A stretch of DNA of 64,000 bases, taken from NCBI GenBank assembly GCA_965204535.1, contig OZ241996.1, forward strand, positions 736,001-800,000. The letters are read 5' to 3'. Both the position numbers and the translations under genes were made by a program. Each line of letters begins with the position of its first letter. The first letter of the stretch is position 1. The DNA is from a bacterium (GTDB lineage Bacteria > UBA8248). Below the pieces are notes generated by a model. The model saw nothing but the letters and a program-made list of their open reading frames with translations, did no database searches and was not told the origin of the DNA. Shown piece after piece: positions 1-64,000 of the stretch.

Positions 1-576
1 CGCCGACTTCTGCTTCTCCAGGGCCAGACGATCTTCGAGCCGGGCAACTTCCTTCTCCCGCCGGCCGACCTCCTTGCGCAGGGCATGAATCGTCTCCTTG
101 CGCTCCTCCAGGGCCTTGCGCAGCCGCCCCGCCTCCCCCGGCGACGGCACGCCCGAGAGCTCCTTGCGAAGCCGGACGACCTCCATGCGCAGCGACATGA
201 GCGGGCTGCGCTTGCGCGGATCGACCCCCGCCTCCGCAAGCAGCTTCTCCAGCCGCGCCACTTCCGCCTTGAGCGACAGCGCGTCCTTCGCCGCGCGGCG
301 GGCTTCCTTCGCCTCCCCGGCGGCCGCCTCGAGCTTCTTCCGGCTGGCGTCGAGATGCCGCTTCAGCTTGCCCGCACGGGAGCGGGAATCCACTTCCGCC
401 CAACGCAACTCCTCGCAGCGCGCCTCCGCCGCCTCCGCGCGCGCACGCTCGCGCTCGTACAGCGAACGCCAGTACGCCTCTGCGGTTGTGGACAACCCGG
501 GGGAATGAGGCCATGGCTCATCCGGCCTCTCGGCCAACGCCAACTCCGTCTCGACAGCTTCTGCGCGAATCTTCAT
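1..576 (-). CDS. Probable IS66-family transposase, N-terminal coiled-coil part (runs off the window)
   Basis: Open minus frame absent from the ORF track: MKIRAEAVETELALAERPDEPWPHSPGLSTTAEAYWRSLYERERARAEAAEARCEELRWAEV... An IS66-type terminus GTAACGCG reads on the minus strand from 610. The catalytic domain is not visible. Confidence 0.5.
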   Translation of the reverse strand, partial: MKIRAEAVETELALAERPDEPWPHSPGLSTTAEAYWRSLYERERARAEAAEARCEELRWAEVDSRSRAGKLKRHLDASRKKLEAAAGEAKEARRAAKDALSLKAEVARLEKLLAEAGVDPRKRSPLMSLRMEVVRLRKELSGVPSPGEAGRLRKALEERKETIHALRKEVGRREKEVARLEDRLALEKQKSA

Positions 577-1103
577 GCCGACATCATTAGCACATGTCGA
601 ATCGCGTTACCAGTCGCCCGGGAAAATTCTATCCGATGGAGGCGATGCGCCCGGCGCCGGGTCCATCACGGCCCGCCCGAACGCTTACGCCTGCCGGATC
701 ATTGCGCCATCACCCTCTTCGGGCCGGCCCGGACAGTCTGCTCGCGACAATACACCGGCACTCCGCAACGTTGATGACCTTCTGAACGGCGCGCTCCGCC
801 TGGGGCGTAATCGAACAAGTTCCGGCGTTCTTGTTCATGCGCGTCTCTTCTTTCGTCCCGTTCGCTCATCCCGGGTGCATACGGTAGTCCGCACCGCACG
901 GAAATAAACTGAAAAACCGCCCGTTTGCAAGGGTTTTCGATATCCGCATTCCAGCGCCCGAGGGCCGGGGCGTTCATCGCGCGCCTCCCCCAGGCCCCGC
1001 GCCGGCGAGAGGCCGAGCCTGGCCGCGAGGGGGCGCGGGAGCCAGGCCGGAGAGGCCGGGCGGCGCCCGCGACCCCTTTCTCACAATCCCGGAGGCGCGA
1101 CTC

Positions 1104-1445
1104 ATGAGTAACCAGAATCCATCCCGCTCCGCGAGGCTGCTCGTCCTGGCGGGACCCATCCTCGCGCTCCTCGCCACCATCCTCTCTCTCGCGGCAGGCA
1201 TCGGCCTCCGCCCCCTGGGTGCCGTCTGGGCCTGTTCGGCCCTCTGGTGCCTCCTCACGGCTCTCTTTTGCGCCCTGTGGCGGGGGTTCCGCCACGGGGA
1301 CTGGTCCGCCTTCGCTCGCTACGAACTGCCCGACGGGAAAGAGGAGGACTTCGAGTGGTCCGCCCGGACGGGACGCTACGCCTGGCGCCGCGAGCTGGAG
1401 GAGCAGGAGCTGTTCGGCCAGGACCCGGACGCACCCTTCCCGTAG
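1104..1445 (+). CDS. Small hypothetical membrane protein
   Basis: GGAGG RBS, two hydrophobic segments, acidic C-terminus. Confidence 0.6.
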   Translation: MSNQNPSRSARLLVLAGPILALLATILSLAAGIGLRPLGAVWACSALWCLLTALFCALWRGFRHGDWSAFARYELPDGKEEDFEWSARTGRYAWRRELEEQELFGQDPDAPFP

Positions 1446-1634
1446 AAGGCCCCCAAGCCGAACGAAGACTCCCCTGAACAACCGGACCGCCGTCTTTCCC
1501 GCCGGCGGCGGCTCTGCGCCACCGGGAGGCCGAGGCCGGCCGGGAGGGGGCGGCGGAGGGGAGCCGGGAGGGAGTCTTCTCGCGTTCGTGGCTCGCCTCC
1601 GCCGCCATCATCCACCCACCCAAGGAGGCGCGCG

Positions 1635-1931
1635 ATGCGGAAACCCGGACCCGAAGCGAGTACTTTCCTCACCCATCTCTTCACCCGCGGCCTGGCGGAC
1701 GAGCGCTACGAAGTGAAACGCTACAAGTCCGCCGATGGCGACATCAGGCCCCTCCCCCCGGAAGAGGGCGGGAAACGCAAGGGAAAGCGCGTGACCGCCT
1801 CGCGCCGTACGGTCCGCGAGATGCGTCCCGCGCGGGACGAGCTCATCGTCTGCACGGGGCTCCGGGTCCCCGGCAGCGGCCTGCAGCTGTGGGGCGAGCA
1901 CCTCGTGTGGGCCCGGATGCTCACCCGGTGA
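1635..1931 (+). CDS. Hypothetical basic protein
   Basis: AAGGAGG RBS just upstream of the ATG; co-oriented with neighbours. Confidence 0.5.
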   Translation: MRKPGPEASTFLTHLFTRGLADERYEVKRYKSADGDIRPLPPEEGGKRKGKRVTASRRTVREMRPARDELIVCTGLRVPGSGLQLWGEHLVWARMLTR

Positions 1932-2025
1932 GGAAGTCCCCCCCGGAAGGACTTCCGTCCGCAAGACGTCTGGCCGGACCGGCGCCGGCCGCACGGATTC
2001 CATCCACCCCAGGGAGGGAGGCGGG

Positions 2026-2832
2026 ATGCCCTACAAGGACCTGGAAAAAGCCCGCGCGTATGAACGCGAGCGCCACCGCAAACGCACCGCCGACCGGCTC
2101 GCGCGGGGCATGTGTCCCCGATGCGGAAAGATTCCTCCCGCGCCCGGGCGCAGCCTGTGCGAGCCCTGCCTCGAGAGGGACCGGGAGACCCGACGCGCCC
2201 GATACGCCGAAGCCCGAGCGGGGGGAGCCCCATATGGTGGACGCGACCCCGAGAGCCGCCGCCGCATGGCGCGCGAGAGGGCGAGGAAGCGCAGGCGCGA
2301 GCGGGTGGAGGCCGGCTTGTGCCCGCGCTGCGGACGCGAAACCGTCGAGGCTGGCGCGGTTTGTGAGACCTGCCGGGAGGCGAGGCGGGCTGAAGAACGG
2401 AAGCTCTACGCCGCCAGGAGAGTGAAAGGGCTTTGCGGACGGTGTGGTGCGGAAGTCGTCGATGAGGCTTCGACGTGCGCTTCGTGCGCCGCAAAAGAAG
2501 AAAAACGCCGTCCGCGCAAGAACGCCGCGAGCCGGAAACGCTATCACGACAGGCGGGCACGGGGGATTTGCGTCGACTGCGGCGCCCATGCGGACGCAGG
2601 GGTGAGATGTACTCCCTGCGCGCGCCGATCGTACCACTCCTCGGCAGAGCACAAGGGGATGCCCGTCTATCCGCCGCGCTACATCGTGGTCGAACTCGCC
2701 ACGGGCGAGGAGCACGGCCCCCTCGACTCCTGGGAGGAGGTGGCCATGTGCCTCGCCTTCGAGAAGCTCTCCCGCGAGCAGGTGGAAATCATCGAAGACG
2801 CGTCGCCTATAGCCAGGTACACCAGCTGGTAG
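2026..2832 (+). CDS. Tandem zinc-ribbon repeat protein (four CxxC...CxxC units)
   Basis: CPRC..CEPC, CPRC..CETC, CGRC..CASC, CVDC..CTPC separated by Arg-rich helices; GGAGG RBS. Confidence 0.8.
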   Translation: MPYKDLEKARAYERERHRKRTADRLARGMCPRCGKIPPAPGRSLCEPCLERDRETRRARYAEARAGGAPYGGRDPESRRRMARERARKRRRERVEAGLCPRCGRETVEAGAVCETCREARRAEERKLYAARRVKGLCGRCGAEVVDEASTCASCAAKEEKRRPRKNAASRKRYHDRRARGICVDCGAHADAGVRCTPCARRSYHSSAEHKGMPVYPPRYIVVELATGEEHGPLDSWEEVAMCLAFEKLSREQVEIIEDASPIARYTSW

Positions 2833-3574
2833 GTGCTTGCACCGGCTCGCCGCCTGCACGTGCAGCCGGTAGTACGTACTGCCGTCAGCTCGCCGGCGGG
2901 GGGCAGACCCGGCCGGGGGGAGGGTTTGACGACCGCCCTGCTGCGCAGCCGGCCCGCCGTCGGCATCGGCCCCGAACGCGCCACCGCGCGAGCCGCCACT
3001 CGATAACCCGTGCCGGGGAGTCGCCGGCCGGCCTCGCCTCCGCCGCTCGCCGGATGCGCATCGCCGTCTCGAATCCGTCCGGGTTCCTTCTCGCCCGGAG
3101 CGGGGGGAAGGCCACCCCGCTGCGCCGCCAGCCGAACCCGGGCGCGCCGTGCAGGACGGCAGGCAGGGAGCCCGGCAGCGAGGCCGGATACGACCACACG
3201 GGGCGGCCGCGACCCGGCAGAGCAACCCCGCCACCGGTAACGTCGCCATCGTGACATCGCCGTCCCTGCCGCCTCGGTCGCCGACAACCCGGCATCGGAA
3301 GCCCCGTCGCTCGATACGCCTCCGTTCGCCCAAGCCCCATCCATCTGAATCCTGGACCGCGCGCCGGCCCGGGTGGGCTTTCGCTTCCGTCCGTCTCCGG
3401 AGCTACCCGGTCGAAACAGAGGCCGCTCACGCTCCGTGGGCGGTCATCACCGGACGTGAACCTTCCCGGGGGAGAGGTGGAGCGAAGCGGGGAGCCGGGC
3501 AAAGGCCCGGCAGGGGAGAGGGAGACGGTCTCCAGCTCCCGCTGCCGGCGACAACCCCGATAGGAGGCTTGGCC

Positions 3575-3706
3575 ATGTACGAGAACGACTTCGACGTCGA
3601 TGTTCCCACCACGGACGAACTGCTCGCAGAACTCGGACTCGACGCGTACACGATCCGCAAGTTGCGCGCCGAGGCGGAAGGCGAGGAGGAGTTTTGTAGC
3701 GTGTAG
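3575..3706 (+). CDS. Small acidic protein (43 aa)
   Basis: AGGAGG RBS then MYENDFDVDVPTTDELLAELGLD...; lies directly before ssb. Confidence 0.5.
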   Translation: MYENDFDVDVPTTDELLAELGLDAYTIRKLRAEAEGEEEFCSV

Positions 3707-3784
3707 GGCGAACCGGGGGGGTAGAGAGAAAGGCTCTCTCCCTCCTGTCACTTTTTCTCACTCACACCACGAAGGAGAATCATC

Positions 3785-4225
3785 ATGGCATTCGGACTCA
3801 ACAGAGCGGAACTGATCGGGCGCCTCGGCGCCGACGTCACCGTCAACCATCTCGCGAGCGGCGGTCGCGTCGCGAATCTTTCCATCGCGACCGACGAGGG
3901 CTACGTCGACAAGCAGTCCGGCGAGCGGGTGGACAAGACCGAGTGGCACCGGGTCGTGACCTTCCAGCCCGGCCTGGTGGATATGTTCGAAAAGCACGCG
4001 AAGAAGGGCCGCCTGATCTACGTCGCGGGCAAGCTCCAGACCCGCCGCTGGAAGAAGGACGGGGAAGACTCGGACCGGTTCTCGACCGAGATCCTCATCG
4101 CGCCGGGCGGACGCGTGCAGTTCCTCGACAAGGTGAACGGGAACGGCAATGGCAACGGTAACGGCGCGCACGCCGAGACGGCGGCGGTGGCGGCAGGCGT
4201 AGCCGGGGACGACATCCCGTTCTAG
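3785..4225 (+). CDS. ssb: Single-stranded DNA-binding protein (mobile-element type)
   Basis: NRAELIGRLG, TEWHRVV and GKLQTRRW motifs; DDIPF tail. Confidence 0.95.
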   Translation: MAFGLNRAELIGRLGADVTVNHLASGGRVANLSIATDEGYVDKQSGERVDKTEWHRVVTFQPGLVDMFEKHAKKGRLIYVAGKLQTRRWKKDGEDSDRFSTEILIAPGGRVQFLDKVNGNGNGNGNGAHAETAAVAAGVAGDDIPF

Positions 4226-4233
4226 GCTCACCA

Positions 4234-4269
4234 GGGGTCGGCGCTTCGGCGTCGGCCCCTTTTCTTTTG
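4234..4269 (+). terminator. Intrinsic terminator after ssb
   Basis: GGGGTCGGCG-CTTCGG-CGTCGGCCCC stem-loop followed by a T-rich tract. Confidence 0.8.
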
Positions 4270-4369
4270 CTCCTTATCCAGAGAAGGTCCGCTCTGTCGG
4301 CTCTTCTCTAATCGGGACGAGCAAGTCAAGTTCCTCTGCCCTGGTTTTTCCGGATCTTTCCGCCTTGGC

Positions 4370-4555
4370 TTTAGACGATGCTCCATGGGGGTCTCGCTTC
4401 TCTACGTGATCGGCTCCCGGTCCGGGGCCGTCAACAGGATGGGGTCGGAGAACGAGGTGGAACAATCTCTCATACGCCCTCGCACCGTCACCGACGGAGC
4501 GGAACTGAGCCGACAGCGAACTCACCTCGTCCCTCGTCCCCACGGGAGCATCCTC
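4370..4555 (-). ncRNA. Predicted bridge/seek RNA of the IS110 element (ends approximate)
   Basis: Segments 4507-4516 and 4467-4473 match the flanking target; segments 4438-4445 and 4397-4404 match the element ends; stem CGAGGTG/CACCTCG encloses the target pair. Confidence 0.8.
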
Positions 4556-4611
4556 TGCCATAGCGGAAGCTACTGTAATTTTCGGATTCTTCTCCTTTTG
4601 GATTCCCGATG

Positions 4612-5652
4612 TCAGGAGGCTACGTCATCCACGCCGTCGCGTTTCCAGCGGAACTCACTGCCGTCCATCCATATGCGGTGCATAATGACGCCGAGCCGGC
4701 GGGCGAGCGCAACCTTCGCGCGCGCCTTGCCGCGACGCTTCGCCACACCCATCGCCCAGGCTTTCAGCCACGACCACCGCGTCGTGCGCCCGAGCAAGGC
4801 GTTGGCGGCTTCGTAGAGCGCCGCGCGCATCATCGCGTCGCCGCACTTGGAGATTCTTCCCGTTCGGTCGACCTCTCCGGATTGCCATTTGCGAGGCACA
4901 AGCCCGAAGTGCGCGCCCACCGAGCGCGAGCGCGCAAAACGCGACGGCACGTCGACGCTCGCCCGGAAGGTCAGCGCCGTCACCGGACCCACGCCGGGGA
5001 CCGTCATCAGGCGACGGCAGACCGGGTCGACGCGCACCGCCTCCAGCATCATCCTGTGCAGCCGGACGTATTCCGCCAGCAACGCAGAGCGAGCCCGCAG
5101 CATCGGCGCCACCAGGCGCGCCAACTCCGGGCGATCCGCGACCAGACCCCCTACCCGCGCCTCCAGCCCGCGGCGGGAGACCTTGCCCATCTTCAGTCCG
5201 AAGTTGCGCAACGTGCCCCGGATGTGGGCCTCGGCGTCGCACAACTGCTTCAGCATGAACCTGCGGTTGGCGAGGAGCATGCGTTTCTCCTGGCTCGACA
5301 CCGTCTTCACGTGCACCGGGCGAATCAGGTTCGCGCGAACCAGCTGGGCGATCCCGCGCGCGTCGTCGCGGTCGCTCTTGTTCACCGTGGCCGAGAGCAC
5401 CGCCTTCAACTGCCGCGTCTCGGCGCAAACCACCGGGAGCCCGGCCTCGGCCAGGCCGTCATGGAGCCACTGCGACAGCGGCCCCGCCTCGAGGCAGATG
5501 CGCTTCACGCCGAAGTCCAGCCCGGTGAAGAACGCCGCGAGGGCCGCGGGTTCGCTCGCGACCTTCGCCTCCCGGACGATCCCGCCGTCCACGTCCACCA
5601 CGCACACACTCGTCCACTCCAACGACACGTCGAGTCCTGCAAAGTAGTTCAT
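4612..5652 (-). CDS. IS110-family DEDD recombinase/transposase
   Basis: MNYFAGLDVS, CLEAG, KSDRDDA (DEDD), PGVG and QSGE serine motif; likely start at 5652 after an AGGAGGAG RBS. Confidence 0.95.
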   Translation of the reverse strand: MNYFAGLDVSLEWTSVCVVDVDGGIVREAKVASEPAALAAFFTGLDFGVKRICLEAGPLSQWLHDGLAEAGLPVVCAETRQLKAVLSATVNKSDRDDARGIAQLVRANLIRPVHVKTVSSQEKRMLLANRRFMLKQLCDAEAHIRGTLRNFGLKMGKVSRRGLEARVGGLVADRPELARLVAPMLRARSALLAEYVRLHRMMLEAVRVDPVCRRLMTVPGVGPVTALTFRASVDVPSRFARSRSVGAHFGLVPRKWQSGEVDRTGRISKCGDAMMRAALYEAANALLGRTTRWSWLKAWAMGVAKRRGKARAKVALARRLGVIMHRIWMDGSEFRWKRDGVDDVAS

Positions 5653-6058
5653 GGCTGCTCCTCCTGCGGGCGAGAGACACCGGAGCCATCCCGGCCTCGC
5701 CTCGATCATATGACAGAGGAACATCCGCTACACGCGGTAGTTCGAGGGCCAACCCGATTACCCCATCTCTCATCTACCGGGAACACCCGGTAAATCCTCC
5801 GGTCCGTGAACGATGAACCATGTTCACGGAAGTCGGCATGCGCCTGTAATCATTCCCATGCTCCAGATAGTGGCTCGGTCCACCCCCCGCTGCGGGAATT
5901 TCGGGCCGGAAAAGACGGCCCGAAATGACCCTTTCCGCAGCATGAGAGATTGTTTCCCGATGAGCTTCGCCTTCATCGTGAAACACCAAAGGCTCTTGTG
6001 TCCCGGTGGCGGTACTACCCTCTCTCTCTTAGCGTCCTCATTTTAGCACGAACGCCGA

Positions 6059-6195
6059 GCGAATAAAGGGTGGCCGCAGGCGGCCATCATTTGCCGGTGC
6101 CCCCCAAAAAACGTCGAGCGGCGAAAAACAGGAGCGCCGCTCTATGAACCGTGTTTTTCGGGAACCCCCCGGAAAATGACAAGCCCTTGATTCGC
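6059..6195 (+). promoter_or_regulatory. Long imperfect hairpin, candidate Frpo/ssi-like single-strand promoter
   Basis: Nested pairings GCGAATAAAGGG/CCCTTGATTCGC, TCATTTGCCGG/CCGGAAAATGA, AAAAAC/GTTTTT, GAGCGGCG/CGCCGCTC. Confidence 0.5.
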
Positions 6196-6292
6196 CCGCC
6201 TACGGGCATCGGTAACACCGCCCGATGCCCTTACGTGCTGAAAATGGGGCGCTAAGAAGCGCATCCGTTAACTCTCTACGAAGGAGAAAGGC

Positions 6293-6667
6293 ATGGAAAC
6301 CACCGTGGTGAACTTGAACGACTACGTTGCGCCTCAATTCGGAGGCGGATTGCTGGTCAGGATCGACCGCATGACGAAGTGGGGAAACCCCTTCCGCATC
6401 GGCAAGGACGGCGAGCGCGCCGAGGTGATCGAGAAATACCGGCGATGGCTCTGGGAAAGAATCCGGCGCGAGGAGCAGGACCTCTACGAACTCGCCGACC
6501 TGCAAGGCTGCGAGCTCGGCTGCCACTGCCATCCCCTTCCGTGCCACGGCGACGTACTCGCACGCGCCGCCGAGTGGGCCGCCAGGTATCTCGACGAGAT
6601 GCCGAAAGAAGTGGGGCGCAACGAGCGTGGCTACGCTCTTCCCGAATTCAACCATCCCCTCGCTTGA
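6293..6667 (+). CDS. DUF4326 domain protein
   Basis: IDRxTKWGNPFRIG and LGCHCHPLPCHGDVL motifs. Confidence 0.85.
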   Translation: METTVVNLNDYVAPQFGGGLLVRIDRMTKWGNPFRIGKDGERAEVIEKYRRWLWERIRREEQDLYELADLQGCELGCHCHPLPCHGDVLARAAEWAARYLDEMPKEVGRNERGYALPEFNHPLA

Positions 6668-6688
6668 GGACAACGAAAGGAGTGAACG

Positions 6689-7648
6689 ATGACTGCCACC
6701 GCGACACACGACCACAAGGAGAACATCATGCACGAGGTTGACAACATCGAAGCGCAGAACGAATCCTTCACCGCCATGGTATGCGGACAGGCCGCCCTCT
6801 TCGGCGCGACCCCCGGCCCTGACGAGTTCGACAACCGGCCCGTGTGGGGCGAGACCGAGGCCACCGCCGCCGTCCTCAAGGCATTCCACCTGCTCGCAGA
6901 AGCCGCGCCCGACGGAACGCAGCTTGCAGATGAGCGAAGAAACCTCCTGTGGGGCTTCGTCAACACCCTCGACGCCCAGACACAGCGCCTCGACCGCGCC
7001 GCCGACAAACTCATCCCCGGCATCCGTGAACTGCAGCGCGAGCAGGACGGCTCCGAGATCCGCTCCCGCGAACTCGAACTCGCCACCGACCGGGCCGAGA
7101 ATCTCACCGCCCGCCGCGACGCCTTCGAAGGGCTGCGCGACACGGCCGCAGAGGCCTACCGCGTCGAGACCGGCGAGGTATGGCGGCCCCGGCGAGGATC
7201 GCACGTCTCGCAGACCGGCAAGCTCACGTCTGCGGTCATCGAGGCGCGTGATTTCCAGCGCGCGAAAAAGGATCGCGAGAACACGGCCCACCTCCCCCAG
7301 GGAACACTCGTCGCCGTCGCGGGCGGCAAGGAAGCGACCGACGCCGGCAAGATCATCGGCCAGCTCGACAAGCTAAAAGCCAAGTACGCCGACGTCGTCC
7401 TCGTCCACGGCGGTGGCCCGGGTGCTGAGAAGATAGCGGCGGGATGGGCCGAGCGGAACGGCGTCCACCAGATCGTCTGCAAGCCCGACTGGGACGCGCA
7501 CGGTCGGGCCGCTCCCTTCAGGCGGAACGACGAGCTGCTCGGCCTCCTCCCCAAGGGCTTGATCGCGTTCCCCGGCTCGGGCATCACCGACAACCTCGTC
7601 GACAAGGCCAGAGCGCTCGGCATCCCCGTGCAACGCGTGGCCGCCTGA
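6689..7648 (+). CDS. DUF2493 / YspA-like SLOG-family protein
   Basis: C-terminal VLVHGGGPGAE...PDWDAHGRAAPFRRND...AFPGSG SLOG motifs. Confidence 0.85.
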   Translation: MTATATHDHKENIMHEVDNIEAQNESFTAMVCGQAALFGATPGPDEFDNRPVWGETEATAAVLKAFHLLAEAAPDGTQLADERRNLLWGFVNTLDAQTQRLDRAADKLIPGIRELQREQDGSEIRSRELELATDRAENLTARRDAFEGLRDTAAEAYRVETGEVWRPRRGSHVSQTGKLTSAVIEARDFQRAKKDRENTAHLPQGTLVAVAGGKEATDAGKIIGQLDKLKAKYADVVLVHGGGPGAEKIAAGWAERNGVHQIVCKPDWDAHGRAAPFRRNDELLGLLPKGLIAFPGSGITDNLVDKARALGIPVQRVAA

Positions 7649-7683
7649 TGCGAACACTCCTCGGGTCGCGTCGTCGCCGCCCG

Positions 7684-9465
7684 GAGACTGTGAAAGTATT
7701 CCCACGATTCTGGTGGGTGACGCTGGCGAGCGATGCCCGGGTTGTCTGTACATGCTATCTTTACCGGTGAGTGAGATAACCACATAAAGGGTCACCACCA
7801 TGTCCGAGAGACGTTATCAGGAGGTGCAGTCCCGAAGCCAGATGATGCTGCTTCCGCCGTGTCTGGACGACTACGTGTCCGAGCACAATGCGGTGCGCGC
7901 GATCGATGCGTTCGTCGGCACGCTGGACCTGGAGGCGCTGGGGTTCGCGCATGCCGAAGCGAACTGCGGCGCCGGTCAGCCGGCTTTCGACCCGGCGCTG
8001 CTGCTGAAGCTGTATCTGTACGGCTACCAGCACCGGGTACGGAGTTCGCGCCGTCTCGAAGCGGAGACGCGGCGCAATCTGGAAGTGATCTGGCTGTGCC
8101 AGGGTGCGACGCCGAGCTACAAGACGATTGCGGATTTTCGCAAGAACAATGTGGCTGCGCTGCAGGAGGCCAACCGGGAGTTCGTGCTGCTGTGCCGCGA
8201 ACTCTCGCTGCTGGGCGGCAGCCGGGTGGCGGTCGACGGGACTTTTTTGAAGGCCGATGCGAACCTGGACAGCTTCCAAACCAAGCGGTCCCTGGCAAGG
8301 GACCTGAGGCGTTTGGAGAAGAGGATTGCGGCGTATCACCGGCAGTTGGACGAGGCGGATGCGCGCGGGGAGGAGTGTGGGGACGGTTCGGAGGATCCGG
8401 ACCTGCCGGTGAAGCTCAAGGCCTTGATCGAGAGGCAACAAAAGAAGAAGGCACTGCAAGAGCATTTGCAGGAAAGCGGAGAGCGTCAGGTATCGGGGGT
8501 CGATGCAGATGCTCGACTTCTGAGGAACGGCGATATAATGGTGGGCGGATACAACTGCCAGATCGCGGTGGACGACAAGCACAAGCTGATTGTCGCGGAG
8601 GATGTGGTGCAGGACGGCAATGACTCCGCTCAGTTGGAGCCGATGATGACGAAAGCCGGCGAAGCCATGGGCAGCGAACGCCTGGTCGGCCTGGCGGATT
8701 CGGGCTACTTCAACGGCGCACAGTTGAAGAGTTGCGAAGACAAGGGAATGGAGGTGTATGTTCCGATACCGAACCAGACGGCCCGCAAGGGCAAGGACGG
8801 ACGATTCGGCAGCGATGAATTCCGTTACGATGCGCAGGATGACACGTATGTCTGTCCGGCCGGAGAGCGTCTGGTTCGAGGCGGCACGACCACCGTCAGG
8901 GGCAGGCTGTATTACTTTTATCGCGGGACGGCGGCGGTTTGCCGGGACTGTTCGTTGTCGGGCCGATGCCTGACAAAGTCGAGATCGACGCGCAGGATAC
9001 AACGCTGGGAGCATGAGGACGTGGTGGACCGGCATCGCAAGAAGATGAACGCCCGTGTGCCATTGATGCGCGGGCGAAGCACACTCGTCGAACATCCATT
9101 CGGTACGATCAAGCGCTGGGCGGGGATGGATCATTTTGTGATGCGCGGACTCGGCAAATGCCGCGGCGAATTCAGCCTGATGACGCTGGGTTACAACTTC
9201 AAGCGGGTCATGCGTGTGCTGGGCGGAGCTGCATTTGTGGAGCATTGTCTGCAAAAACAGCGGTTGGGGACGAATGGCGTGTGAACTTGAAGCCGATTCT
9301 TCGAGGACTTGACCGCGACCCCGAGCTGACCGGCCGCCGAGACGTTTCTCTCCCGGCTCTGCGGTGTTGTTGCTCCCGAAGTTGAAGACAGTGTCCGGCC
9401 ATCGGGCTGCAAGCGTAAGCGAGCCCTGTTCCGGAGACTGTGAAATCCAATACTCTCACAGTCTC
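7684..9465 (+). mobile_element. IS1182-family element with 9-bp target duplication
   Basis: IRs GAGACTGTGAAAGTATT / AATACTCTCACAGTCTC; flanking CGCCGCCCG at 7675-7683 and 9466-9474. Confidence 0.9.
7800..9284 (+). CDS. IS1182-family DDE transposase
   Basis: LLKLYLYGY..SSRRLE, AVDGT, LADSGY, YVCPAG, VEHPFGTIK motifs. Confidence 0.95.
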   Translation: MSERRYQEVQSRSQMMLLPPCLDDYVSEHNAVRAIDAFVGTLDLEALGFAHAEANCGAGQPAFDPALLLKLYLYGYQHRVRSSRRLEAETRRNLEVIWLCQGATPSYKTIADFRKNNVAALQEANREFVLLCRELSLLGGSRVAVDGTFLKADANLDSFQTKRSLARDLRRLEKRIAAYHRQLDEADARGEECGDGSEDPDLPVKLKALIERQQKKKALQEHLQESGERQVSGVDADARLLRNGDIMVGGYNCQIAVDDKHKLIVAEDVVQDGNDSAQLEPMMTKAGEAMGSERLVGLADSGYFNGAQLKSCEDKGMEVYVPIPNQTARKGKDGRFGSDEFRYDAQDDTYVCPAGERLVRGGTTTVRGRLYYFYRGTAAVCRDCSLSGRCLTKSRSTRRIQRWEHEDVVDRHRKKMNARVPLMRGRSTLVEHPFGTIKRWAGMDHFVMRGLGKCRGEFSLMTLGYNFKRVMRVLGGAAFVEHCLQKQRLGTNGV

Positions 9466-9832
9466 CGCCGCCCGGCGGCGCGGCCCGTCGCTTCCCGTGT
9501 CGTTCGTCTGCTTGTGATGTAAAGCGCAAGCTGCAGCGCCTTGTGCGCCCGCTGCTTGTAAATCCAGGCGCAAGCTCCGGCACCCTCACTCCCTCTTGCC
9601 ACTCGCTCTGTCCGCTCAAGCGCCGCGGCGGCTCCCGCTCGCCAGTCTCTCCGGCGCCGGTTCCCCCATCTCTCGTTCTCACGAATTCGGCAATCTGACG
9701 CCCTTCGGCGCTTCGGGTTTCACACCGGACGCATCGCTGATGCTGGTGTCGCGTGGGCTGCGAATGACTGCGATCTCCAACACCTGGCTTTTACGGTTCA
9801 TCCCCCCGCGCACCCCCGTCGTGCCGAAACAA

Positions 9833-9991
9833 GTAATACCAATCTGGTATCACGCTATCTCTTTGAAATCCCTGCGCTTAAAAATGGCGTATGCTCATTG
9901 TAATACGATGTAATACGGGGGTTTTCTGCAAGATACCAGATTGGTAGTACCCGGAGGTGCGCTGCGCTATGATGGCTACCATTTTGGTAGT
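9833..9991. promoter_or_regulatory. Inverted/direct repeat cluster upstream of the RHH gene (operator or oriT candidate)
   Basis: Perfect 15-bp IR TACCAATCTGGTATC (9837-9851) / GATACCAGATTGGTA (9932-9946); TGTAATACG twice between them; CTACCATTTTGGTAG palindrome downstream. Confidence 0.5.
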
Positions 9992-10121
9992 TCATGAAAC
10001 GGCGTCGCGGGTATGATTTTTGGGAGCTCGGCGGATGCGTTTGGTGCAAGAAATGAGAATTTTTGCGGCCGTTTTGCGACTAGAACGGATGAAAATCTTG
10101 TTGATAGGAGCGGCGAAACGA

Positions 10122-10412
10122 ATGGTTCAGACAATACAGAAGAACATCAGAGTCACGCCCGAACAGTGGAAACGAATTGAAAATGAGGCCGAAAAGCGCG
10201 AAATGTCGCCCAACCGGCTGGTAGTAGAGTTCGTGATGGAAGCCCTGGAGCGCCGCGAATGGCCCCACACAGAGGCGGAAATCCACCTGCTTCGCTCCGC
10301 CATGTTCACCACGCAGGCCATCATCCGCGACATGGAGAAGGCGGGACGAGACGAAGAAATCAAGCAAATCAGCCGGAATATCTCTGAAGTTGCGCCTGAA
10401 TTGCTAGGCTAA
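10122..10412 (+). CDS. Ribbon-helix-helix-like DNA-binding protein
   Basis: KNIRVTPEQWKRIENEAEKREMSPNRLVVEFV fits a strand-helix-helix pattern; GGAG RBS. Confidence 0.65.
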   Translation: MVQTIQKNIRVTPEQWKRIENEAEKREMSPNRLVVEFVMEALERREWPHTEAEIHLLRSAMFTTQAIIRDMEKAGRDEEIKQISRNISEVAPELLG

Positions 10413-11184
10413 TCGGAGAAGGGCCCGTGTGATTGGGCAGATTTGGCAAGTGAAGATGCGTAGGTAAAACCTCCGATGTCGGCAAGGACAAACACCAGCT
10501 AGGAAACGTGGATCATCTGGAAAGAATTTTCCTCTATGAGAAATTCGCGCCGAATAGCCATCGAATCGGCGACATCAGCGAAAATATCGCTACAGATATG
10601 TTCAGACTGACACCTCATCCTGCTCACTATGCATTTACCAAGACCGGTGAATAGATTTGTATTAAGTTGATACGAAATGATCGAGTGATGCTTTTTTGAT
10701 AAGAATCGAAACATTTACTCAACTAACACTTGGCCTAGAACTGTTCGATTGAAGTCCTTTTGGAAAGTTTTGGCATCAGGCGGAAATCGGGCAAAATGCT
10801 CAATAGTAGTCTGTCTATCTCGGGCTAAGGAGTATCTTGTTCAAGAATTCTTTGCCCTTTTAACAATGGAATATGCGAGATTCACGAGTTATACAATCAA
10901 GTAGTAGCTGGCAGAGGTTCCATGCTGAAATGTTCTGCTAATGGTTCAGGCATGTTAGTGTTCCGATGCATGCCGCTCGGCACGATATCTCCCTGCGACC
11001 GTGTGATACGGGGGGCAGTTTGCACTCAAGTAAAACGGATCGCGCACACGCAAACATCAACGAACGCGTAGGTAGCGAGGGTCGTCTCCGTAAATTATGC
11101 CTAGAATGTTGCGCGGGTCGGGGTGGTTTTGAAACCAATTGAATCCCGAAGGGCTCCCAATGCTCTCAACACAAGCCAAAAAGG

Positions 11185-11700
11185 ATGAAGATAATGGGCC
11201 GTGAGTTCTGGTGGCAAGTAGCTGCAAACATAGTCGGTGGACTTATACTGATAGCTATGGGGTGGTTTGCAAGAGAAATAAAGTGGAGAGAAATCTATGT
11301 GAGATTAACGAGTAAAAAAGGGCGAGAAAGAGCTAAAGGAATATGGGAGACAACAAAAGGACTAGGCATCCTCATAGGAATCTTGATAGGACTGTCAATC
11401 ATGTATAACAAAGTGGAACAACTCCAGAACGGCGTGATGGTTATATGCAAAAGCAACGAATGTGCAGAAGAAGAAATCCTGAGGGCGAAGATATGCAAAA
11501 CAGATGCGATGGCGTATGGAACAGAGATCACAGCGAATAGCTCAAGGAAAAAATTACCACAACCAGGAAGGGCAGTAAAAAACAAGTTTGAAACATGCAT
11601 ATTGAAAGAAGGACTAAATACAAGAAGATGTAGTCTGGATGAGCAGGGCTGCATCTACTTTCCACTACAACGTGGAGGGTACGGAGGAGGTCTGTTCTAG
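11185..11700 (+). CDS. Low-GC hypothetical membrane protein with Cys-rich C-terminal domain
   Basis: Two TM-like segments, six Cys in the C-terminal half, A-rich codons. Confidence 0.65.
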   Translation: MKIMGREFWWQVAANIVGGLILIAMGWFAREIKWREIYVRLTSKKGRERAKGIWETTKGLGILIGILIGLSIMYNKVEQLQNGVMVICKSNECAEEEILRAKICKTDAMAYGTEITANSSRKKLPQPGRAVKNKFETCILKEGLNTRRCSLDEQGCIYFPLQRGGYGGGLF

Positions 11701-11734
11701 TCATATTAGAGCAACGGTTTCTCAAGATAGAGTG

Positions 11735-11920
11735 GAGTTACTGTCAAATTTGCTGGATGGCTGTCGTGAATCCATCGGCCTTCCTGTCCATCTTTCCTTC
11801 AACCACCGCATCTATGAACTTCACATCGGCGAGCATGTCAGCCAGTAGATGGAGGCCGGGCAATCGGTCCTCCGCTAAGCACTCAACGACCCTGGGATAC
11901 TTCGCCTCCCAGGTGGCGAG
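11735..11920 (-). pseudogene. IS256 3'-end relic
   Basis: GAGTTACTGTCAAAT identical to 17329-17343; 25 bp at 11893-11917 identical to 17676-17700. Confidence 0.8.
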
Positions 11921-12127
11921 AAATTGATTGTGAGCACCTAAATGTCCTTGATCGGCATCTTAGGCTAGTCGAGCAGATTGAGCCGTTCTTCCTGTCGGAG
12001 TTGTCCGAAGACTATTCGGGAGGAGACAAACTGGCACTTCAGGCGCTGGAATGCTTCGACCTCACTTGTATGCAGAATTAGTGGGACGCGGAGCTGCATC
12101 TGATAGTCGCTGTATCAAGTGGCTTGT

Positions 12128-14238
12128 TCACCGAAGTGCCAAAAAACAGCAGAACTTGACCTTTTCTCCTGACCCACAGGGGCACATTTCATAGGGTTTT
12201 AAGTTATTGGCTTTGCATAGATCATCCAGCAGAAATCGGCTTCGCTTTCGCCAGCTAGCCACTCGTTCTTCCCCGTTACGAAGGTCGCCCCATACGGCAG
12301 GTCGAAGACGCGGGCCAGAGGCTCGCGTCATAAACAGCCCTGAGAGTTGATCCCGAGCTTGTTCAAGAACGGACATCGAGAGCGCTTGACGCAGTCCGGC
12401 ATTCACCGCCGTAATTACCTGCCCCCCTCGTTTGTCGCAAGGCGCTCTGCTACCTCGCGACGAAAACTCTTCCCACTGGCCGATTCCCTAAAGTGCAATA
12501 CTCCACGTAGCAGTTCTGGCTGCTCCTCGATCAAAGCACCCAGATCCGAATTAAACCGACCGGTCAAGACGTAGCTTGCCGCGTCGTCGGCCCACTCCGT
12601 CCCGGCAGAAGCGGAGAAAGCTACGCTCGCCAGCTTTTCACACCCCAAGAGTAGCCGCGTAGCGCTGGCGTTGGTTTGTTGACATATAACTCCCTTGCCT
12701 ACTACTCCAGCCAAGCGCAATACGGGAAAGACCAACCATCGTGGGACGGCGCCTCGCGGTGTTCCCCCGCTAATGCCCAAGAGTCGACGAATGGAGGGAT
12801 GCATCATGGCACTGCGAGTTCTGTCCGACACTTGATCTGTCTTTAGCGCATGCGTCAGATCGACTGAAGACGACTCAAGCATGTCCATCTGTCTTTCCGC
12901 TATTTCTTCTTTGCCCGGTATGGGCGTCAGATGCCGACGAATTCTCTCGGCGACCGTCATCTCCTCGAACGACTCTGTGGAACTAGCCCTAGAGCCCAAC
13001 CTGATTTCCTTTATATGGCCTACCAGAGCGCCCGGTTCCGGAAAGACCACGACGGGTTCTGGCGGTGGGATGACCAGCCGTATCGCCCCGGCTTCGACGA
13101 ACTCCCAAAACCAAGCTGAACCCAGCAGGTTGTGCAACTTTCCCAAGTGGCCGATCGACAGGCAAATCACATCGAAACAGACCAAACCGACGACGATATC
13201 GTGCAATGCCGAGTAGTCGTGAAGAACCACTTCGCCATCTACATAGCCTTCACCGATGATAAGTTCCCGCGTTCCCGAACTGTTCTCCGCGGTCACCGTT
13301 TGCGACGTGGTGAACTTACCCGGAGGTAGTAACTCTCCAATGAAGCAGATGCTCTCACCGTTGCGTTCCTCAATCCCGGTATCCCCCGGAGTTGATGTGG
13401 TCGGACCTGGCTGAGGCCTGATGTCCGCAACGGCTTCAAGTGTCAACAATGCGCTTCGATGGTCCGGCGGGTCGGCGACATAACTGATACGTCTCACACC
13501 TAGAGGAATTTCGGACGATCCTTCCGGAGTGACGATGAAATGCGGACCCGTTCCAAATAGCGGATGGGTTGTCGAACTGTGTTGAAGGGCGGAAATCACG
13601 TGTTGGTCTTGGAAACCATAGCCTAGAAACAGAACCGTTGAATTGGAGAGGACCGAGTGAAGAGAATTCAGGAACGGGATGTCAATTTGAATATCGTCGT
13701 AGTCCTGTTTGGAGAACACCATGGTCTCGACCGCGCTGATCGAACCATGCAGCTTGCATATGAACGCCCTGCCTTCGGCTAGGAGTTGCCGCATACGTTC
13801 GGCGTCGGACCGTTGAACGGTCTCCCGTCCGATTAGGTGATGCTCGAGGGATTCGTCAACGTTGGTGGTCACGATGCCCGTCGGCTTGACCTGCTCCAAT
13901 GCATGCAGCATTCGTCTATAAACAGGGGTTGGTTGCCGATACGAAAAAGCGTCAAGGAGACAAGAGAAATAGAGCTCTGAATCGCATGTCCGCATCTCCT
14001 GAAAAAGCTTTGGGTATGCTTCCGCCGCCAATAGAGCCGAGGTAGTGTTCTTGGAGTAGGTGCTCACCTCTCTTGTAAACCGCCTGTGCATCTGTTCGGC
14101 GAGCTCGCGCCACAATGGGTAGCCCATCCACGCACTAGTGCCAGCACCCAGCCAGACAACTAGAGGACCGCCGCGACTCCGAATCGCCGAATCGAGGGCG
14201 TTTAGGGCATTGAACGTCTCTTGATCTTCGCAGAACAT
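12128..14238 (-). CDS. SIR2-like protein with C-terminal SEC-C motif, split by a frameshift in a G6 run
   Basis: GAGTS, TTNVD, KLHGS, LFLGYGFQD motifs; ORF stops at 12415 and the downstream frame ends in CPCGSGEKVKFCC; one extra G at 12422-12427 joins them. Confidence 0.8.
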
Positions 14239-14860
14239 GGTTAATTCCTTGGACTATCTGTAGGCGCTTGCGATCATCGGGTTTTGCTCACACGATCTCC
14301 CCTCAATAATTTTATCACTAGATATGAGAGTTCTGGAACCATGGATGAAGGGCGAAGCGGAGCGAAACCCGGAGGCCATGGTTCCTATGTTTCAGGTCCT
14401 AATAAGTTATGCTGCCTGATCCTGTTGTAGATATGCTGTTTTCGCTCCACGAAGAGCCATAGCCCAAAGCCGTACATTGCGTCCACGCAGTCAGGATACC
14501 CGCCGGGGAGAATAGCGGGCCCGCCAGCGGGCCAGGACCGAGCCTGAGCGCTTCCTGGGGTCCCTAGTCTCGACTACGGCGAGAAATTCAGTGGTTCCCA
14601 CGTTCGGACTGTACCAGCAACGAAGTGCATTGGCAGCGGAGGTGTATTTCGGTTCGATTGCAAGATGGAAACTGGATATCAGCAATAAGGGGGCCGTGCA
14701 TAGCTTCTATAAATTTCGGGAGACGTAAACCGTGCAAATTCGAAAAATACTAGGTCAAAAGCGCTTCAACAATACCCTTAGCTACAGCCATAGCACAAGA
14801 ATCCTCTTGAAATTGAGAAAAAGAAGCTGGGGATCTATTCATTCTTGAGCGATATATTTT

Positions 14861-16203
14861 AGGTCAAGTCCTGTAGATGCTGGATAATTTCTTAGGGCGC
14901 ATATCGGCCGAGGGCTGCCTGATGTCGTTTTCCGCCTCGTAGTTCTGGTCCAGTTCCCTTCTGAGGGCGTCCATCTGGCGGCGCTCGAAGCCGGTGACCC
15001 TGAGCGCCCGCCATCGCTCCGAAGCCCGGATCATGGCGGCGAACATGAGCTTGAGCACCGGCTTTTCCCCGAAGGCGTTGGGAATGATCTTCATCCGCCT
15101 CCGCTCCTCGACGAACAGGCGCTCGAGCAGGTTCGTGGTGCGCACGGCGCGGCGGTGGTTGACGGGCGCCCGCAGATGCGCGATGCAGGCTTCGAAGTCG
15201 TCGCGGAAGCACGCCACGGCGCCGGGCAGTTCGGACTCGTAGTCCCTGACTATCCCTTCGGCCAGTTCCCGGGCGATGGCGCGCGAGGTTCCTCATCCGG
15301 TGCGCCAGGCAGCGTTGCCGCTCCGAGCGCGGGAAGCAGGTCTCGATCGCCTTGACGATGCCGGGCGCTCCGTCGCTGACCACCAGCAAAGGGTCGCCCA
15401 GGCCGCGGGCGCGCATGTCGTGGAAGAACGCGCTCACCGTCTCGGCGTCTTCTTTCGAACCCGCCATCAGGTGCAGGAGAACCTTCGCGCCGTTCGCCGT
15501 GAATCCCCAGGCCGCCAGAACCGGCTCGCGCCTGCTCCCCGGGCGGATACGTTCCGCAATCCCGTCGATGAACAGATAGACGACCTCGTGCTCGCCCAGG
15601 TCCCTTGACGCGAACTCCTGGTAGTCTTCCCAGAGGCGTTCGCCGAGTTCGGAGACCGCCGTGCGCGAGAGCAGAAGACGACCGCTCTCGTCGGTGAAGA
15701 CGTCTTCGATGTCGCGCACCGACAGGCCGCGCGCCAGAAGCTCCACCGCCAGCCCCTCGAGCGCCTCGGTGCGCCCCTTGAGGCCCTCGCGTATCTCGGA
15801 GCGGAACCCTTCCTCGCGCCCGGCAATCTGAGGCGCCGCGTACTCGATGAACCCTTCGGCCGTCTTCAGACGACCCGGGCGGTGACCGTTGCGGTAGCCC
15901 TGGCCGGGCTTCGCGCCGTGTTCGTAGTACTCCCGGCCCAAAGCGTCGTGGCTCTCCGCCTCCAGCGCCTCTTCCACGATGAGCCGCGTGGCGAGCTTCA
16001 CCAGATCGGCTCGCGCATCGGGACTCGACAGACGGCCTTCGATCAAGTCGGACAGGGATTGGCGGGTATGTATCGATGCCTGTATTCTCTTCTTCATGGG
16101 GTTGCCTCCTCGGTGGGACGCCGGCGCTCACCGGCACGGGTTCATGGTTCCTCCGCCGAGGATGCACCCCTCCAAAGTTTCCAGCAAGTTTAGGACTTAA
16201 CCC
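14861..16203 (-). mobile_element. IS256-family element with frameshifted transposase (14864-16096)
   Basis: IRs GGTCAAGTCCTGTAGATGCTGGA vs GGTTAAGTCCTAAACTTGCTGGA; YRNG, LFIDG, VVSDG, QRCLAH and RTTNLLER motifs split over two frames near 15280. Confidence 0.85.
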
Positions 16204-16635
16204 TCTTTCTCCCCTTCTTCAAGATGAATCGTTTGCATCGCTTTTATTCGGCTCTTGCTATTCATCCCTTGCTTTCAGCCCTAACTTTTGCTGCCGCTTT
16301 AACTCTTGCTATCGCTTGGGATGTTAATAGCTTGTGCTAAACGGAATTGGGAGTCCCGTCTTTAACCACACCTGTAAAGCTTTCAAGCAACGTTAGTAGC
16401 GTTGCAAAGGTAGAAATCCCCGCCTCTTGCCAGAGACTATAGTAATATGAAGAATTCTTCGGAGCTACTAAGAGGTACTTCTAATCAGTTTATATTACTC
16501 CAGTGTCGGTTAAATCAATACGCGGCCTACAGAGTTGGCTACAAAGATTTTCTTCTTTATTGCTGGAGATAGTATAGGTCTTTACATAAAATTCTGTAAG
16601 TTTTTTGAAGAGTTTTATCAAGAAGGATTCAAAAC

Positions 16636-17322
16636 ATGAAACTAGGAACAAATGCAATTCAGTTGTTTTTACAATTTTTTGGTTGGTTTATTTCCACCGA
16701 TCTTATTTGGAATTTTTCAGGGTTTAAAACCAAGCTTAAACTTGCCATACCTCTACTTGAACCTTTCTTTCCAGCCATATCTGTTGCGTTGATTTTTACA
16801 CTTATTGCAATACATTATGGCAAAATTCTCTCGTTGTTTTTTGCTTCAGTAAGATTCCATTCATATTATGAAAAACTACTCGAATGGAGCGATCATGTTA
16901 ACGGAAGAAAACCAAGGGCAGAATCATCTTATTCTTTGTCATACGATGCCTCAAAACAAATAATAGACGTATGTCAAAGATTCAATATCCCTTACCCGAC
17001 ACCCATAGAAAAAGTGGATTTTAAAGCAATGTCTTTTTATGGTGATGAAAAAGCGGATGAGGAAAGATTAGAGATATGGGGTATCTTTGCTGACGATATT
17101 GCACGTTGCGCCAGCAACAAGAATTTGCATAAAGCACAAGAAATTTTAATGAATGAAGATGAGAGAGCAAAAGCAGCTTTGACTAGAAAAAAGCGACTTA
17201 ATCACCTTACTATATGTATCGTTTTGTTAACCATTTTGTTAGTCATTCTGATCAGTATGATCATTAAAAAATGGGATGTTTGGGTATATTTGTTTAATCT
17301 AACATTTAAGGCGGCAAGGTAA
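16636..17322 (+). CDS. Low-GC hypothetical membrane protein between two IS256 copies
   Basis: 228-aa AT-rich ORF with N- and C-terminal TM segments. Confidence 0.7.
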   Translation: MKLGTNAIQLFLQFFGWFISTDLIWNFSGFKTKLKLAIPLLEPFFPAISVALIFTLIAIHYGKILSLFFASVRFHSYYEKLLEWSDHVNGRKPRAESSYSLSYDASKQIIDVCQRFNIPYPTPIEKVDFKAMSFYGDEKADEERLEIWGIFADDIARCASNKNLHKAQEILMNEDERAKAALTRKKRLNHLTICIVLLTILLVILISMIIKKWDVWVYLFNLTFKAAR

Positions 17323-17328
17323 TTTCCT

Positions 17329-18741
17329 GAGTTACTGTCAAATGTTGTGTATGGCCGTCCTGAATCCAGCGACCTTCCTGCCCGTTTCTATTTCGTTCAC
17401 TCCATCGACGAACCTCACGTCGGCGATTACGTCGGCCAGATGACGGAAGCCGCGTAGCCGGCGCCATCGCTTCTCGGCGCTCATGGCGAGCTGATGCACG
17501 AGGCACAGCGCCGTCTTCTCACTCAAGCAGTTCCTGGTCTTCGCCGTTCGCAAGCGAATGGTGGCGAAGGTCGACTCGATGGGGTTCGTCGTCCGTAGAT
17601 GCCCCCAGTGCGCCGCCGGGAAGTCGTAGAAGGCGAGCAACTCCTCCCGGTCTCTCGCCAAGCATTCGGCCGCCTTGGGATACTTCGCCTCCCAGGTGGC
17701 ACAGAAGCGTTCGAACGCCTTGTGCGCATTCATCCGGGTGTCGGCCCGCCAAATCTCGTGCAGCATCGACTTCGCTTCGCCCTGAACGCATTTGGGCAGC
17801 TTGTTGAGCACGTTCGCCGTCTTGTGAACCCAGCAGCGCTGCGCCCGCGTCTCGGGATACACCTCGGCCAGAGCCGACCAGAACCCTAATCCCCCGTTGC
17901 CCACGGCGAGCTTCGCCGCCTTTACGCCCCGGTCCCGCAGGCTCAACAGAACCGCTTTCCAACTCTCCTTCGATTCCCGGAACCCCGCCTCCAAGGCCAG
18001 GAAGTGCTTGCGGCCACGCACGTCGCACCCCACCACCACCAAAAGACAGCGCCGCTCCTCGCCACGCACGTTCACGTAGATGCCGTCCGCCCACAGATAC
18101 GCGAACTCCTCGCCATGCCATTCCCGCTCACGCCACTCGGCGTACTCACGCTCCCAGCCGCTCTTGAGCCGCGCGATCGTCGCCGGAGACAAACCCCCCA
18201 CCGATTCGCCAAACAGCGCCGTGAGCGCCTCGCCGAAGTCGTTCGTCGATATCCCCTTCAGGTACAGCCACGGAATTACCGCCTCCACACGCCTCGCCTT
18301 CTTCAAATACGGCGGCAGCAACTCCGAGCGGAAACACCGCCCCGCCCCGGACCTGTCCCGCGTCCGCGGAACACGAACCCGCACCGGCCCGATTCCCGTC
18401 AAAATCTCCCGTGACACCAAATAGCTGTTGCGGTAGCCCTGGCCGGGCTTCGCTCCATGCTCGTAGTACTCCCCGCCCAGCGCGTCGTGGCTCTCCGCCT
18501 CGAGCGCTTCCTCCACGATGAGTCGCGTGGCCAGCTCCACCAGGTCGCCCCCGCATCCGATGTCGACAGACGACCTTCGATCAGGGCGGACAGGGTCTGA
18601 CGTGTATGCTCCGATGCCTGTATTCTCTTCTGCATAGGAGTGCCTCCTCGGTTGGATGCCGACGCTTACCGGCACGGTTTTGTGATGCCTCTGCCGAGGA
18701 TGCACCCCTCCAATGTTTCCAGCAAGTTTAGGATTTTACCG
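17329..18741 (-). mobile_element. Chimeric IS256-family element, frameshifted near its 5' end
   Basis: 18430-18741 resembles 15890-16203; the rest is a different IS256 transposase (LWADG, QRCWVH, RTTNPIES); the usual VSDG Asp reads VGNG. Confidence 0.8.
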
Positions 18742-18920
18742 GCAACGCCGTTGGAATTCACCAAACGCCTCTATACGGGCGTCAAAACAGGATTTGAGCA
18801 AGAATACCCCGCCTTCTTCAATTCAGCACATACACGAGAACTGAACGTATGTTCTTGACACTTATCCCTTTAGCTTGGTAGCAATGCCTCTTGATGAAAT
18901 TTCCAAGCGGGAGGGTTTTA

Positions 18921-19406
18921 ATGCGTTATCTATTTATTGTTTTATGTCTGATTCTTCTTCCCACCCCTGCATTTCCAAATGAGCAATTGGATATAGAAGC
19001 AGTCGAGAAACATTTGCAGCTTGAAAAAGAAGCTCTTCAAATTTACAAGCGAGCAAAAAAACGCGCAGAAAATGCGGTTAAAAAATCTTCACTAGGACGC
19101 GAAATTTCACGGCTTCTTGAGGTGCCGAATGATGAAACAAAAAAAATCACGAAAGGCAAACCTGAGCTGAATTTTGACAAATTACGCAAATCACTACGTA
19201 ATATTATGAAAGTTCATGGGGTCGAAAAAAAATTTGCTAAATTTGTTCGTATAATGACATATAAATTCTTTGGCGATGAAATCAGGGAACTAGGTGAAAA
19301 AAAACGAAACGCATTATTGCGTATTTATGAACAACTACGGCTCTCAGATATCGAGCAGGAACTGTCATATCTTGAGGCTGAAATGGAGTTTTTAAAAGCT
19401 CGGTGA
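18921..19406 (+). CDS. Hypothetical exported helical protein
   Basis: Signal-peptide-like MRYLFIVLCLILLPTPAFP; GGAGG RBS; low GC. Confidence 0.65.
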   Translation: MRYLFIVLCLILLPTPAFPNEQLDIEAVEKHLQLEKEALQIYKRAKKRAENAVKKSSLGREISRLLEVPNDETKKITKGKPELNFDKLRKSLRNIMKVHGVEKKFAKFVRIMTYKFFGDEIRELGEKKRNALLRIYEQLRLSDIEQELSYLEAEMEFLKAR

Positions 19407-19503
19407 TATGACACATAGGAGATGCGCTACTCCCGGGCAAGCCATGAACCCGGTACCGTACTCGACCAAGGCGGATGCGTTCAGGGTCAAGTCCTACTTG
19501 ACC

Positions 19504-19775
19504 TTACGTAGCCGCCGCAAAGCTCGGAGGACTGTCGAGGTCAGTAGCAAGACTGTCCGCAACCCGCTCGGCCGCGGCCTTCACCGAGTCCCGCGCAAGG
19601 TGTGCGTAGCGGGCAGTGGTCTGGACTTTGCGACGGCCGAGGAGCTTGCCGATCATCGGCAGGCTTTCGCCGACGGAGAGCGCCCGCGAGGCGTAGCTGT
19701 GCCGCAGATCGTAAATGCGCACGTCTTCCAGTCCCGCCTTTTTGTGGACCACCCCCACGTCGCGTTCAGGTTGCT
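19504..19775 (-). pseudogene. Tyrosine integrase C-terminal remnant
   Basis: IYDLRHSYASRAL..LLGR..TTARYAHL, homologous to the 27535-29864 integrases, with both catalytic-motif His altered. Confidence 0.85.
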
Positions 19776-19932
19776 CAGACGGGCGCCGGGCGCGCATCGT
19801 GGAGTTGAAAACCATGTTTCGCCAAGTCGATGCCGATCATGGGGACCTGTTCCATCTCGTTCCTCCCGCAGGGCGGCGAACTATGTCAACTCGCCCAGTT
19901 TGATGGCACCGGGAAGTCGCGTCCACCCCATC
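19775..19932 (-). pseudogene. IS110/IS1111 left end plus transposase N-terminal stub
   Basis: Minus frame from 19855 reads MEQVPMIGIDLAKHGFQLH; the end reads GATGGGGTGGACGC. Confidence 0.75.
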
Positions 19933-20386
19933 GGATACCGCCAGGGCCTCCCTGGGATACGCACGAGTTATAATGAATCCGCTTTCTGCTTGATTACGGG
20001 TTGTGAAAGGCGCATTCCATCAAAAATGGACATATTATTTAATATCAACAAGATAAATGGATTTTTCCGTTGCCGGAAACAGCTTGAAAAATCTAATTTA
20101 TCGGCTCCCTATAATATCTAACAAACCAACAAGCACACCGTCCATGCCTCAAGAATAGGAACGACTGCGGGGGTGCGGGAGACTAGAAAACCGTTACAGC
20201 CCTAGAAAGGAAGAGCAGGTCATTGCAGGCCTCAAGTACTCCTGTGTCGTTTGGCGGTAGGTTGTCGATGATGCTCGATACCTCGCAGTTAATTGTGCCG
20301 GAATCATGCATGAGGTGCTCCAATATGGCATAGTTCTGTAAGGCTACCTGTAAGCCTTTGGATGCCTACGGACTATATTTGCTGCA

Positions 20387-20438
20387 CAGTGAATTTTCAT
20401 ATTGCAGTGAATATATGCTATAAATGCGATATTTACTG
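20387..20438 (+). promoter_or_regulatory. Candidate promoter/operator of the AbiE-like operon
   Basis: CAGTGAAT twice; inverted pair CAGTGAATAT (20405-20414) / ATATTTACTG (20429-20438) in an AT-rich stretch. Confidence 0.45.
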
Positions 20439-20455
20439 TACAGAAAAAAGGCAGA

Positions 20456-21556
20456 TTGCTGATGCTTGCCGAAAAGGTTGTGGAAAAACAGTTGCTTGAT
20501 CAGTTCCTGGAAGCCCTGCAGGGGCTGCCCGGGGTGCAAGCGGAGTTGGGTTCACTTATACAGCCAAGTGGTCCGGATCGAGAGTATGACGCCCGGGTTG
20601 CTCTTAGGGCGGGCGGGAAGGCTGCCACTCTGATGATAGTAGTGAAGAAGACCCTCTATCCTCGTGATGTGCGACAGATGCTTTGGCAGTTCCAGGCTTT
20701 TGCACGTAGATGGCCGCAATCGGCGGAAGCACGGCAAACGTTGTTCTTCTTAGTGGCCCAATCAATTTCACCTGGAGCCAAAGACCTGCTGAGGGACGAG
20801 CGGGTTGGCTACTATGACAGCGGGGGCAGCCTGTTTCTCCCTGCTCACAACATCTACGTTTACGTGGACAAGCCGCTCTCGAAGACCTTGTCGAAATCCA
20901 TTCGCTCCTTGTTTTCGGGTCGACGTGCGCAGGTGCTGCACGCGCTCCTGATGCGGCATGGCGAGTGGTTCGGAGTCAAGGAGGTCGCGGCGCAGGCGCG
21001 GGTCTCGCCCGCGACCGCCTCGCAGGTGCTGACTGAACTTGAGAAATACGATTGGGTAGTGTCGCGAGGGCAGGGACCGACCAAGGAACGCGATCTTCGA
21101 GAGCCTGGCGCCTTGCTGAATGAATGGGCCAGGCAACTGGCGGTGATGCCGCCACTTGCAATGCGGCGTTACTTTGTGCCCTCGGTGCGTGCGGAGGGGC
21201 TGGTTCAGAAGTTCGCCGAGGTCTGTGCCGCCCGAAAGGCTGAATACGCGCTCACTCACGAGGCGGCAGGGCAACGGTACGCCCCCTTTCTATCGACTTT
21301 CTCCCAAGTGCGTAGCCGGATGATGGCTGGCGCCACCGCAGATGGAGTCCTGGGCGCACTCGATGCCCACATCGTAGACCAGGGTGCAAACCTCATGATC
21401 ATCGAAGTTAAGACGTCCGGCGATTTTTTGTTTCGAGAGCTGGTGGATGGAACTTGGCTGGCGAGTCCTATACAAGTCTACCTCGACCTGATTCGCGGTG
21501 AGGGCCGCGCCAAAGAAATGGCGAAGCACCTTCGCCAGGAAAGGCTCGGATTCTAG
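20456..21556 (+). CDS. AbiEi-like antitoxin / transcriptional regulator (type IV TA)
   Basis: Central wHTH (VKEVAAQARVSPATASQVL) and C-terminal ASPIQVYLDL..GRAKE motif. Confidence 0.75.
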   Translation: MLMLAEKVVEKQLLDQFLEALQGLPGVQAELGSLIQPSGPDREYDARVALRAGGKAATLMIVVKKTLYPRDVRQMLWQFQAFARRWPQSAEARQTLFFLVAQSISPGAKDLLRDERVGYYDSGGSLFLPAHNIYVYVDKPLSKTLSKSIRSLFSGRRAQVLHALLMRHGEWFGVKEVAAQARVSPATASQVLTELEKYDWVVSRGQGPTKERDLREPGALLNEWARQLAVMPPLAMRRYFVPSVRAEGLVQKFAEVCAARKAEYALTHEAAGQRYAPFLSTFSQVRSRMMAGATADGVLGALDAHIVDQGANLMIIEVKTSGDFLFRELVDGTWLASPIQVYLDLIRGEGRAKEMAKHLRQERLGF

Positions 21557-22452
21557 TGGCGAAGCCTACGACACTGCACGGCTACACCAATCAGCACACA
21601 GTCGATTGCGAGCGCGTTCTCGTTACCCTGCTGCGCGGATTAGGCCCCTGGAAAGAGTCGGTAATTCTGGTTGGCGGCTTGACGCCGAGATATCTGGTGG
21701 CGGCCAGACCACCGGCAGTGCCGGCGCATGCAGGGACGCTCGACTTGGATGTCGTCATCGACCTGCAAATTCTGGCCGAAACCGAGGCGTATAACACGCT
21801 CGAGGACAACCTGCGAAGAATGGCGTTCGAGCCATTCAAGAACGACAGGGGCCAGAGGTCCTCATGGCGGTGGCAGACCCGCACCGAACATGGCGCGCTG
21901 ATTGAGTTGGAGCTGCTCGCCGACGCGCCTGAGATCGCCGGTGGCAGGGTTCAGCCGCTGCCTACGGAAGGGACCATCTCCGCGCTCAACATTCCGCACT
22001 CGTCCATTGTCTTCGATCTCCACCGGGTCACGGAGATTCAGGCAAAGCTCCTTAACAGCGAAGCCATCGCCGTCGAAAAAGTCAAGCACGCAAATCTGGT
22101 GAGTTTCACTTGCCTGAAGGCGTTCGCCTTCGATCAGCGCTTCGAGCGCAAGGACGCGCATGACCTGGTCTATTGCATCGAGCACGCGCCCGAGGGTATC
22201 GACAACGTTGCGGAGATGTTCCGCAACACTTTGGAAGGCAGCCACGGCGCAGTGATCCGGGACTCTCTGGCAATTCTTCGCAATCGCTTCGCACAAGACG
22301 ACGAAGTCGAGGGCTATCGCAAGGACGGTCCCGTGGAGGTGGCCCGCTTCGAACTGGGTGAGGGTGACGAAGCCGACCTGCGCGAAGCTCGCATGCTGCG
22401 CCAACGCGAAGTCAGCAATGTGATCGAGCAGCTCCTGGAACGTATCGGTTAG
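21556..22452 (+). CDS. AbiEii-like nucleotidyltransferase toxin
   Basis: LVGG, GTLDLD and K..A...R.ERKDAHD motifs; start overlaps the upstream stop (TAGTG). Confidence 0.75.
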   Translation: MAKPTTLHGYTNQHTVDCERVLVTLLRGLGPWKESVILVGGLTPRYLVAARPPAVPAHAGTLDLDVVIDLQILAETEAYNTLEDNLRRMAFEPFKNDRGQRSSWRWQTRTEHGALIELELLADAPEIAGGRVQPLPTEGTISALNIPHSSIVFDLHRVTEIQAKLLNSEAIAVEKVKHANLVSFTCLKAFAFDQRFERKDAHDLVYCIEHAPEGIDNVAEMFRNTLEGSHGAVIRDSLAILRNRFAQDDEVEGYRKDGPVEVARFELGEGDEADLREARMLRQREVSNVIEQLLERIG

Positions 22453-22950
22453 GAGGCGGTATGACGCTTAAGGCTGTTTTCACGATACCATCACGGCCCG
22501 CCCGAACGTTTACACCGACATAACCCCGCAGGTCTACGCTGGAGTTTGAATTCCTCCGTTTCCGTTTTGATTACTTCCTCCAGAAAGCAAATCCCGAACG
22601 AAGTTTCCAAAAACAAATACCCGCAACAGTTTCAACAAACTACAAGGATTCCCCGCTCGTCGTAATTCCCCCACTGCCTGAAACCACGCGAGGCGCGGGC
22701 GGGACTGCCCGGGATGTTAAAGCCGGGCGCTTTCAGTGCGATGAAGGCGATCCTAGTTGTCCTGCTGCAATAGCAGCGGAAATCAAACAGGTAAGTTGAC
22801 GGGCAATTACCGACACGGCTACCGCCAAGATGGCAAATACGGCAGTAACAGAAATTGAGCTATCGCAAACTGTCCCAGTCCCACCCGCTTTTGCGAATGC
22901 AGAAAGAACAAGGTGATTGGAGTGAAGTTTTCGGGACTCAGGAGAAAGTA

Positions 22951-23076
22951 ATGGCACAATTTATTACGTCAATACGGATAAAAAACTTCCGCTCTGTTGT
23001 CGAGCAGACTTTTTCTCTTAGCGACAAAACTCTTTCGATATTCGTAGGTCGTAATGATGTTAGAAAAACGAGCTAA
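22951..23076 (+). pseudogene. N-terminal stub of an ABC/AAA_15-type ATPase (OLD/GajA/PtuA-like start)
   Basis: ITSIRIKNFRSV...IFVGRNDVRKTS*, a degenerate Walker A followed by a stop. Confidence 0.6.
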
Positions 23077-23170
23077 GCGCTTAACTTGGAGAGGTAGAGT
23101 CACAAGAGACTTTCGCCCTTGATCCGAATAAAAATACAAAGTGCAATTTACCAAAAATCAAAACTCATAT

Positions 23171-25618
23171 TCAGTCACCTGCCGTACGATTCTTTTCAAC
23201 TCTGCGTAAGCTATCAATGAAGATTTCATTTTTCGTATTGCTTTCCAGTAGCCCCTTCAACGTAGCCCAATATTCGGTTGATACCGAGCAAGCAATCTTC
23301 GAACAAATTTCAAATGCCATCGTCTCTTCCAATTTCTGCCATTTCTCACTCATAATTATCTGAGTTCTGGAAGAATTCAGATCCAAGTCCATGCTTCCAC
23401 AAACATCTACCACTATCAACATTGGGAATGGCCAATTCAGTTTTACCTGATTTTTTTGCATTCTCCACGATTCTGGAAATAGCGTTGTAGGGACTTCAAT
23501 TCCGTGCAACGAAAGCCAAGATTTCGATTTCCAATGACTACTATATAAATTCGACTGCTCTATTATTCCTCCTTCATCTATAGTGATTGATGTCGTAGAC
23601 TCCTTTATTTCATTACTGACCATCCGCAAACTCTTGTCTAAAGAATAATCTTCACCTTCAATCACAATAGACTTGGACGTCATTTCAATACTAGTGGTCG
23701 GCGAGCCATGAGACTCTAATATCGCTACAATGACGGAGCCAACAAATCCTTTTTCTTGATTATCAAAATCTATGTTAAATACTCTAATATTATCATGCTC
23801 ATCCCATGTATGTTCTCTTAGTTGTTCAGCCTTTATTTCCTTAAACGATTTTTCATCTCTTATTTTTTCTTGAGATTCTGTTTCTATTACTATCTTGAAT
23901 GGCGGGTTTGGCAATACGTTTTCAACGGACTTAATGAACTCGTCTTCGCTCAAATTATCCCACGGATTTACGTTTTTTCTGAGGAATAGTTTGGTTGATG
24001 TTCCGGGTATTGTTCGTTGCCCCGGCTTTATCCAAAATATGCTTTCTTGGCCTTCAATAGTAATATTTATCGCGTCACTCGAATCGTGAGGTCCATAAAC
24101 TCTTCGGGTATCTACTACCAATGTATCAGCCACCATAAAGCAAGACAAAATCCCTATGCCAAATCGAGATATTGGCATAAACTTCGCCTTTGCTATTGAC
24201 TTTAGTTCATAAAAATCAGGAGACATATAAAATGACGATCCGACTTTTGAATAGTATGCGTCGATAATATGCTGATCCATTCCAGTCCCATTATCAATTA
24301 TCTCAAGTACGTCTCCATCGGTTTCAGTTGAATATTTTATGTGTATCTCTGGTTCGTATAAATTGCCCCAACTCTTTTCCATAGCGCTTCGCAGCAAACA
24401 AGCGTCGATCGAATTCTGCAATAACTCTCTAAGAGGAACTTCTGGGTCACCATATAATTTCGTGCCCATTAATAAATCTATAACTTGATTTTTACTCAAG
24501 TTGAACTGTGCTTTTTTATAGAGATAAAGCGGCTGACCATTAATACCTTTCTTTGTTTCAATTTTTGATCTATCCACCTTAAAGGGAATACTAGTTGTAT
24601 GTTCTTTTCCTTGGTTTCTATCGAAATCGTTTATTGATGAAATAATATTATTGCAGGCGCTTAACTCCCGATCGATAATGTCGCAAAAATCGTGAATTGA
24701 TGCTTCTATAGCAGGATGTATGCACTTGGCATGAAATTGAATAGATTCCTCACTGATAGACCATGCTTCAATAGCTCTGTGTTTATTCCATTCGTTGATC
24801 GATATCGGATTCCTTACAAACAGATGCGAGAATAAGACTTCCGGTGTTCTCTTTGCGTCGAAATCAAGAATATCTGCAAGCCTCAATATCACGGCGATTA
24901 GTTGCAAATTAGCATATATACCGTCCCCACAAAGATAGTTTCTGTCGAGTTCCAAAAGTGAGAGAGCGTCATTACTGTGACTGAAACAAATTTCTGCAAA
25001 ATCGACAGTTAAATCGACGTCTCTATACCTTATTTTTTCATTCCAATGTTTTTCAATAATGTCCCTTGCTCGTTCGGCATGTGTAGCTCTAATGTAATCG
25101 GAAACAATGTAATTTTTCAGCAAATCCGCTTCGCTATTTTTCCCCTGCGCGATGTACGATTCAATCTGCGAGTTAAGCTCCGGCTTTGACAAATAGAATC
25201 TTTGAAATTTACTGAACTCATCGTTTTCTTCATCTGATAGCGATGGAGATATGTCCCAAACCTTTCTCCATGAAGTTACATCCTTTTCTTTAGCCGCCAT
25301 TCCAATATCATGAAAAAATGCACTAAGTATCAACAACATCAATTCCGGGACTGAGAGTTCTTTAATTTTGCCCGGAGAAAGTAGCTTCTCCATTAACTTT
25401 AAAACACGGAATAGATGGTCGCCATCATGGAGAGTAAATTCTCCCATGTGCATTAGAATCGTCTTGGTTTTCTGGTATGCAAAAGACGTTGCTTCATCAA
25501 CGAGAGATAAGACCTGATTGCCAGGAGAATTGCCCTCACATTTTTCCCTTAATGCGCAGTAAATAGCACTCTTGTGTAATCGCTCTTGTGTTTCCGCTTT
25601 CCAGTCATCGCCACTCAT
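23171..25618 (-). CDS. HD-CE-like domain fused to an Hsp90-like GHKL ATPase
   Basis: FTLHDGDH, FFHDIGM and LRLADILD (HD); LYGD..LRELLQNSIDAC, DNGTGM and SRFGIG (GHKL); GGAGG RBS favours the start at 25618. Confidence 0.85.
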   Translation of the reverse strand: MSGDDWKAETQERLHKSAIYCALREKCEGNSPGNQVLSLVDEATSFAYQKTKTILMHMGEFTLHDGDHLFRVLKLMEKLLSPGKIKELSVPELMLLILSAFFHDIGMAAKEKDVTSWRKVWDISPSLSDEENDEFSKFQRFYLSKPELNSQIESYIAQGKNSEADLLKNYIVSDYIRATHAERARDIIEKHWNEKIRYRDVDLTVDFAEICFSHSNDALSLLELDRNYLCGDGIYANLQLIAVILRLADILDFDAKRTPEVLFSHLFVRNPISINEWNKHRAIEAWSISEESIQFHAKCIHPAIEASIHDFCDIIDRELSACNNIISSINDFDRNQGKEHTTSIPFKVDRSKIETKKGINGQPLYLYKKAQFNLSKNQVIDLLMGTKLYGDPEVPLRELLQNSIDACLLRSAMEKSWGNLYEPEIHIKYSTETDGDVLEIIDNGTGMDQHIIDAYYSKVGSSFYMSPDFYELKSIAKAKFMPISRFGIGILSCFMVADTLVVDTRRVYGPHDSSDAINITIEGQESIFWIKPGQRTIPGTSTKLFLRKNVNPWDNLSEDEFIKSVENVLPNPPFKIVIETESQEKIRDEKSFKEIKAEQLREHTWDEHDNIRVFNIDFDNQEKGFVGSVIVAILESHGSPTTSIEMTSKSIVIEGEDYSLDKSLRMVSNEIKESTTSITIDEGGIIEQSNLYSSHWKSKSWLSLHGIEVPTTLFPESWRMQKNQVKLNWPFPMLIVVDVCGSMDLDLNSSRTQIIMSEKWQKLEETMAFEICSKIACSVSTEYWATLKGLLESNTKNEIFIDSLRRVEKNRTAGD

Positions 25619-26431
25619 GATGCCCCATTTCCTCCTTAATGTATCTAATTGTAACTGCACATCGTTTTTGTTCGCCGAGCAAACACCGATATGCAACCAT
25701 GCGTAGGGGTGGAGCCTTTCCTTTTGGTATATCAGAGTAGCACAGGCGGCGGCTGAGGGTGATACTTTTCGGACAGGACGTAGCTTGACCAGAGAACGGT
25801 GCCACCCCCGGTCAAAGAATCCCTTGTGGATCCGGTGCGCGGGTATGCAATCTGTGCACGGACGCATGATGCCCCTTAGGCGGCCTGCGTCGGCGCGACC
25901 TAGTTATTGGGATGAGGTGATGAGCCGCCACCTTCCTGGCCCCAAATACGGCCCAACGCTATGTAGGTGGCGGCTTCACTATGCAGGGCGACGACTCCGA
26001 CATGTTGGCGGAGTGGGTTAAGGCTGACTGGCCGCTGCAGGAGGCAGATGTGGTGACATTGTTCACCGCTGACTTCCACTGTTTATGGCACCGATAACTG
26101 ACTGGTGATGTCGACGGAGTGGCAGGCCATCCATATCATTCCGTACAACTTCTTTATCCATAACCCCGCGCTGAAGATCCGGTCGAAGTAAGGAGACGGG
26201 CGAGGGGCGCCGCTCCGGAGAGGTGGGTCGGGCGAGAATCGAACTCGCGCAAACAAATTTGCAGATTCGGGTGACTGTCCGCTTGGCTATCGACCACGGT
26301 GCTTTTCGCATTTTGAACAGCATCCTGTTCAGCCTTAGGTCTAGATACGGAGTCTGGGATATGGGGTGGCTCGTGGAGTTCATTGAGGAGCGGGACGCGG
26401 TTGATGAGGTACCTTATGGCATTGTTCCTAC

Positions 26432-27271
26432 TCAACCTGACCAATCGTAGCGAAGGCGACGCAAAAAAGTTCGAGCGGTCACGAGAGCAACGTGCAGGCG
26501 GAAAGTGCTGTGCTCTTCGTCAGATAGCCCAGGATGTGGCCCCTCTTTGTGAAGCATCTTAAAAAGGCCGTTGATGTAGTTTTTTCCGTCACTCGTCCAT
26601 TCATTTCGTGCGGATGATAGAAAATCGAGCTTTTCTAATAGAGCTCGACGGGACTCGGAAGTCTGGCGTTTTTGTGCTTCTTCCGGGCTAATCGAATGTG
26701 CGATTCCATCGAACAGGCTCTCAATAAATGTCCGAATCTGGCTGTTGGCCGCTGCCCAATCGCCACGAGTATGGGCCTTGACCGCTTGATCCAGATGTCC
26801 CAACGAAATGGTAAAATTCTTTTCTTTGAGAAGTTTTCGTATTTCATCGTCCGCTTCGGGTAATTCCAACTCGGAATCAGCCGGTAGCGCGGACAATAAT
26901 ATCGGACGATCTTCGTCTTGATCGAAAGAAATCACGTAACCGTCACGAGCAAGACCGCGCTTAAAGTCTGTCCTTAAATTTTTATGATAATGAGCAAGCG
27001 GTGGTCTCATAAATGTGAGTGCCTCTCGGACAACTGCTTCACCAAGTGTCATGGAACCGTCAAATGTTTCGATGCTAAAGTTCGGGTTGTTTACAAGAAT
27101 TCTAGCTAAAAGAGCACATTTCTTTTTGACGCTGACCTTGGTGCTTTCGGTGATGTGATTCTCAAGGTTCAATCGTATAATCATTTGATCAAAATCGGCT
27201 TGGGTATGCCCTTCCAAGAGCTCGGTAGCCGCAACTAAAGTTGGTCTCGTAAATTTCATTTCATACCCCAT
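26432..27271 (-). CDS. Hypothetical protein, possible abortive-infection (Abi_C/HEPN-like) C-terminus
   Basis: Low GC; HLDQA...AANSQIRTFIESL...LHKEGPHPG helical pattern; defence-like neighbourhood. Confidence 0.5.
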   Translation of the reverse strand: MGYEMKFTRPTLVAATELLEGHTQADFDQMIIRLNLENHITESTKVSVKKKCALLARILVNNPNFSIETFDGSMTLGEAVVREALTFMRPPLAHYHKNLRTDFKRGLARDGYVISFDQDEDRPILLSALPADSELELPEADDEIRKLLKEKNFTISLGHLDQAVKAHTRGDWAAANSQIRTFIESLFDGIAHSISPEEAQKRQTSESRRALLEKLDFLSSARNEWTSDGKNYINGLFKMLHKEGPHPGLSDEEHSTFRLHVALVTARTFLRRLRYDWSG

Positions 27272-27534
27272 AAAATATTTCTATAGTATCAGTCTTTCTT
27301 TCTCCAATCCCTGTTTTCTCCTTCAATTCCCTCATTCTGTTAAGTTGGGGCGTATTTACAAAATGACGAGCATCATTCATGCCTCAATGTTGCGATATAT
27401 AATCTTTTTCACTGATCACATATCCAGCTACAATCTCAATTCCAAGTCTGCAGTCTTTACGCGTTCATACACCACAGATCCACGGTCCTTCTGCCTTGAA
27501 GCAGGCACGTCCAGTTCCTTCTTGTCGCCAGTCT

Positions 27535-28704
27535 CTACCCTCCGTCCAGCAGGTCGGCCGCGATGCTCGCGGCTATCCGCTCCGCGGCCTCGCGCACCGT
27601 ATCGCGCGCGAGATGCGCGTAGCGCGCCGTGGTCTGTATGTGGGAGTGGCCGAGCAGCTTCGCGATGACGGAAAGTCCTTCTCCCAGCGCCAGCGCTCTC
27701 GAGGCGTAGGAGTGACGCAGGTCGTGGATCCGCACGTCGGAGAGCCCCGCCTGCGCCCGGACCTTTCGCCAGACGTGATCGAGCCCGCTCAGGCGCGCGC
27801 CCGGCTTCCTGCCGGGGAAGACCCAGGGATTTCCGGGAAGACGCGGGAGGGCGGCCAGGAGTCCGGCCGCAGCCGGCGGTAGCGAGACCACGCGCGCGCC
27901 CGTCTTCGAGTCCGCCAGCCTCAGTTCCGATTCCCCGAGCGCCACGTCCTCCCAGCGCAGCCCGAGGACCTCCGACTTCCGGCACCCGGTCAGCATCAGG
28001 AGCCTGATGGCGGCCACGGCGCAGGCGGACGCGCCGCCCTCCGCCTCCAGCGCGTCGAGTGCCAATCCCAGGCGTTCGAACTCCGCCTCCGTGAGGAACC
28101 GCTCCCGCCTGCGAAGGGGGTATTTCACGATGGCGCGGCACGGGTTCGTTCCTTCGGGCAAAAGCCCCCAGTCGCCTGCCGCCTCGAACATCGAGGAGAG
28201 TACCCGCAGCGCCGCGTTCGCCGCCGCCGGCGTCTCGTGGAGTCCCCGGTGGAGCGCCGCCGCCTGCGCCCCCTCAAGCGATGCGAGCGGTATCTTCCCC
28301 AGAGCGGGCAATACGTGGGCCCGCAGCGCCGCCCGGACCGCGGCGGCCGTGCGCGGCTTGCACCTCACCTCGACGTGTTCCGCCATGTAGCGCCCGGCGA
28401 GTTCGGCCACGGTGGGGCCGCCGGCGGATCTCACGGGCGCGGCCTCCCCGCCCGCCTTGATCCGCGCGATGAGGAGCGCCGCGCGTCTTCTCGCCTCCTC
28501 GGAATGGATCACGCCGTGGCGCCCTACCGTCACCCGCCTGGGTCCCTCGGGCCCCCGCGCCTGCGCGATATACACCTTGCTCCCCGTGGAGTAGACACGT
28601 ACGCCGAAGCCGGTGAGCTCCTTGTCCCAGAACACCGTGTCCTTGTGGACCTCGAGTTTCCCCACCATCCGGTTCGAAACCGTTTTCATTGCGGGCTTCG
28701 TCAT
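27535..28704 (-). CDS. Tyrosine recombinase/integrase with arm-binding (DUF4102-like) domain
   Basis: WDKELTGFGVRV; R (GCRKSE), K (SKTG), HDLRH, LLGH, Y (TARYAH). Confidence 0.95.
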   Translation of the reverse strand: MTKPAMKTVSNRMVGKLEVHKDTVFWDKELTGFGVRVYSTGSKVYIAQARGPEGPRRVTVGRHGVIHSEEARRRAALLIARIKAGGEAAPVRSAGGPTVAELAGRYMAEHVEVRCKPRTAAAVRAALRAHVLPALGKIPLASLEGAQAAALHRGLHETPAAANAALRVLSSMFEAAGDWGLLPEGTNPCRAIVKYPLRRRERFLTEAEFERLGLALDALEAEGGASACAVAAIRLLMLTGCRKSEVLGLRWEDVALGESELRLADSKTGARVVSLPPAAAGLLAALPRLPGNPWVFPGRKPGARLSGLDHVWRKVRAQAGLSDVRIHDLRHSYASRALALGEGLSVIAKLLGHSHIQTTARYAHLARDTVREAAERIAASIAADLLDGG

Positions 28705-29864
28705 CGCTCCATCCTCCCGTTCGTGACGTGGACGCCGATGCTCTCCCCCACGCGGGTGGCCGCCGCCCGCTCGGCATCCCGCATCAGGTGCGCGTAGCGC
28801 GCCGTCGTCGCCACCTCGCCGTGTCCGAGCAGCGCCCCGATCACCGGGAGGTTCTCGCCCAGCGCGAGCGCCCGGCTCGCATACGAATGACGCAAGTCAT
28901 GGAGGCGCACGTCTCCGAGCCCCGCACGCGCCCGGAGGGGCTTCCAGTAGTGATAGAGGTTCGTGAGCCTGCCCCCGCCCCGCTGGGCGCGGAACACCCA
29001 GGGACCGTCCCCCCGCGGGGGAAGCGCGTCGAGCAACGGCCCCGTCAGCGGAACCATCCGTGGTCCCGTCTTCGTGTCTCTCAATCTCAGTTCCCCCGCC
29101 GCGCGGTCCACGTCGTCCCACCTGAGGCTCAGCACCTCGTCCCGCCGGCATCCCGTCAGGAGGAGAATCCTGATCGCCGCCACCGCAGGCGGCCACGACG
29201 TATCGTCTTCCCGCAACACACGGCCCAGCCGGCGGTATTCCGCAGGCGTCAGGAACCGCTCCCGCTTGCGCGTCCTGTAGCGGCGAAGCCTCCGGCACGG
29301 GTTCCGGCCGGGCGGTATCAGTTCCCACGCCTCGGCAAGCGTGAACATCCGCTTGAGCACGTCCACCGCGGCGTTCGCCGTCCCCGGCGTCGCGCGCAGG
29401 GCGTGCTGGAGCGCCGCGGCCTCCGCCTTGCCCACGTCACCGAGGTTCATCGAACCCAGCGCCGGCAGGATATGGTTGTCGAGCACGGAGCGGTACTTGG
29501 GCGCCGTGGACGGCTTGCAGCGACTCGCGACGTACTCGCGCATGAAGCGTCCGGCCAGGTCCGCCACCGTGGGCGCGGGTTCCGCCTCTCCGGAGAGGGG
29601 CTCCTCGCCCCGCCTGATCCGGTCGATGACGGGCGCTGCGCGTTTCCTGGCCTCATCGCACGAGAGCGCCCCGTGGCGACCGAGCGTCACGCGCACAGGC
29701 CCGCGCGGTCCTCTCGACTGCACCACGTAGACCTTCCGGCCCGTTGCGTGCACCCGCACCCCGAAACCCGCCAGGTCCCGGTCCCAGAATACGGCGTCCT
29801 TCTCCTTGACCGCGAGCGCGTCGACCGCGCGCTTGGTGAGCTTGAACTCGCTTCTTCTCGGCAT
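28701..29864 (-). CDS. Second tandem tyrosine integrase with arm-binding domain
   Basis: WDRDLAGFGVRV; GCRRDE, TKTG, HDLRH, LLGH, TARYAH; ATGA overlap with the next integrase. Confidence 0.95.
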   Translation of the reverse strand: MPRRSEFKLTKRAVDALAVKEKDAVFWDRDLAGFGVRVHATGRKVYVVQSRGPRGPVRVTLGRHGALSCDEARKRAAPVIDRIRRGEEPLSGEAEPAPTVADLAGRFMREYVASRCKPSTAPKYRSVLDNHILPALGSMNLGDVGKAEAAALQHALRATPGTANAAVDVLKRMFTLAEAWELIPPGRNPCRRLRRYRTRKRERFLTPAEYRRLGRVLREDDTSWPPAVAAIRILLLTGCRRDEVLSLRWDDVDRAAGELRLRDTKTGPRMVPLTGPLLDALPPRGDGPWVFRAQRGGGRLTNLYHYWKPLRARAGLGDVRLHDLRHSYASRALALGENLPVIGALLGHGEVATTARYAHLMRDAERAAATRVGESIGVHVTNGRMER

Positions 29865-30064
29865 GGTTCCTCCCGGAAATATGTAATCAAAACGCATACA
29901 AGCGGCGTCAAACGAGAGCGTATTCAAGCATAAATATGACGAAAACACAAGAGGGGAAATTCGAAAGGTGTGTTATTTAATCAAGTATTATCAGTTATTT
30001 GCATCATCCAGGCGTAGCCAGTCGAACGATTGACATACCGGTCGATTTAAATTATATGTTTGCT

Positions 30065-30205
30065 CGTCATTCCGGCGAATGCCGGAATCCAGAACCGATG
30101 AGAGAACCCGGGGCTCAGGGAATCCCGCCGCCCATATCGGATCGCCAAATGATGGACTTTCTTCCACTCATGCCCGCCTGGATTCCGGCATACGCCGGAA
30201 TGGCG
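30065..30205. repeat. Palindromic miniature repeat (RPE/REP-like)
   Basis: CGTCATTCCGGCGAATGCCGGAATCCAG ... CTGGATTCCGGCATACGCCGGAATGGCG inverted pair, each arm itself a hairpin. Confidence 0.8.
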
Positions 30206-30299
30206 GCGTTTTGCTTCGGCGTTGACCGGCCAGGAGGACGCGCGTCCCCAAAACGTGCGATATTCCCATTTCCCATCCCACCTCCGAGGAGAAGCCGAC

Positions 30300-30848
30300 A
30301 TGACGAAAACCGAAAGGGCGCCGGGGCCTGGGTCGCTCGAGGCGCGGCTGCGTGATATCGAGGACAGGCTCGAAATCTACAACTTGATCGCCTCGCACCC
30401 GCCGAGCGCGGACACGGGCGCAGATTATTACACCCGCGCCGTCTTCACCGAGGACGGCGTCTTCGACCGGGGGGAGAGTCTCGACTACACGGTCGGAAAC
30501 GAGGCCATCGCCGCCATCACCCGAAGGCCTGAGCATCGAGAGGCCATCCACGGTGGCCTCGCCCACTTCGCCGGGCTGCCGTACGTCGAACTCGACGGCG
30601 ATTCGGCCCGGGTCACCTCCTATTTGCAACTCATCCATCCGGACCACCAGGGCGCAGAGCGCGAACTGCCCAACCACGGCGTCTCGACCGGCTACCGCAT
30701 CCACCGCGTCCTCGCCAACCGCTGGGAGCTCGTGCGCACGCCGGAGGGCTGGAAGATCAAGAGCCGCAAGCTGCGCCCGCTCGACGGCACACCCCCCGCA
30801 CGAGACATCCTCGCCGACGTCCTGGCGCGCCACCGCCCCGCCGATTGA
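30300..30848 (+). CDS. SnoaL-like / NTF2-family protein
   Basis: LRDIEDRLEIYNLIA, VFTEDGVFD, LVRTPEGWKIKSR. Confidence 0.85.
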   Translation: MTKTERAPGPGSLEARLRDIEDRLEIYNLIASHPPSADTGADYYTRAVFTEDGVFDRGESLDYTVGNEAIAAITRRPEHREAIHGGLAHFAGLPYVELDGDSARVTSYLQLIHPDHQGAERELPNHGVSTGYRIHRVLANRWELVRTPEGWKIKSRKLRPLDGTPPARDILADVLARHRPAD

Positions 30849-30926
30849 GGGGCGAAGCCTGCAAGCGCGCTGCTTCAGGTGAGGTCAAGGAGGAAAAAGA
30901 GAAGGAGAGGCGAAGCCCCCGCCCCC

Positions 30927-31334
30927 TCAGCCGTCCTGCGAGTCGGGCGCCGCGGACGTGCGGCGGATGAGTTCTCTGAGCGCCTCGTTCTGACCTTCGA
31001 TCGCCGCCATGTTTTCCCGATGTTGGCGTTCCATCGCCGTCATGGCTTCTTGGTGTCGGCTGTCCAGCGCCTTCATGGTTTCCCTGTGCTGCGCCATGTT
31101 TTCCCGGTGCTGGGCGTCGCGCTGAACCGCGGCCCGGCGCATGATGTAGAACCCGACTCCGATGAGGCTGCATTGCGCGGCCCCGACGAGGGCAGCGACC
31201 CATACGGAAGCTCGTTGCACGGCGAGCGATGCTTGTTGAAAGGCTAGAGTGGCCTGCTGCAGTGCGAGCGTGTCTTTTTGCAGCGCAAGGGCGGCTTGCT
31301 GCACGGTGAGGCTTGCGGCTTCGTATTCCGTCAT
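30927..31334 (-). CDS. Single-TM coiled-coil protein with QHRE(N/T)M repeats
   Basis: MTEYEAAS start, TM segment, repeats, ALRELIRRT end; resembles 33491-33964. Confidence 0.7.
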   Translation of the reverse strand: MTEYEAASLTVQQAALALQKDTLALQQATLAFQQASLAVQRASVWVAALVGAAQCSLIGVGFYIMRRAAVQRDAQHRENMAQHRETMKALDSRHQEAMTAMERQHRENMAAIEGQNEALRELIRRTSAAPDSQDG

Positions 31335-31551
31335 TCGGTTCTCTCCTGTCTGTCCTCGTGGAGCAGCCAGTTCCGCCAGTTTCGCCCAGAGAGTGGGATA
31401 AGTCAAAGCGACGGCGCTTTCGGCTCCTCGTCGCCTTGTGCCTCTGAATCCACCACGAGGCGCACGCCTCCTCACAATTCCGCGCGCCCGGTTTTTGGTG
31501 TATACAAAGGCTTTGCGTTCCCGATATGAAAGATTCAGCAAGGAGAACACC

Positions 31552-32808
31552 GTGGGGCAGACGATGGCGGAGAAAATCCTCTCCGCGCACTCAGATAGCG
31601 AGGCCAGGGCGGGCGACCTGGTGATCGCCGAACTCGACTACGTCATGGCGGGCGACGCCAAGGGGCCCAAGGCGGTCGACATCTTCAGGGACGCAGGCTT
31701 CGAGTTCCGGATGGACCCCAAGAAGACCGATTTCGTCATCGATCATTTCGTGCCGGCGCAGGACGTGCTCTGGGCGAACCACCACAAGAAGCTGAGAATC
31801 TTCGGTGAGGAGCACGGCGTCGAGGTATTCGAGCCGGGCGCGGGTGTGTGTCACACCGTCGTGACGGAGGAGGGCCGGGTGGGCCCCGGCGCGCTCGCCG
31901 TGGGGGGCGACAGCCACGTATGCACCTACGGTGCGCTGGGCGCGATGGGCGTGGCGGTCGAGAGCGTGGAAATCGCCTCCGCCTACGCCACCGGCAAGCT
32001 CTGGTTCAAGACGCCCGAAAGCGTTCGCGTCGAGTTCACCGGCGCGCTCGCGCACGGGGTTTTCTCGAAGGACATGGAACTCGTCCTCGCGCGCGAGATG
32101 GGCGAGAACGGCGCGAACTACATGGCGGTGGAATACGGAGGCCCTGCACTTGCGGACCTCTCGATGGACGCGCGCTTCACGGTCGCGAACATGTCGGTCG
32201 ACATGGGGGCGAAGACGGGGATCATGGAGGTGGACGATAAGGCGCTCGACTGGGCGCGGGCGCACGGGGCGCGGTTCAACACGCCCGTCTCGCCGGACCC
32301 GGACGCCGAATACGCCCGGAAAATCCATCTCGACGTCTCCTCGCTCACGCCCGTCGTGGCCGCTCCGCCCGCTACGGGGAACGCGCACCCGATAGAAGAC
32401 TACGCGGGCCTGCCCGTCCAGCAGGCGTTCGTGGGCACGTGCACGAACGGACGGCTCGAGGACATCGAAATCGCGGCGAGAATCGTGCGCGGCAAGAAGA
32501 TCGCGCCGGGCGTTCGCTTCTACGTCGCGCCCACGAGCAAGAGAATTTACGAGGCCGCCGCCGCGAGCGGGGCCATCGGGGCCTTGGCCGAAGCGGGTGC
32601 CGCCGTGCTCACCGCCGCGTGCGGGCCGTGCGCCTCGATGACGGGAAACGGCTGCCTCGCCGACGGGGAACGCGCCATTTCGTCCGCCAACCGCAATTTT
32701 CCGGGGAGACTCGGCAGCAAGGAGGCCGAGATATATCTGGGTTCCCCGGCCACGGTGGCGGCGAGCGCGCTGACGGGCCGCATCACCGACCCCAGGGAAT
32801 TTCTGTAG
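31552..32808 (+). CDS. LeuC/HacA-type aconitase-family dehydratase, large subunit
   Basis: DHFVP, GVCH, GGDSH, GTCTNGR, CGPC, NRNFPGR. Confidence 0.9.
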   Translation: MGQTMAEKILSAHSDSEARAGDLVIAELDYVMAGDAKGPKAVDIFRDAGFEFRMDPKKTDFVIDHFVPAQDVLWANHHKKLRIFGEEHGVEVFEPGAGVCHTVVTEEGRVGPGALAVGGDSHVCTYGALGAMGVAVESVEIASAYATGKLWFKTPESVRVEFTGALAHGVFSKDMELVLAREMGENGANYMAVEYGGPALADLSMDARFTVANMSVDMGAKTGIMEVDDKALDWARAHGARFNTPVSPDPDAEYARKIHLDVSSLTPVVAAPPATGNAHPIEDYAGLPVQQAFVGTCTNGRLEDIEIAARIVRGKKIAPGVRFYVAPTSKRIYEAAAASGAIGALAEAGAAVLTAACGPCASMTGNGCLADGERAISSANRNFPGRLGSKEAEIYLGSPATVAASALTGRITDPREFL

Positions 32809-32830
32809 GCATGATGAGGGGGATGAAATC

Positions 32831-33316
32831 GTGGCGATGAAGGGCAAAGTCCACCGCTTCGGGGACGACATCAGCACCGACGTACATCTGTCGGTCAAAT
32901 ACCGCCCGCCGGGCACGACGCTCGAAGAACTCAAGCGCGACGCCTTCAGGGAACTGGACCCCGGTTTCTCGAAGAACGTGCAGCCCGGCGACGTGGTGGC
33001 GGCGGGGGAGAACTTCGGGCTCGTCAGCAGCCGTCAGGATGCCGCCGTGGTGCTCAGGGAACTCGGCGTGAGCTGCGTGCTCGCCAGGAGTTTCGGGCAC
33101 ATGTTCTACCGGAACGCGATCAACTCAGGGCTCCCCGTCATCGCGTGCGATACCGACGCGATAAGAGCGGGCGATGAGATAGGGGTCGACCCGGTGAAGG
33201 GCGAGGCCCGCGTAGGCGATGAGACGATCACCTTCGCTCCGTTTCCCGACGGCCTCTGGGCGATGATCGAGGCGGGCGGCCTCATTCCGTATTTACAGGA
33301 GAAGGGCGATTTTTAG
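32831..33316 (+). CDS. LeuD/HacB-type small subunit
   Basis: GDDISTD, GENFGLVSSRQ, ARSFGHMFYRNAIN. Confidence 0.9.
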   Translation: MAMKGKVHRFGDDISTDVHLSVKYRPPGTTLEELKRDAFRELDPGFSKNVQPGDVVAAGENFGLVSSRQDAAVVLRELGVSCVLARSFGHMFYRNAINSGLPVIACDTDAIRAGDEIGVDPVKGEARVGDETITFAPFPDGLWAMIEAGGLIPYLQEKGDF

Positions 33317-33490
33317 GACGCAGTGAGCCCCCGGCCTGGGCGTATGTTTTTTTGCATATTATTTTTGTAATTTATTCGTTTTATGCTATGCTTCTTTACG
33401 ACCTCCACGAGAAATGAGGACCCACCCGGGACGGGACGAGTTGATGGCGTCTCGTATGTTGATTTATTCTCAGGCGTGGGAGAGTGGGAA

Positions 33491-33964
33491 ATGACGGAAT
33501 TCCAGCAGGCGACCTTGCTCGTGGGATGGGTTCAGGCCGGCGTGGCCCTGTTCGTGGGCATGGTGCAATCGGGCTTGTTCTTTTACGGCATCAACCGGAT
33601 GAGCGACGCCTCCGAGAGGCGCGCCCGGCAGACGGACAGGCAGATAGACGCCATGATGAAGCAGATCGAGGTCATGGCGGACGCCTTTGCCAAGCAGCAC
33701 GAAGAGTCCATGAATCGCACGGACGCGCTGACGAGGCTGCAGGAAGAATCCATGAAGCGGACGGAGATCATGGCGGAAAGCATGGCCAGGCAGCACGAAG
33801 AATCCATGAGACGAACGGATATTCTGGCGGATACCATCAGCAAGCAGCTTGAAGAGTCCACGAAACGAACGGAAGTGTTGCTCAAGCAAAGCGAAATCAC
33901 GATGAAGCAAAGCGAGACGGCGATGCTGGCCTTGCGCCGTCTGCTTGAGAGAACCGCCGACTGA
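33491..33964 (+). CDS. Single-TM coiled-coil protein with QHEESM-like repeats
   Basis: MTEFQQAT start, TM segment, four EES(M/T)xRT repeats, ALRRLLERT end. Confidence 0.75.
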   Translation: MTEFQQATLLVGWVQAGVALFVGMVQSGLFFYGINRMSDASERRARQTDRQIDAMMKQIEVMADAFAKQHEESMNRTDALTRLQEESMKRTEIMAESMARQHEESMRRTDILADTISKQLEESTKRTEVLLKQSEITMKQSETAMLALRRLLERTAD

Positions 33965-33993
33965 CGCCAGGCAACAGGCCTTCTACCCGATAA

Positions 33994-34470
33994 TCAAGAA
34001 AAGGTCTCCCCCAGAACGCCCTCCAGCACCTCCATCGGCAGGTCGAAATCGCGGTATCCCTGCCGGAGCGTTTCGACGTAGTGCGCCGCCGGGCGCGCCG
34101 TTCTTATGGGATGTCGCATGATGTAGAGCATGGCCCGGATGGGGCCTTCCGCCGTGACGATCTCCACATCCTTCCGGTCGTAGAGCGCCGGGTAGTCCTC
34201 GAAGTGATCCAGCGCGGGCAGGTCGTCGGCGTGGAGGCGAAACAGCGCGCCCGGCACCTGTGCGCCCGCTTCGGGCGTCACGGTCGCCCAGCCGGGCTGG
34301 TTCCCTTGCGCCGTGGTGGGCAGGGCGATGGTGAGGCGGTAGCCTTCCAGGCGCGCGGGACATACGGGCTCGCTCCTGGGGCAGAGGGATTTCATTTGCG
34401 CGACGTGCAGGTTCGCCCCGTAGGCGAAGTAGTCGGACTCAGGCGTAGCCGAGGTTGTCGTCCTCCTCAT
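33994..34470 (-). CDS. Gamma-glutamylcyclotransferase-family protein
   Basis: YFAYGANL and LDHFED motifs. Confidence 0.85.
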   Translation of the reverse strand: MRRTTTSATPESDYFAYGANLHVAQMKSLCPRSEPVCPARLEGYRLTIALPTTAQGNQPGWATVTPEAGAQVPGALFRLHADDLPALDHFEDYPALYDRKDVEIVTAEGPIRAMLYIMRHPIRTARPAAHYVETLRQGYRDFDLPMEVLEGVLGETFS

Positions 34471-34834
34471 CGCCCTCCCAGTCGAGGTCGATGACCGGCG
34501 GATCGTCGCCGTCGTTCGGGAAGGCGAGCAGGAGCCTGGCCTTCTCCTCTCCAATCTGGGCTGCGCTGTGGATGGCTTCTTCCCGGATGGTGATCACCTC
34601 GCCCTGCTGAACGAGGACGAGCTCTTCTTCCACGTTGAACTGCATCTGTCCCTCGATGACGATCACGGCTTCTTCTTCATCGTGCGTGTGGTAGGGCACG
34701 AAGGCTCCCGCGGGCTGCTCGACTTCGAATACACGGTAGTCGCGCTCGGCCAGAGCGGAGATGATCTCCTCCTGCTCGGGTTCGCATTGGTACGCTGTGG
34801 CGACGTCTTCTAAGCGGTAGGCCGGCTTCTTCAT
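34439..34834 (-). CDS. Cupin-domain protein
   Basis: PYHTHDEEE..G and IHSA motifs. Confidence 0.85.
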   Translation of the reverse strand: MKKPAYRLEDVATAYQCEPEQEEIISALAERDYRVFEVEQPAGAFVPYHTHDEEEAVIVIEGQMQFNVEEELVLVQQGEVITIREEAIHSAAQIGEEKARLLLAFPNDGDDPPVIDLDWEGDEEDDNLGYA

Positions 34835-34853
34835 TTGGAGACCTCCTTCTTGC

Positions 34854-35303
34854 CTAAGTGCCCAGGAGTTTCCGGACCGCCTGGGAAATCCGGGCGCCCG
34901 CAGCGCGCCCGGCCAGTTCTCGTGACAAAATTCCCATTACCTTGCCCATGTCTTTCATCGAGGAGGCCCCGGTTTCCTCGATGACCGCCCGGGCGGCGGC
35001 TTCGATTTCCGCATCTTCCATCTGCGCGGGGAGATAGCCTTCGATGATCCGGATCTCATCGCGTTCCTTCTGGGCCATATCCTCGCGGCCGGCGGCTGCG
35101 TACTGCTCGGCGGCTTCCTCTCGTTTCTTTACCATACTTTGGAGCAGTTTGAGAATATCTTTTTGTGATGTTTCTTCAACGCCTTCCTTGTCCTTGTTCA
35201 AAATCTCGGCGCGCACCATCCTGATGGTGGAGAGCCTGAGCGTCTCCTTGGCGCGCATGGCGGCCTTCATGTCTTCGGTGAGGGCATCCCGGATACTGGA
35301 CAA
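34854..35303 (-). CDS. GatB/YqeY domain protein
   Basis: DMKAAMRAK..LSTIRM, YLPAQM, KDMGKVMG; TTG start after AGGAG. Confidence 0.9.
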   Translation of the reverse strand: MSSIRDALTEDMKAAMRAKETLRLSTIRMVRAEILNKDKEGVEETSQKDILKLLQSMVKKREEAAEQYAAAGREDMAQKERDEIRIIEGYLPAQMEDAEIEAAARAVIEETGASSMKDMGKVMGILSRELAGRAAGARISQAVRKLLGT

Positions 35304-35314
35304 CGTGTATTCTC

Positions 35315-35707
35315 CTATCCCTGCGTCGTCTTGCGGGGCCTTGTCTTCTCGCGGTGGAGACACCACAAAACGGCGGCCCCGCCCCCCGCTGCGTCCGCCG
35401 CCAGGTCTCCCCACGTCGCGTTCCGGTGGGGGAGAAACAGCTGGTGCAACTCGTCGCCCAGGCCGTTCAGGACGGTGAGGAGCAAGACGAAAGCGGCGGT
35501 CTTCCCCTCGGCCCAGCGGGGGAGCGTTTCCCGCCAGGGCCGCCAGAGCAGCCAGGCGAGGAGTCCAAACTCGCAGAGGTGCACGATTTTGTCCACCCCG
35601 AACGGCATGGGCGAGGAGGGATTCCGCCCGCCCGTCGCCGTCCAGACGTGAATCCCCGCCATATAGGCGAGTGCGAACGCCCAGCGCAGGGTGGTTTTTC
35701 CGCTCAC
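35315..35707 (-). CDS. VanZ-family membrane protein
   Basis: DKIVHLCEFG and DELHQLFLPHR..DL motifs. Confidence 0.85.
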   Translation of the reverse strand: MSGKTTLRWAFALAYMAGIHVWTATGGRNPSSPMPFGVDKIVHLCEFGLLAWLLWRPWRETLPRWAEGKTAAFVLLLTVLNGLGDELHQLFLPHRNATWGDLAADAAGGGAAVLWCLHREKTRPRKTTQG

Positions 35708-35719
35708 CGCCTCGTTCCC

Positions 35720-36115
35720 TTATCCGGGCAGGGGGACGATCGCCTCGACCTCGACCAGAAAACCGGGTTCGGCCAGACTGGAGATCACCAGAAACGTGCT
35801 CACCGGCGGATTATCGGGAAAGAACTCGGCCCGCACCTTGCCGACGGCGGCCCTGTAGTCGAGACTCGTCACGAACACCTGGATCTTGGCCGTATCCGCC
35901 ATGCGCCCGCCCGCCGCCTCGACCACCCTCTGGATGTTCCGGTAGCACTGGCGCGCCTGTCCCTCCGGGTCGCCCGGGCAGACGAGGTTGCCGTCCTCAT
36001 CGAGCGGCGTCTGGCCCGCCACGTAGAGTGTGCGCCCGCCCTCGGCGATGACCCCGTGCGAGAAATGCCCGGCCGGTGCGGCCAGCGAATCGGGCGTTAC
36101 CGTTTCGCGCTTCAC
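35720..36115 (-). CDS. RidA/YjgF-family protein
   Basis: LYVAGQT, PVST, VEVEAI motifs. Confidence 0.85.
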   Translation of the reverse strand: MKRETVTPDSLAAPAGHFSHGVIAEGGRTLYVAGQTPLDEDGNLVCPGDPEGQARQCYRNIQRVVEAAGGRMADTAKIQVFVTSLDYRAAVGKVRAEFFPDNPPVSTFLVISSLAEPGFLVEVEAIVPLPG

Positions 36116-36144
36116 CTTCTTTCCTCCTCGAACGCTCGCGCGCC

Positions 36145-37473
36145 TCAAAAGGCGAGTTTCGCCTCGCTCAGATTTCCCACCACGGCGAGGGTGGATTGGT
36201 CGAGCCGGATGTGTTTTCTCGCCGCCGCGAGGATTTGTTCTTTCGTGACGGCGCGGATTTTTTTCAGGTATTCATCCGCATATCCCGGCGAGAAGCCCAG
36301 AAGCTCCACCGCGAGGATGTAGTTTGCGATGCGGCCCGACGAGCCGAAGCGTGTGGCGAAGTTCCCGGTGATGAAATCCTTGGCGTCTTGAAGTTCCTCC
36401 TCGCTCACCCCTTTTTCCTGGATGCGCTCCACCTCCCCGATCGCTTCCCGGATGGCCTCGTTCGCCGTCTTGTTCTTCGTCTGGAGCATGAGCCGCCAGT
36501 GGCCGGCAAAGCGGCCTGCGGCGAAATAGCTGTAGACACTATAGACGAGGCCCTTGTCCTCTCTCAGGTTGTCCATGATCCTGCTGGAAAACCCGCCGCC
36601 GCCCAGGATGTAGTTCATCACGCGCGCGGCGTAGAAATCCGGATGCGTGCGCTTGAGCGAGCGGTTGCCAAGAATCACCGTGGCCTGGGAGAGGGGGCGG
36701 TCGATCTTGACCACCTGCATCTTTTTCGGAATCGCAGGGGGCGTCGATTCGGGAATTTCACCTCCCTCCGTCCGCCAGCCCTGGAAGCGGGCCAGAACGA
36801 GTTCTCGGGCGCGCTTGAGCGATACGTCGCCCACGAAGACGAAGATCGTTCCCTTCATGCCGTACCATTTTTTGTGGAAGCGGACGAGGTCTTCTCTGCC
36901 GAGTTTCTTGATCGACGCCTCCGCCCCCTCGACCAGGCGGCCGTAGGGTGTTTCGCCGAAAAGACTCTTCCGGAGCGCCTTGTTCGCGAGATGGCCGGGA
37001 CGCTCGCGCTGTCTGCGCAGGCCGCCCACGATGCGCCTTTTCGTCTTCCCGATCTCCTCCGCCGGGAAGACGGGGTTTCTGAGTACGTCGCTCAGCAGGG
37101 AGAGGCCCTCTTCCATATCCCGCGTGAGCACGCGCATGGAGGCTTCTGCGCGCGCGCGGCCTGCCTCCATGCCCACGCCGCCGCCCAAGGCATCGTTCAA
37201 CTTCTCGACCTCCGAAGCGCTTCTCGTTTTCGTTCCCCGGGTGAGCAGGGCGGCGGTCAGGTTCGCGAGTCCCGCCTGTTCGGGCGCCTCGTGGCGCGCG
37301 CCCGCTGGAATCGAGATGGCGATGCGCACCATGGGCAGTTGCCTGCTTTGCTTGACGAGCAATACGCCGCCGCCCGGCAGTTCTTCGCGCTCGTAGGTGA
37401 TGACGTCCGCCCATGCCAGGGCGGGCAGAAGAAATGCAGCGGCCAGTGTCCAGAGAATGCGGTGGGGCCTCAT
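36145..37473 (-). CDS. M16 peptidase, non-catalytic partner subunit
   Basis: GLANLT replaces HxxEH; ILGGGGFSSR..LREDKGLVY; signal peptide. Confidence 0.9.
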   Translation of the reverse strand: MRPHRILWTLAAAFLLPALAWADVITYEREELPGGGVLLVKQSRQLPMVRIAISIPAGARHEAPEQAGLANLTAALLTRGTKTRSASEVEKLNDALGGGVGMEAGRARAEASMRVLTRDMEEGLSLLSDVLRNPVFPAEEIGKTKRRIVGGLRRQRERPGHLANKALRKSLFGETPYGRLVEGAEASIKKLGREDLVRFHKKWYGMKGTIFVFVGDVSLKRARELVLARFQGWRTEGGEIPESTPPAIPKKMQVVKIDRPLSQATVILGNRSLKRTHPDFYAARVMNYILGGGGFSSRIMDNLREDKGLVYSVYSYFAAGRFAGHWRLMLQTKNKTANEAIREAIGEVERIQEKGVSEEELQDAKDFITGNFATRFGSSGRIANYILAVELLGFSPGYADEYLKKIRAVTKEQILAAARKHIRLDQSTLAVVGNLSEAKLAF

Positions 37474-37474
37474 G

Positions 37475-38872
37475 CTAGCGTCCTCCCCGGCTTTTGGCGG
37501 TGTTCGCGCGGCGGCTTTTCTTTGTCGGTATGAGTTCGGCGGTGGTCTTGTTCTTGTGGCGCAGGTATTTCCTGGCGACGCGGACCACGTCGGCGGGCGT
37601 CACCTTCCTGAGGGTGGGCAGGTAGCCTTCGAGCAGCCGCCAGTCGCCCGCGATGGCCGCCGAGCCGAGGAGCCTCGCCCGGTAGTAGTGCGAGTCCATG
37701 GCGAAAACCGTGTTCGCCTCGATGTTCCTGAGCGCGCGGCGGAACTCTTCGTCCGTAACGCCTTTTTCGATGAGTTTTTCCACCTCCTCGAGCAGGGCTT
37801 TCTCCGCATCGGCAGCCTTTTTACCGGGCGCCACCCGCGCGTAGAGATAGAAGATCATCGGGTCCACCGAGATGTAGGTGTAATCGGAACCCGCGCCGAG
37901 CGCGAGAGTGTCCTTGCGCACGAGCCTCTGGTGGAGCCGCGAGGTTTCTCCACCACCCAGGATGGCTTCGAGCATCACGAGGGCGGGCGCGTCCTCGCTC
38001 TTCCAGTTGGGGGCGTGATAGCCGATAGCAACATAGGGGAGCTGGGCGTCCGCGCGAACGTACACCCTGCGCTCCGACTTCTGGGGGAACTCGGCGAGCG
38101 CGGGCCTTTTCCGGAAGGTGGGGGATTTGGGGATTTTACCGAAGTGTTTTTCGAGCAGCGCGATGGCTTCATCGACCTTGAAATCGCCCACCAGGACGGC
38201 TGTGGCGTTCTCAGGGCTGTAGTAGCGCCTGTAGAACGCTTCCATGTCCTTGATGGTGATGGCGTCTATATCTTCGGGCCAGCCGATGATCGGGTTCTTG
38301 TAGGGGTGGTTCGTGTAGGCGACGGCCTGGAATTGTTCCCAGAACTTGCCCACCGGCCTGTCATATCGGGTGCGTCTTTCCTCGTGCACCACGTTCTTTT
38401 CCGCGTCGAAGGCCGCCTTTTCGAGCACCATGTTCACCATCCGGTCGGCCTCGAGTTCGATAATCAGTTCGAGCCTGTCCGAGGCGATGCGCTCGTAGTA
38501 CGCGGTGTAGTCGAAGCCCGTGAATGCGTTGTGGGAGCCGCCGTTTTTCTTGATGGTCTCGCTGAATTTCCTGGGGCCGTATTTCTTGGTGCCGCGAAAC
38601 ATCATGTGCTCGAGATAGTGAGCGATGCCCGTGAGGCCGGGCTGCTCGTCGCGGCTGCCGACGGCGTACCAGATCTTCATGACCACCATGGGCGCGCTGT
38701 GGTCGGGCAGCAGCAGGGCGCGCATCCCGTTCTTCATCCTGTGCTCGGTCACCTTCCAGGGAACGCGCAGGGGAGCCCCGGTTTTGGCTCGTGCTCCGGG
38801 GGGCGGCGCGGCCAATAGAAGGAGGAGGCAGGCGACGGCCATGAGTGCGCGCAGTCTGTATGTTTTCCGCAT
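37475..38872 (-). CDS. M16 zinc peptidase, catalytic subunit
   Basis: GIAHYLEHMMFRG, NAFT, EERR motifs. Confidence 0.92.
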   Translation of the reverse strand: MRKTYRLRALMAVACLLLLLAAPPPGARAKTGAPLRVPWKVTEHRMKNGMRALLLPDHSAPMVVMKIWYAVGSRDEQPGLTGIAHYLEHMMFRGTKKYGPRKFSETIKKNGGSHNAFTGFDYTAYYERIASDRLELIIELEADRMVNMVLEKAAFDAEKNVVHEERRTRYDRPVGKFWEQFQAVAYTNHPYKNPIIGWPEDIDAITIKDMEAFYRRYYSPENATAVLVGDFKVDEAIALLEKHFGKIPKSPTFRKRPALAEFPQKSERRVYVRADAQLPYVAIGYHAPNWKSEDAPALVMLEAILGGGETSRLHQRLVRKDTLALGAGSDYTYISVDPMIFYLYARVAPGKKAADAEKALLEEVEKLIEKGVTDEEFRRALRNIEANTVFAMDSHYYRARLLGSAAIAGDWRLLEGYLPTLRKVTPADVVRVARKYLRHKNKTTAELIPTKKSRRANTAKSRGGR

Positions 38873-38946
38873 GAATCCATCCTCGTGGCGGCGGCTTGTT
38901 ATGAACGATCCGGGGGTGAGACCCGGCGATAAGGCGACGACCCACT

Positions 38947-39960
38947 CTAGTCCTTGATGCCCGCTTTTTCCAGCACCTCGGGGTTCAGAAGGCCGGCAGG
39001 GCGTCTACCGGCGATGACGTCGAGTGCGGCATCGACGGCGAACTCGAGCGACTGCTCGCACGCATCCTCGCCCAGGCCCGCGATGTGCGGGGTAAGGACG
39101 ACGTTGTCGAGCGAGAAGATGCGGTGGCGGTGGTCCGCAGGCTCGTTCGGGAAAACGTCGAGTGCAGCGCCTTGGATGATCCCGTGCTCCAAGGCCGTGG
39201 CCGCGGCGTCGAGATCCACTACCGGGCCGCGCGAGGTGTTGATGAGATAGGCGCCCGGCTTCATCGAGGAGAGGAATCTCTCGTCCACCATGCCGCGCGT
39301 CGAATCGTTCAGGGGCACGTGGCAGGTGATGAAATCGGCCCGGCGCGTCACCTCCTCGCGGGGTTCAAAGAAAACGCCCACCTCGGCGGCGAATCGCTCG
39401 TCGCGCACGATGTCATGGGCGATGACCTCCATGCCGAAGGCTACGGCGCGCCTCGCCACGCGCTTGCCGATGTTGCCGAGCCCGATGATCCCCAGCGTCT
39501 TGCCCCGGAGCGGCGATATGGGGACTCTTAAGTCCGCCCACTCGCCCGCGCGCATTTTTTTGTCGGAAAGAGCGATATTCCGCGCGATGCACAGCATGAG
39601 GCCTATCGCGTGCTCGGCCACGGAATCGGAATTCTGTCCCGGCGCGTTCGTGACGACCACCCCGTGGCGCGTGGCGGCGTCGAGATCGACGGAGTTGAAG
39701 CCCACCCCCGTTCTGGCGATGTGCTTCAAGTGCGTCGCCGCCGCCAGGGTGCGCTCGTTGTAGGGGTCGTTGCTCGGGAAGGTGACGACCACGTCGGGAA
39801 GGGCGGCGATGAGTTCATCTTCGGTCTTGTCCACCCCGTTCGATTCGATTCTGACTTCGAGACCCGCCTCGGTTTCGAGCCGTTTGAAGTGGCGCATCGG
39901 GTCTTCAAGCCCGCTCAGCCAACTGGTGGTGACCCAGGCGATTCCTTTCGACATGCTCAT
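38947..39960 (-). CDS. D-2-hydroxyacid dehydrogenase (SerA-like)
   Basis: GLGNIG, INTSRG, DVFPNEP, TPHIAG. Confidence 0.9.
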   Translation of the reverse strand: MSMSKGIAWVTTSWLSGLEDPMRHFKRLETEAGLEVRIESNGVDKTEDELIAALPDVVVTFPSNDPYNERTLAAATHLKHIARTGVGFNSVDLDAATRHGVVVTNAPGQNSDSVAEHAIGLMLCIARNIALSDKKMRAGEWADLRVPISPLRGKTLGIIGLGNIGKRVARRAVAFGMEVIAHDIVRDERFAAEVGVFFEPREEVTRRADFITCHVPLNDSTRGMVDERFLSSMKPGAYLINTSRGPVVDLDAAATALEHGIIQGAALDVFPNEPADHRHRIFSLDNVVLTPHIAGLGEDACEQSLEFAVDAALDVIAGRRPAGLLNPEVLEKAGIKD

Positions 39961-40000
39961 CCTCTCGTCGGCGGTTCGGTTCGAATATCCGGGGGTTTTG

Positions 40001-40690
40001 CTAGAAAACCTCGTCTTCGGGGTTGTGCACCTCGCCCATGCGCTTGAGCGTTGGAAGCGGCAGCCCCTCGTAAAGCTTGCCCAGCTCCACGTTCGTCTCG
40101 GCGAGCGCCATCTGGTAGAGGCTGTTGCCGCGGGCGTCGCATTCCACGAGAAAGGGGCCGAAGTTCTTCACCTCGAACACCCACATCGCCTGGGCGATGC
40201 CGAGTTCGTCGAGCCAGTAGACGTCCTTGACGCCGGTGATGCCGCGACCGTACTGCGCGCCGATGCCGTAGCCCACCGTGTTCAGGAACACCGCGCCCAG
40301 CCGCTTGAAGTGTTTCTCATAAAATTCCTGCGCCATGCCACCCTTGCCGATGACGCAGCGCACCCCGTGCCCGTCCAACAGGAGGGGCAGGTGTTTCTCG
40401 AATCGAAAGCTCGCCGTGGCCGTCACGGCGGCCACCTCCCACTCGCCCGATTCGTTTTTCCCCACGGCGGGCGAGCAGTGGAACGTCACGTTCGTGAGCG
40501 AGGCGATGTCCACCGGCGGGGGCGCTTTTTCGTCGAAGAGCTTCTTATAGAGGCCGATCCTGCCGGTGAAGACGAGGCCGTCGAAATAGACGACGTCGCC
40601 GAGTTCGAGTTTCGCCAGGTCCTCCGGCGTGGTCGGCGTGGTCAGGTGGTGTTCCTTCATCTCCAGGTCTGCGGTGCCGCTCATATCCAA
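40001..40690 (-). CDS. Class I fumarate hydratase / tartrate dehydratase beta subunit
   Basis: IGKGGM, FGPFLV..D..GNSL motifs. Confidence 0.85.
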   Translation of the reverse strand: MDMSGTADLEMKEHHLTTPTTPEDLAKLELGDVVYFDGLVFTGRIGLYKKLFDEKAPPPVDIASLTNVTFHCSPAVGKNESGEWEVAAVTATASFRFEKHLPLLLDGHGVRCVIGKGGMAQEFYEKHFKRLGAVFLNTVGYGIGAQYGRGITGVKDVYWLDELGIAQAMWVFEVKNFGPFLVECDARGNSLYQMALAETNVELGKLYEGLPLPTLKRMGEVHNPEDEVF

Positions 40691-40706
40691 AAGTCTCCCA
40701 AGCCGC

Positions 40707-41657
40707 TCAGGCGACGCCGTCGCGGCGGTAGTAGTCGGTGAACCAGAGGGGGTTTTCGCGGTATTCCACCTGACCGTCGGGGTGGATGCGCGCGGTGGCG
40801 CGCCGGAGCGCGAAGCACTGGTGGTGGATCGAGATGGGCATCCCGCCCGTGTGGGTGTAGGCCACCTCGATGTGGGTGTCCATCACCGCGCCCTCGCCCT
40901 TGAAGCCCATGGGGCCGAGGCTGGTTCTTTTGCCTAAGTCGTTCAAGTCTTCTTCCAGTTTCGCGATCTGGGGGTCCGGGTTCCTGTCCCCCACCACGCG
41001 GAGGCACGCCGCCTCCTTGGCGAGGCGCACGCAGGTGTCCTTCGTGCCGCCGATGCCGATGCCCACGATGGCGGGCTGGCACGAGAGGCCGCGCTTGAAG
41101 AACTCGCTGATCACGTCGAGAAAGAAGCGCTTGATGCCGTCGATGCCGTCGGTGGGGAAGAGCATCCGGTAATCCCCGCCGAAGAGGCCCCCCTTGTGGA
41201 AGCTCGTGAGCTCTATCCAGTCGACGTCCGGCTCCCAGGAATAATCCACCGTGGGGGCGTGGATACCGACGTTGTTGTTGTAGTCGTGCCGGGTGATGGG
41301 GTGCACGCGGTTGGGGCGCAGGGGCACGCGCTCGGTGGCGTCCGCCGTTCCCTGGCGGACCGATCGCTCCAGCGCCACGAAGCCGCCCTCTATGGCCGCG
41401 TCGTTCCCGATCTTCGCGTAGAAGCGCGGAAGCCCCGTGTCGGCGCACATGGGGCGCTGCTCGTCCACGGCGACCTTGTAGTTGTTGACGATTTCCAGCA
41501 AGACGAACTTCGAGAGCTTCTGTGTCTCGCGCTCGGCCATGTCGGCGATGGAATCGCCCACGTCCTTGGGGATTCCGATGGCGGCGCGGCGGTTGAGCTC
41601 GAAGGCCACTTCCCGGATGAGTTCGCTGCTGATGGCGTGCGTTTCGACGGTCGGCAT
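40707..41657 (-). CDS. Class I fumarate hydratase / tartrate dehydratase alpha subunit
   Basis: PMCADTG, PLRPN, CQP..VGIGIGG, QC motifs. Confidence 0.85.
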   Translation of the reverse strand: MPTVETHAISSELIREVAFELNRRAAIGIPKDVGDSIADMAERETQKLSKFVLLEIVNNYKVAVDEQRPMCADTGLPRFYAKIGNDAAIEGGFVALERSVRQGTADATERVPLRPNRVHPITRHDYNNNVGIHAPTVDYSWEPDVDWIELTSFHKGGLFGGDYRMLFPTDGIDGIKRFFLDVISEFFKRGLSCQPAIVGIGIGGTKDTCVRLAKEAACLRVVGDRNPDPQIAKLEEDLNDLGKRTSLGPMGFKGEGAVMDTHIEVAYTHTGGMPISIHHQCFALRRATARIHPDGQVEYRENPLWFTDYYRRDGVA

Positions 41658-41676
41658 ATCGTTATCCTCCCCGCTC

Positions 41677-42546
41677 TCACCCGCCGGGCGCGCGGCCCCG
41701 GAAGATGGATGCGGCGAATTGTCTGACGCCGCCGGTTACGGCGCGGCGCTTGAGTCCCTTGATGGCGCCCGTGGGGCTGATGCCCTTGGGGCAGCTCTCC
41801 GTGCAGTTGTATTGCGAGTGGCACCGCCAGGCGCCGTCCTCGGTACAAACCTCCAGAAGCCTCTCCAGTCCCAAGGCGTCGCGGCTGTCGTTCACGAGCG
41901 TGTAGGCGCGGTTGAGCGCCGCGGGCCCCAGGTAGTCACTATCATGCCCTACAATAGAGCAAGAAGCATAGCAGATTCCGCACGTGATGCACTCGATGTG
42001 CGGCTCGATGCGTTTTCGCTCGCGCGAACCCGGCGCGATGAGCGCAGGAGCCTTCTCCGCCGCGCTCGTGGGTTCGAGCCAGCCGCGCGCGCGTTTCATC
42101 TTTTCGAAGAAAGGCGACATGTCGACCGCCAGATCGCGGAGCACCGGGAAATTGGTGAGCGGCTCGAGCGTGATTTCATCGCCAAGTCCTTCGAGTCTTG
42201 TTCTGCAGGCCCATGCGGGGCGTCCGTTGACTTTCAAGGCGCAGGTGCCGCACATGCCCACCCGGCAGGAGTAGCGGAATGAAAGCGCGGGTTCCTGCGC
42301 GCTCTGGACGGCGACCAGGGCGTCGAGCACCGTCATGCGCGGGCCGGTCTCGATTTGGAATGTATCGAAGCGCTCATCGGGGTCGCCCGCAGCGCCGCCC
42401 CGGCGGATCTTCACGCGCATCATGGGGCGTTTTTCCGCCTTTTCTTTCTGTTCTTCTTTTTCCGGGACAGGCTCTTCCTGCGTTTCTTGTTCCTGCGCTC
42501 CTTCGGTGATTTGCGCGTCTTCGCTCACTCGAACTTCTTCGTTCAC
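41677..42546 (-). CDS. Succinate dehydrogenase/fumarate reductase Fe-S subunit
   Basis: SCRVGMCGTC, CITCGICYASC, CHSQYNCTESCP clusters. Confidence 0.9.
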   Translation of the reverse strand: MNEEVRVSEDAQITEGAQEQETQEEPVPEKEEQKEKAEKRPMMRVKIRRGGAAGDPDERFDTFQIETGPRMTVLDALVAVQSAQEPALSFRYSCRVGMCGTCALKVNGRPAWACRTRLEGLGDEITLEPLTNFPVLRDLAVDMSPFFEKMKRARGWLEPTSAAEKAPALIAPGSRERKRIEPHIECITCGICYASCSIVGHDSDYLGPAALNRAYTLVNDSRDALGLERLLEVCTEDGAWRCHSQYNCTESCPKGISPTGAIKGLKRRAVTGGVRQFAASIFRGRAPGG

Positions 42547-42893
42547 GCCATGAACCTCCAGTATTCGGTGTGCATGTAGGCCAGCCAGAAGAACGCGGCT
42601 ATTCCCAAGACGCACAGCACCCAGAAGAGTTTCCGCTGGTGGCGATCGGGAAAGCCGAAATCGGTCAGAATCACTTTTATCCCGTGCATGGCGTGCCAGA
42701 CGACGAGGAGCAGCATCGTGATCCGCACCGAATCGATGTAGGGGTTCATCACGTGGATCGGGAACAGGACGATGAGCGCGAGTGCGGATAGCCTTTGCAG
42801 CACCCAGGACCACATGCCCGGATACATCGAGCGCCATGCGCTGATCTTCCAGACGGGTGGTTTGTTGGTCACGGGGTCTTTCGCTATCGTCAT
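42543..42893 (-). CDS. SdhC-like membrane anchor
   Basis: GMWSWVLQRLS and WHAMHGIKVILTD motifs; three TM segments. Confidence 0.8.
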   Translation of the reverse strand: MTIAKDPVTNKPPVWKISAWRSMYPGMWSWVLQRLSALALIVLFPIHVMNPYIDSVRITMLLLVVWHAMHGIKVILTDFGFPDRHQRKLFWVLCVLGIAAFFWLAYMHTEYWRFMA

Positions 42894-42918
42894 CGTTAAT
42901 CTTCGCTCCGCTCAAATG

Positions 42919-44670
42919 TCAGTCGATGAAATTGGGGTCGGGCTCCAACTGCGCGGCCGGCTCCGCCTGCGGGTGCAGGCGGGGAAACGCGACGGGTTTC
43001 CGTTCGATGACCGCCGCATCGCCCTCTCGCTTGATGTAGACGTTGTAGAGGTCCTCATCCTGAGTCTCGGGGCAATCGTCGCGGTAGTGGCTGCCCCGGC
43101 TCTCGTCGCGCTCAAGCGCTGAAAAGGCGATGAGTTCCGCGACCAGTACCTGGTTTCTCACGTCGAGCGCGTGCTGCCAGGCGAGGTTGTAGGCGGGTCC
43201 GCCTCCCGCACGGGCTTCGGCCGCGCGTCTCTTCAGATCGTGAAGGATACGAACCCCGCTCTGGATGTCTGCGCCGTTTCGTCTCAGGCCCACCTTGTTC
43301 CACATGGTTTCTTTCAGTTCCGCCCGGATGGGGTAGGGGGATTCACCTTCGCCCAGCGCATCCAGCGTTTTCTCCTCAGCAACAGCGAGCGCCTCCGCGT
43401 CATAGGGGAGGAGAGGGGATTCCGCCGCCTCTTCGGCCATGGCTTCGCCCGCAATCTCGCCGAACACCGTGGCGTTCGCCACCCCGTTTCCGCCCAGGCG
43501 GTTCGCGCCGTGCGTGCCGCCCGCGTCTTCGCCGGCGGCGTAAAGCCCCGGTAAATTCGTCCGGCAGGCGGTGTCTATCTTCACGCCGCCCATCATGTAA
43601 TGCGCGGTGGGGGTGACCTCCACGGGGCCGCCGACTAAGTCGTAGCCCAGATCGGCGCAGCGCTCGACCATGCCCTTGAAGTTCTTGCGCACGAAGGATT
43701 TTCCCAGATGGCTCACGTCGATGAACACGCCGCCGCGCTCCGTACCTCGTCCTTCGATGATCTCGGTGTAGCCCGCGCGCGATACCACGTCGCGCGTGGC
43801 GCGCTCCATGCGCTCGGGGTCGTAGCGCTCCATGTAACGCTCGCCCGCCGCGTTCTTGAGGTGCCCGCCCGCGCCGCGCAGGCCTTCTTCGAGCAGCGTG
43901 CCGGTTATCTGGAGGCCGTCTCCCGTCAGGATGCCCGTGGGGTGGAACTGCACCATCTCCATGTCGCAGAACGATGCGCCCGCCTCCCAGGCGACCGCCA
44001 TGCCGTCGGTGGCGAGTTCCTGCGCACAGGCGGAGATTTTATAGAGCGTGGGGCCGCCGCCCGTGGCGAGGAGCGTGCACTTCGCGTTCACGGCGATGAA
44101 TTCGCCGTTCTGGATGTCGAGCAGTAGCGCGCCCGCCACCCGCTCCGGCTCCCTTCTTGCGGGCAGGAGGGCCACGGCCCTGGTTTCTTCGAGCACGTCC
44201 ACCCCGCGCCTGACGAGTTGCTCGGCCACGCGGTTGGTGATCTCGATGCCCGTGAGGTCGCCCTTGTGCACCGTTCTGTCAAAACTCTGGCCCGCGAAGG
44301 CTTTCTGGTGGATCGTGCCGTCCTCGTTTCTGTCGAAAAAGCACCCGCACACGGTTTCGAGCCGCTCCACGCAGCCGGGCGCGCGGCTCACGAGCGTCCA
44401 GGCGAGTTCCTGATCGTTAATCCACGCCCCGCCTTTCAGGGTGTCGAGAAAGTGCTTCTCCACCGAATCGGTCTCGGCGAGCGCGACGTTGTAGCCGCCC
44501 TGCACCATGCGCGTGCAGCCGCTTTTCCCAAACAGACCCTTGACCGCCACGGTGATGTCCAGGGCGGGGTTTTCGGTGTGCGCGGCGAGTGCGGCAAGCA
44601 GGCCCGCGCCGCCCGAACCCAAGATGAGGATGTCCGTTTTCATCGTGCGCAAGAGAGCGTTTCCCCACAT
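42919..44670 (-). CDS. SdhA/FrdA/TfrA-like flavoprotein
   Basis: GSGGAG, QFHPT, RDVVSR, AHYMMGG, HGANRLGGN, ESRGSH. Confidence 0.9.
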   Translation of the reverse strand: MWGNALLRTMKTDILILGSGGAGLLAALAAHTENPALDITVAVKGLFGKSGCTRMVQGGYNVALAETDSVEKHFLDTLKGGAWINDQELAWTLVSRAPGCVERLETVCGCFFDRNEDGTIHQKAFAGQSFDRTVHKGDLTGIEITNRVAEQLVRRGVDVLEETRAVALLPARREPERVAGALLLDIQNGEFIAVNAKCTLLATGGGPTLYKISACAQELATDGMAVAWEAGASFCDMEMVQFHPTGILTGDGLQITGTLLEEGLRGAGGHLKNAAGERYMERYDPERMERATRDVVSRAGYTEIIEGRGTERGGVFIDVSHLGKSFVRKNFKGMVERCADLGYDLVGGPVEVTPTAHYMMGGVKIDTACRTNLPGLYAAGEDAGGTHGANRLGGNGVANATVFGEIAGEAMAEEAAESPLLPYDAEALAVAEEKTLDALGEGESPYPIRAELKETMWNKVGLRRNGADIQSGVRILHDLKRRAAEARAGGGPAYNLAWQHALDVRNQVLVAELIAFSALERDESRGSHYRDDCPETQDEDLYNVYIKREGDAAVIERKPVAFPRLHPQAEPAAQLEPDPNFID

Positions 44671-44790
44671 GAATCAAGAGGTTTCTTCACCACGGGCAAG
44701 AATGCCACACCGGATGGGAGCGAACAAGTAATCTTAAAAACAGGGTGCGTGGGTGGGCGTATGGGGATAATTATTCCGGGCGGCGGCTTC

Positions 44791-45091
44791 GGGGTTGTTG
44801 AAGAAGCCCGAGGAGAGAGGAATCACTCCCCCCTTGAGGGGGAGTCGAAGAGCTAAGGGCGTAAGCCCGCAAGCGATTCGGTGGGGGGTATAATCCGGAA
44901 TGGCGATAAAACGCATTTTACCCCCCACCGAGTCAGCCTTCGCACAAACCGCTCGGCTTCCTCGACTCCCCCTCAAGGGGGGAGTGAATTTCACCTCTCT
45001 TTGGGTAGGAATGACCCTCAAGGAGGGGTGTTTCTCATGATTCTTGTCGGTCGCGTCGAACCCTGATTCATCGGGATTTTTCAACAACCCC
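44791..45091. mobile_element. MITE-like element with IS1182-like ends enclosing a REP-like palindrome
   Basis: Ends GGGGTTGTTGAAGAAGCCC / GGGATTTTTCAACAACCCC; inner inverted arms at 44823-44848 and 44962-44987. Confidence 0.7.
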
Positions 45092-45137
45092 AATCGCCCG
45101 CCTCATATTTTGAGAGAGCAATCAGAGTCCGGCCGTA

Positions 45138-45821
45138 TTACAACTTCTCCAGAATGATGACGCGGCGCTCATCCGTCCAGCGGCACGCGAAGCCGAAATG
45201 CTCCTGAATCCACGCGAAACTCTCGGGCCGATAGAAGCAAAGGTGGGTGAAGTCGCGCCTGTAGTGCCAGTTATTGGCGAATAAGGCCTCGTCCCAGAAT
45301 GCCGTCATGACGCCCAGGAGTCCGCCCGATTTCAAGTTTTCATAAATCCGCCCGATTTCTTCTCTCGGATGCCTCAGATGCTCGAAGGTCTCGCTCGCGG
45401 CGATGAAATCGAACGGGCCGTCCGGCATCTCCGGGAAGAAATACGGATCGTAGGGCAGGCACTCGAAGCCTTCCGCCCGGAGCAGCTCACACAAGACGAG
45501 GCGTCCGTCGGCCGAAGGTCCCGCGCCGAAATCAAGCCCCCGCGCGCCCCGGGGGAGCATCCTCGTCAAGGGCTCGCTCAACTGCTTTAGAAAGGAGACG
45601 TAGCCCGCATCGGAAGCGGAATTGCGGTGCTGTTCGTATCTCTCTTTCTCGACCTGGGGCGCGGGCCAGAACCCGGGCGGTACGAAAACGAGGCGGCAGA
45701 CGGGACACTGAAAATAATCCCTCCCATCGGCGTGAAGATAGAGCACAGCCTCGCCCGACCCGCATAGGGGGCAGATTTCATACTTCTCATCCGGCGAGTG
45801 TTCTGGTCGGGTACCGGCCAT
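45138..45821 (-). CDS. Class I SAM methyltransferase with N-terminal zinc ribbon
   Basis: CPLC..CPVC, LDFGAGP, ETFEHL. Confidence 0.85.
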   Translation of the reverse strand: MAGTRPEHSPDEKYEICPLCGSGEAVLYLHADGRDYFQCPVCRLVFVPPGFWPAPQVEKERYEQHRNSASDAGYVSFLKQLSEPLTRMLPRGARGLDFGAGPSADGRLVLCELLRAEGFECLPYDPYFFPEMPDGPFDFIAASETFEHLRHPREEIGRIYENLKSGGLLGVMTAFWDEALFANNWHYRRDFTHLCFYRPESFAWIQEHFGFACRWTDERRVIILEKL

Positions 45822-46036
45822 TCAGATAGCCCATCCTGGGGTGGGGGCGTTTTGCAGGGATCAAACACATCGGGAAAAGTGTAATCTTTATGTATGCCCT
45901 CAACAACGGGGTTGATGAAAAAGCCCCCTCCCCAGGGGATAAAGGCAACCCCCCTACCCCCCTTGTCAGGGGGGCAAGAAAAAACAAAAGCACCTCTACC
46001 GGCGGCGGGCGCCGCCTTTTCATACCCCCCTGACAA

Positions 46037-47549
46037 GGGGCTGTTGAAAAACCCTGTTTTGAAGCAGGGGGTATGGCGGCTCACGCGGCTTGGGATAGGA
46101 AGCCCAATCGGCGCGTGAGGCCGCGATATGCGCGCAGACGGCGTCTCCGGGCGGCCCAGGCCCTCCACAGAGCGAATATATCCGCCGCAAAAGCGGCGGC
46201 CAGCCGCTTGAGGTTCACCGCAGTCGCCGTCAGGTAGGCCTGGATCCTCATGTTCGCAAGGCCCCGGCGCACCGCCCGCCCCAGTCCGTGCCGACTCTTC
46301 GCTTCGCCGTGGTAGCCCTCCGAACGCGACATGTGGCGGCGCCACAGCCGGCCCTCCTCCTCCCCCCGGCGCGCGTGCCGCCGGCGCGCGCGCAACAGCG
46401 CCGGATATTCATGCGGAATCAGCACCGTCCTGCTCGTGTGCGACTTGGGCAGACAATCCGACCTCAGCGCGCAGCCCGCGCAATCGCGCGTCCTCGAACC
46501 ATAGTAGCGCCCCCGCTCCGTCTCCTTCCGGGGACGCAGCGTCTTGCCGCCCGGACACTTCACCACCTTGTGCCGCTCGTCGTAGCGGAACAACTGCAGC
46601 GGAACACGGCTCTGGGAAGGCTCCTTCTTCGCCGGTATCAGCGCATCAACACCCCGCCGCTCCAATCCCGCATACACCTTCGAGTACGCATAACCACTAT
46701 CCGCCGTCACCACCGCGGGCGCGCGACCCGTGAGCTCGCAAACCGCATCCAACTGCGGCTCCATCATCTCCCGCTCGTTCAACGTCCCCGCCGTCACCTC
46801 TACGTCGAGGACAACGCCCCGCTCGTCGTCCACCACCGCGTGGTGCTTGTAGCTCGGCTCGAACCCCGCCCGAGCGCTCTTGCGCGCCAGGCGCGCGTCG
46901 GGGTCCGTACGGCTCACCGGACCCGAACCCCCGCCGCCCTTCTTCCCCGCCTCATCCGCCGAGTCGTTCTCCCGCACCACCTTCTCCGCGTGGCGCGCCG
47001 CCAGACTCTCCCAACTCACGTCCGCGCGTATCAAAGACGCGTCCATGTGAACCACTTCCCCCTTCGCCACCTGCGCCTCCAGGCACGCCTGAACCGTGCG
47101 GCGCAATATTTCCTTGAACCGCGCCTCCCCCCACCGCTGGCGAATCCGCGTCAGGCTCGAATGATCCGGCAACTCCTCGTGCAGCTCGTAACCGATGAAC
47201 CACCGGATCGCCAGGTTCACCTGCGCCTCGCGAAGCAGATGCCGGTCGTGCACGTGGCCCAGCAGAAGACCCGCCAGCATCAACCGCACCACCACTTCCG
47301 GGTCGATCCCCGGTCGACCGTTGTCCGCGCAATAGCACTCCGCCACCTCCTCGCGAAGCCAACTCAAATCCAGTACGCGGTTCACCCGGAACAATATGTA
47401 ATCTTCGGGAATCAACTGCTCCAGCGAACCGGCCACGAACAATTCCATCTGCCCGCGCCTCTTGCGGTCCAACATCGGGGAATCTCCCATCTCGGGCGAG
47501 GGGGGATAACTCCATACGATCACAAAACCAGGGGTTTTTCAACAGGCCC
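46037..47549 (-). mobile_element. IS1182-family element
   Basis: IRs GGGGCTGTTGAAAAACCC / GGGTTTTTCAACAGGCCC. Confidence 0.85.
46081..47475 (-). CDS. IS1182-family transposase
   Basis: GRPGIDPEV, PDHSSL, MDAS, TADSGY, EGYHGEAK motifs. Confidence 0.92.
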   Translation of the reverse strand: MLDRKRRGQMELFVAGSLEQLIPEDYILFRVNRVLDLSWLREEVAECYCADNGRPGIDPEVVVRLMLAGLLLGHVHDRHLLREAQVNLAIRWFIGYELHEELPDHSSLTRIRQRWGEARFKEILRRTVQACLEAQVAKGEVVHMDASLIRADVSWESLAARHAEKVVRENDSADEAGKKGGGGSGPVSRTDPDARLARKSARAGFEPSYKHHAVVDDERGVVLDVEVTAGTLNEREMMEPQLDAVCELTGRAPAVVTADSGYAYSKVYAGLERRGVDALIPAKKEPSQSRVPLQLFRYDERHKVVKCPGGKTLRPRKETERGRYYGSRTRDCAGCALRSDCLPKSHTSRTVLIPHEYPALLRARRRHARRGEEEGRLWRRHMSRSEGYHGEAKSRHGLGRAVRRGLANMRIQAYLTATAVNLKRLAAAFAADIFALWRAWAARRRRLRAYRGLTRRLGFLSQAA

Positions 47550-47791
47550 GTCAAGGGGGGGTAGGGGGGGTTGGTTTTCAAGGCGAGAGCCTGCGCCGCC
47601 GCTACTCAGGATGAGGCGGAGAGGGGTTTTTCGACAAACCCACTACGAAATACGTTCCACCATGCTCTCGTCTCGGGTCCAAACATCGCCCCTCATATTG
47701 ACACCCCATGCGCCATCCCCTAGCTTGGGGCGCTTTTACGGGAACGGCGCGAACTATCTCACCATGATTCATCATCGAAAAGGATTTTGCC

Positions 47792-48556
47792 TTGATACTC
47801 GATAAATTTCGTCTGGACGGAAAGGCGGCCCTGGTGACGGGCGCGGGTACGGGCCTGGGCGAGGCGATGGCGCTGGGTCTGGCCGAAGCCGGCGCGGACG
47901 TGGCTGTTTTGGGCAGGAGAGAGAACCTGGTGGTCGAAACGGCTCGCCGGGTCGAGGCCCTGGGGCGCCGCGCGCTGGTGGTCGCGGCGGACGTGACGAA
48001 GGCGGACGAGGTGGCCCGCGCCGTGGAGCGGACCGAAGAGGCCCTGGGCGGTATCGGCATCCTGATAAACGGAGCGGGCGTGATAAACGCCGACCCGAGC
48101 GTGGACGTGAGCCCGGAGGATTTTCGCTTTGTGGTCGACGTGAACCTGACGGGCGCTTTTCTGTGCGCGCAGGCCGCAGGACGCGGGATGCTCGAGCGAG
48201 GTTCCGGCAGCATCGTGAGCATCGGCACGTTCCTGGGCGAACGGGGCCACCGGCCCGCGCGCGCGGCCTATAACGCGAGCAAATACGGCGTGGTGGGCCT
48301 GACGAAATCGCTCGCGATGGAGTGGGGCGGGCGCGGCGTTCGCGTGAACTGCATCTGCCCGGGGGTGCACAGAACGCCCATGCTCGCACCCGCGCTCACA
48401 GACCCTGAAGTGGAAGCGGGTTTAAACGAGAGGACGATACTCGGCCGTGTGGGCGAGCCCGAAGATATCGTGGGTCTCGCGGTTTTTCTGGCGTCCGACG
48501 CATCGGCCTACATCACGGGCGAGAGCATATTCGAAGACGGGGGAGGGTGGCTGTAA
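47792..48556 (+). CDS. SDR-family oxidoreductase
   Basis: TGAGTGLG and YNASK motifs. Confidence 0.92.
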   Translation: MILDKFRLDGKAALVTGAGTGLGEAMALGLAEAGADVAVLGRRENLVVETARRVEALGRRALVVAADVTKADEVARAVERTEEALGGIGILINGAGVINADPSVDVSPEDFRFVVDVNLTGAFLCAQAAGRGMLERGSGSIVSIGTFLGERGHRPARAAYNASKYGVVGLTKSLAMEWGGRGVRVNCICPGVHRTPMLAPALTDPEVEAGLNERTILGRVGEPEDIVGLAVFLASDASAYITGESIFEDGGGWL

Positions 48557-48644
48557 GGCCCGGTAAAAAAGATGGCGGATGGCGTGCGGCGGCAAGGCGG
48601 AGGCTTCCATCGGGGCGTCGCCGCAATGGATACGGAGAGAGAGA

Positions 48645-49361
48645 ATGCCGGAATTACAAGCGATCATTTTTGATTTCGACGGCACCATCGCGGACAGCGA
48701 GCCGCTGCATCTGGCGGCGTTCCAGGCGGTGCTCTCGGAAGAGCTGGACCTGGACCTGACCGAAGAGGAATACGCCGAGCGCTACCTCGCCTTCGACGAC
48801 AGGCTCCTGTTCACGCACGTGCTGAACGATCGCGGCGTGGGCGTAGAGCCCGACCGCTTCGAGCAGCTCCTGGAGTTGAAAGAGGCGCGCTACCAGGAAA
48901 TCGCGCTGGCGCCCCAGATTCTCCCCGGTGCCGCCGAGATGATCCGCGCCGCCGCCGCGCACTGGCCCCTCGCCATTGCGAGCGGCGCCCTGGGCCACGA
49001 GGTGCGTCCCGTGCTGGAGCGGGTGGGCTTGATCGATTGTTTCCCGATCATCGTGACGGCGGAGATGGTGAGCCGGGGAAAGCCGGACCCGGAGAGTTTC
49101 CTGACGGCGCTTGCGCGGATAAATGAGGGCCGCGCCGAACTTATTCCGCCGGGGTCGTGCCTCGTGGTGGAGGATTCCGTCGCGGGCGTGCGCTCGGGAG
49201 GTGCCGCCGGGATGCGGACGCTCGCGGTGACGACGAGCTACCCCGCCGATAAGCTGACCGAGGCCGACCGCGTCGTGGATTCACTGGAGGAGACCGTCGA
49301 CCCCGGCGGTCTGGCCGCCTGGTTCGCCGCCCTGCCGTCTGCCTCGTCTCGGAGTGGATAG
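48645..49361 (+). CDS. HAD-family phosphatase
   Basis: FDFDGT, GKPDP, VEDS motifs. Confidence 0.92.
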   Translation: MPELQAIIFDFDGTIADSEPLHLAAFQAVLSEELDLDLTEEEYAERYLAFDDRLLFTHVLNDRGVGVEPDRFEQLLELKEARYQEIALAPQILPGAAEMIRAAAAHWPLAIASGALGHEVRPVLERVGLIDCFPIIVTAEMVSRGKPDPESFLTALARINEGRAELIPPGSCLVVEDSVAGVRSGGAAGMRTLAVTTSYPADKLTEADRVVDSLEETVDPGGLAAWFAALPSASSRSG

Positions 49362-49370
49362 GAGAGGGAT

Positions 49371-49898
49371 ATGCCCATATTAAAGGTCGCGCGCATGGGC
49401 CACCCCGTCCTGCGCCGGAAGGCGAGCGAGGTCGAGCCCGAGTATCTTGGGGGGCCCGAACTTGCGGAAATCATCGAGGACATGTTCGAGACGATGGTGG
49501 AATACGCGGGCGTGGGTCTGGCGGCACCCCAGGTGCACTTGGGGATCAGGCTGTTCGTCATGCAATTTGACCCCGACGATGAGGAAACGCTGCGTTTTGC
49601 CGTGAACCCGAAGCTCACGGCCTTAGGCGACGAGGGCTGGGAGGAATGGGAGGGTTGTCTCAGCATCCCCGACATACATGGCCGCGTGCCGCGCAACGAC
49701 CGGGTGCGTCTGGAAGCGCAGGACCTGGAGGGACGCGTCTATGCCGAGGAGTTGGAGGGTTTCGCCGCGCGCGTCTGCCAGCATGAATACGATCATCTCG
49801 ACGGATTGATGTTTATCGACAGGATGCGCGATTTCACGACGCTTTGTTTCGGGGAGGAATACCGCAGGTATCACGCTCCGCGGCCCAAGGAGGATTGA
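49371..49898 (+). CDS. def: Peptide deformylase
   Basis: GVGLAAPQ, EGCLS, HEYDHL. Confidence 0.97.
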   Translation: MPILKVARMGHPVLRRKASEVEPEYLGGPELAEIIEDMFETMVEYAGVGLAAPQVHLGIRLFVMQFDPDDEETLRFAVNPKLTALGDEGWEEWEGCLSIPDIHGRVPRNDRVRLEAQDLEGRVYAEELEGFAARVCQHEYDHLDGLMFIDRMRDFTTLCFGEEYRRYHAPRPKED

Positions 49899-49962
49899 GG
49901 GGCAGGAGGGGCGGTCTACTCGATCTCTCCCATATGGTCTGGTCGATACGGCGAGTCATAGA

Positions 49963-50568
49963 ATGCAGGGGAAACGGAGGAATCAAAACATGACAATCAT
50001 CCTGGCTACAGGCACCCGCCGCCGTTCAGGATTTGGCGGCCGTCTCGGTTATTTGGCGCTTCTCCTGCTGTTGGGTCTCCCGGCAGCGGCGTTTGCTGCG
50101 CCGCCCTACCTCAAGACTCCGGCGCCGGTCATCTACCTGGCGGACAATCTGGACGAGCAGGATGGGCTTGGGTGGTGTATCGATACCCGCGGACGAGGAT
50201 TCAGCGATAGGCTGCATACGCACTCGTGCAAGCCGAGGGGCGGCGACGTGCAGTTCCGCTACGATGAGGTGGCGCGGCGGATAGCTTCGGCCACGTTTTC
50301 CGGGAAGTGCGCGGCGCTCCTGGCGCCGGCAGCCGCCGGGGTAACGCTTGGGCTGTTGGATTGCGCGAAGAATGCCACAGGCCAGGTCTTCGATTACGAC
50401 GACGCGGCGATGGAGTTCCGCCCCGGTGCCGACCGGTCGCTTTGCCTCGTCGCGGGCGCCGCAAGCAGGTCGGCCGGGCCGTACATGTCGCGCGACCTCG
50501 CGCTCGCGCCGTGCGCATCCACCGGGGCGAAGTTCAAGCAGTGGCGCATCAAGAAAGCCCGGCCCTGA
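49963..50568 (+). CDS. Exported ricin-type beta-trefoil-like protein
   Basis: Signal peptide; repeated C...C...QF/QVF/QW units. Confidence 0.65.
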   Translation: MQGKRRNQNMTIILATGTRRRSGFGGRLGYLALLLLLGLPAAAFAAPPYLKTPAPVIYLADNLDEQDGLGWCIDTRGRGFSDRLHTHSCKPRGGDVQFRYDEVARRIASATFSGKCAALLAPAAAGVTLGLLDCAKNATGQVFDYDDAAMEFRPGADRSLCLVAGAASRSAGPYMSRDLALAPCASTGAKFKQWRIKKARP

Positions 50569-50609
50569 GTGGTTGAGGCGAAAGTCAAAGAGGCCATCCG
50601 TCTGCTTTC

Positions 50610-50639
50610 TTGACAATTCATGATGTTTCATGATAGATT
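50610..50639 (+). promoter_or_regulatory. Sigma70-type promoter with two TCATGA boxes for the TA operon
   Basis: TTGACA at 50610; TTCATGAT at 50617 and 50627; TAGATT at 50634. Confidence 0.6.
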
Positions 50640-50662
50640 TCGCCTAAGAATGGAGGTGCCCT

Positions 50663-50893
50663 ATGGCGACCCTAGAGCGAGAGAAGTTCGCAACCCAGGT
50701 GAATTCGGAAATTCTGGCCGCCGTCCGCAGCCTTGCGCGGAGCGAGGGGCGGCAGCTTCAGACCCTGGTGGATGAGGCTCTGGCCGACCTGATCGAGAAG
50801 CGCAAGGGAAGCAGGCCGCGCCCCCACGTCATGGCGGTCTATCAGGCGAGTCACGAGAGATACGCGCCGCTTTACAAAAAACTCGCTGAATGA
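50663..50893 (+). CDS. Antitoxin (RHH-like) of the Doc module
   Basis: 76 aa, ATGA overlap with the toxin. Confidence 0.8.
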   Translation: MATLEREKFATQVNSEILAAVRSLARSEGRQLQTLVDEALADLIEKRKGSRPRPHVMAVYQASHERYAPLYKKLAE

Positions 50894-51273
50894 CGGACTA
50901 TCCGACCCTCGTTGAAGTTCTTGCAATCCACCAAGACCAGATTGAGCGATACGGCGGGGCCGAAGGCGTGCGTGATGCGGGTCTGCTCGAAGCCGCACTG
51001 TTTCGGCCACAGACGGGCTACTACGCCGATCTGATTGAGGAGGCTGCCGCGCTCTGGGAGAGTATGGAGAGCAATCACCCGTTCGTCGACGGAAACAAGC
51101 GCACGGCTTTCGCCGTCACCTATACGTTTCTCGCGATCAACGGGGTGTGGATTACGGCGGACGCCGAGAATACCTATAACTTCATCATCGGCCTGCATGA
51201 AACGGATTCGTTCATCTTCGAGCGATTGAGAGATTGGCTCCGCGAGAATGTCCGTCTCGATGCTCCGGAATGA
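50890..51273 (+). CDS. Fic/Doc (death-on-curing) toxin
   Basis: HPFVDGNKRT motif. Confidence 0.92.
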   Translation: MTDYPTLVEVLAIHQDQIERYGGAEGVRDAGLLEAALFRPQTGYYADLIEEAAALWESMESNHPFVDGNKRTAFAVTYTFLAINGVWITADAENTYNFIIGLHETDSFIFERLRDWLRENVRLDAPE

Positions 51274-51385
51274 TTGCGACCACTCAGGCGGGCCGAGCTT
51301 CTTCGCGGATATGCGGGATTTCACTTCTCTTTGCTTCGGTGAGAAATACCGGGGGTATCACGCCCTGCGCGACCCAAGGAAGAGG
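51250..51385 (+). pseudogene. Degenerate copy of the def 3' end
   Basis: DCDHSGGPSFFADMRDFTSLCFGEKYRGYHA vs def EYDHLDGLMFIDRMRDFTTLCFGEEYRRYHA. Confidence 0.85.
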
Positions 51386-51626
51386 CCGAGTAGAGCACCC
51401 GGTCCACGCTCGGGCTCACACGATGTCTAGGCACAGGGCTTGTCCAAACCCGGACTTCACGCCATCACATCAAGGGAAAGGTCCGTACACAATACTAGGG
51501 TGCAAGAGCAGCATGAAGGGGGCGACGCTAATATGGCTATCACAGGAACGGCTCGTCCATAAGATCGCCGTCGCCCACGGGCGCGGATTCAAGACTTGCG
51601 ATCAACTGGTTTATCTTCACGACTTG

Positions 51627-52421
51627 CTACTCGTAAAACATTTTTCTAATGAGGGCAGGTACTCGAACCGAATCAGAGTCATTGCATTTCAAACACTTTT
51701 CCCATGAATTCAAATAGTCTTCAAAAGTTTTGTCGTTTTCAGCATTCCAATAATTGATAAATCCGCAGTCCGCCCAAAGAGAAGGATCACTCCGAAAATG
51801 ATCTAGGAGGGCAAGGGCTACAACTGCATTGCGGCAGCGAAGATAAGGATTGTTTTGCATATCCTCAAGATTTAATGATAACCATCCTGGTAAGTTTTTG
51901 CATTCTGGTGTCAGGTGTTTGTCTGCGAAATCCTCACAGTATTTTGCGTGGCTAGGTGCAAATTCGGCAGCTCCACTGACATTCACAGGCGGGTTGGTTT
52001 TCCAAGTCTCCGATAATCTAGACAAAACGAACAATGACGCCATTTCGCAAAGACTTTCCTCAAACCAAGTATGGCGATGTCCTTTGTTGCGATTGTAGTT
52101 CGTCATTACATGGCACAGTTTGTGCGAGAACTGATAGACGTATTCGCACCAATTCCTATTTTGAGCATTAATACGGATTTGATAAGGACCGGAATCTGAA
52201 AGGACTCTGGATAAATCTTTCCACCAAGAGACTTCAATTCGTTCGTCAGGTAACTTACCGAAAGCACCTACCAGCGCGCAGAAGACAGACTCCAAGACAG
52301 AAGGAATTGCAACATCCAGATACGGTTTCTCGTTTCCTTTATGGGTTGGCCAACTATCCACATCCACTATTAGATATTGCGACATTTTTTGTGCCTCCAA
52401 TTTGTCTGCGTAGTTCGTCAC
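51627..52421 (-). CDS. Low-GC zincin-like protein with altered HExxH (HKLCH)
   Basis: YQFSHKLCH ... WFEESLCE. Confidence 0.6.
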   Translation of the reverse strand: MTNYADKLEAQKMSQYLIVDVDSWPTHKGNEKPYLDVAIPSVLESVFCALVGAFGKLPDERIEVSWWKDLSRVLSDSGPYQIRINAQNRNWCEYVYQFSHKLCHVMTNYNRNKGHRHTWFEESLCEMASLFVLSRLSETWKTNPPVNVSGAAEFAPSHAKYCEDFADKHLTPECKNLPGWLSLNLEDMQNNPYLRCRNAVVALALLDHFRSDPSLWADCGFINYWNAENDKTFEDYLNSWEKCLKCNDSDSVRVPALIRKMFYE

Positions 52422-52767
52422 TCACCCCTCCGAAGTGTGCCCTATCGGCAAGCGGCGGCGGTGCCATCAGCGGCCCATGCGCCGTTATCATCCGGGCGAG
52501 ATCATATCATGCCCGCCCGGCCATGTAATGAAATTGACGGCGCGCATAAAAAAATCCCTTTCCGCTTTCGGCATGGAGCATGAAGCCCTGTTTTGCCGAT
52601 TTCCCCCGATGAAGGGGAGCGGAAAAAAATTTTCTCCCCGCCGCGTAGTCGGTTCCCTTTCCCCGCCACCCATCGAGGCCGCGCCGGATTCATCAAGCCC
52701 GCCGCGCCGCAGGCATCACGCTCCGCAGCCCTAGGCGGGGTGAGGGGCTTAAGATAGGAGGCGTCAC

Positions 52768-52998
52768 ATGGCGACCCGCCGACGAGAGAAATTCACAACC
52801 CGGGTGGATTCGGAGATTCTGGCCGCCGTCCGCAGTCTTGCGCGCAGTGAGGGGCGGCAGCTTCAAACCCTGGTGGATGAAGCTCTGGCCGACCCGATCG
52901 AGAAGCGCAGGGGGAGCAGGCCGCGCCCCCACGTCATGGCGGTGTATCAGGCGAGCCACGAGAGATACGCACCGCTCTACAATAAACTCGCTGAATGA
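52768..52998 (+). CDS. Second antitoxin copy followed by a 5-codon toxin stub
   Basis: Near-identical to 50663-50893; ATGACGGACTATCCG at 52995-53009, then similarity to the toxin ends. Confidence 0.8.
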   Translation: MATRRREKFTTRVDSEILAAVRSLARSEGRQLQTLVDEALADPIEKRRGSRPRPHVMAVYQASHERYAPLYNKLAE

Positions 52999-53016
52999 CG
53001 GACTATCCGGTATTTA

Positions 53017-53087
53017 GACAGGATTCGTGATTTCACACCTTTGCTACGACGAGGAATACCGGGGGCATCGCGCCCTGCGGCCTTAGG
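53017..53087 (+). pseudogene. Third, more degenerate copy of the def 3' end
   Basis: GACAGGATTCGTGATTTCAC..GAGGAATACCG..GCGGCC aligns to ~49818-49890. Confidence 0.75.
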
Positions 53088-53286
53088 CGGGGTGAGTCGC
53101 GCGGACCTGCTTCCCGCGGTTCCGTTCCTTTAACGCAGACTCATCCGCCGCATCCCCTCCGGGCGCGAATTCCAGTTCCACGCAGCAGGCGTTGCAGATG
53201 GGGCCGGTCCCGTAGGTGCCCTCATCGAAGACGTGTCCCTGAAACCGGTGGCGGCAGTTCGGGCAAATCCAGATGTATTGGCTCAT
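53083..53286 (-). CDS. Small CxxC/CxxC protein
   Basis: CPNC...CNAC; GAGGAG RBS. Confidence 0.55.
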   Translation of the reverse strand: MSQYIWICPNCRHRFQGHVFDEGTYGTGPICNACCVELEFAPGGDAADESALKERNRGKQVRATHPA

Positions 53287-53470
53287 GCCGGTCTCCTCAG
53301 GCGGCTTTGCCTTCCGAGCGAGATGTACCGCCCTCTTATATTCTCAATATAGGTTGCAAGGCGAAGATTTCGCCACAGAAAAAGCGCTGATTGTTTTCGG
53401 CGGGATTTCAGGATGGGTGGAGGGGCGATACGGGCGGGTTTGCGTGGGTCACGAATAATGCAAGATATAG

Positions 53471-53557
53471 TGGTGCCCAAGGCCGGACTCGAACCGACAC
53501 GGGGTTGCCCCCACTAGCCCCTCAAGCTAGCGTGTCTACCAATTCCACCACTTGGGC
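53471..53557 (-). tRNA. tRNA-Leu(GAG)
   Basis: GCCCAAG acceptor stem, CTAGC-TTGAGGG-GCTAG anticodon arm, long variable arm, GTTCGA, CCA end. Confidence 0.97.
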
Positions 53558-53665
53558 ATGAAGCCTGAGAATTTTCATCCGGGGCAACGCTCAGGCCAAG
53601 AGGCTATATAGCGTCGCGCGCGCCGCGCTGTCAACGCCTCCCGTTCCAGACAATACGTGTTACCG

Positions 53666-55168
53666 CTACCTGTTGTTCGCCCTCGGGTTCATGGCGTCGC
53701 GCAGGCCCTCGCCGAAGAGGTTGAAGGCGAGCATGACGATGAGTATCGCCGAGCCCGGGATGAAGGTGAGCCACGGGGCGTCGAAGATGTATTTCTTGCC
53801 GTCGGAGAAGATGTTCCCCCAGCTCGCCTGGGGCGGCGGCACGCCGAATCCCAGAAAGCTCAGGCTCGCCTCGGTGAGAATCGCGCCCGCGATGCCGATG
53901 GTGGCCGAGACCAGCACGGGCGCCAGCGAATTGGGGATGAGGTAGCGGAAGATGATGAGCCTGTCCGAGCCGCCCGAGGCGCGCGCGGACTCCACGAAGG
54001 GCTGCTCCCTGAGCGAGAGGATCTCCGCGCGCACGAAACGCGCGGGCCCCACCCAGCCGAGCACGCCGATGACCACCATGATGATCCAGATGTTGGGCGT
54101 CACGAGGGCGAGGATGGTGAGCAGCACGAAAAACGAGGGGAACGAGAGCTGCACGTCCACGACCGTGGTGTAGATGACGTCCACCTTGGGCAGCCGGAAT
54201 CTTTGAAGAAGCGCGGTGACCTCGAATCGCTGGTAGAGATACACGAAAACCGCCGCCCCCGCGATGCTCGTCCAGGCGTGCGACGCATGGCCCGGGTAGG
54301 CGATATACAGGCCTGCGAGGAACAAGAGGAAATAGGTGAGGCCTCCGCCGAAAACGGCGCTCAGGGAGAAGCCGTCCGCCGCGCTTTCCTCCGCGTTCCG
54401 CCCCTGCGCCCCGCCGAAGGCGGCGAGTGTTACGAGGCAGGCCGCGCCCAGGAATCCCTCGCGCCAGTAGGGCGTGCGCACCAGGAGGCCTGAGTCGGAG
54501 GTGAAGCCGCTGAACCCGAACGGCTCGAACGGCCCGAACGCCAGTCCCAGCAGCGCGCCGAAGGCCATGCCTTCCAGGAACAGGGAGCGGCCGTCGCGGC
54601 GCACCGATAGCCCCAGACCTGCGCCCGCCATGGCGAACAGGAGCGCCAGAAAACCCAGCTCGTTCCAGACGGCGTAGCCCGTGAGGCCCGCGCCGATGAA
54701 GCCGAAAAGGGGCGCGCCGCTCGGCTTGATCTCTCCGTAGAACCCGGCGATCCCGCCTATCGCGACGCCCAGCAGGGTGGCGATGCCGATGGCCACGAAG
54801 CCCACCGACATCGAGATGAAGGTGCCCTCCAGCATCCGGGCGAACACGTCGCGGCCCAGATCGTCGGTGCCGAACACGTATATCCCCAGGCGCGGCAGGT
54901 TTTCTTTGGGCACCTGACTCTCGTTCGGGGCGGAGAAGGGGGCCATCAGCTTGTCCGGCAGGCGCACGACGTTCGCGTCGAACATCGGCTCGCTCATGAG
55001 GGCGGAATTGACGAAGCCAATCGCCGCCAGGACGAAGAAGACCACCAGCACGACGCCGCCCGCCATCGCCATGCGGTTTTTCTGCAGATGCCGCCAAACG
55101 CGCTGGCCGGGGGTGAGTTCTTCCCCCATCTCCTCGATCATCTCGCGCATATCGAGCGTCTCGTTCAT
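53666..55168 (-). CDS. Peptide ABC transporter permease (OppC/DppC-like) with extra TM insertion
   Basis: GTDDLGRD, FVESARASG, EASLSFLG, SWG motifs. Confidence 0.9.
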   Translation of the reverse strand: MNETLDMREMIEEMGEELTPGQRVWRHLQKNRMAMAGGVVLVVFFVLAAIGFVNSALMSEPMFDANVVRLPDKLMAPFSAPNESQVPKENLPRLGIYVFGTDDLGRDVFARMLEGTFISMSVGFVAIGIATLLGVAIGGIAGFYGEIKPSGAPLFGFIGAGLTGYAVWNELGFLALLFAMAGAGLGLSVRRDGRSLFLEGMAFGALLGLAFGPFEPFGFSGFTSDSGLLVRTPYWREGFLGAACLVTLAAFGGAQGRNAEESAADGFSLSAVFGGGLTYFLLFLAGLYIAYPGHASHAWTSIAGAAVFVYLYQRFEVTALLQRFRLPKVDVIYTTVVDVQLSFPSFFVLLTILALVTPNIWIIMVVIGVLGWVGPARFVRAEILSLREQPFVESARASGGSDRLIIFRYLIPNSLAPVLVSATIGIAGAILTEASLSFLGFGVPPPQASWGNIFSDGKKYIFDAPWLTFIPGSAILIVMLAFNLFGEGLRDAMNPRANNR

Positions 55169-56160
55169 AGGCGGATCCTCGGGTCGACGACGACGAGCAG
55201 GACGTCCGAGATGAAGGTGCCGATGACGACCAGGATGGCGGAGATGAAGTTGAGACTTAATATCACCGGGTAGTCCCGCGCCAGCACGGCCTCGAAGCCC
55301 AGCCGCCCCATGCCGGGCCACGCGAAGATGTTCTCGATGATGACCGAGCCGCCGATCAGCCCCGGCAGGATGAGGCCGAACATGGTGACGAAGGGAAGGG
55401 CCGCGTTTCTGAGCGCATGGACATAGTTCACGGTGTCCTCATCCAGGCCCTTCGAGTGGGCGGTGCGGATGAAGTCCGAATCCACCACCTCTATCATCTG
55501 GCCGCGCACGTAGCGCGAGAGCACGGCGATGCCCCCTATCGCGCCCACGAGGCTGGGCAGCACCAGGTGCCAGACGCGGTCGTTGATCCGGAACAGGGGA
55601 GAGACCTCGCCGCGTCCGAAAGTCTCGATGCCCAGCACGGAGACTTCCAGGCCCGGCACGCGGTAGTCGGTGAAGGGCAGCGTGAACCCCTGGACGACGG
55701 CGATGATGAGGATGTAGGCCAGAAAGAAGCTCGGCATCGATATCATGAGGTAGCTCATGAAGGTGGTGGAGCGGTCGAAAACGCTGTAGCGCCGCAATGC
55801 GCCCGCGATTCCCAGCGGAAACGAGAGGCACCAGGTGATGATGGTGCCCACGATGAACAGCGGCAGGCTGATGAGGAAGCGCCGCCATATCTTCCCGAAA
55901 ACCGGCTGGTTGTCCTTGAGACTCGTGAGTTCGCCGGTGAAGAATTTCTTGTAGAAGAGCCAGTATTGCACCGGAAGCGGCTTGTCGAGGTCGAAGGCGG
56001 CGCGGTAGCGCGCGAGGTCTTCCTGGGTGAAGCGCGGGTTCAGGGGGTCGATCTGGCTCGGCTCGCCGGGGGCGAGATGGATGATGAGAAAGCTCACGAC
56101 CGAGATGACGAAGAGCGTCACCAGCTTGAACAGCGACGTTCGGATGACGTAGGCGCCCAC
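55165..56160 (-). CDS. Peptide ABC transporter permease (OppB/DppB-like)
   Basis: LDKPLPVQY, TAHSKGL, HALRNA, FAWPGMG, VDPRI. Confidence 0.92.
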   Translation of the reverse strand: MGAYVIRTSLFKLVTLFVISVVSFLIIHLAPGEPSQIDPLNPRFTQEDLARYRAAFDLDKPLPVQYWLFYKKFFTGELTSLKDNQPVFGKIWRRFLISLPLFIVGTIITWCLSFPLGIAGALRRYSVFDRSTTFMSYLMISMPSFFLAYILIIAVVQGFTLPFTDYRVPGLEVSVLGIETFGRGEVSPLFRINDRVWHLVLPSLVGAIGGIAVLSRYVRGQMIEVVDSDFIRTAHSKGLDEDTVNYVHALRNAALPFVTMFGLILPGLIGGSVIIENIFAWPGMGRLGFEAVLARDYPVILSLNFISAILVVIGTFISDVLLVVVDPRIRL

Positions 56161-56161
56161 G

Positions 56162-58240
56162 TTAGTTCTCGAACCGGGGGATTTGGGGAAATTTCAGCCA
56201 CTCGTTGAAGTCGAACGAATAGTTGCCCGTGATGGTGGGGCGGATTTTTTCGGGCCGTAATTTGCCGCTCTTTAAGCGCCTGGCGAGGGCGATTTTCCGG
56301 TCCAGCAGCGCCGTCCACTTGCCGACGTAGAGGAACGTGTAGGGCTGATCCGCCGCGATGATGCGGTGGAGCTTATGCGCGTAGCGGACCTGTGTCGGGA
56401 GGTCGTATTCCTGGCGGATCTTGATGATGAGGTCATCCGCCTTGGGGTTCTTGTAGCCCACGAAATTGAGCTGGCCCTTGTTCGTCTGGCTCGAGTGCCA
56501 GATCTGGTAGAGGTCGGGGTCGAGACCCATGCTCCAGCCGAGGACGACCGCGTCGAAATTGAGCTGGTTGACGTGCTTTCGGATGAAGACGGCCCACTCG
56601 ACCTGGGAGAAGGTGATCTTGACGCCGATCTTCTTCCAGGCGTCCTGCACCACGGTGCCGACGGCGCGCCTGATCTCGTTGCCGTGGTTCGTCATGAGGT
56701 TAAAGGCGAGGGGCTTGCCGTCTTTCATCAGGATTCCGTCTTTTTTCCGGAACCCCGCCTCGTGCAGCAGCCGCACCGCGCCTTCGGGGTCGTAGGGCAC
56801 GGGCTTGATTTTTTTGTTGTAGTGCGGGCTTTGCTTCACGAAGGGACCCGTGATGTCCTCGGCCTCGCCGTTCAGCACGTAGCGGTGAATCTGAGCGGTG
56901 TTCACCGCCATGCCCAGCGCCCGGCGCACGCGCGCGTCCTGAAACGGCCAGCGCCGCTGGTTGTAGCCGACATAGGTGTAACCGAAGCCGAGGCCCGAGA
57001 ATACCTGGAACCTCGGGTCCTTCTTGAGGCGCTCGACCTGGTGCGCGCCCGCCCCGTAGCGGTCCACCGTGCCCGCGTAGAAGGTGATCTCCTGCGTGAG
57101 GGGGTCCGGCAGGATTCGGTAGACGTATTCGTGGTACTCGGGCGGCCCCTCCCAGTAGTGCTCGTTCCGCCCGAGGCGGATGAGTTCGTCCGAGCGCCAT
57201 TCCTTGAAGACGAAAGGCCCCGTGCCGACGGGTTTTCGGTTGAACGCGCTGTCTCGCAGGCTGAACGCCTTCGGAGCCTTGCCCTTTTTCTTCGCTTCTT
57301 CGGCGAGTTTTTTCTCGTTCAGCAAATGTTCGGGCAGCATCCCCATGCCCCAGGAGCCGAAAGCGGGGGAGTAGAGCCGCTTGTAGGTGATCTTGACGGT
57401 GTACCTGTCGGGCGTCTCCACGCGCTTGACGGGTTCGTAGTCCGGCACCCTCGGGGAGAGGTTCTTGCGATTCATGATGGATTCGTAGGTGAAGCGCACG
57501 TCGCCCGAGTCGAACTCGTGGCCGTCGTGGAAGCGCACGCCGCGCCTGAGCGTGAAGATGATGATCGGGTTGTGCTCGGTGAGCTTGACGCGCCGCTTGG
57601 CGAGTGGGAGCAGTTTATCGGGCATCTCGGTCTTGATGTAGGGAGCGGGGTCTTTGGCGAGGCCGCTCTTGCCCAGCAATTTTTCAAGATGCTTGAAGAG
57701 GTCCTGATCCACGCTCTTGAGCGTCACCTTCACCCGCGCGGGATAGGCGATGACGACGGCCTTTCGCCCAGGCGCTTTCCCGCCCTTGGGAGGCGGGGTG
57801 CGGATGGCGGTTTTCTCCTCGACGGGAGCGATGGTTTCGGCTTTTTCGACGTTTTTCAGCCATTCCGCGCCGCCTGCGGCGCGCGCCCGCTCGATGCGCG
57901 CCGCCAGGGCCTTCGCGCCGGGCCCCTCGGGATGGGGCACGAAGAACGCCTCTTCATAGATTTTCCACGAGGCGGCCAGACGGCCCCGGTAGGAGAGGTC
58001 GCGGTCTCTGTCGATGAGGCCCTCGAATATCTGATCGACGATGGCCCCGCTCGCCGTGTCGGCGTGAAGGATGGGGTTCAGGATTTGCGCGTCGCCGATG
58101 GAGCCGGTGATGAACTGGCGGAGGCGCTCGTCGCTGCCGCCTTTTGTCTGATCGGAGAACGTCGGCACCCAGAAGTAGGACTGGAACAACGCGGCCGCGA
58201 TGAGAAAGGGGAGCAGCAGCAGGATGCGCTTGATCAGCAT
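56162..58240 (-). CDS. Peptide ABC transporter substrate-binding protein (family 5)
   Basis: FTLRRGVRFHDG, PVGTGPF, VRRAL motifs. Confidence 0.9.
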   Translation of the reverse strand: MLIKRILLLLPFLIAAALFQSYFWVPTFSDQTKGGSDERLRQFITGSIGDAQILNPILHADTASGAIVDQIFEGLIDRDRDLSYRGRLAASWKIYEEAFFVPHPEGPGAKALAARIERARAAGGAEWLKNVEKAETIAPVEEKTAIRTPPPKGGKAPGRKAVVIAYPARVKVTLKSVDQDLFKHLEKLLGKSGLAKDPAPYIKTEMPDKLLPLAKRRVKLTEHNPIIIFTLRRGVRFHDGHEFDSGDVRFTYESIMNRKNLSPRVPDYEPVKRVETPDRYTVKITYKRLYSPAFGSWGMGMLPEHLLNEKKLAEEAKKKGKAPKAFSLRDSAFNRKPVGTGPFVFKEWRSDELIRLGRNEHYWEGPPEYHEYVYRILPDPLTQEITFYAGTVDRYGAGAHQVERLKKDPRFQVFSGLGFGYTYVGYNQRRWPFQDARVRRALGMAVNTAQIHRYVLNGEAEDITGPFVKQSPHYNKKIKPVPYDPEGAVRLLHEAGFRKKDGILMKDGKPLAFNLMTNHGNEIRRAVGTVVQDAWKKIGVKITFSQVEWAVFIRKHVNQLNFDAVVLGWSMGLDPDLYQIWHSSQTNKGQLNFVGYKNPKADDLIIKIRQEYDLPTQVRYAHKLHRIIAADQPYTFLYVGKWTALLDRKIALARRLKSGKLRPEKIRPTITGNYSFDFNEWLKFPQIPRFEN

Positions 58241-58282
58241 CGTCGGCCCTTAGAACGCTTGAATAGAGGAGTCGGCCTCGCT

Positions 58283-58591
58283 CTATTTCTTTTCCGGGGC
58301 GGCAGGTGTTGTCGGTGCTCCTTGTACCGGCGCGCTGGGCACTATCGATCCGCCCTGGTTGGCGTTGTGCGAGCCGATGTAGGTGAGCAGAAGCGAGGTC
58401 ACCATGAAGAGGACGGCGGCGCCGGTCGTGACTTTGCTCAGAAAGTTCACCGGCCCCCGCGTCCCGAACATCGTATCGCTCGATCCGCCGAAGGCGGCGC
58501 CCATGCCGCCGCCTTTGCCCGCCTGGAGAAGCACGGAGAGGATCAGGCAAATCGCAACGGCTACGTGCAAAACGGTCAAGACTATCGTCAT
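58283..58591 (-). CDS. secG: Preprotein translocase subunit SecG
   Basis: VLLQAGKGGGMGAAFGG; follows tpiA. Confidence 0.95.
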   Translation of the reverse strand: MTIVLTVLHVAVAICLILSVLLQAGKGGGMGAAFGGSSDTMFGTRGPVNFLSKVTTGAAVLFMVTSLLLTYIGSHNANQGGSIVPSAPVQGAPTTPAAPEKK

Positions 58592-58604
58592 TTTCTCACT
58601 CTTC

Positions 58605-59387
58605 TCATGTCTGTGCGGAACCCGGCCCCGCGGAGCGGATGATTTTCATAAAATCTGCGCCGTTCAGGCTCGCCCCGCCGATGAGGCCGCCGTCGATGTC
58701 GGGCCCGGCGAACAAATCCGCGGCGTTATCCGGTTTCACGCTGCCTCCGTATAAGATACGCGTTTCCTGCGCGCATTCCAAGCCAAAAATGTGCTCGAGC
58801 CGCTCGCGGATGAACGCGTGCGCCTCCTGGGCCTCTTGGGGCGTGGCCGTGAGGCCCGTGCCGATGGCCCAAACGGGTTCATACGCGACGATGAAACCCC
58901 CCGGAGGAGAGGAGGCGAACGCGCCCTGAATCGAGTGCTCTATCTGGTGGGCGAGGCGGGAGAGCGTCTTGCCGGCTTTTCTCGTCGTAAACGGTTCTCC
59001 GAGGCAGATGATGGGTGTGAGGCCGCCCGCGCTCGCCGCCTGCGCCTTGCGGGCGATGAGGCCGTCGCCTTCTCCCATCAATTCGCGCCTCTCGCTGTGT
59101 CCGAGGATGACGTGGGTGGCGCCTGCGTCCCTGAGCATCGAGACGCTCACCTCGCCGGTATATGCGCCGTCCGGATGATGGGAGCAGTTCTGCCCGGCGA
59201 CGCCGACGACGCTCCCCGAGACCGCCTCCGCAACCGCCGGAAGGGCGAGATAGGGCGGTCCCAGCAGGACGTCCACGCCTGTGAGCCCATCCTCCGCGAC
59301 GCCCCCGGCCACCTCGCGCGCGAGGGTTCTCGCCTCCTCAATCGTCTTGTTCATCTTCCAGTTGCCGGCCACGAGGGCGCGCCGCAT
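58605..59387 (-). CDS. tpiA: Triosephosphate isomerase
   Basis: AGNWKM, GHSERR, AYEPVWAIGTG. Confidence 0.98.
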   Translation of the reverse strand: MRRALVAGNWKMNKTIEEARTLAREVAGGVAEDGLTGVDVLLGPPYLALPAVAEAVSGSVVGVAGQNCSHHPDGAYTGEVSVSMLRDAGATHVILGHSERRELMGEGDGLIARKAQAASAGGLTPIICLGEPFTTRKAGKTLSRLAHQIEHSIQGAFASSPPGGFIVAYEPVWAIGTGLTATPQEAQEAHAFIRERLEHIFGLECAQETRILYGGSVKPDNAADLFAGPDIDGGLIGGASLNGADFMKIIRSAGPGSAQT

Positions 59388-59417
59388 CGTGAGTTCCTCT
59401 TTATCTTTTCGGGGTTT

Positions 59418-60641
59418 TCAGGTTTTGTCCGTCAGGCAGGCCAGGCCGGGGAGTTCTTTCCCCTCGAGCAGTTCCAGGAAGGCGCCGCCGCCCGTGCTGA
59501 TGTAGGAGATGCGGCGCGATTCCCCCGCCGCGTGAACGGCCACGTCGGTATCGCCGCCGCCCACGATGGTCAGCGCGTAGGAGTTCGCCACGTGGTTCAC
59601 CATCGCGTAGGTGCCGCGCGAGAAGGCGTCCACCTCGAACACGCCCATCGGCCCGTTCCAGATGATGGTTTTCGCGTCCTGGAGCACCTCGCCGAACAGA
59701 GTCGTGCTCGCCGGTCCGATGTCGAGCGCATACCATTCCTCGGGCACTTCCTGGGCCGGCACCACCTTGGTCTCCGCCGAGGCCTCGAACTTGTCCGCGA
59801 TCACGTAGTCGCTGGGGAGGTAGAACTTCACCTCCAGCTCCTGCGCCTTGTTCATGATGGATCGCGCCGTATCCACCATGTGCTCCTCGACGAGGCTGTT
59901 GCCCATCTCGTAGCCCAGCGCGCGGTGGAAGGTGCCCGCCATGCCGCCCCCGATGACGATCTTGTCCATCTTGGGGAGAATCCGCTCGACGATGCCGATT
60001 TTCGCGCTCGCCTTCGCGCCGCCCACGATCGCCACCACGGGGCGCATCGGGTTGTTCACCGCGCCGCTCAGGTAGCTGACCTCCTTGATCATCAGGAACC
60101 CGGCGACGGCGGGGTTCAGGAATTTCGTGATCGCCGACATCGAGGCGTGGTTTCTGTGGGCGTTGCCGAACGCGTCGCCGATGTAGATATCGGCCAGGGA
60201 GGCGAGTTCGCGGGCGAACTTGTCGTCGTTTTTCTCCTCGCCCGGATGAAACCGGAGGTTCTCCAGCAGGAGCACCTGGCCGGGCCGCATCTCCTCCGCC
60301 ATGCTCCGGGTATCCGCTCCCGTGGGGGCGGGGGCCAGGGGGCATTCCTTCTCCAGAAGCCGGGCCAGGCGCTTTGCGACGGGGCCAAGGGAGTTTCTGA
60401 GGTCGGGCTTTCCCTTGGGCCGGCCGATGTGGGAGCCGATGACGACCCGCGCGCCCTCGTCCAGCAGATAGTTGATGGTGGGCAGGGCCGCCCGGATGCG
60501 GGCGTCGTCCGTGATGTGTCCCTGATCGTCGAGCGGCACGTTGAAGTCGACGCGCAGGAAAACGCGCTTGCCCGCGACGTCGACGTCCTCGACGCCGAGT
60601 TTCGGGTCGCCGTTCTCAATCGTGCTCGTGATCGTCGCCAT
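59418..60641 (-). CDS. pgk: Phosphoglycerate kinase
   Basis: RVDFNVP, LENLRF, WNGPMG, STGGGA. Confidence 0.97.
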   Translation of the reverse strand: MATITSTIENGDPKLGVEDVDVAGKRVFLRVDFNVPLDDQGHITDDARIRAALPTINYLLDEGARVVIGSHIGRPKGKPDLRNSLGPVAKRLARLLEKECPLAPAPTGADTRSMAEEMRPGQVLLLENLRFHPGEEKNDDKFARELASLADIYIGDAFGNAHRNHASMSAITKFLNPAVAGFLMIKEVSYLSGAVNNPMRPVVAIVGGAKASAKIGIVERILPKMDKIVIGGGMAGTFHRALGYEMGNSLVEEHMVDTARSIMNKAQELEVKFYLPSDYVIADKFEASAETKVVPAQEVPEEWYALDIGPASTTLFGEVLQDAKTIIWNGPMGVFEVDAFSRGTYAMVNHVANSYALTIVGGGDTDVAVHAAGESRRISYISTGGGAFLELLEGKELPGLACLTDKT

Positions 60642-60655
60642 TGATTCTGGGCCTC

Positions 60656-61687
<1,032 letters not shown>

Positions 61688-61840
61688 TTAGGGGATATGA
61701 AAAACTGTTTCGTTATGGGCGCTCCACGACTCCTGCGCGGGCGGATTCTACCCGATACGATGGGCGGCTCCAAGTGCGGCGGAGGGTTTTTATCCCCCTT
61801 TGCGCCTTGAATCCGCTGCATCGAGGGAGAAAGTGCGAAT

Positions 61841-63553
61841 TTATTTTCCCTGCCTGCGTTTTCGGGTCGCGTCCGCATCGATTTGAAAGCCCGGCGCGCC
61901 GCCCAGCACCACGCCGTAGGCCGCCTCCGCCGCCTTGGGGGAGACGAAGCCGCGCAGAACGTCGGCGCGCACGTCCTCGGGGTCGCGTTCTTTGGGGTCG
62001 CCCCACCCGCCGCCGCCGGGGGTGGAGACGCGAATCGAATCGCCGCTCACAAACGCCGTGGACGCGCCGACGGCGGGCGCCTGCGCGCTCTTTTTGCCGG
62101 AGCGCCGGCGCATCTCGTAGGGCTTTCCGGACGATGCGCCCGGCCCGCCCGCGGGGCCGGCTTCGGCGTTTCCCGCCGCGCTCGCCGATACGCCGTCGAT
62201 GAGCATCCGGTACTCCCGGAACACGCCCAGGCCGCCGCGCCGCGCGCCAGCACCGCCTGAATCCTGCGCCAGCCCCATCGACTCGACCCGCACCGGATAG
62301 CGCGCCTCCATCACCTCGACGGGCATGCCGCCGGTCGCGCCGAGTGGGGAAACGGCGGACGCCCCGTCTCCCGTCATGTGCGCGCCCGCGCCTGCGCCCA
62401 GGGCTTCTCTGAGCAGGTGGAAGCCGCCTTTTTCGTCGTGTCCCCAGAAGCTGAGCGTCCTCAGGTTGTCAAAGCCGGTGGGCGTGCGCCCGCCGGAGGC
62501 CTCGAAGAGCGCCTCGCCGAACGCCGAGAGCAGCTTGCCGAGCGTGAGCGCTCTCAGGCCCGTCGGGGCGGGGAATCGGGGGGTGAGTATCGTGCCGGGT
62601 TCCGGCAATTTTATCTGAAACCCCCGCAAGGCCCCGTCGTTCAGGGGAGTCTCATTCATATCGTCCTGAAGGTGGAGCAGCATGGGAGCGAGGAGGCGGG
62701 TCAGGAACTGCGCGCCCTCTCCCTCCAGGGGGCAGTTGATGGGGCCGCGCGCCTGGGGGGCCGCGTCCAGTTCGATATGGAGAGCGTCCTTTTGCCGCGT
62801 GAGCGTGAGCGCGAGTTCATGCGGACCGTTCAAGCCATCCGTTTCGACGGCGGTGTGCGCCGTCCAGCTTTTTTCGGGGAGTTGCGGGATGAGCTGGCCG
62901 CGGAACGCGAGTTCGCATTCTCTGAGCAGATCGGCGAAGCACGCCGTGAGGTTCTCCGCCCCGTACCGCCGCGTCAAATCCTTGAGCCGCGCCGCGCCGA
63001 CCCGGAGCGCGCCGAGCTGGGCGTCGATGTCATCCCCCAGGTGATGGGCCTGGCGGCTGTTCCTGAGGAGCAGGGTCTTGATGTCATCGACCGTCTCATC
63101 GCCGCGCGCGATGCGCACCGGCGGGATGAGGACCCCTTCGTGGTAGCTCTCGCGCGAGCCGACGCTCGCCCCGCCGGGCAGCGCGCCGCCCAGATCGTCG
63201 TGACGGCCCCTGATCTGCAAAAAAGCGATGAGCGCGCCCTCTGCGAACAAAGGCCGGGTGAGGCATAGCTCCGCGGCCTCGCCCAGACCGGCGGGGGGCA
63301 TGTAGGGGTCGTTGTGGAGGAAAACGTCGCCCTCGGCCGGATCGGGATACGCGCGGATGACGGGCGCCGGGCCGGTGGCGAGCACCCGCCCGGTGAGCGC
63401 GCGCCCGAAGCGGTCGAACAGGCAGACGGAGAAATCGCCCGCGTCGCGCAGGGACGGGCTTCGCCAGATGCGCGCGAGGAGGTCCTCGACTTCCTCCTCG
63501 ACCGCGCGAAGCGCGCCCGCCAGGATTTCGCTGACAATCGGGTTCGCGTTCAT
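61841..63553 (-). CDS. Hydantoinase B / oxoprolinase-family protein
   Basis: HNDPY, DSGGAG..RGG, TPGGGGWGDP. Confidence 0.88.
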   Translation of the reverse strand: MNANPIVSEILAGALRAVEEEVEDLLARIWRSPSLRDAGDFSVCLFDRFGRALTGRVLATGPAPVIRAYPDPAEGDVFLHNDPYMPPAGLGEAAELCLTRPLFAEGALIAFLQIRGRHDDLGGALPGGASVGSRESYHEGVLIPPVRIARGDETVDDIKTLLLRNSRQAHHLGDDIDAQLGALRVGAARLKDLTRRYGAENLTACFADLLRECELAFRGQLIPQLPEKSWTAHTAVETDGLNGPHELALTLTRQKDALHIELDAAPQARGPINCPLEGEGAQFLTRLLAPMLLHLQDDMNETPLNDGALRGFQIKLPEPGTILTPRFPAPTGLRALTLGKLLSAFGEALFEASGGRTPTGFDNLRTLSFWGHDEKGGFHLLREALGAGAGAHMTGDGASAVSPLGATGGMPVEVMEARYPVRVESMGLAQDSGGAGARRGGLGVFREYRMLIDGVSASAAGNAEAGPAGGPGASSGKPYEMRRRSGKKSAQAPAVGASTAFVSGDSIRVSTPGGGGWGDPKERDPEDVRADVLRGFVSPKAAEAAYGVVLGGAPGFQIDADATRKRRQGK

Positions 63554-64000
63554 CCCCAGGCCGCTCCCACGCCGTGATCGCCCGTCGGCCTGCCGGCGCG
63601 CTCGTCGCGCTCGAAGACTTCCGAGCGGAAGCGCATCACCAGGTTCCCATACCTGTCCACGCGGGCTTCCTGCCGGGGGAAGATGGCCGTCGTGCTGCCG
63701 AAGCTCTCGACGATGGCCGGTCCGGGGATGTAGTTGCCCTCCAGCAGCCTCTCCCGGTAGTAGACCGGCGTATCGTGAAACCCGCCCAGTTCCTTGAACC
63801 AGACGAGGCGCGCGCCCTTGTAAGCCTCCTCGGGGCTTTCGTCGCCCGCGGGGATGAGGGGCAGGTTGGGCGGTTCCGTCATGCCGATTCCCGTGACGCG
63901 CAGGTGCACGATCTCGACCGGGCGGCTGCTTTTGTGGTTGTAGGTGTAGCGTCGCTGGTAGAGGGCGTGGAAGCGTTCGAAGGCCTCCGCCAGCACCGGC
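63550..64000 (-). CDS. Hydantoinase A / oxoprolinase-family protein, C-terminal part
   Basis: FERFH..Y, GPAIVE..STT, VDRYGNL; ATGA overlap with the B subunit. Confidence 0.85.
   Translation of the reverse strand, partial: PVLAEAFERFHALYQRRYTYNHKSSRPVEIVHLRVTGIGMTEPPNLPLIPAGDESPEEAYKGARLVWFKELGGFHDTPVYYRERLLEGNYIPGPAIVESFGSTTAIFPRQEARVDRYGNLVMRFRSEVFERDERAGRPTGDHGVGAAWG

Follow-up and report, generated by a model that had tools for sequence, protein, structure and literature searches.

An IS110-family element behind ssb

The window, meaning the whole stretch of 64,000 nucleotides that was analysed (contig OZ241996.1, positions 736,001 to 800,000, assembly GCA_965204535.1), holds at 4303..5768 on its minus strand an IS110-family insertion sequence that we place in the IS1111 group and the ISAzs32 clade. 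Its ends were taken from homologues and from empty sites, giving a length of 1466 bp with both AG cores counted and 1464 bp with one. The recombinase gene (4612..5652, minus strand; 346 aa), with a ribosome site AGGAGG at 5665-5660 on the same strand, was characterised by profile searches and by alignment to IS621 and ISCro4. Its product scored 46 bits against PF01548 (cut-off 29), 78.8 bits against PF02371 (cut-off 21.3) and 231.6 bits against the NCBIfam IS110 RNA-guided transposase model NF033542 (cut-off 140). An earlier note on this DNA had called the DEDD and Ser motifs intact, and the alignment bears this out: D8, E55, D94, D97 and the catalytic Ser258 all fall on catalytic residues of IS621, and the Ser-Gly motif is present. 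The element further shows the family's traits of a specific target, a single copy of the core in the empty site and absence of terminal inverted repeats.

To the left of the target lies an ssb gene with its terminator (3785..4260, plus strand; PF00436; terminator at 4233-4260), and this copy of the element sits between ssb and a DUF4326 gene. The two genes are separated by about 600 bp of conserved, hairpin-rich non-coding DNA (4226-4302 and 5769-6292), a stretch that recurs at about ten places in the source genome and in related genomes and is possibly a transfer or replication signal of a repeated mobile island; ssb-like matches in the source genome number 13. The island also carries a YAcAr/SLOG gene, a NikA-like gene, other transposases, SIR2-like and HD-CE genes and two tyrosine integrases. 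Within the window, a transposase with DUF772 and DDE_Tnp_1_6 domains, presumably IS1182-like, adjoins the YAcAr/SLOG gene at 7800-9284; a SIR2-like gene (12415-14238) and an HD-CE/HSP90-like gene (23171-25867) are both of defence type; and the cargo region (12415-29948) includes two Mutator-family transposases and two tandem tyrosine integrases (27535-29948).

Four copies of the element, 100% identical to one another, were found in the source genome (G000), along with a truncated 5' copy and an orphan 3' region. The truncated copy (L161, G000:C2:480683-480889) is identical to the element at 202 of 206 positions, and its site matches four of the five left-guide bases; its assignment to the L010 variant was dropped, as it is nearer this element (202 versus 194 of 206). 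The orphan (L163, G000:C2:374338-374538) belongs to a sister variant, being identical at 173 of 201 positions to L001 and at 157 to this element; it keeps the guides and right flank of that variant, has no recombinase match nearby and has lost the donor hairpin. Within the same genus, 5 of 22 genomes carry full-length copies that are 85-95% identical at the DNA level, and the closest relatives come from MAGs labelled Nitrospinota, Nitrospinaceae, Deltaproteobacteria or simply 'bacterium'.

Core, ends and landing sites

The earlier note had read a repeated GAG core, a 14-nt target and a 17-nt donor junction (TAGAGAA-GAG-ATGGGGT). Because the empty paralogues proved longer than that target, we fixed the element ends from relatives instead. 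Briefly, the sample comprised 61 genomic loci and the top 80 of 272 metagenomic ones (141 in total), of which 55, or 56 counting the window's element, had both ends with sufficient flank; the end motifs served as search anchors, and the bases outside the element did not. Left ends start with AGATGGGGTA (47 loci), AGATGGGATA (8) or AGACGGGGTA (1), and the right ends finish in GAGAAG, with outside bases taking all four letters; invariance spans only AGATGGGG to TAGAGAAG. A perfect sub-terminal repeat of 8-12 bp recurs in the same register in 54 of the 56 loci; here its two 8-bp halves are TAATCGGG on the left (5753..5760, minus strand) and CCCGATTA on the right (4309..4316, minus strand).

Empty sites led to the same register. 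Of 37 genomes scanned with a gapped pattern allowing 4-14 nt, 4 yielded empty copies of this site, 15 in all, every one of which holds 13 nt where the earlier register predicts 11, and a second pattern recovered seven empty sites of a sister variant in 2 of 5 genomes, all composed of left flank, a single AG and right flank; the AG core thus fits 22 of 22 pattern-matched empty sites. As read from these ends and sites, the core is the dinucleotide AG, with its left copy at 5767..5768 (minus strand; CT on the plus strand) and its right copy at 4303..4304 (minus strand). The target is the 16-nt ATGAG-AG-AGCCGACAG, with halves outside the element at 5769..5773 (left, ATGAG) and 4294..4302 (right), both on the minus strand, and the donor junction is TAGAGA-AG-ATGGGGT.

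To the original register we give next to no credence. It does fit the empty paralogue of one of the four copies, but it is found in only one of the 56 loci, this one, fails at all 15 and all 7 empty sites, would shift a -10-like hexamer out of its spacing (below) and would break both donor guides within the core; we reject registers with a GAG or a GA core, which are at odds with the ends of homologues and with the empty sites. The repeated GAG is a coincidence at this locus, since the target is AG-rich. The core, target and donor sequences given earlier are shifted by 2 nt, the target being 2 nt too short, so that the assay substrate proposed with them would be wrong. In three distant homologues (L110, L112 and L128), a second copy of the last 5 nt of the right end precedes the target half, which would reflect imprecise insertion or re-insertion.

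The exceptional copy is the fourth (L158, G000:C2:559198-560663, with C2:26337 listed alongside). It lies just behind a promoter-like stretch, in a tandem repeat unrelated to the sites of the other copies, and opens a 7-bp array of 8 units (16 in the empty paralogue). That paralogue is 2 nt shorter than insertion at an AG core predicts, which we count against the AG register; an additional AG in the invaded allele, or else slippage of the guides, would account for it. A second allele at this site was not seen in the run contigs.

Occupancy in the source genome follows the guides described in the next section. With the four elements removed, only 3 of 476,506 AG-centred sites are free of non-wobble guide mismatches, and all three are occupied; these are paralogues of the conserved non-coding stretch downstream of ssb in the repeated mobile island. 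Eight other paralogous module sites (seven distinct) each carry at least one mismatch, and all are empty, and the site of the fourth copy has one guide mismatch and one wobble. Two of the eight lie in a 6-kb exact duplicate; G000:C1:194656 and C2:2967710 are identical over at least 6 kb across both contigs, near the end of C2, and this is likely an assembly duplicate. We take conserved non-coding DNA behind ssb to be the natural target, one that gives many harmless landing sites. The element is a further example of its kind exploiting repeats that belong to other mobile DNA. The L009 variant lands in this intergenic stretch too, about 45 bp off and on the opposite strand.

The flanks of the occupied paralogues are only 83-90% alike, differing by 10-17% right up to the junctions, around an element that is identical throughout, and this points to separate, recent insertions. 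That the element is no longer mobile, its identical copies having arisen by gene conversion, island duplication or assembly collapse, is a reading we consider very improbable. It could draw on the assembly, which contains at least one exact 6-kb duplicate and is rated 5.3% contaminated, and on what the sequencing runs show: a circle junction with joined ends was not seen among the contigs of seven runs (X1-X6, X21), contigs being a form of data that drops rare forms, and the RNA run X21, for which presence of the host is not established, gave almost no cover over the RNA region. Against it stand the divergence of the flanks, the placement of one copy in an unrelated tandem repeat, the tracking of guide match by occupancy, the intact gene and catalytic residues, and the recovery of the element body with 0-1 differing letters in contigs of runs X1, X2 and X3. 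Judged from sequence, the bridge-RNA element is real, intact and probably recently mobile, and the earlier view of it as probably active gains indirect support from the four identical copies in unlike flanks.

Guides and the predicted bridge RNA

The 3' non-coding region of the element contains, as the earlier note had laid out, four segments that match its target and its own ends, all on the minus strand. The first target guide (4507..4516) is the complement of the 9-nt right target half plus the core G, with the A of the core mismatched at 4506; the second (4467..4473) reads the same as the 5-nt left target half together with the AG core. The first donor guide (4438..4445) is the complement of the left element end plus the core G, and the second (4397..4404) reproduces the final 8 nt of the right end, counting the core. 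When 4311-4611 was dinucleotide-shuffled 20,000 times, none of the four guide words arose in 18,512 shuffles, one in 1,469 and two in 19; three or four arose in 0 of 20,000.

We then compared guides with flanks across relatives in 53 of the 56 loci, anchored on the stem of the target arm (L082, L109 and L123 were dropped). The left guide matches its own flank at four or more of five positions in 46 loci and the right guide at five or more of seven (best of three offsets) in 45; both match in 41, one alone in 9 and neither in 3. Sliding the left guide by 1-2 nt reduced the matches to 0-4 of 53. With one locus taken per guide family (11 families), own flanks scored 3.92 against 1.51 of 5 for shuffled pairings with the left guide and 6.24 against 3.03 of 7 with the right, values reached by 0 of 20,000 shuffles for either guide, and stricter anchoring on 47 of the 56 loci gave the same outcome. 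By this sequence comparison, the target guides for both strands covary with the target: they change with the flanks, rather than the same loop being kept whatever the flank, which was the outcome that the earlier note had set against its own reading. Together with the protein families and catalytic residues, this covariation upholds its central claim, that the element is a complete one of the IS110/IS1111 kind and that the guides of its bridge RNA are legible in the sequence.

Recombinases that are 94-97% identical carry five different guide pairs, and among the close relatives the flanks fit the guides for this element, L001-L006, L009 and L010 and partly for L015. Neither guide fits the flanks of L007, L008 and L102, two of which are among the closest relatives, and this we count against the reading, as we do the nine loci where a single guide matches. 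Such misfits may represent half-matched insertions like those reported for IS621 in the available text of 10.64898/2026.08.31.748434, or short-read assemblies joining the wrong flanks. In a subgroup of 12 loci (L018, L033, L035, L045, L068, L069, L073, L078, L079, L101, L103 and L109), the first target guide differs in length by as much as 2-3 nt, and the motif in the flank moves along with it, some at offsets of 1 nt.

The guides fall within a predicted bridge/seek RNA of about 200 nt (4370..4570, minus strand) comprising a 5' hairpin, an outer stem, a multi-branch loop and a target-binding arm. Folding of the whole 3' region beats shuffled sequences (z -4.1; z -2.0 for 4375-4560 alone). The CGAGGTG/CACCTCG stem that was said to close the target pair is present both in the sequence and in the folds. 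Of the further claim that each guide pair flanks a small hairpin, the donor part stands insofar as those guides sit on either side of one; the donor pair lies, however, in a multi-branch loop closed by the long outer stem and not in a simple internal loop. Of 78 homologous regions having a right end, 51 could be anchored and were distinct; single-sequence folds predict the outer stem in every one of these 51 and the target-arm stem in 41. A consensus fold of 20 rows shows two-sided changes in 7 of 23 pairs; it is without the outer stem, which the alignment slices cut and the single-sequence folds recover. The target guides are predicted to be slightly more open than the rest (0.44 and 0.45 versus 0.36), a gain small enough to be counted against the reading, and the second donor guide is the most open part of the fold (0.74). 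Among Rfam families, none was found for the predicted RNA, the two matches returned being at chance level and far below the gathering score.

A candidate handshake between RNA and donor is found in the target loop, where AU (4465..4466, minus strand) equals the first two element bases after the left core. The G-A-T columns of this loop are invariant in 20 of 20 rows, the stem-anchored set reads AGAT in 49 and TGAT in 4 of 53, and in all 53 anchored RNAs this AU is able to pair with the AT just after the left core. The corresponding donor-loop handshake does not covary with the target, which we count against the reading: its first position agrees in 10 of 53 loci and is mismatched in this element, although in most loci pairing with the donor is avoided. 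Target and donor have the base adjoining the core in common in this copy, also counted against; a shared base at this position is treated as unfavourable and filtered out in IS621/IS622 design, according to the available text of 10.1101/2025.05.14.653916.

Promoter-like sequences accompany the RNA. An outward-facing -35-like hexamer, TTGACT, lies at 4324..4329 (minus strand), and joining of the ends would place a -10-like hexamer, GAAGAT, 17 nt downstream. In 51 of 56 loci TTGACN and a GAAGAT created solely by end joining stand 17 or 18 nt apart, as expected of a junction promoter, which we predict here. A weak internal promoter-like site just upstream of the RNA (4586..4615, minus strand; 9 of 12 consensus matches) was the single one found where 0.2 +/- 0.5 were expected, and it is not visibly kept in all homologues.

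The donor guides leave room for a different reading, in which, as in a seekRNA-type variant, the target arm alone guides, the ends are recognised mainly by protein at the sub-terminal repeats, and the donor-matching segments serve otherwise or only in circle formation. For ISEc11, the accessible text of PMC11187229 describes RNAs of 82-96 nt with target matches only as the main species and as sufficient. Covariation, moreover, is silent on the use of the donor guides, which are nearly constant here because the element ends are. Yet both donor matches are kept in place across 20 rows of 66% mean identity, both extend into the core, the second occupies the most open part of the fold, and the portions of PMC11208160 available describe just such a multi-loop donor arrangement for IS1111 elements. 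We judge the protein-read alternative unlikely and favour guidance by both arms of the RNA.

Kinship with known elements and a proposed mechanism

The nearest described element is ISAzs32 (Azospirillum sp. B510 plasmid pAB510b, locus L186), with a recombinase 57% identical over 341 aa. The two share the left end AGATGGGG, the right end GAGAAG, 8-bp sub-terminal repeats at equal spacing, the RNA scaffold, the guide order and the AGAT core-plus-handshake, and differ in that ISAzs32 has other target guides and another target, a longer 3' region and a different host group. ISAzs32 is one of six elements drawn as bridge RNAs in Fig. 6d as well as Extended Data Fig. 10c of PMC11208160 (Durrant et al. 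2024), as given by the figure legend; the same paper, in its available text, places a predicted bridge RNA in the right end for 93% of IS1111 elements and notes multi-loop donor guides. Both the bridge-RNA system and the ISAzs32 clade are already published, and the element is a clean natural example of that system, not a new one.

Placement in the IS1111 group depends on how the group is drawn. The ISfinder-type traits cited in PMC11208160 are present, namely sub-terminal repeats within 7-17 bp (8 bp here) and a long, RNA-bearing right end beside a short left end (309 versus 116 nt). IS1111 in the narrow sense of PMC11187229, as its available text defines it, usually has 11-13-bp repeats, beyond which the termini extend by 7 (or 6) and 3 bp; this element, like ISAzs32, falls outside it, with 8-bp repeats and extensions of 8 and 4 with one core. 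Our assignment, made on sequence features, takes the end features and the 57% identity to ISAzs32 as standing in for a curated tree. As far as the open portions of PMC11187229 describe them, ISEc11, ISPa11, ISKpn4 and ISPst6 share with this element a 3' non-coding region, sub-terminal repeats, no net duplication, a top-strand match before a bottom-strand match (here 4516-4507 before 4473-4467), a predicted junction promoter and natural reprogramming among relatives. Here 8+4 nt separate the repeats from the ends, making 12 nt over the junction, whereas the 11-13-bp repeats of the ISEc11 type are set 7+3. Those portions report the top-before-bottom order, the reprogramming and the junction promoters for IS1111 elements, assign no donor guides to the seekRNA elements, find the short RNA sufficient for ISEc11 and caution that IS1111 mechanics may differ from those of IS110; the last two points weigh against the reading favoured here.

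With IS621 and ISCro4/IS622 (PDB 8wt6, 9t56) the element shares the DEDD and Ser active site, although sequence similarity is only distant (E 1e-13). Unlike these two, it has its RNA 3' of the gene, a multi-branch donor loop, 8-bp sub-terminal repeats, target halves of 9+5 as against 7+5, and a donor in inverted orientation with respect to the gene. On the opposite strand, its core reads CT and its guides run left target, right target, left donor, right donor. For IS621, the text available of PMC11208158 gives a CT core, a target-loop A81/U82 and a donor A6/T7; core, guide order and the AU target-loop handshake with donor AT are thus the same as in IS621. This agreement may account for the 'reversed order' that has been described for RNAs of the IS1111 type. 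By this analogy we infer an IS621 reaction with the donor inverted relative to the gene.

The proposed mechanism is modelled on what the available texts of PMC11208160, PMC11208158 and PMC11187229 describe. The guides of the 3' non-coding region likely steer the recombinase to the landing site and to the element's own ends, the predicted bridge RNA would bring target and circular donor together within a single recombinase complex, and strand exchange would take place at the 2-bp core. We are fairly confident of the reading as a whole, that is, of an intact IS110-family (IS1111-group) element with 3' non-coding guides matching its target and its own joined ends, likely to move as IS621 does.

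With less assurance, we lean towards a stronger form, in which this IS1111-type clade would carry out precisely the reaction of IS621, with CT core, guide order and AU handshake unchanged and the donor lying the other way round with respect to the gene, the 'reversed order' being a change of strand only. The lineage would then be a natural reprogramming series in which near-identical recombinases carry at least five guide pairs, two of them attacking one island intergenic region from opposite strands, with a 16-nt target longer than that of IS621. We did not find the inverted-strand reading stated in a search of open literature text, which included the available parts of PMC13626964, PMC13604230 and 10.1101/2024.01.24.577089 and left subscription papers outside; it may already be implicit in Extended Data Fig. 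10c of PMC11208160.

The element would allow a test of whether IS1111-type elements use a donor loop and handshake as IS621 does, a question left open in the available text of PMC11187229. The branch to which it belongs, marked by a 3' RNA and a multi-branch donor loop, is not represented by a solved structure among the PDB matches, and the element adds a probably recently mobile, fully readable bridge recombinase whose corrected target and donor make it fit for an ordinary recombination assay.

Follow-up and report, generated by a model that had tools for sequence, protein, structure and literature searches.

A truncated member of an apparently undescribed SIR2–SEC-C protein family on a bacterial mobile cassette

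The window, a 64,000-nucleotide stretch of a bacterial contig, carries on its minus strand (12,128 to 14,238) a gene that is a one-base-short, truncated member of a conserved family of 703-residue proteins. Family members combine an N-terminal SIR2 domain of the NADase type with an alpha/beta middle domain and a C-terminal SEC-C type zinc-finger motif. Our main observations are this architecture, a conserved Asn/His pair in the SIR2 domain, the lack of a partner gene, a patchy and mobile spread across phyla, and a pair of alleles with six and seven G (G6 and G7). SIR2 NADases rank among the major effectors of bacterial immunity, in which systems differ by their sensor. By analogy with these systems, we consider it fairly probable that intact members are single-gene anti-phage sensors that deplete NAD+. 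The SIR2 effector kind is itself known; the SIR2–middle–SEC-C family is apparently undescribed. The frameshift itself is ordinary, and the family is the part that merits interest, being a partnerless SIR2 protein whose domain in the sensor position matches no family or solved fold in the databases searched.

The frame break and the intact length

As assembled, the gene is a minus-strand ORF of 607 aa (12415..14238) that encodes the SIR2 domain and most of the middle domain, and whose last residues, ATNEGGR, are followed by a premature TAA (12415-12417). A run of six G within the Glu-Gly-Gly codons lies at 12422..12427 (minus; C6 on the plus strand). In the other frame, 98 further codons read GGQVITAVNAGL...CPCGSGEKVKFCC up to a stop at 12128. 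This out-of-frame tail (12128..12424, minus) corresponds to family residues 606-703, which contain the end of the middle domain and the SEC-C motif, and over residues 603-703 of the intact protein of a sister species the tail piece matches at 97 of 101 positions (96%). In that species (congener G002, locus L010) the run is G7 and the product is an intact protein of 703 aa; sequencing run X4 also has G7. The original prediction had placed the break at exactly this homopolymer and had expected about 703 residues after the addition of one G, and both points are confirmed by the sister allele.

Between the window and L010 alleles we count 8 synonymous and 4 non-synonymous changes, and between the G7-intact and G6-broken proteins 3 amino-acid differences over 606 shared residues. 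This indicates little decay. With so few changes between the two alleles, the loss of one G in the window copy is recent, as had been proposed.

Domain architecture and comparison with known SIR2 systems

The SIR2 domain spans residues ~1-275 (13414..14238, minus), as supported by Pfam SIR2_2, alignment with DSR2 and ThsA, and Foldseek. SIR2_2 (PF13289) matches residues 122-241 with an E-value of 4.8e-19 and 69 bits, well above the cut-off of 24.5. SIR2 motifs had been noted at the N-terminus, and those present are GAG (31-33), TTNVD (124-128, a TTNxD motif that includes N126), KLHG (162-165, a KxHG motif that includes H164) and FxGY (204-207). N126 and H164 occur in 125/125 full-length members (sequences of 680-740 aa) and align with N133 and H171 of DSR2, so that the catalytic Asn/His dyad of DSR2 and ThsA (N112/H152) is found in the family. 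As described in PMC11263360, N133 and H171 sit in the catalytic pocket of DSR2, and Y134, beside N133, is required for full activity. At the Y134 position, the Tyr is replaced in 124 of the 125 members, by Val, Ile or Ala in 122 of them.

Matches to solved structures were found with the family profile for DSR2, ThsA, KomC and the Sir2 protein of Sir2-HerA, all within the SIR2 domain only. The closest structures by Foldseek are ThsA, DSR2 and KomC, and matches to the PADLOC models LmuA, ThsA, PDC-S25 and Dsr1 are confined to residues ~25-240. A CobB-type sirtuin deacylase was also considered. CobB-type sirtuins contain an internal four-Cys zinc ribbon; PF02146 gave no match, with only SIR2_2 scoring, and residues 1-275 contain no conserved Cys, which excludes this class.

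The part of the middle domain that is in frame in the window comprises residues 292-607 (12418..13365, minus) of a ~390-aa domain that is predicted to have a mixed alpha/beta structure. The ~400 residues that the original prediction could not assign are a domain with a predicted structure, and Pfam, Foldseek and profile searches found no family or fold assignment for it, nor did its profile match any PDB sequence. For SLOG specifically, there was no Pfam or Foldseek match, and SLOG was absent among the further matches listed. Conserved residues include E336, H346, D347, D356, W501, R508, R584 and R593. The domain was compared by structure and profile with folds of the HUP class (TyrRS/TrpRS/CDPS-like) and with PIN/VapC folds, which have an acidic active site. 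We entertain, as a distinctly speculative reading, that a degenerate HUP core of the class I tRNA-synthetase/cyclodipeptide-synthase-like type underlies the middle domain and makes it a new kind of immune sensor module. Its invariant E336, H346, D347, R508 and R584 would bind a ligand altered in the course of infection (a nucleotide, an adenylate or a tRNA end), and the module would act together with SEC-C to switch on the SIR2 NADase. If so, sensor and executioner would reside in a single polypeptide, making a signalling partner unnecessary. A sensor role for this domain would be assigned purely by analogy. Avs5 (SIR2-STAND), in which a STAND P-loop NTPase follows SIR2, was rejected, as 49 middle-domain members gave no NTPase Pfam match and the conserved columns include no Walker A motif.

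The SEC-C type C4 zinc-finger motif, C686-x-C688-x8-C697-C698 (12146..12184, minus), has the same spacing as Cys5/7/16/17 of YchJ. All 125 full-length members have C686, C688 and C697, and 123 of them have C698; the family profile matches the YchJ zinc-finger peptide (9l6b_C) with an E-value of 1.9e-4. Pfam SEC-C (PF02810) scores above its cut-off on two homologues (P0099 and P0112), but gives no score on the window tail piece or on L010. The predicted SEC-C ending is therefore upheld by a near-invariant cysteine pattern and by Pfam in relatives, though not by Pfam in the window itself.

Among known systems, DSR2 of Bacillus subtilis (PDB 8k98, 8wkt) scores best by sequence (E 1.7e-13, profile positions 12-217). 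It is likewise a single gene with an N-terminal SIR2 domain, and its SIR2 part also matches structurally. However, DSR2 has ~1005 aa and a helical-repeat C-terminal sensor, whereas the family has ~703 aa with an alpha/beta middle domain and SEC-C, and there is no similarity beyond SIR2. Identity with DSR2 was rejected on this length, on the end of the match at DSR2 residue 228, on the alpha/beta model and on the lack of a PDB match for the middle domain. ThsA of type I Thoeris (SIR2-SLOG; PDB 6lhx, 8bto), which also has a SIR2 NADase head followed by an alpha/beta domain, is the top Foldseek match, with a sequence E-value of 1e-10 and a PADLOC ThsA match at residues 25-220 (E 1.8e-15). It differs from the family in its SLOG domain, for which the middle domain gave no Pfam or Foldseek match, and in the conserved TIR gene (ThsB) that the family lacks nearby. 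KomC of Kongming, Sir2 of Sir2-HerA (Nezha), LmuA-SIR2 of Lamassu and PDC-S25 of PADLOC fall into one SIR2 clade with the family, as judged from sequence or fold, but match only residues ~20-246, and the family has no conserved KomAB, HerA or SMC.

Three further proteins share single traits with the family. Sole-Sir2 is a SIR2 protein standing alone, with NADase activity shown for the protein and anti-phage activity for a close homologue; unlike the family, it has about 440 aa and a C-terminal SIR2, and the accessible text on it mentions no SEC-C (10.1101/2024.12.27.630466). Rugutis, a lactococcal anti-phage protein, is described as a single-gene defence with a SEC-C type zinc motif, but with the motif at the N-terminus and without SIR2 (PMC11381338), a comparison made by description and not by sequence of the body. 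YchJ, a redox regulator described in PMC13377102, has the identical C-x-C-x8-C-C spacing, but its motif is N-terminal and it has no SIR2 domain.

Spread, neighbourhoods and possible role of the family

A protein search returned 109 relatives, mostly of 697-720 aa and with the same cysteine motif at the end. Searching with a middle-domain profile built from 49 sequences gave 239 clusters at 50% identity; among the best 150 of these 239, SIR2 was present in 93/93 with a long N-terminus and the SEC-C pattern in 108/110 that reach the C-terminus. The family spans at least nine phyla, mostly of uncultured bacteria, with 63 genome loci in Gemmatimonadota, Latescibacterota, Acidobacteriota, Pseudomonadota, Nitrospirota, Thermodesulfobacteriota, Cloacimonadota, Sumerlaeota and Bacteroidota. 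The gene is intact in 48 of the 63 loci. Of the 15 others, at least two run off the end of their contig and IS transposases disrupt three (L008, L035 and L040); some of the remaining broken loci may be long-read errors. The product of the insertion in L008 (11715-13889, minus) is a 724-aa protein in which a DruA-like domain is fused to an IS4-type transposase, and in L061 (8430-9434) all that is left of the family gene is SIR2 sequence (residues ~8-154), which faces a KAP P-loop NTPase gene.

No full-length match to the family was found in PADLOC, NCBIfam or PDB, with NCBIfam giving no hit of any length, and no SIR2–SEC-C protein is described in the literature searched; large defence-prediction candidate tables, subscription papers and DefenseFinder could already list the family. 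Within these limits, the suggestion that the protein is undescribed stands. It had also been suggested to stand alone, which the neighbourhoods bear out. Across the 63 loci the only conserved neighbour is a class II ribonucleotide reductase gene, found in 12 loci of Acidobacteriota. HerA, short pAgo, KomAB and an SMC partner are not conserved in these loci, where HerA-like and SMC-like neighbours occur once each (L016, L031). ThsB (TIR) is not conserved in them either, and has no match among 254 neighbouring ORFs of 46 loci.

These 254 ORFs come from a scan of up to three ORFs on each side of the gene, with near-duplicates and several broken or short loci omitted. A PADLOC match lies near the gene in 19 of the 46 neighbourhoods and in none of the other 27. 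When kinase, methyltransferase, ankyrin and protease-type matches were set aside as generic, a specific defence neighbour remained in 12/46, a raw count rather than an enrichment. Eleven of these are among the 23 loci outside Acidobacteriota and one is among the 23 inside. In L007 the gene lies within a type I restriction-modification (R-M) operon (hsdM-abiEi-GENE-hsdS-hsdR), in L009 and L031 it adjoins hsd operons, and in L016 it is located between CapP-like and HEC-05 genes. The sole match on a viral contig (L069) lies directly behind a phage integrase; phage and plasmid collections contained no family match.

In the mechanism that we favour, the SIR2 head would be silent at rest, autoinhibited or dispersed, as suggested by DSR2, ThsA and KomC. 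The middle domain and zinc finger would recognise an infection cue, either a phage protein or a nucleotide, and binding of the cue would oligomerise the SIR2 heads, leading to NAD+ hydrolysis and arrest of the infected cell. In the window copy, a costly accessory gene may then have been lost recently, much as IS insertions have disrupted it in relatives. The natural G7/G6 matched pair, together with clear catalytic mutants (N126A, H164A), makes the family directly testable.

The principal alternative, which we regard as unlikely but worth weighing, is that family members consume NAD in a role unrelated to phage, either in stress, redox or nucleotide-pool sensing via the zinc finger and middle domain or in ADP-ribosylation of a host target, with vertical inheritance in Acidobacteriota and spread on mobile elements elsewhere. 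Our phylogeny, which was rooted at the midpoint only, contains deep Acidobacteriota-only clades as well as one clade (starred) that mixes Gemmatimonadota, Latescibacterota and L010. The family gene lies directly downstream of nrdJ, the class II ribonucleotide reductase gene, in one clade of Acidobacteriota (L024, L025, L041, L043, L049, L050, L053, L054, L055, L057, L058 and L066). These lineage-restricted clades, one of them fixed behind nrdJ, look like long vertical retention, and the mostly housekeeping neighbours in Acidobacteriota, the C4 motif shared with the redox regulator YchJ and the altered DSR2 Tyr position also fit such a role. However, the nine nrdJ-linked loci present in the tree form a single clade, in which the link was kept over substantial divergence; the link is thus one event and not a set of independent repeats, and other loci have differing neighbours. 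The SIR2 type is also that of defence NADases, without the CobB-type internal zinc ribbon, and the insertions within R-M operons and a prophage, the patchy presence and the repeated inactivation are at odds with a non-phage role.

The G run and the surroundings of the gene

It had further been proposed that the gene is phase-variable. That the G run is a working phase switch, with a toxic defence gene on (G7) or off (G6) within a population, seems to us improbable. Both alleles do occur in near-identical cassettes, the piece downstream of the break shows no decay, and a 7-base run switches reversibly in glpK of M. tuberculosis, as described in 10.1101/717272. However, among 12 homologues examined, the run is G7 in one and the codons of the other 11 give 2-5 G, so that the repeat tract is not conserved as would be expected of a contingency gene. 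G7/C7 runs are also common in this genome (795). The run is thus an accident of the Glu-Gly-Gly codons. Nor do both alleles occur together in any run (contigs only), and truncation points in the family are scattered: 64 of 289 sequences are truncated, at residues 246-676, with a mild cluster of seven at 603-610. Reversion of the window allele by chance is possible, since runs of 7 bases can switch back and minority alleles do not show in contigs.

The sequence removed by the frameshift consists of helices, the last predicted core strand (648-652), the invariant W663 and R664, and the SEC-C motif, and the strand falls inside the span that aligns to Rossmann-like folds. One G short, the gene no longer encodes the last 96 residues, among them this strand and the invariant zinc finger, so the G6 product is probably inactive. 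That broken alleles persist also makes it somewhat less likely that the C-terminus is a simple inhibitor, without which a toxic NADase would be set free. A 92-aa ORF begins at a GTG 8 nt past the stop, and P0003 likewise ends near residue 610, which would fit a functional natural short variant of 607 aa or two pieces acting as a split or frameshifted protein. We give this very little weight, given the near-invariant SEC-C cysteines and W663/R664, the in-frame sister allele and the predicted strand in the tail. A stop common to homologues, which the original prediction had named as evidence against an interrupted gene, was looked for and is not shared.

Homopolymers are the usual error site of long reads, and mis-sequencing had been raised as a further option. 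Contigs from runs X1 and X2 (one sample) and X3 (a second sample of the same study; depth 32.6) match the G6 of the window, with no other letters, and a G7 contig is absent from all runs of that study, as judged from contigs, which drop minority alleles. In a control of 162 orthologous ORFs (15 of 16 retrieved regions used), only 1 of 78 G/C runs of at least six differs in length between this genome and G002, so that assembly rarely shortens such runs. An error that hides a truly intact gene in this strain is thus highly unlikely, even if X1 and X2, whose library types are absent from the records, may be the assembly's own source. Run X4, from another study, differs from the window by one extra C and 16 substitutions in 2.8 kb; it shares these differences with L010, and the two were counted once.

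The gene lies on a cassette (9471..15288) that it shares with G002 and that contains a NikA-like gene (10020-10412), a 171-aa gene (11185-11700), the SIR2 gene and the start of an IS256-type element. The cassette occupies a different chromosomal place in G002 and is 98.8% (~99%) identical, where core genes reach 94-96% and the core DNA on its flanks ~94%; we read this as a sign of recent transfer. Of 22 congeners (genomes 79-100% complete), only one has the gene. In the window, it is part of a ~30-kb island with IS elements, integrases, an AbiE-like pair and an HD-CE/HSP90 gene.

Several other features of the window were observed. At 20456-22452 (plus), a gene for an HTH protein precedes a nucleotidyltransferase-like ORF that matches AbiEii weakly (E 0.008); judging from sequence, the two are likely an AbiE-type toxin-antitoxin pair. 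A low-GC gene of 898 aa (23171-25867, minus) encodes HD-CE and HSP90-like ATPase domains, an architecture of the conflict-system type, and is also found in G002 at 96%. Five cargo-like ORFs without Pfam match (26432-27271, minus; 16636-17322, plus; 18891-19406, plus; 11185-11700, plus; 51627-52421, minus), several of them in low-GC stretches, are possible further unannotated defence genes. Positions 1-10400 form a multicopy mobile element with ~7-21 genomic matches per 500-bp bin over most of its length, which carries ssb, DUF4326, YAcAr SLOG and NikA-like genes and is interrupted by IS110 and IS1182-like transposases. A 1.5-kb element at ~46000-47560, with more than 15 copies in G002, is probably an IS. 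Elsewhere in the same genome, two ORFs with SIR2-like N-termini, of 1222 aa (G000:C2:1565638-1569303, plus) and 1273 aa (C2:1685420-1689238, minus), are possibly of the SIR2-STAND or DSR1 type.
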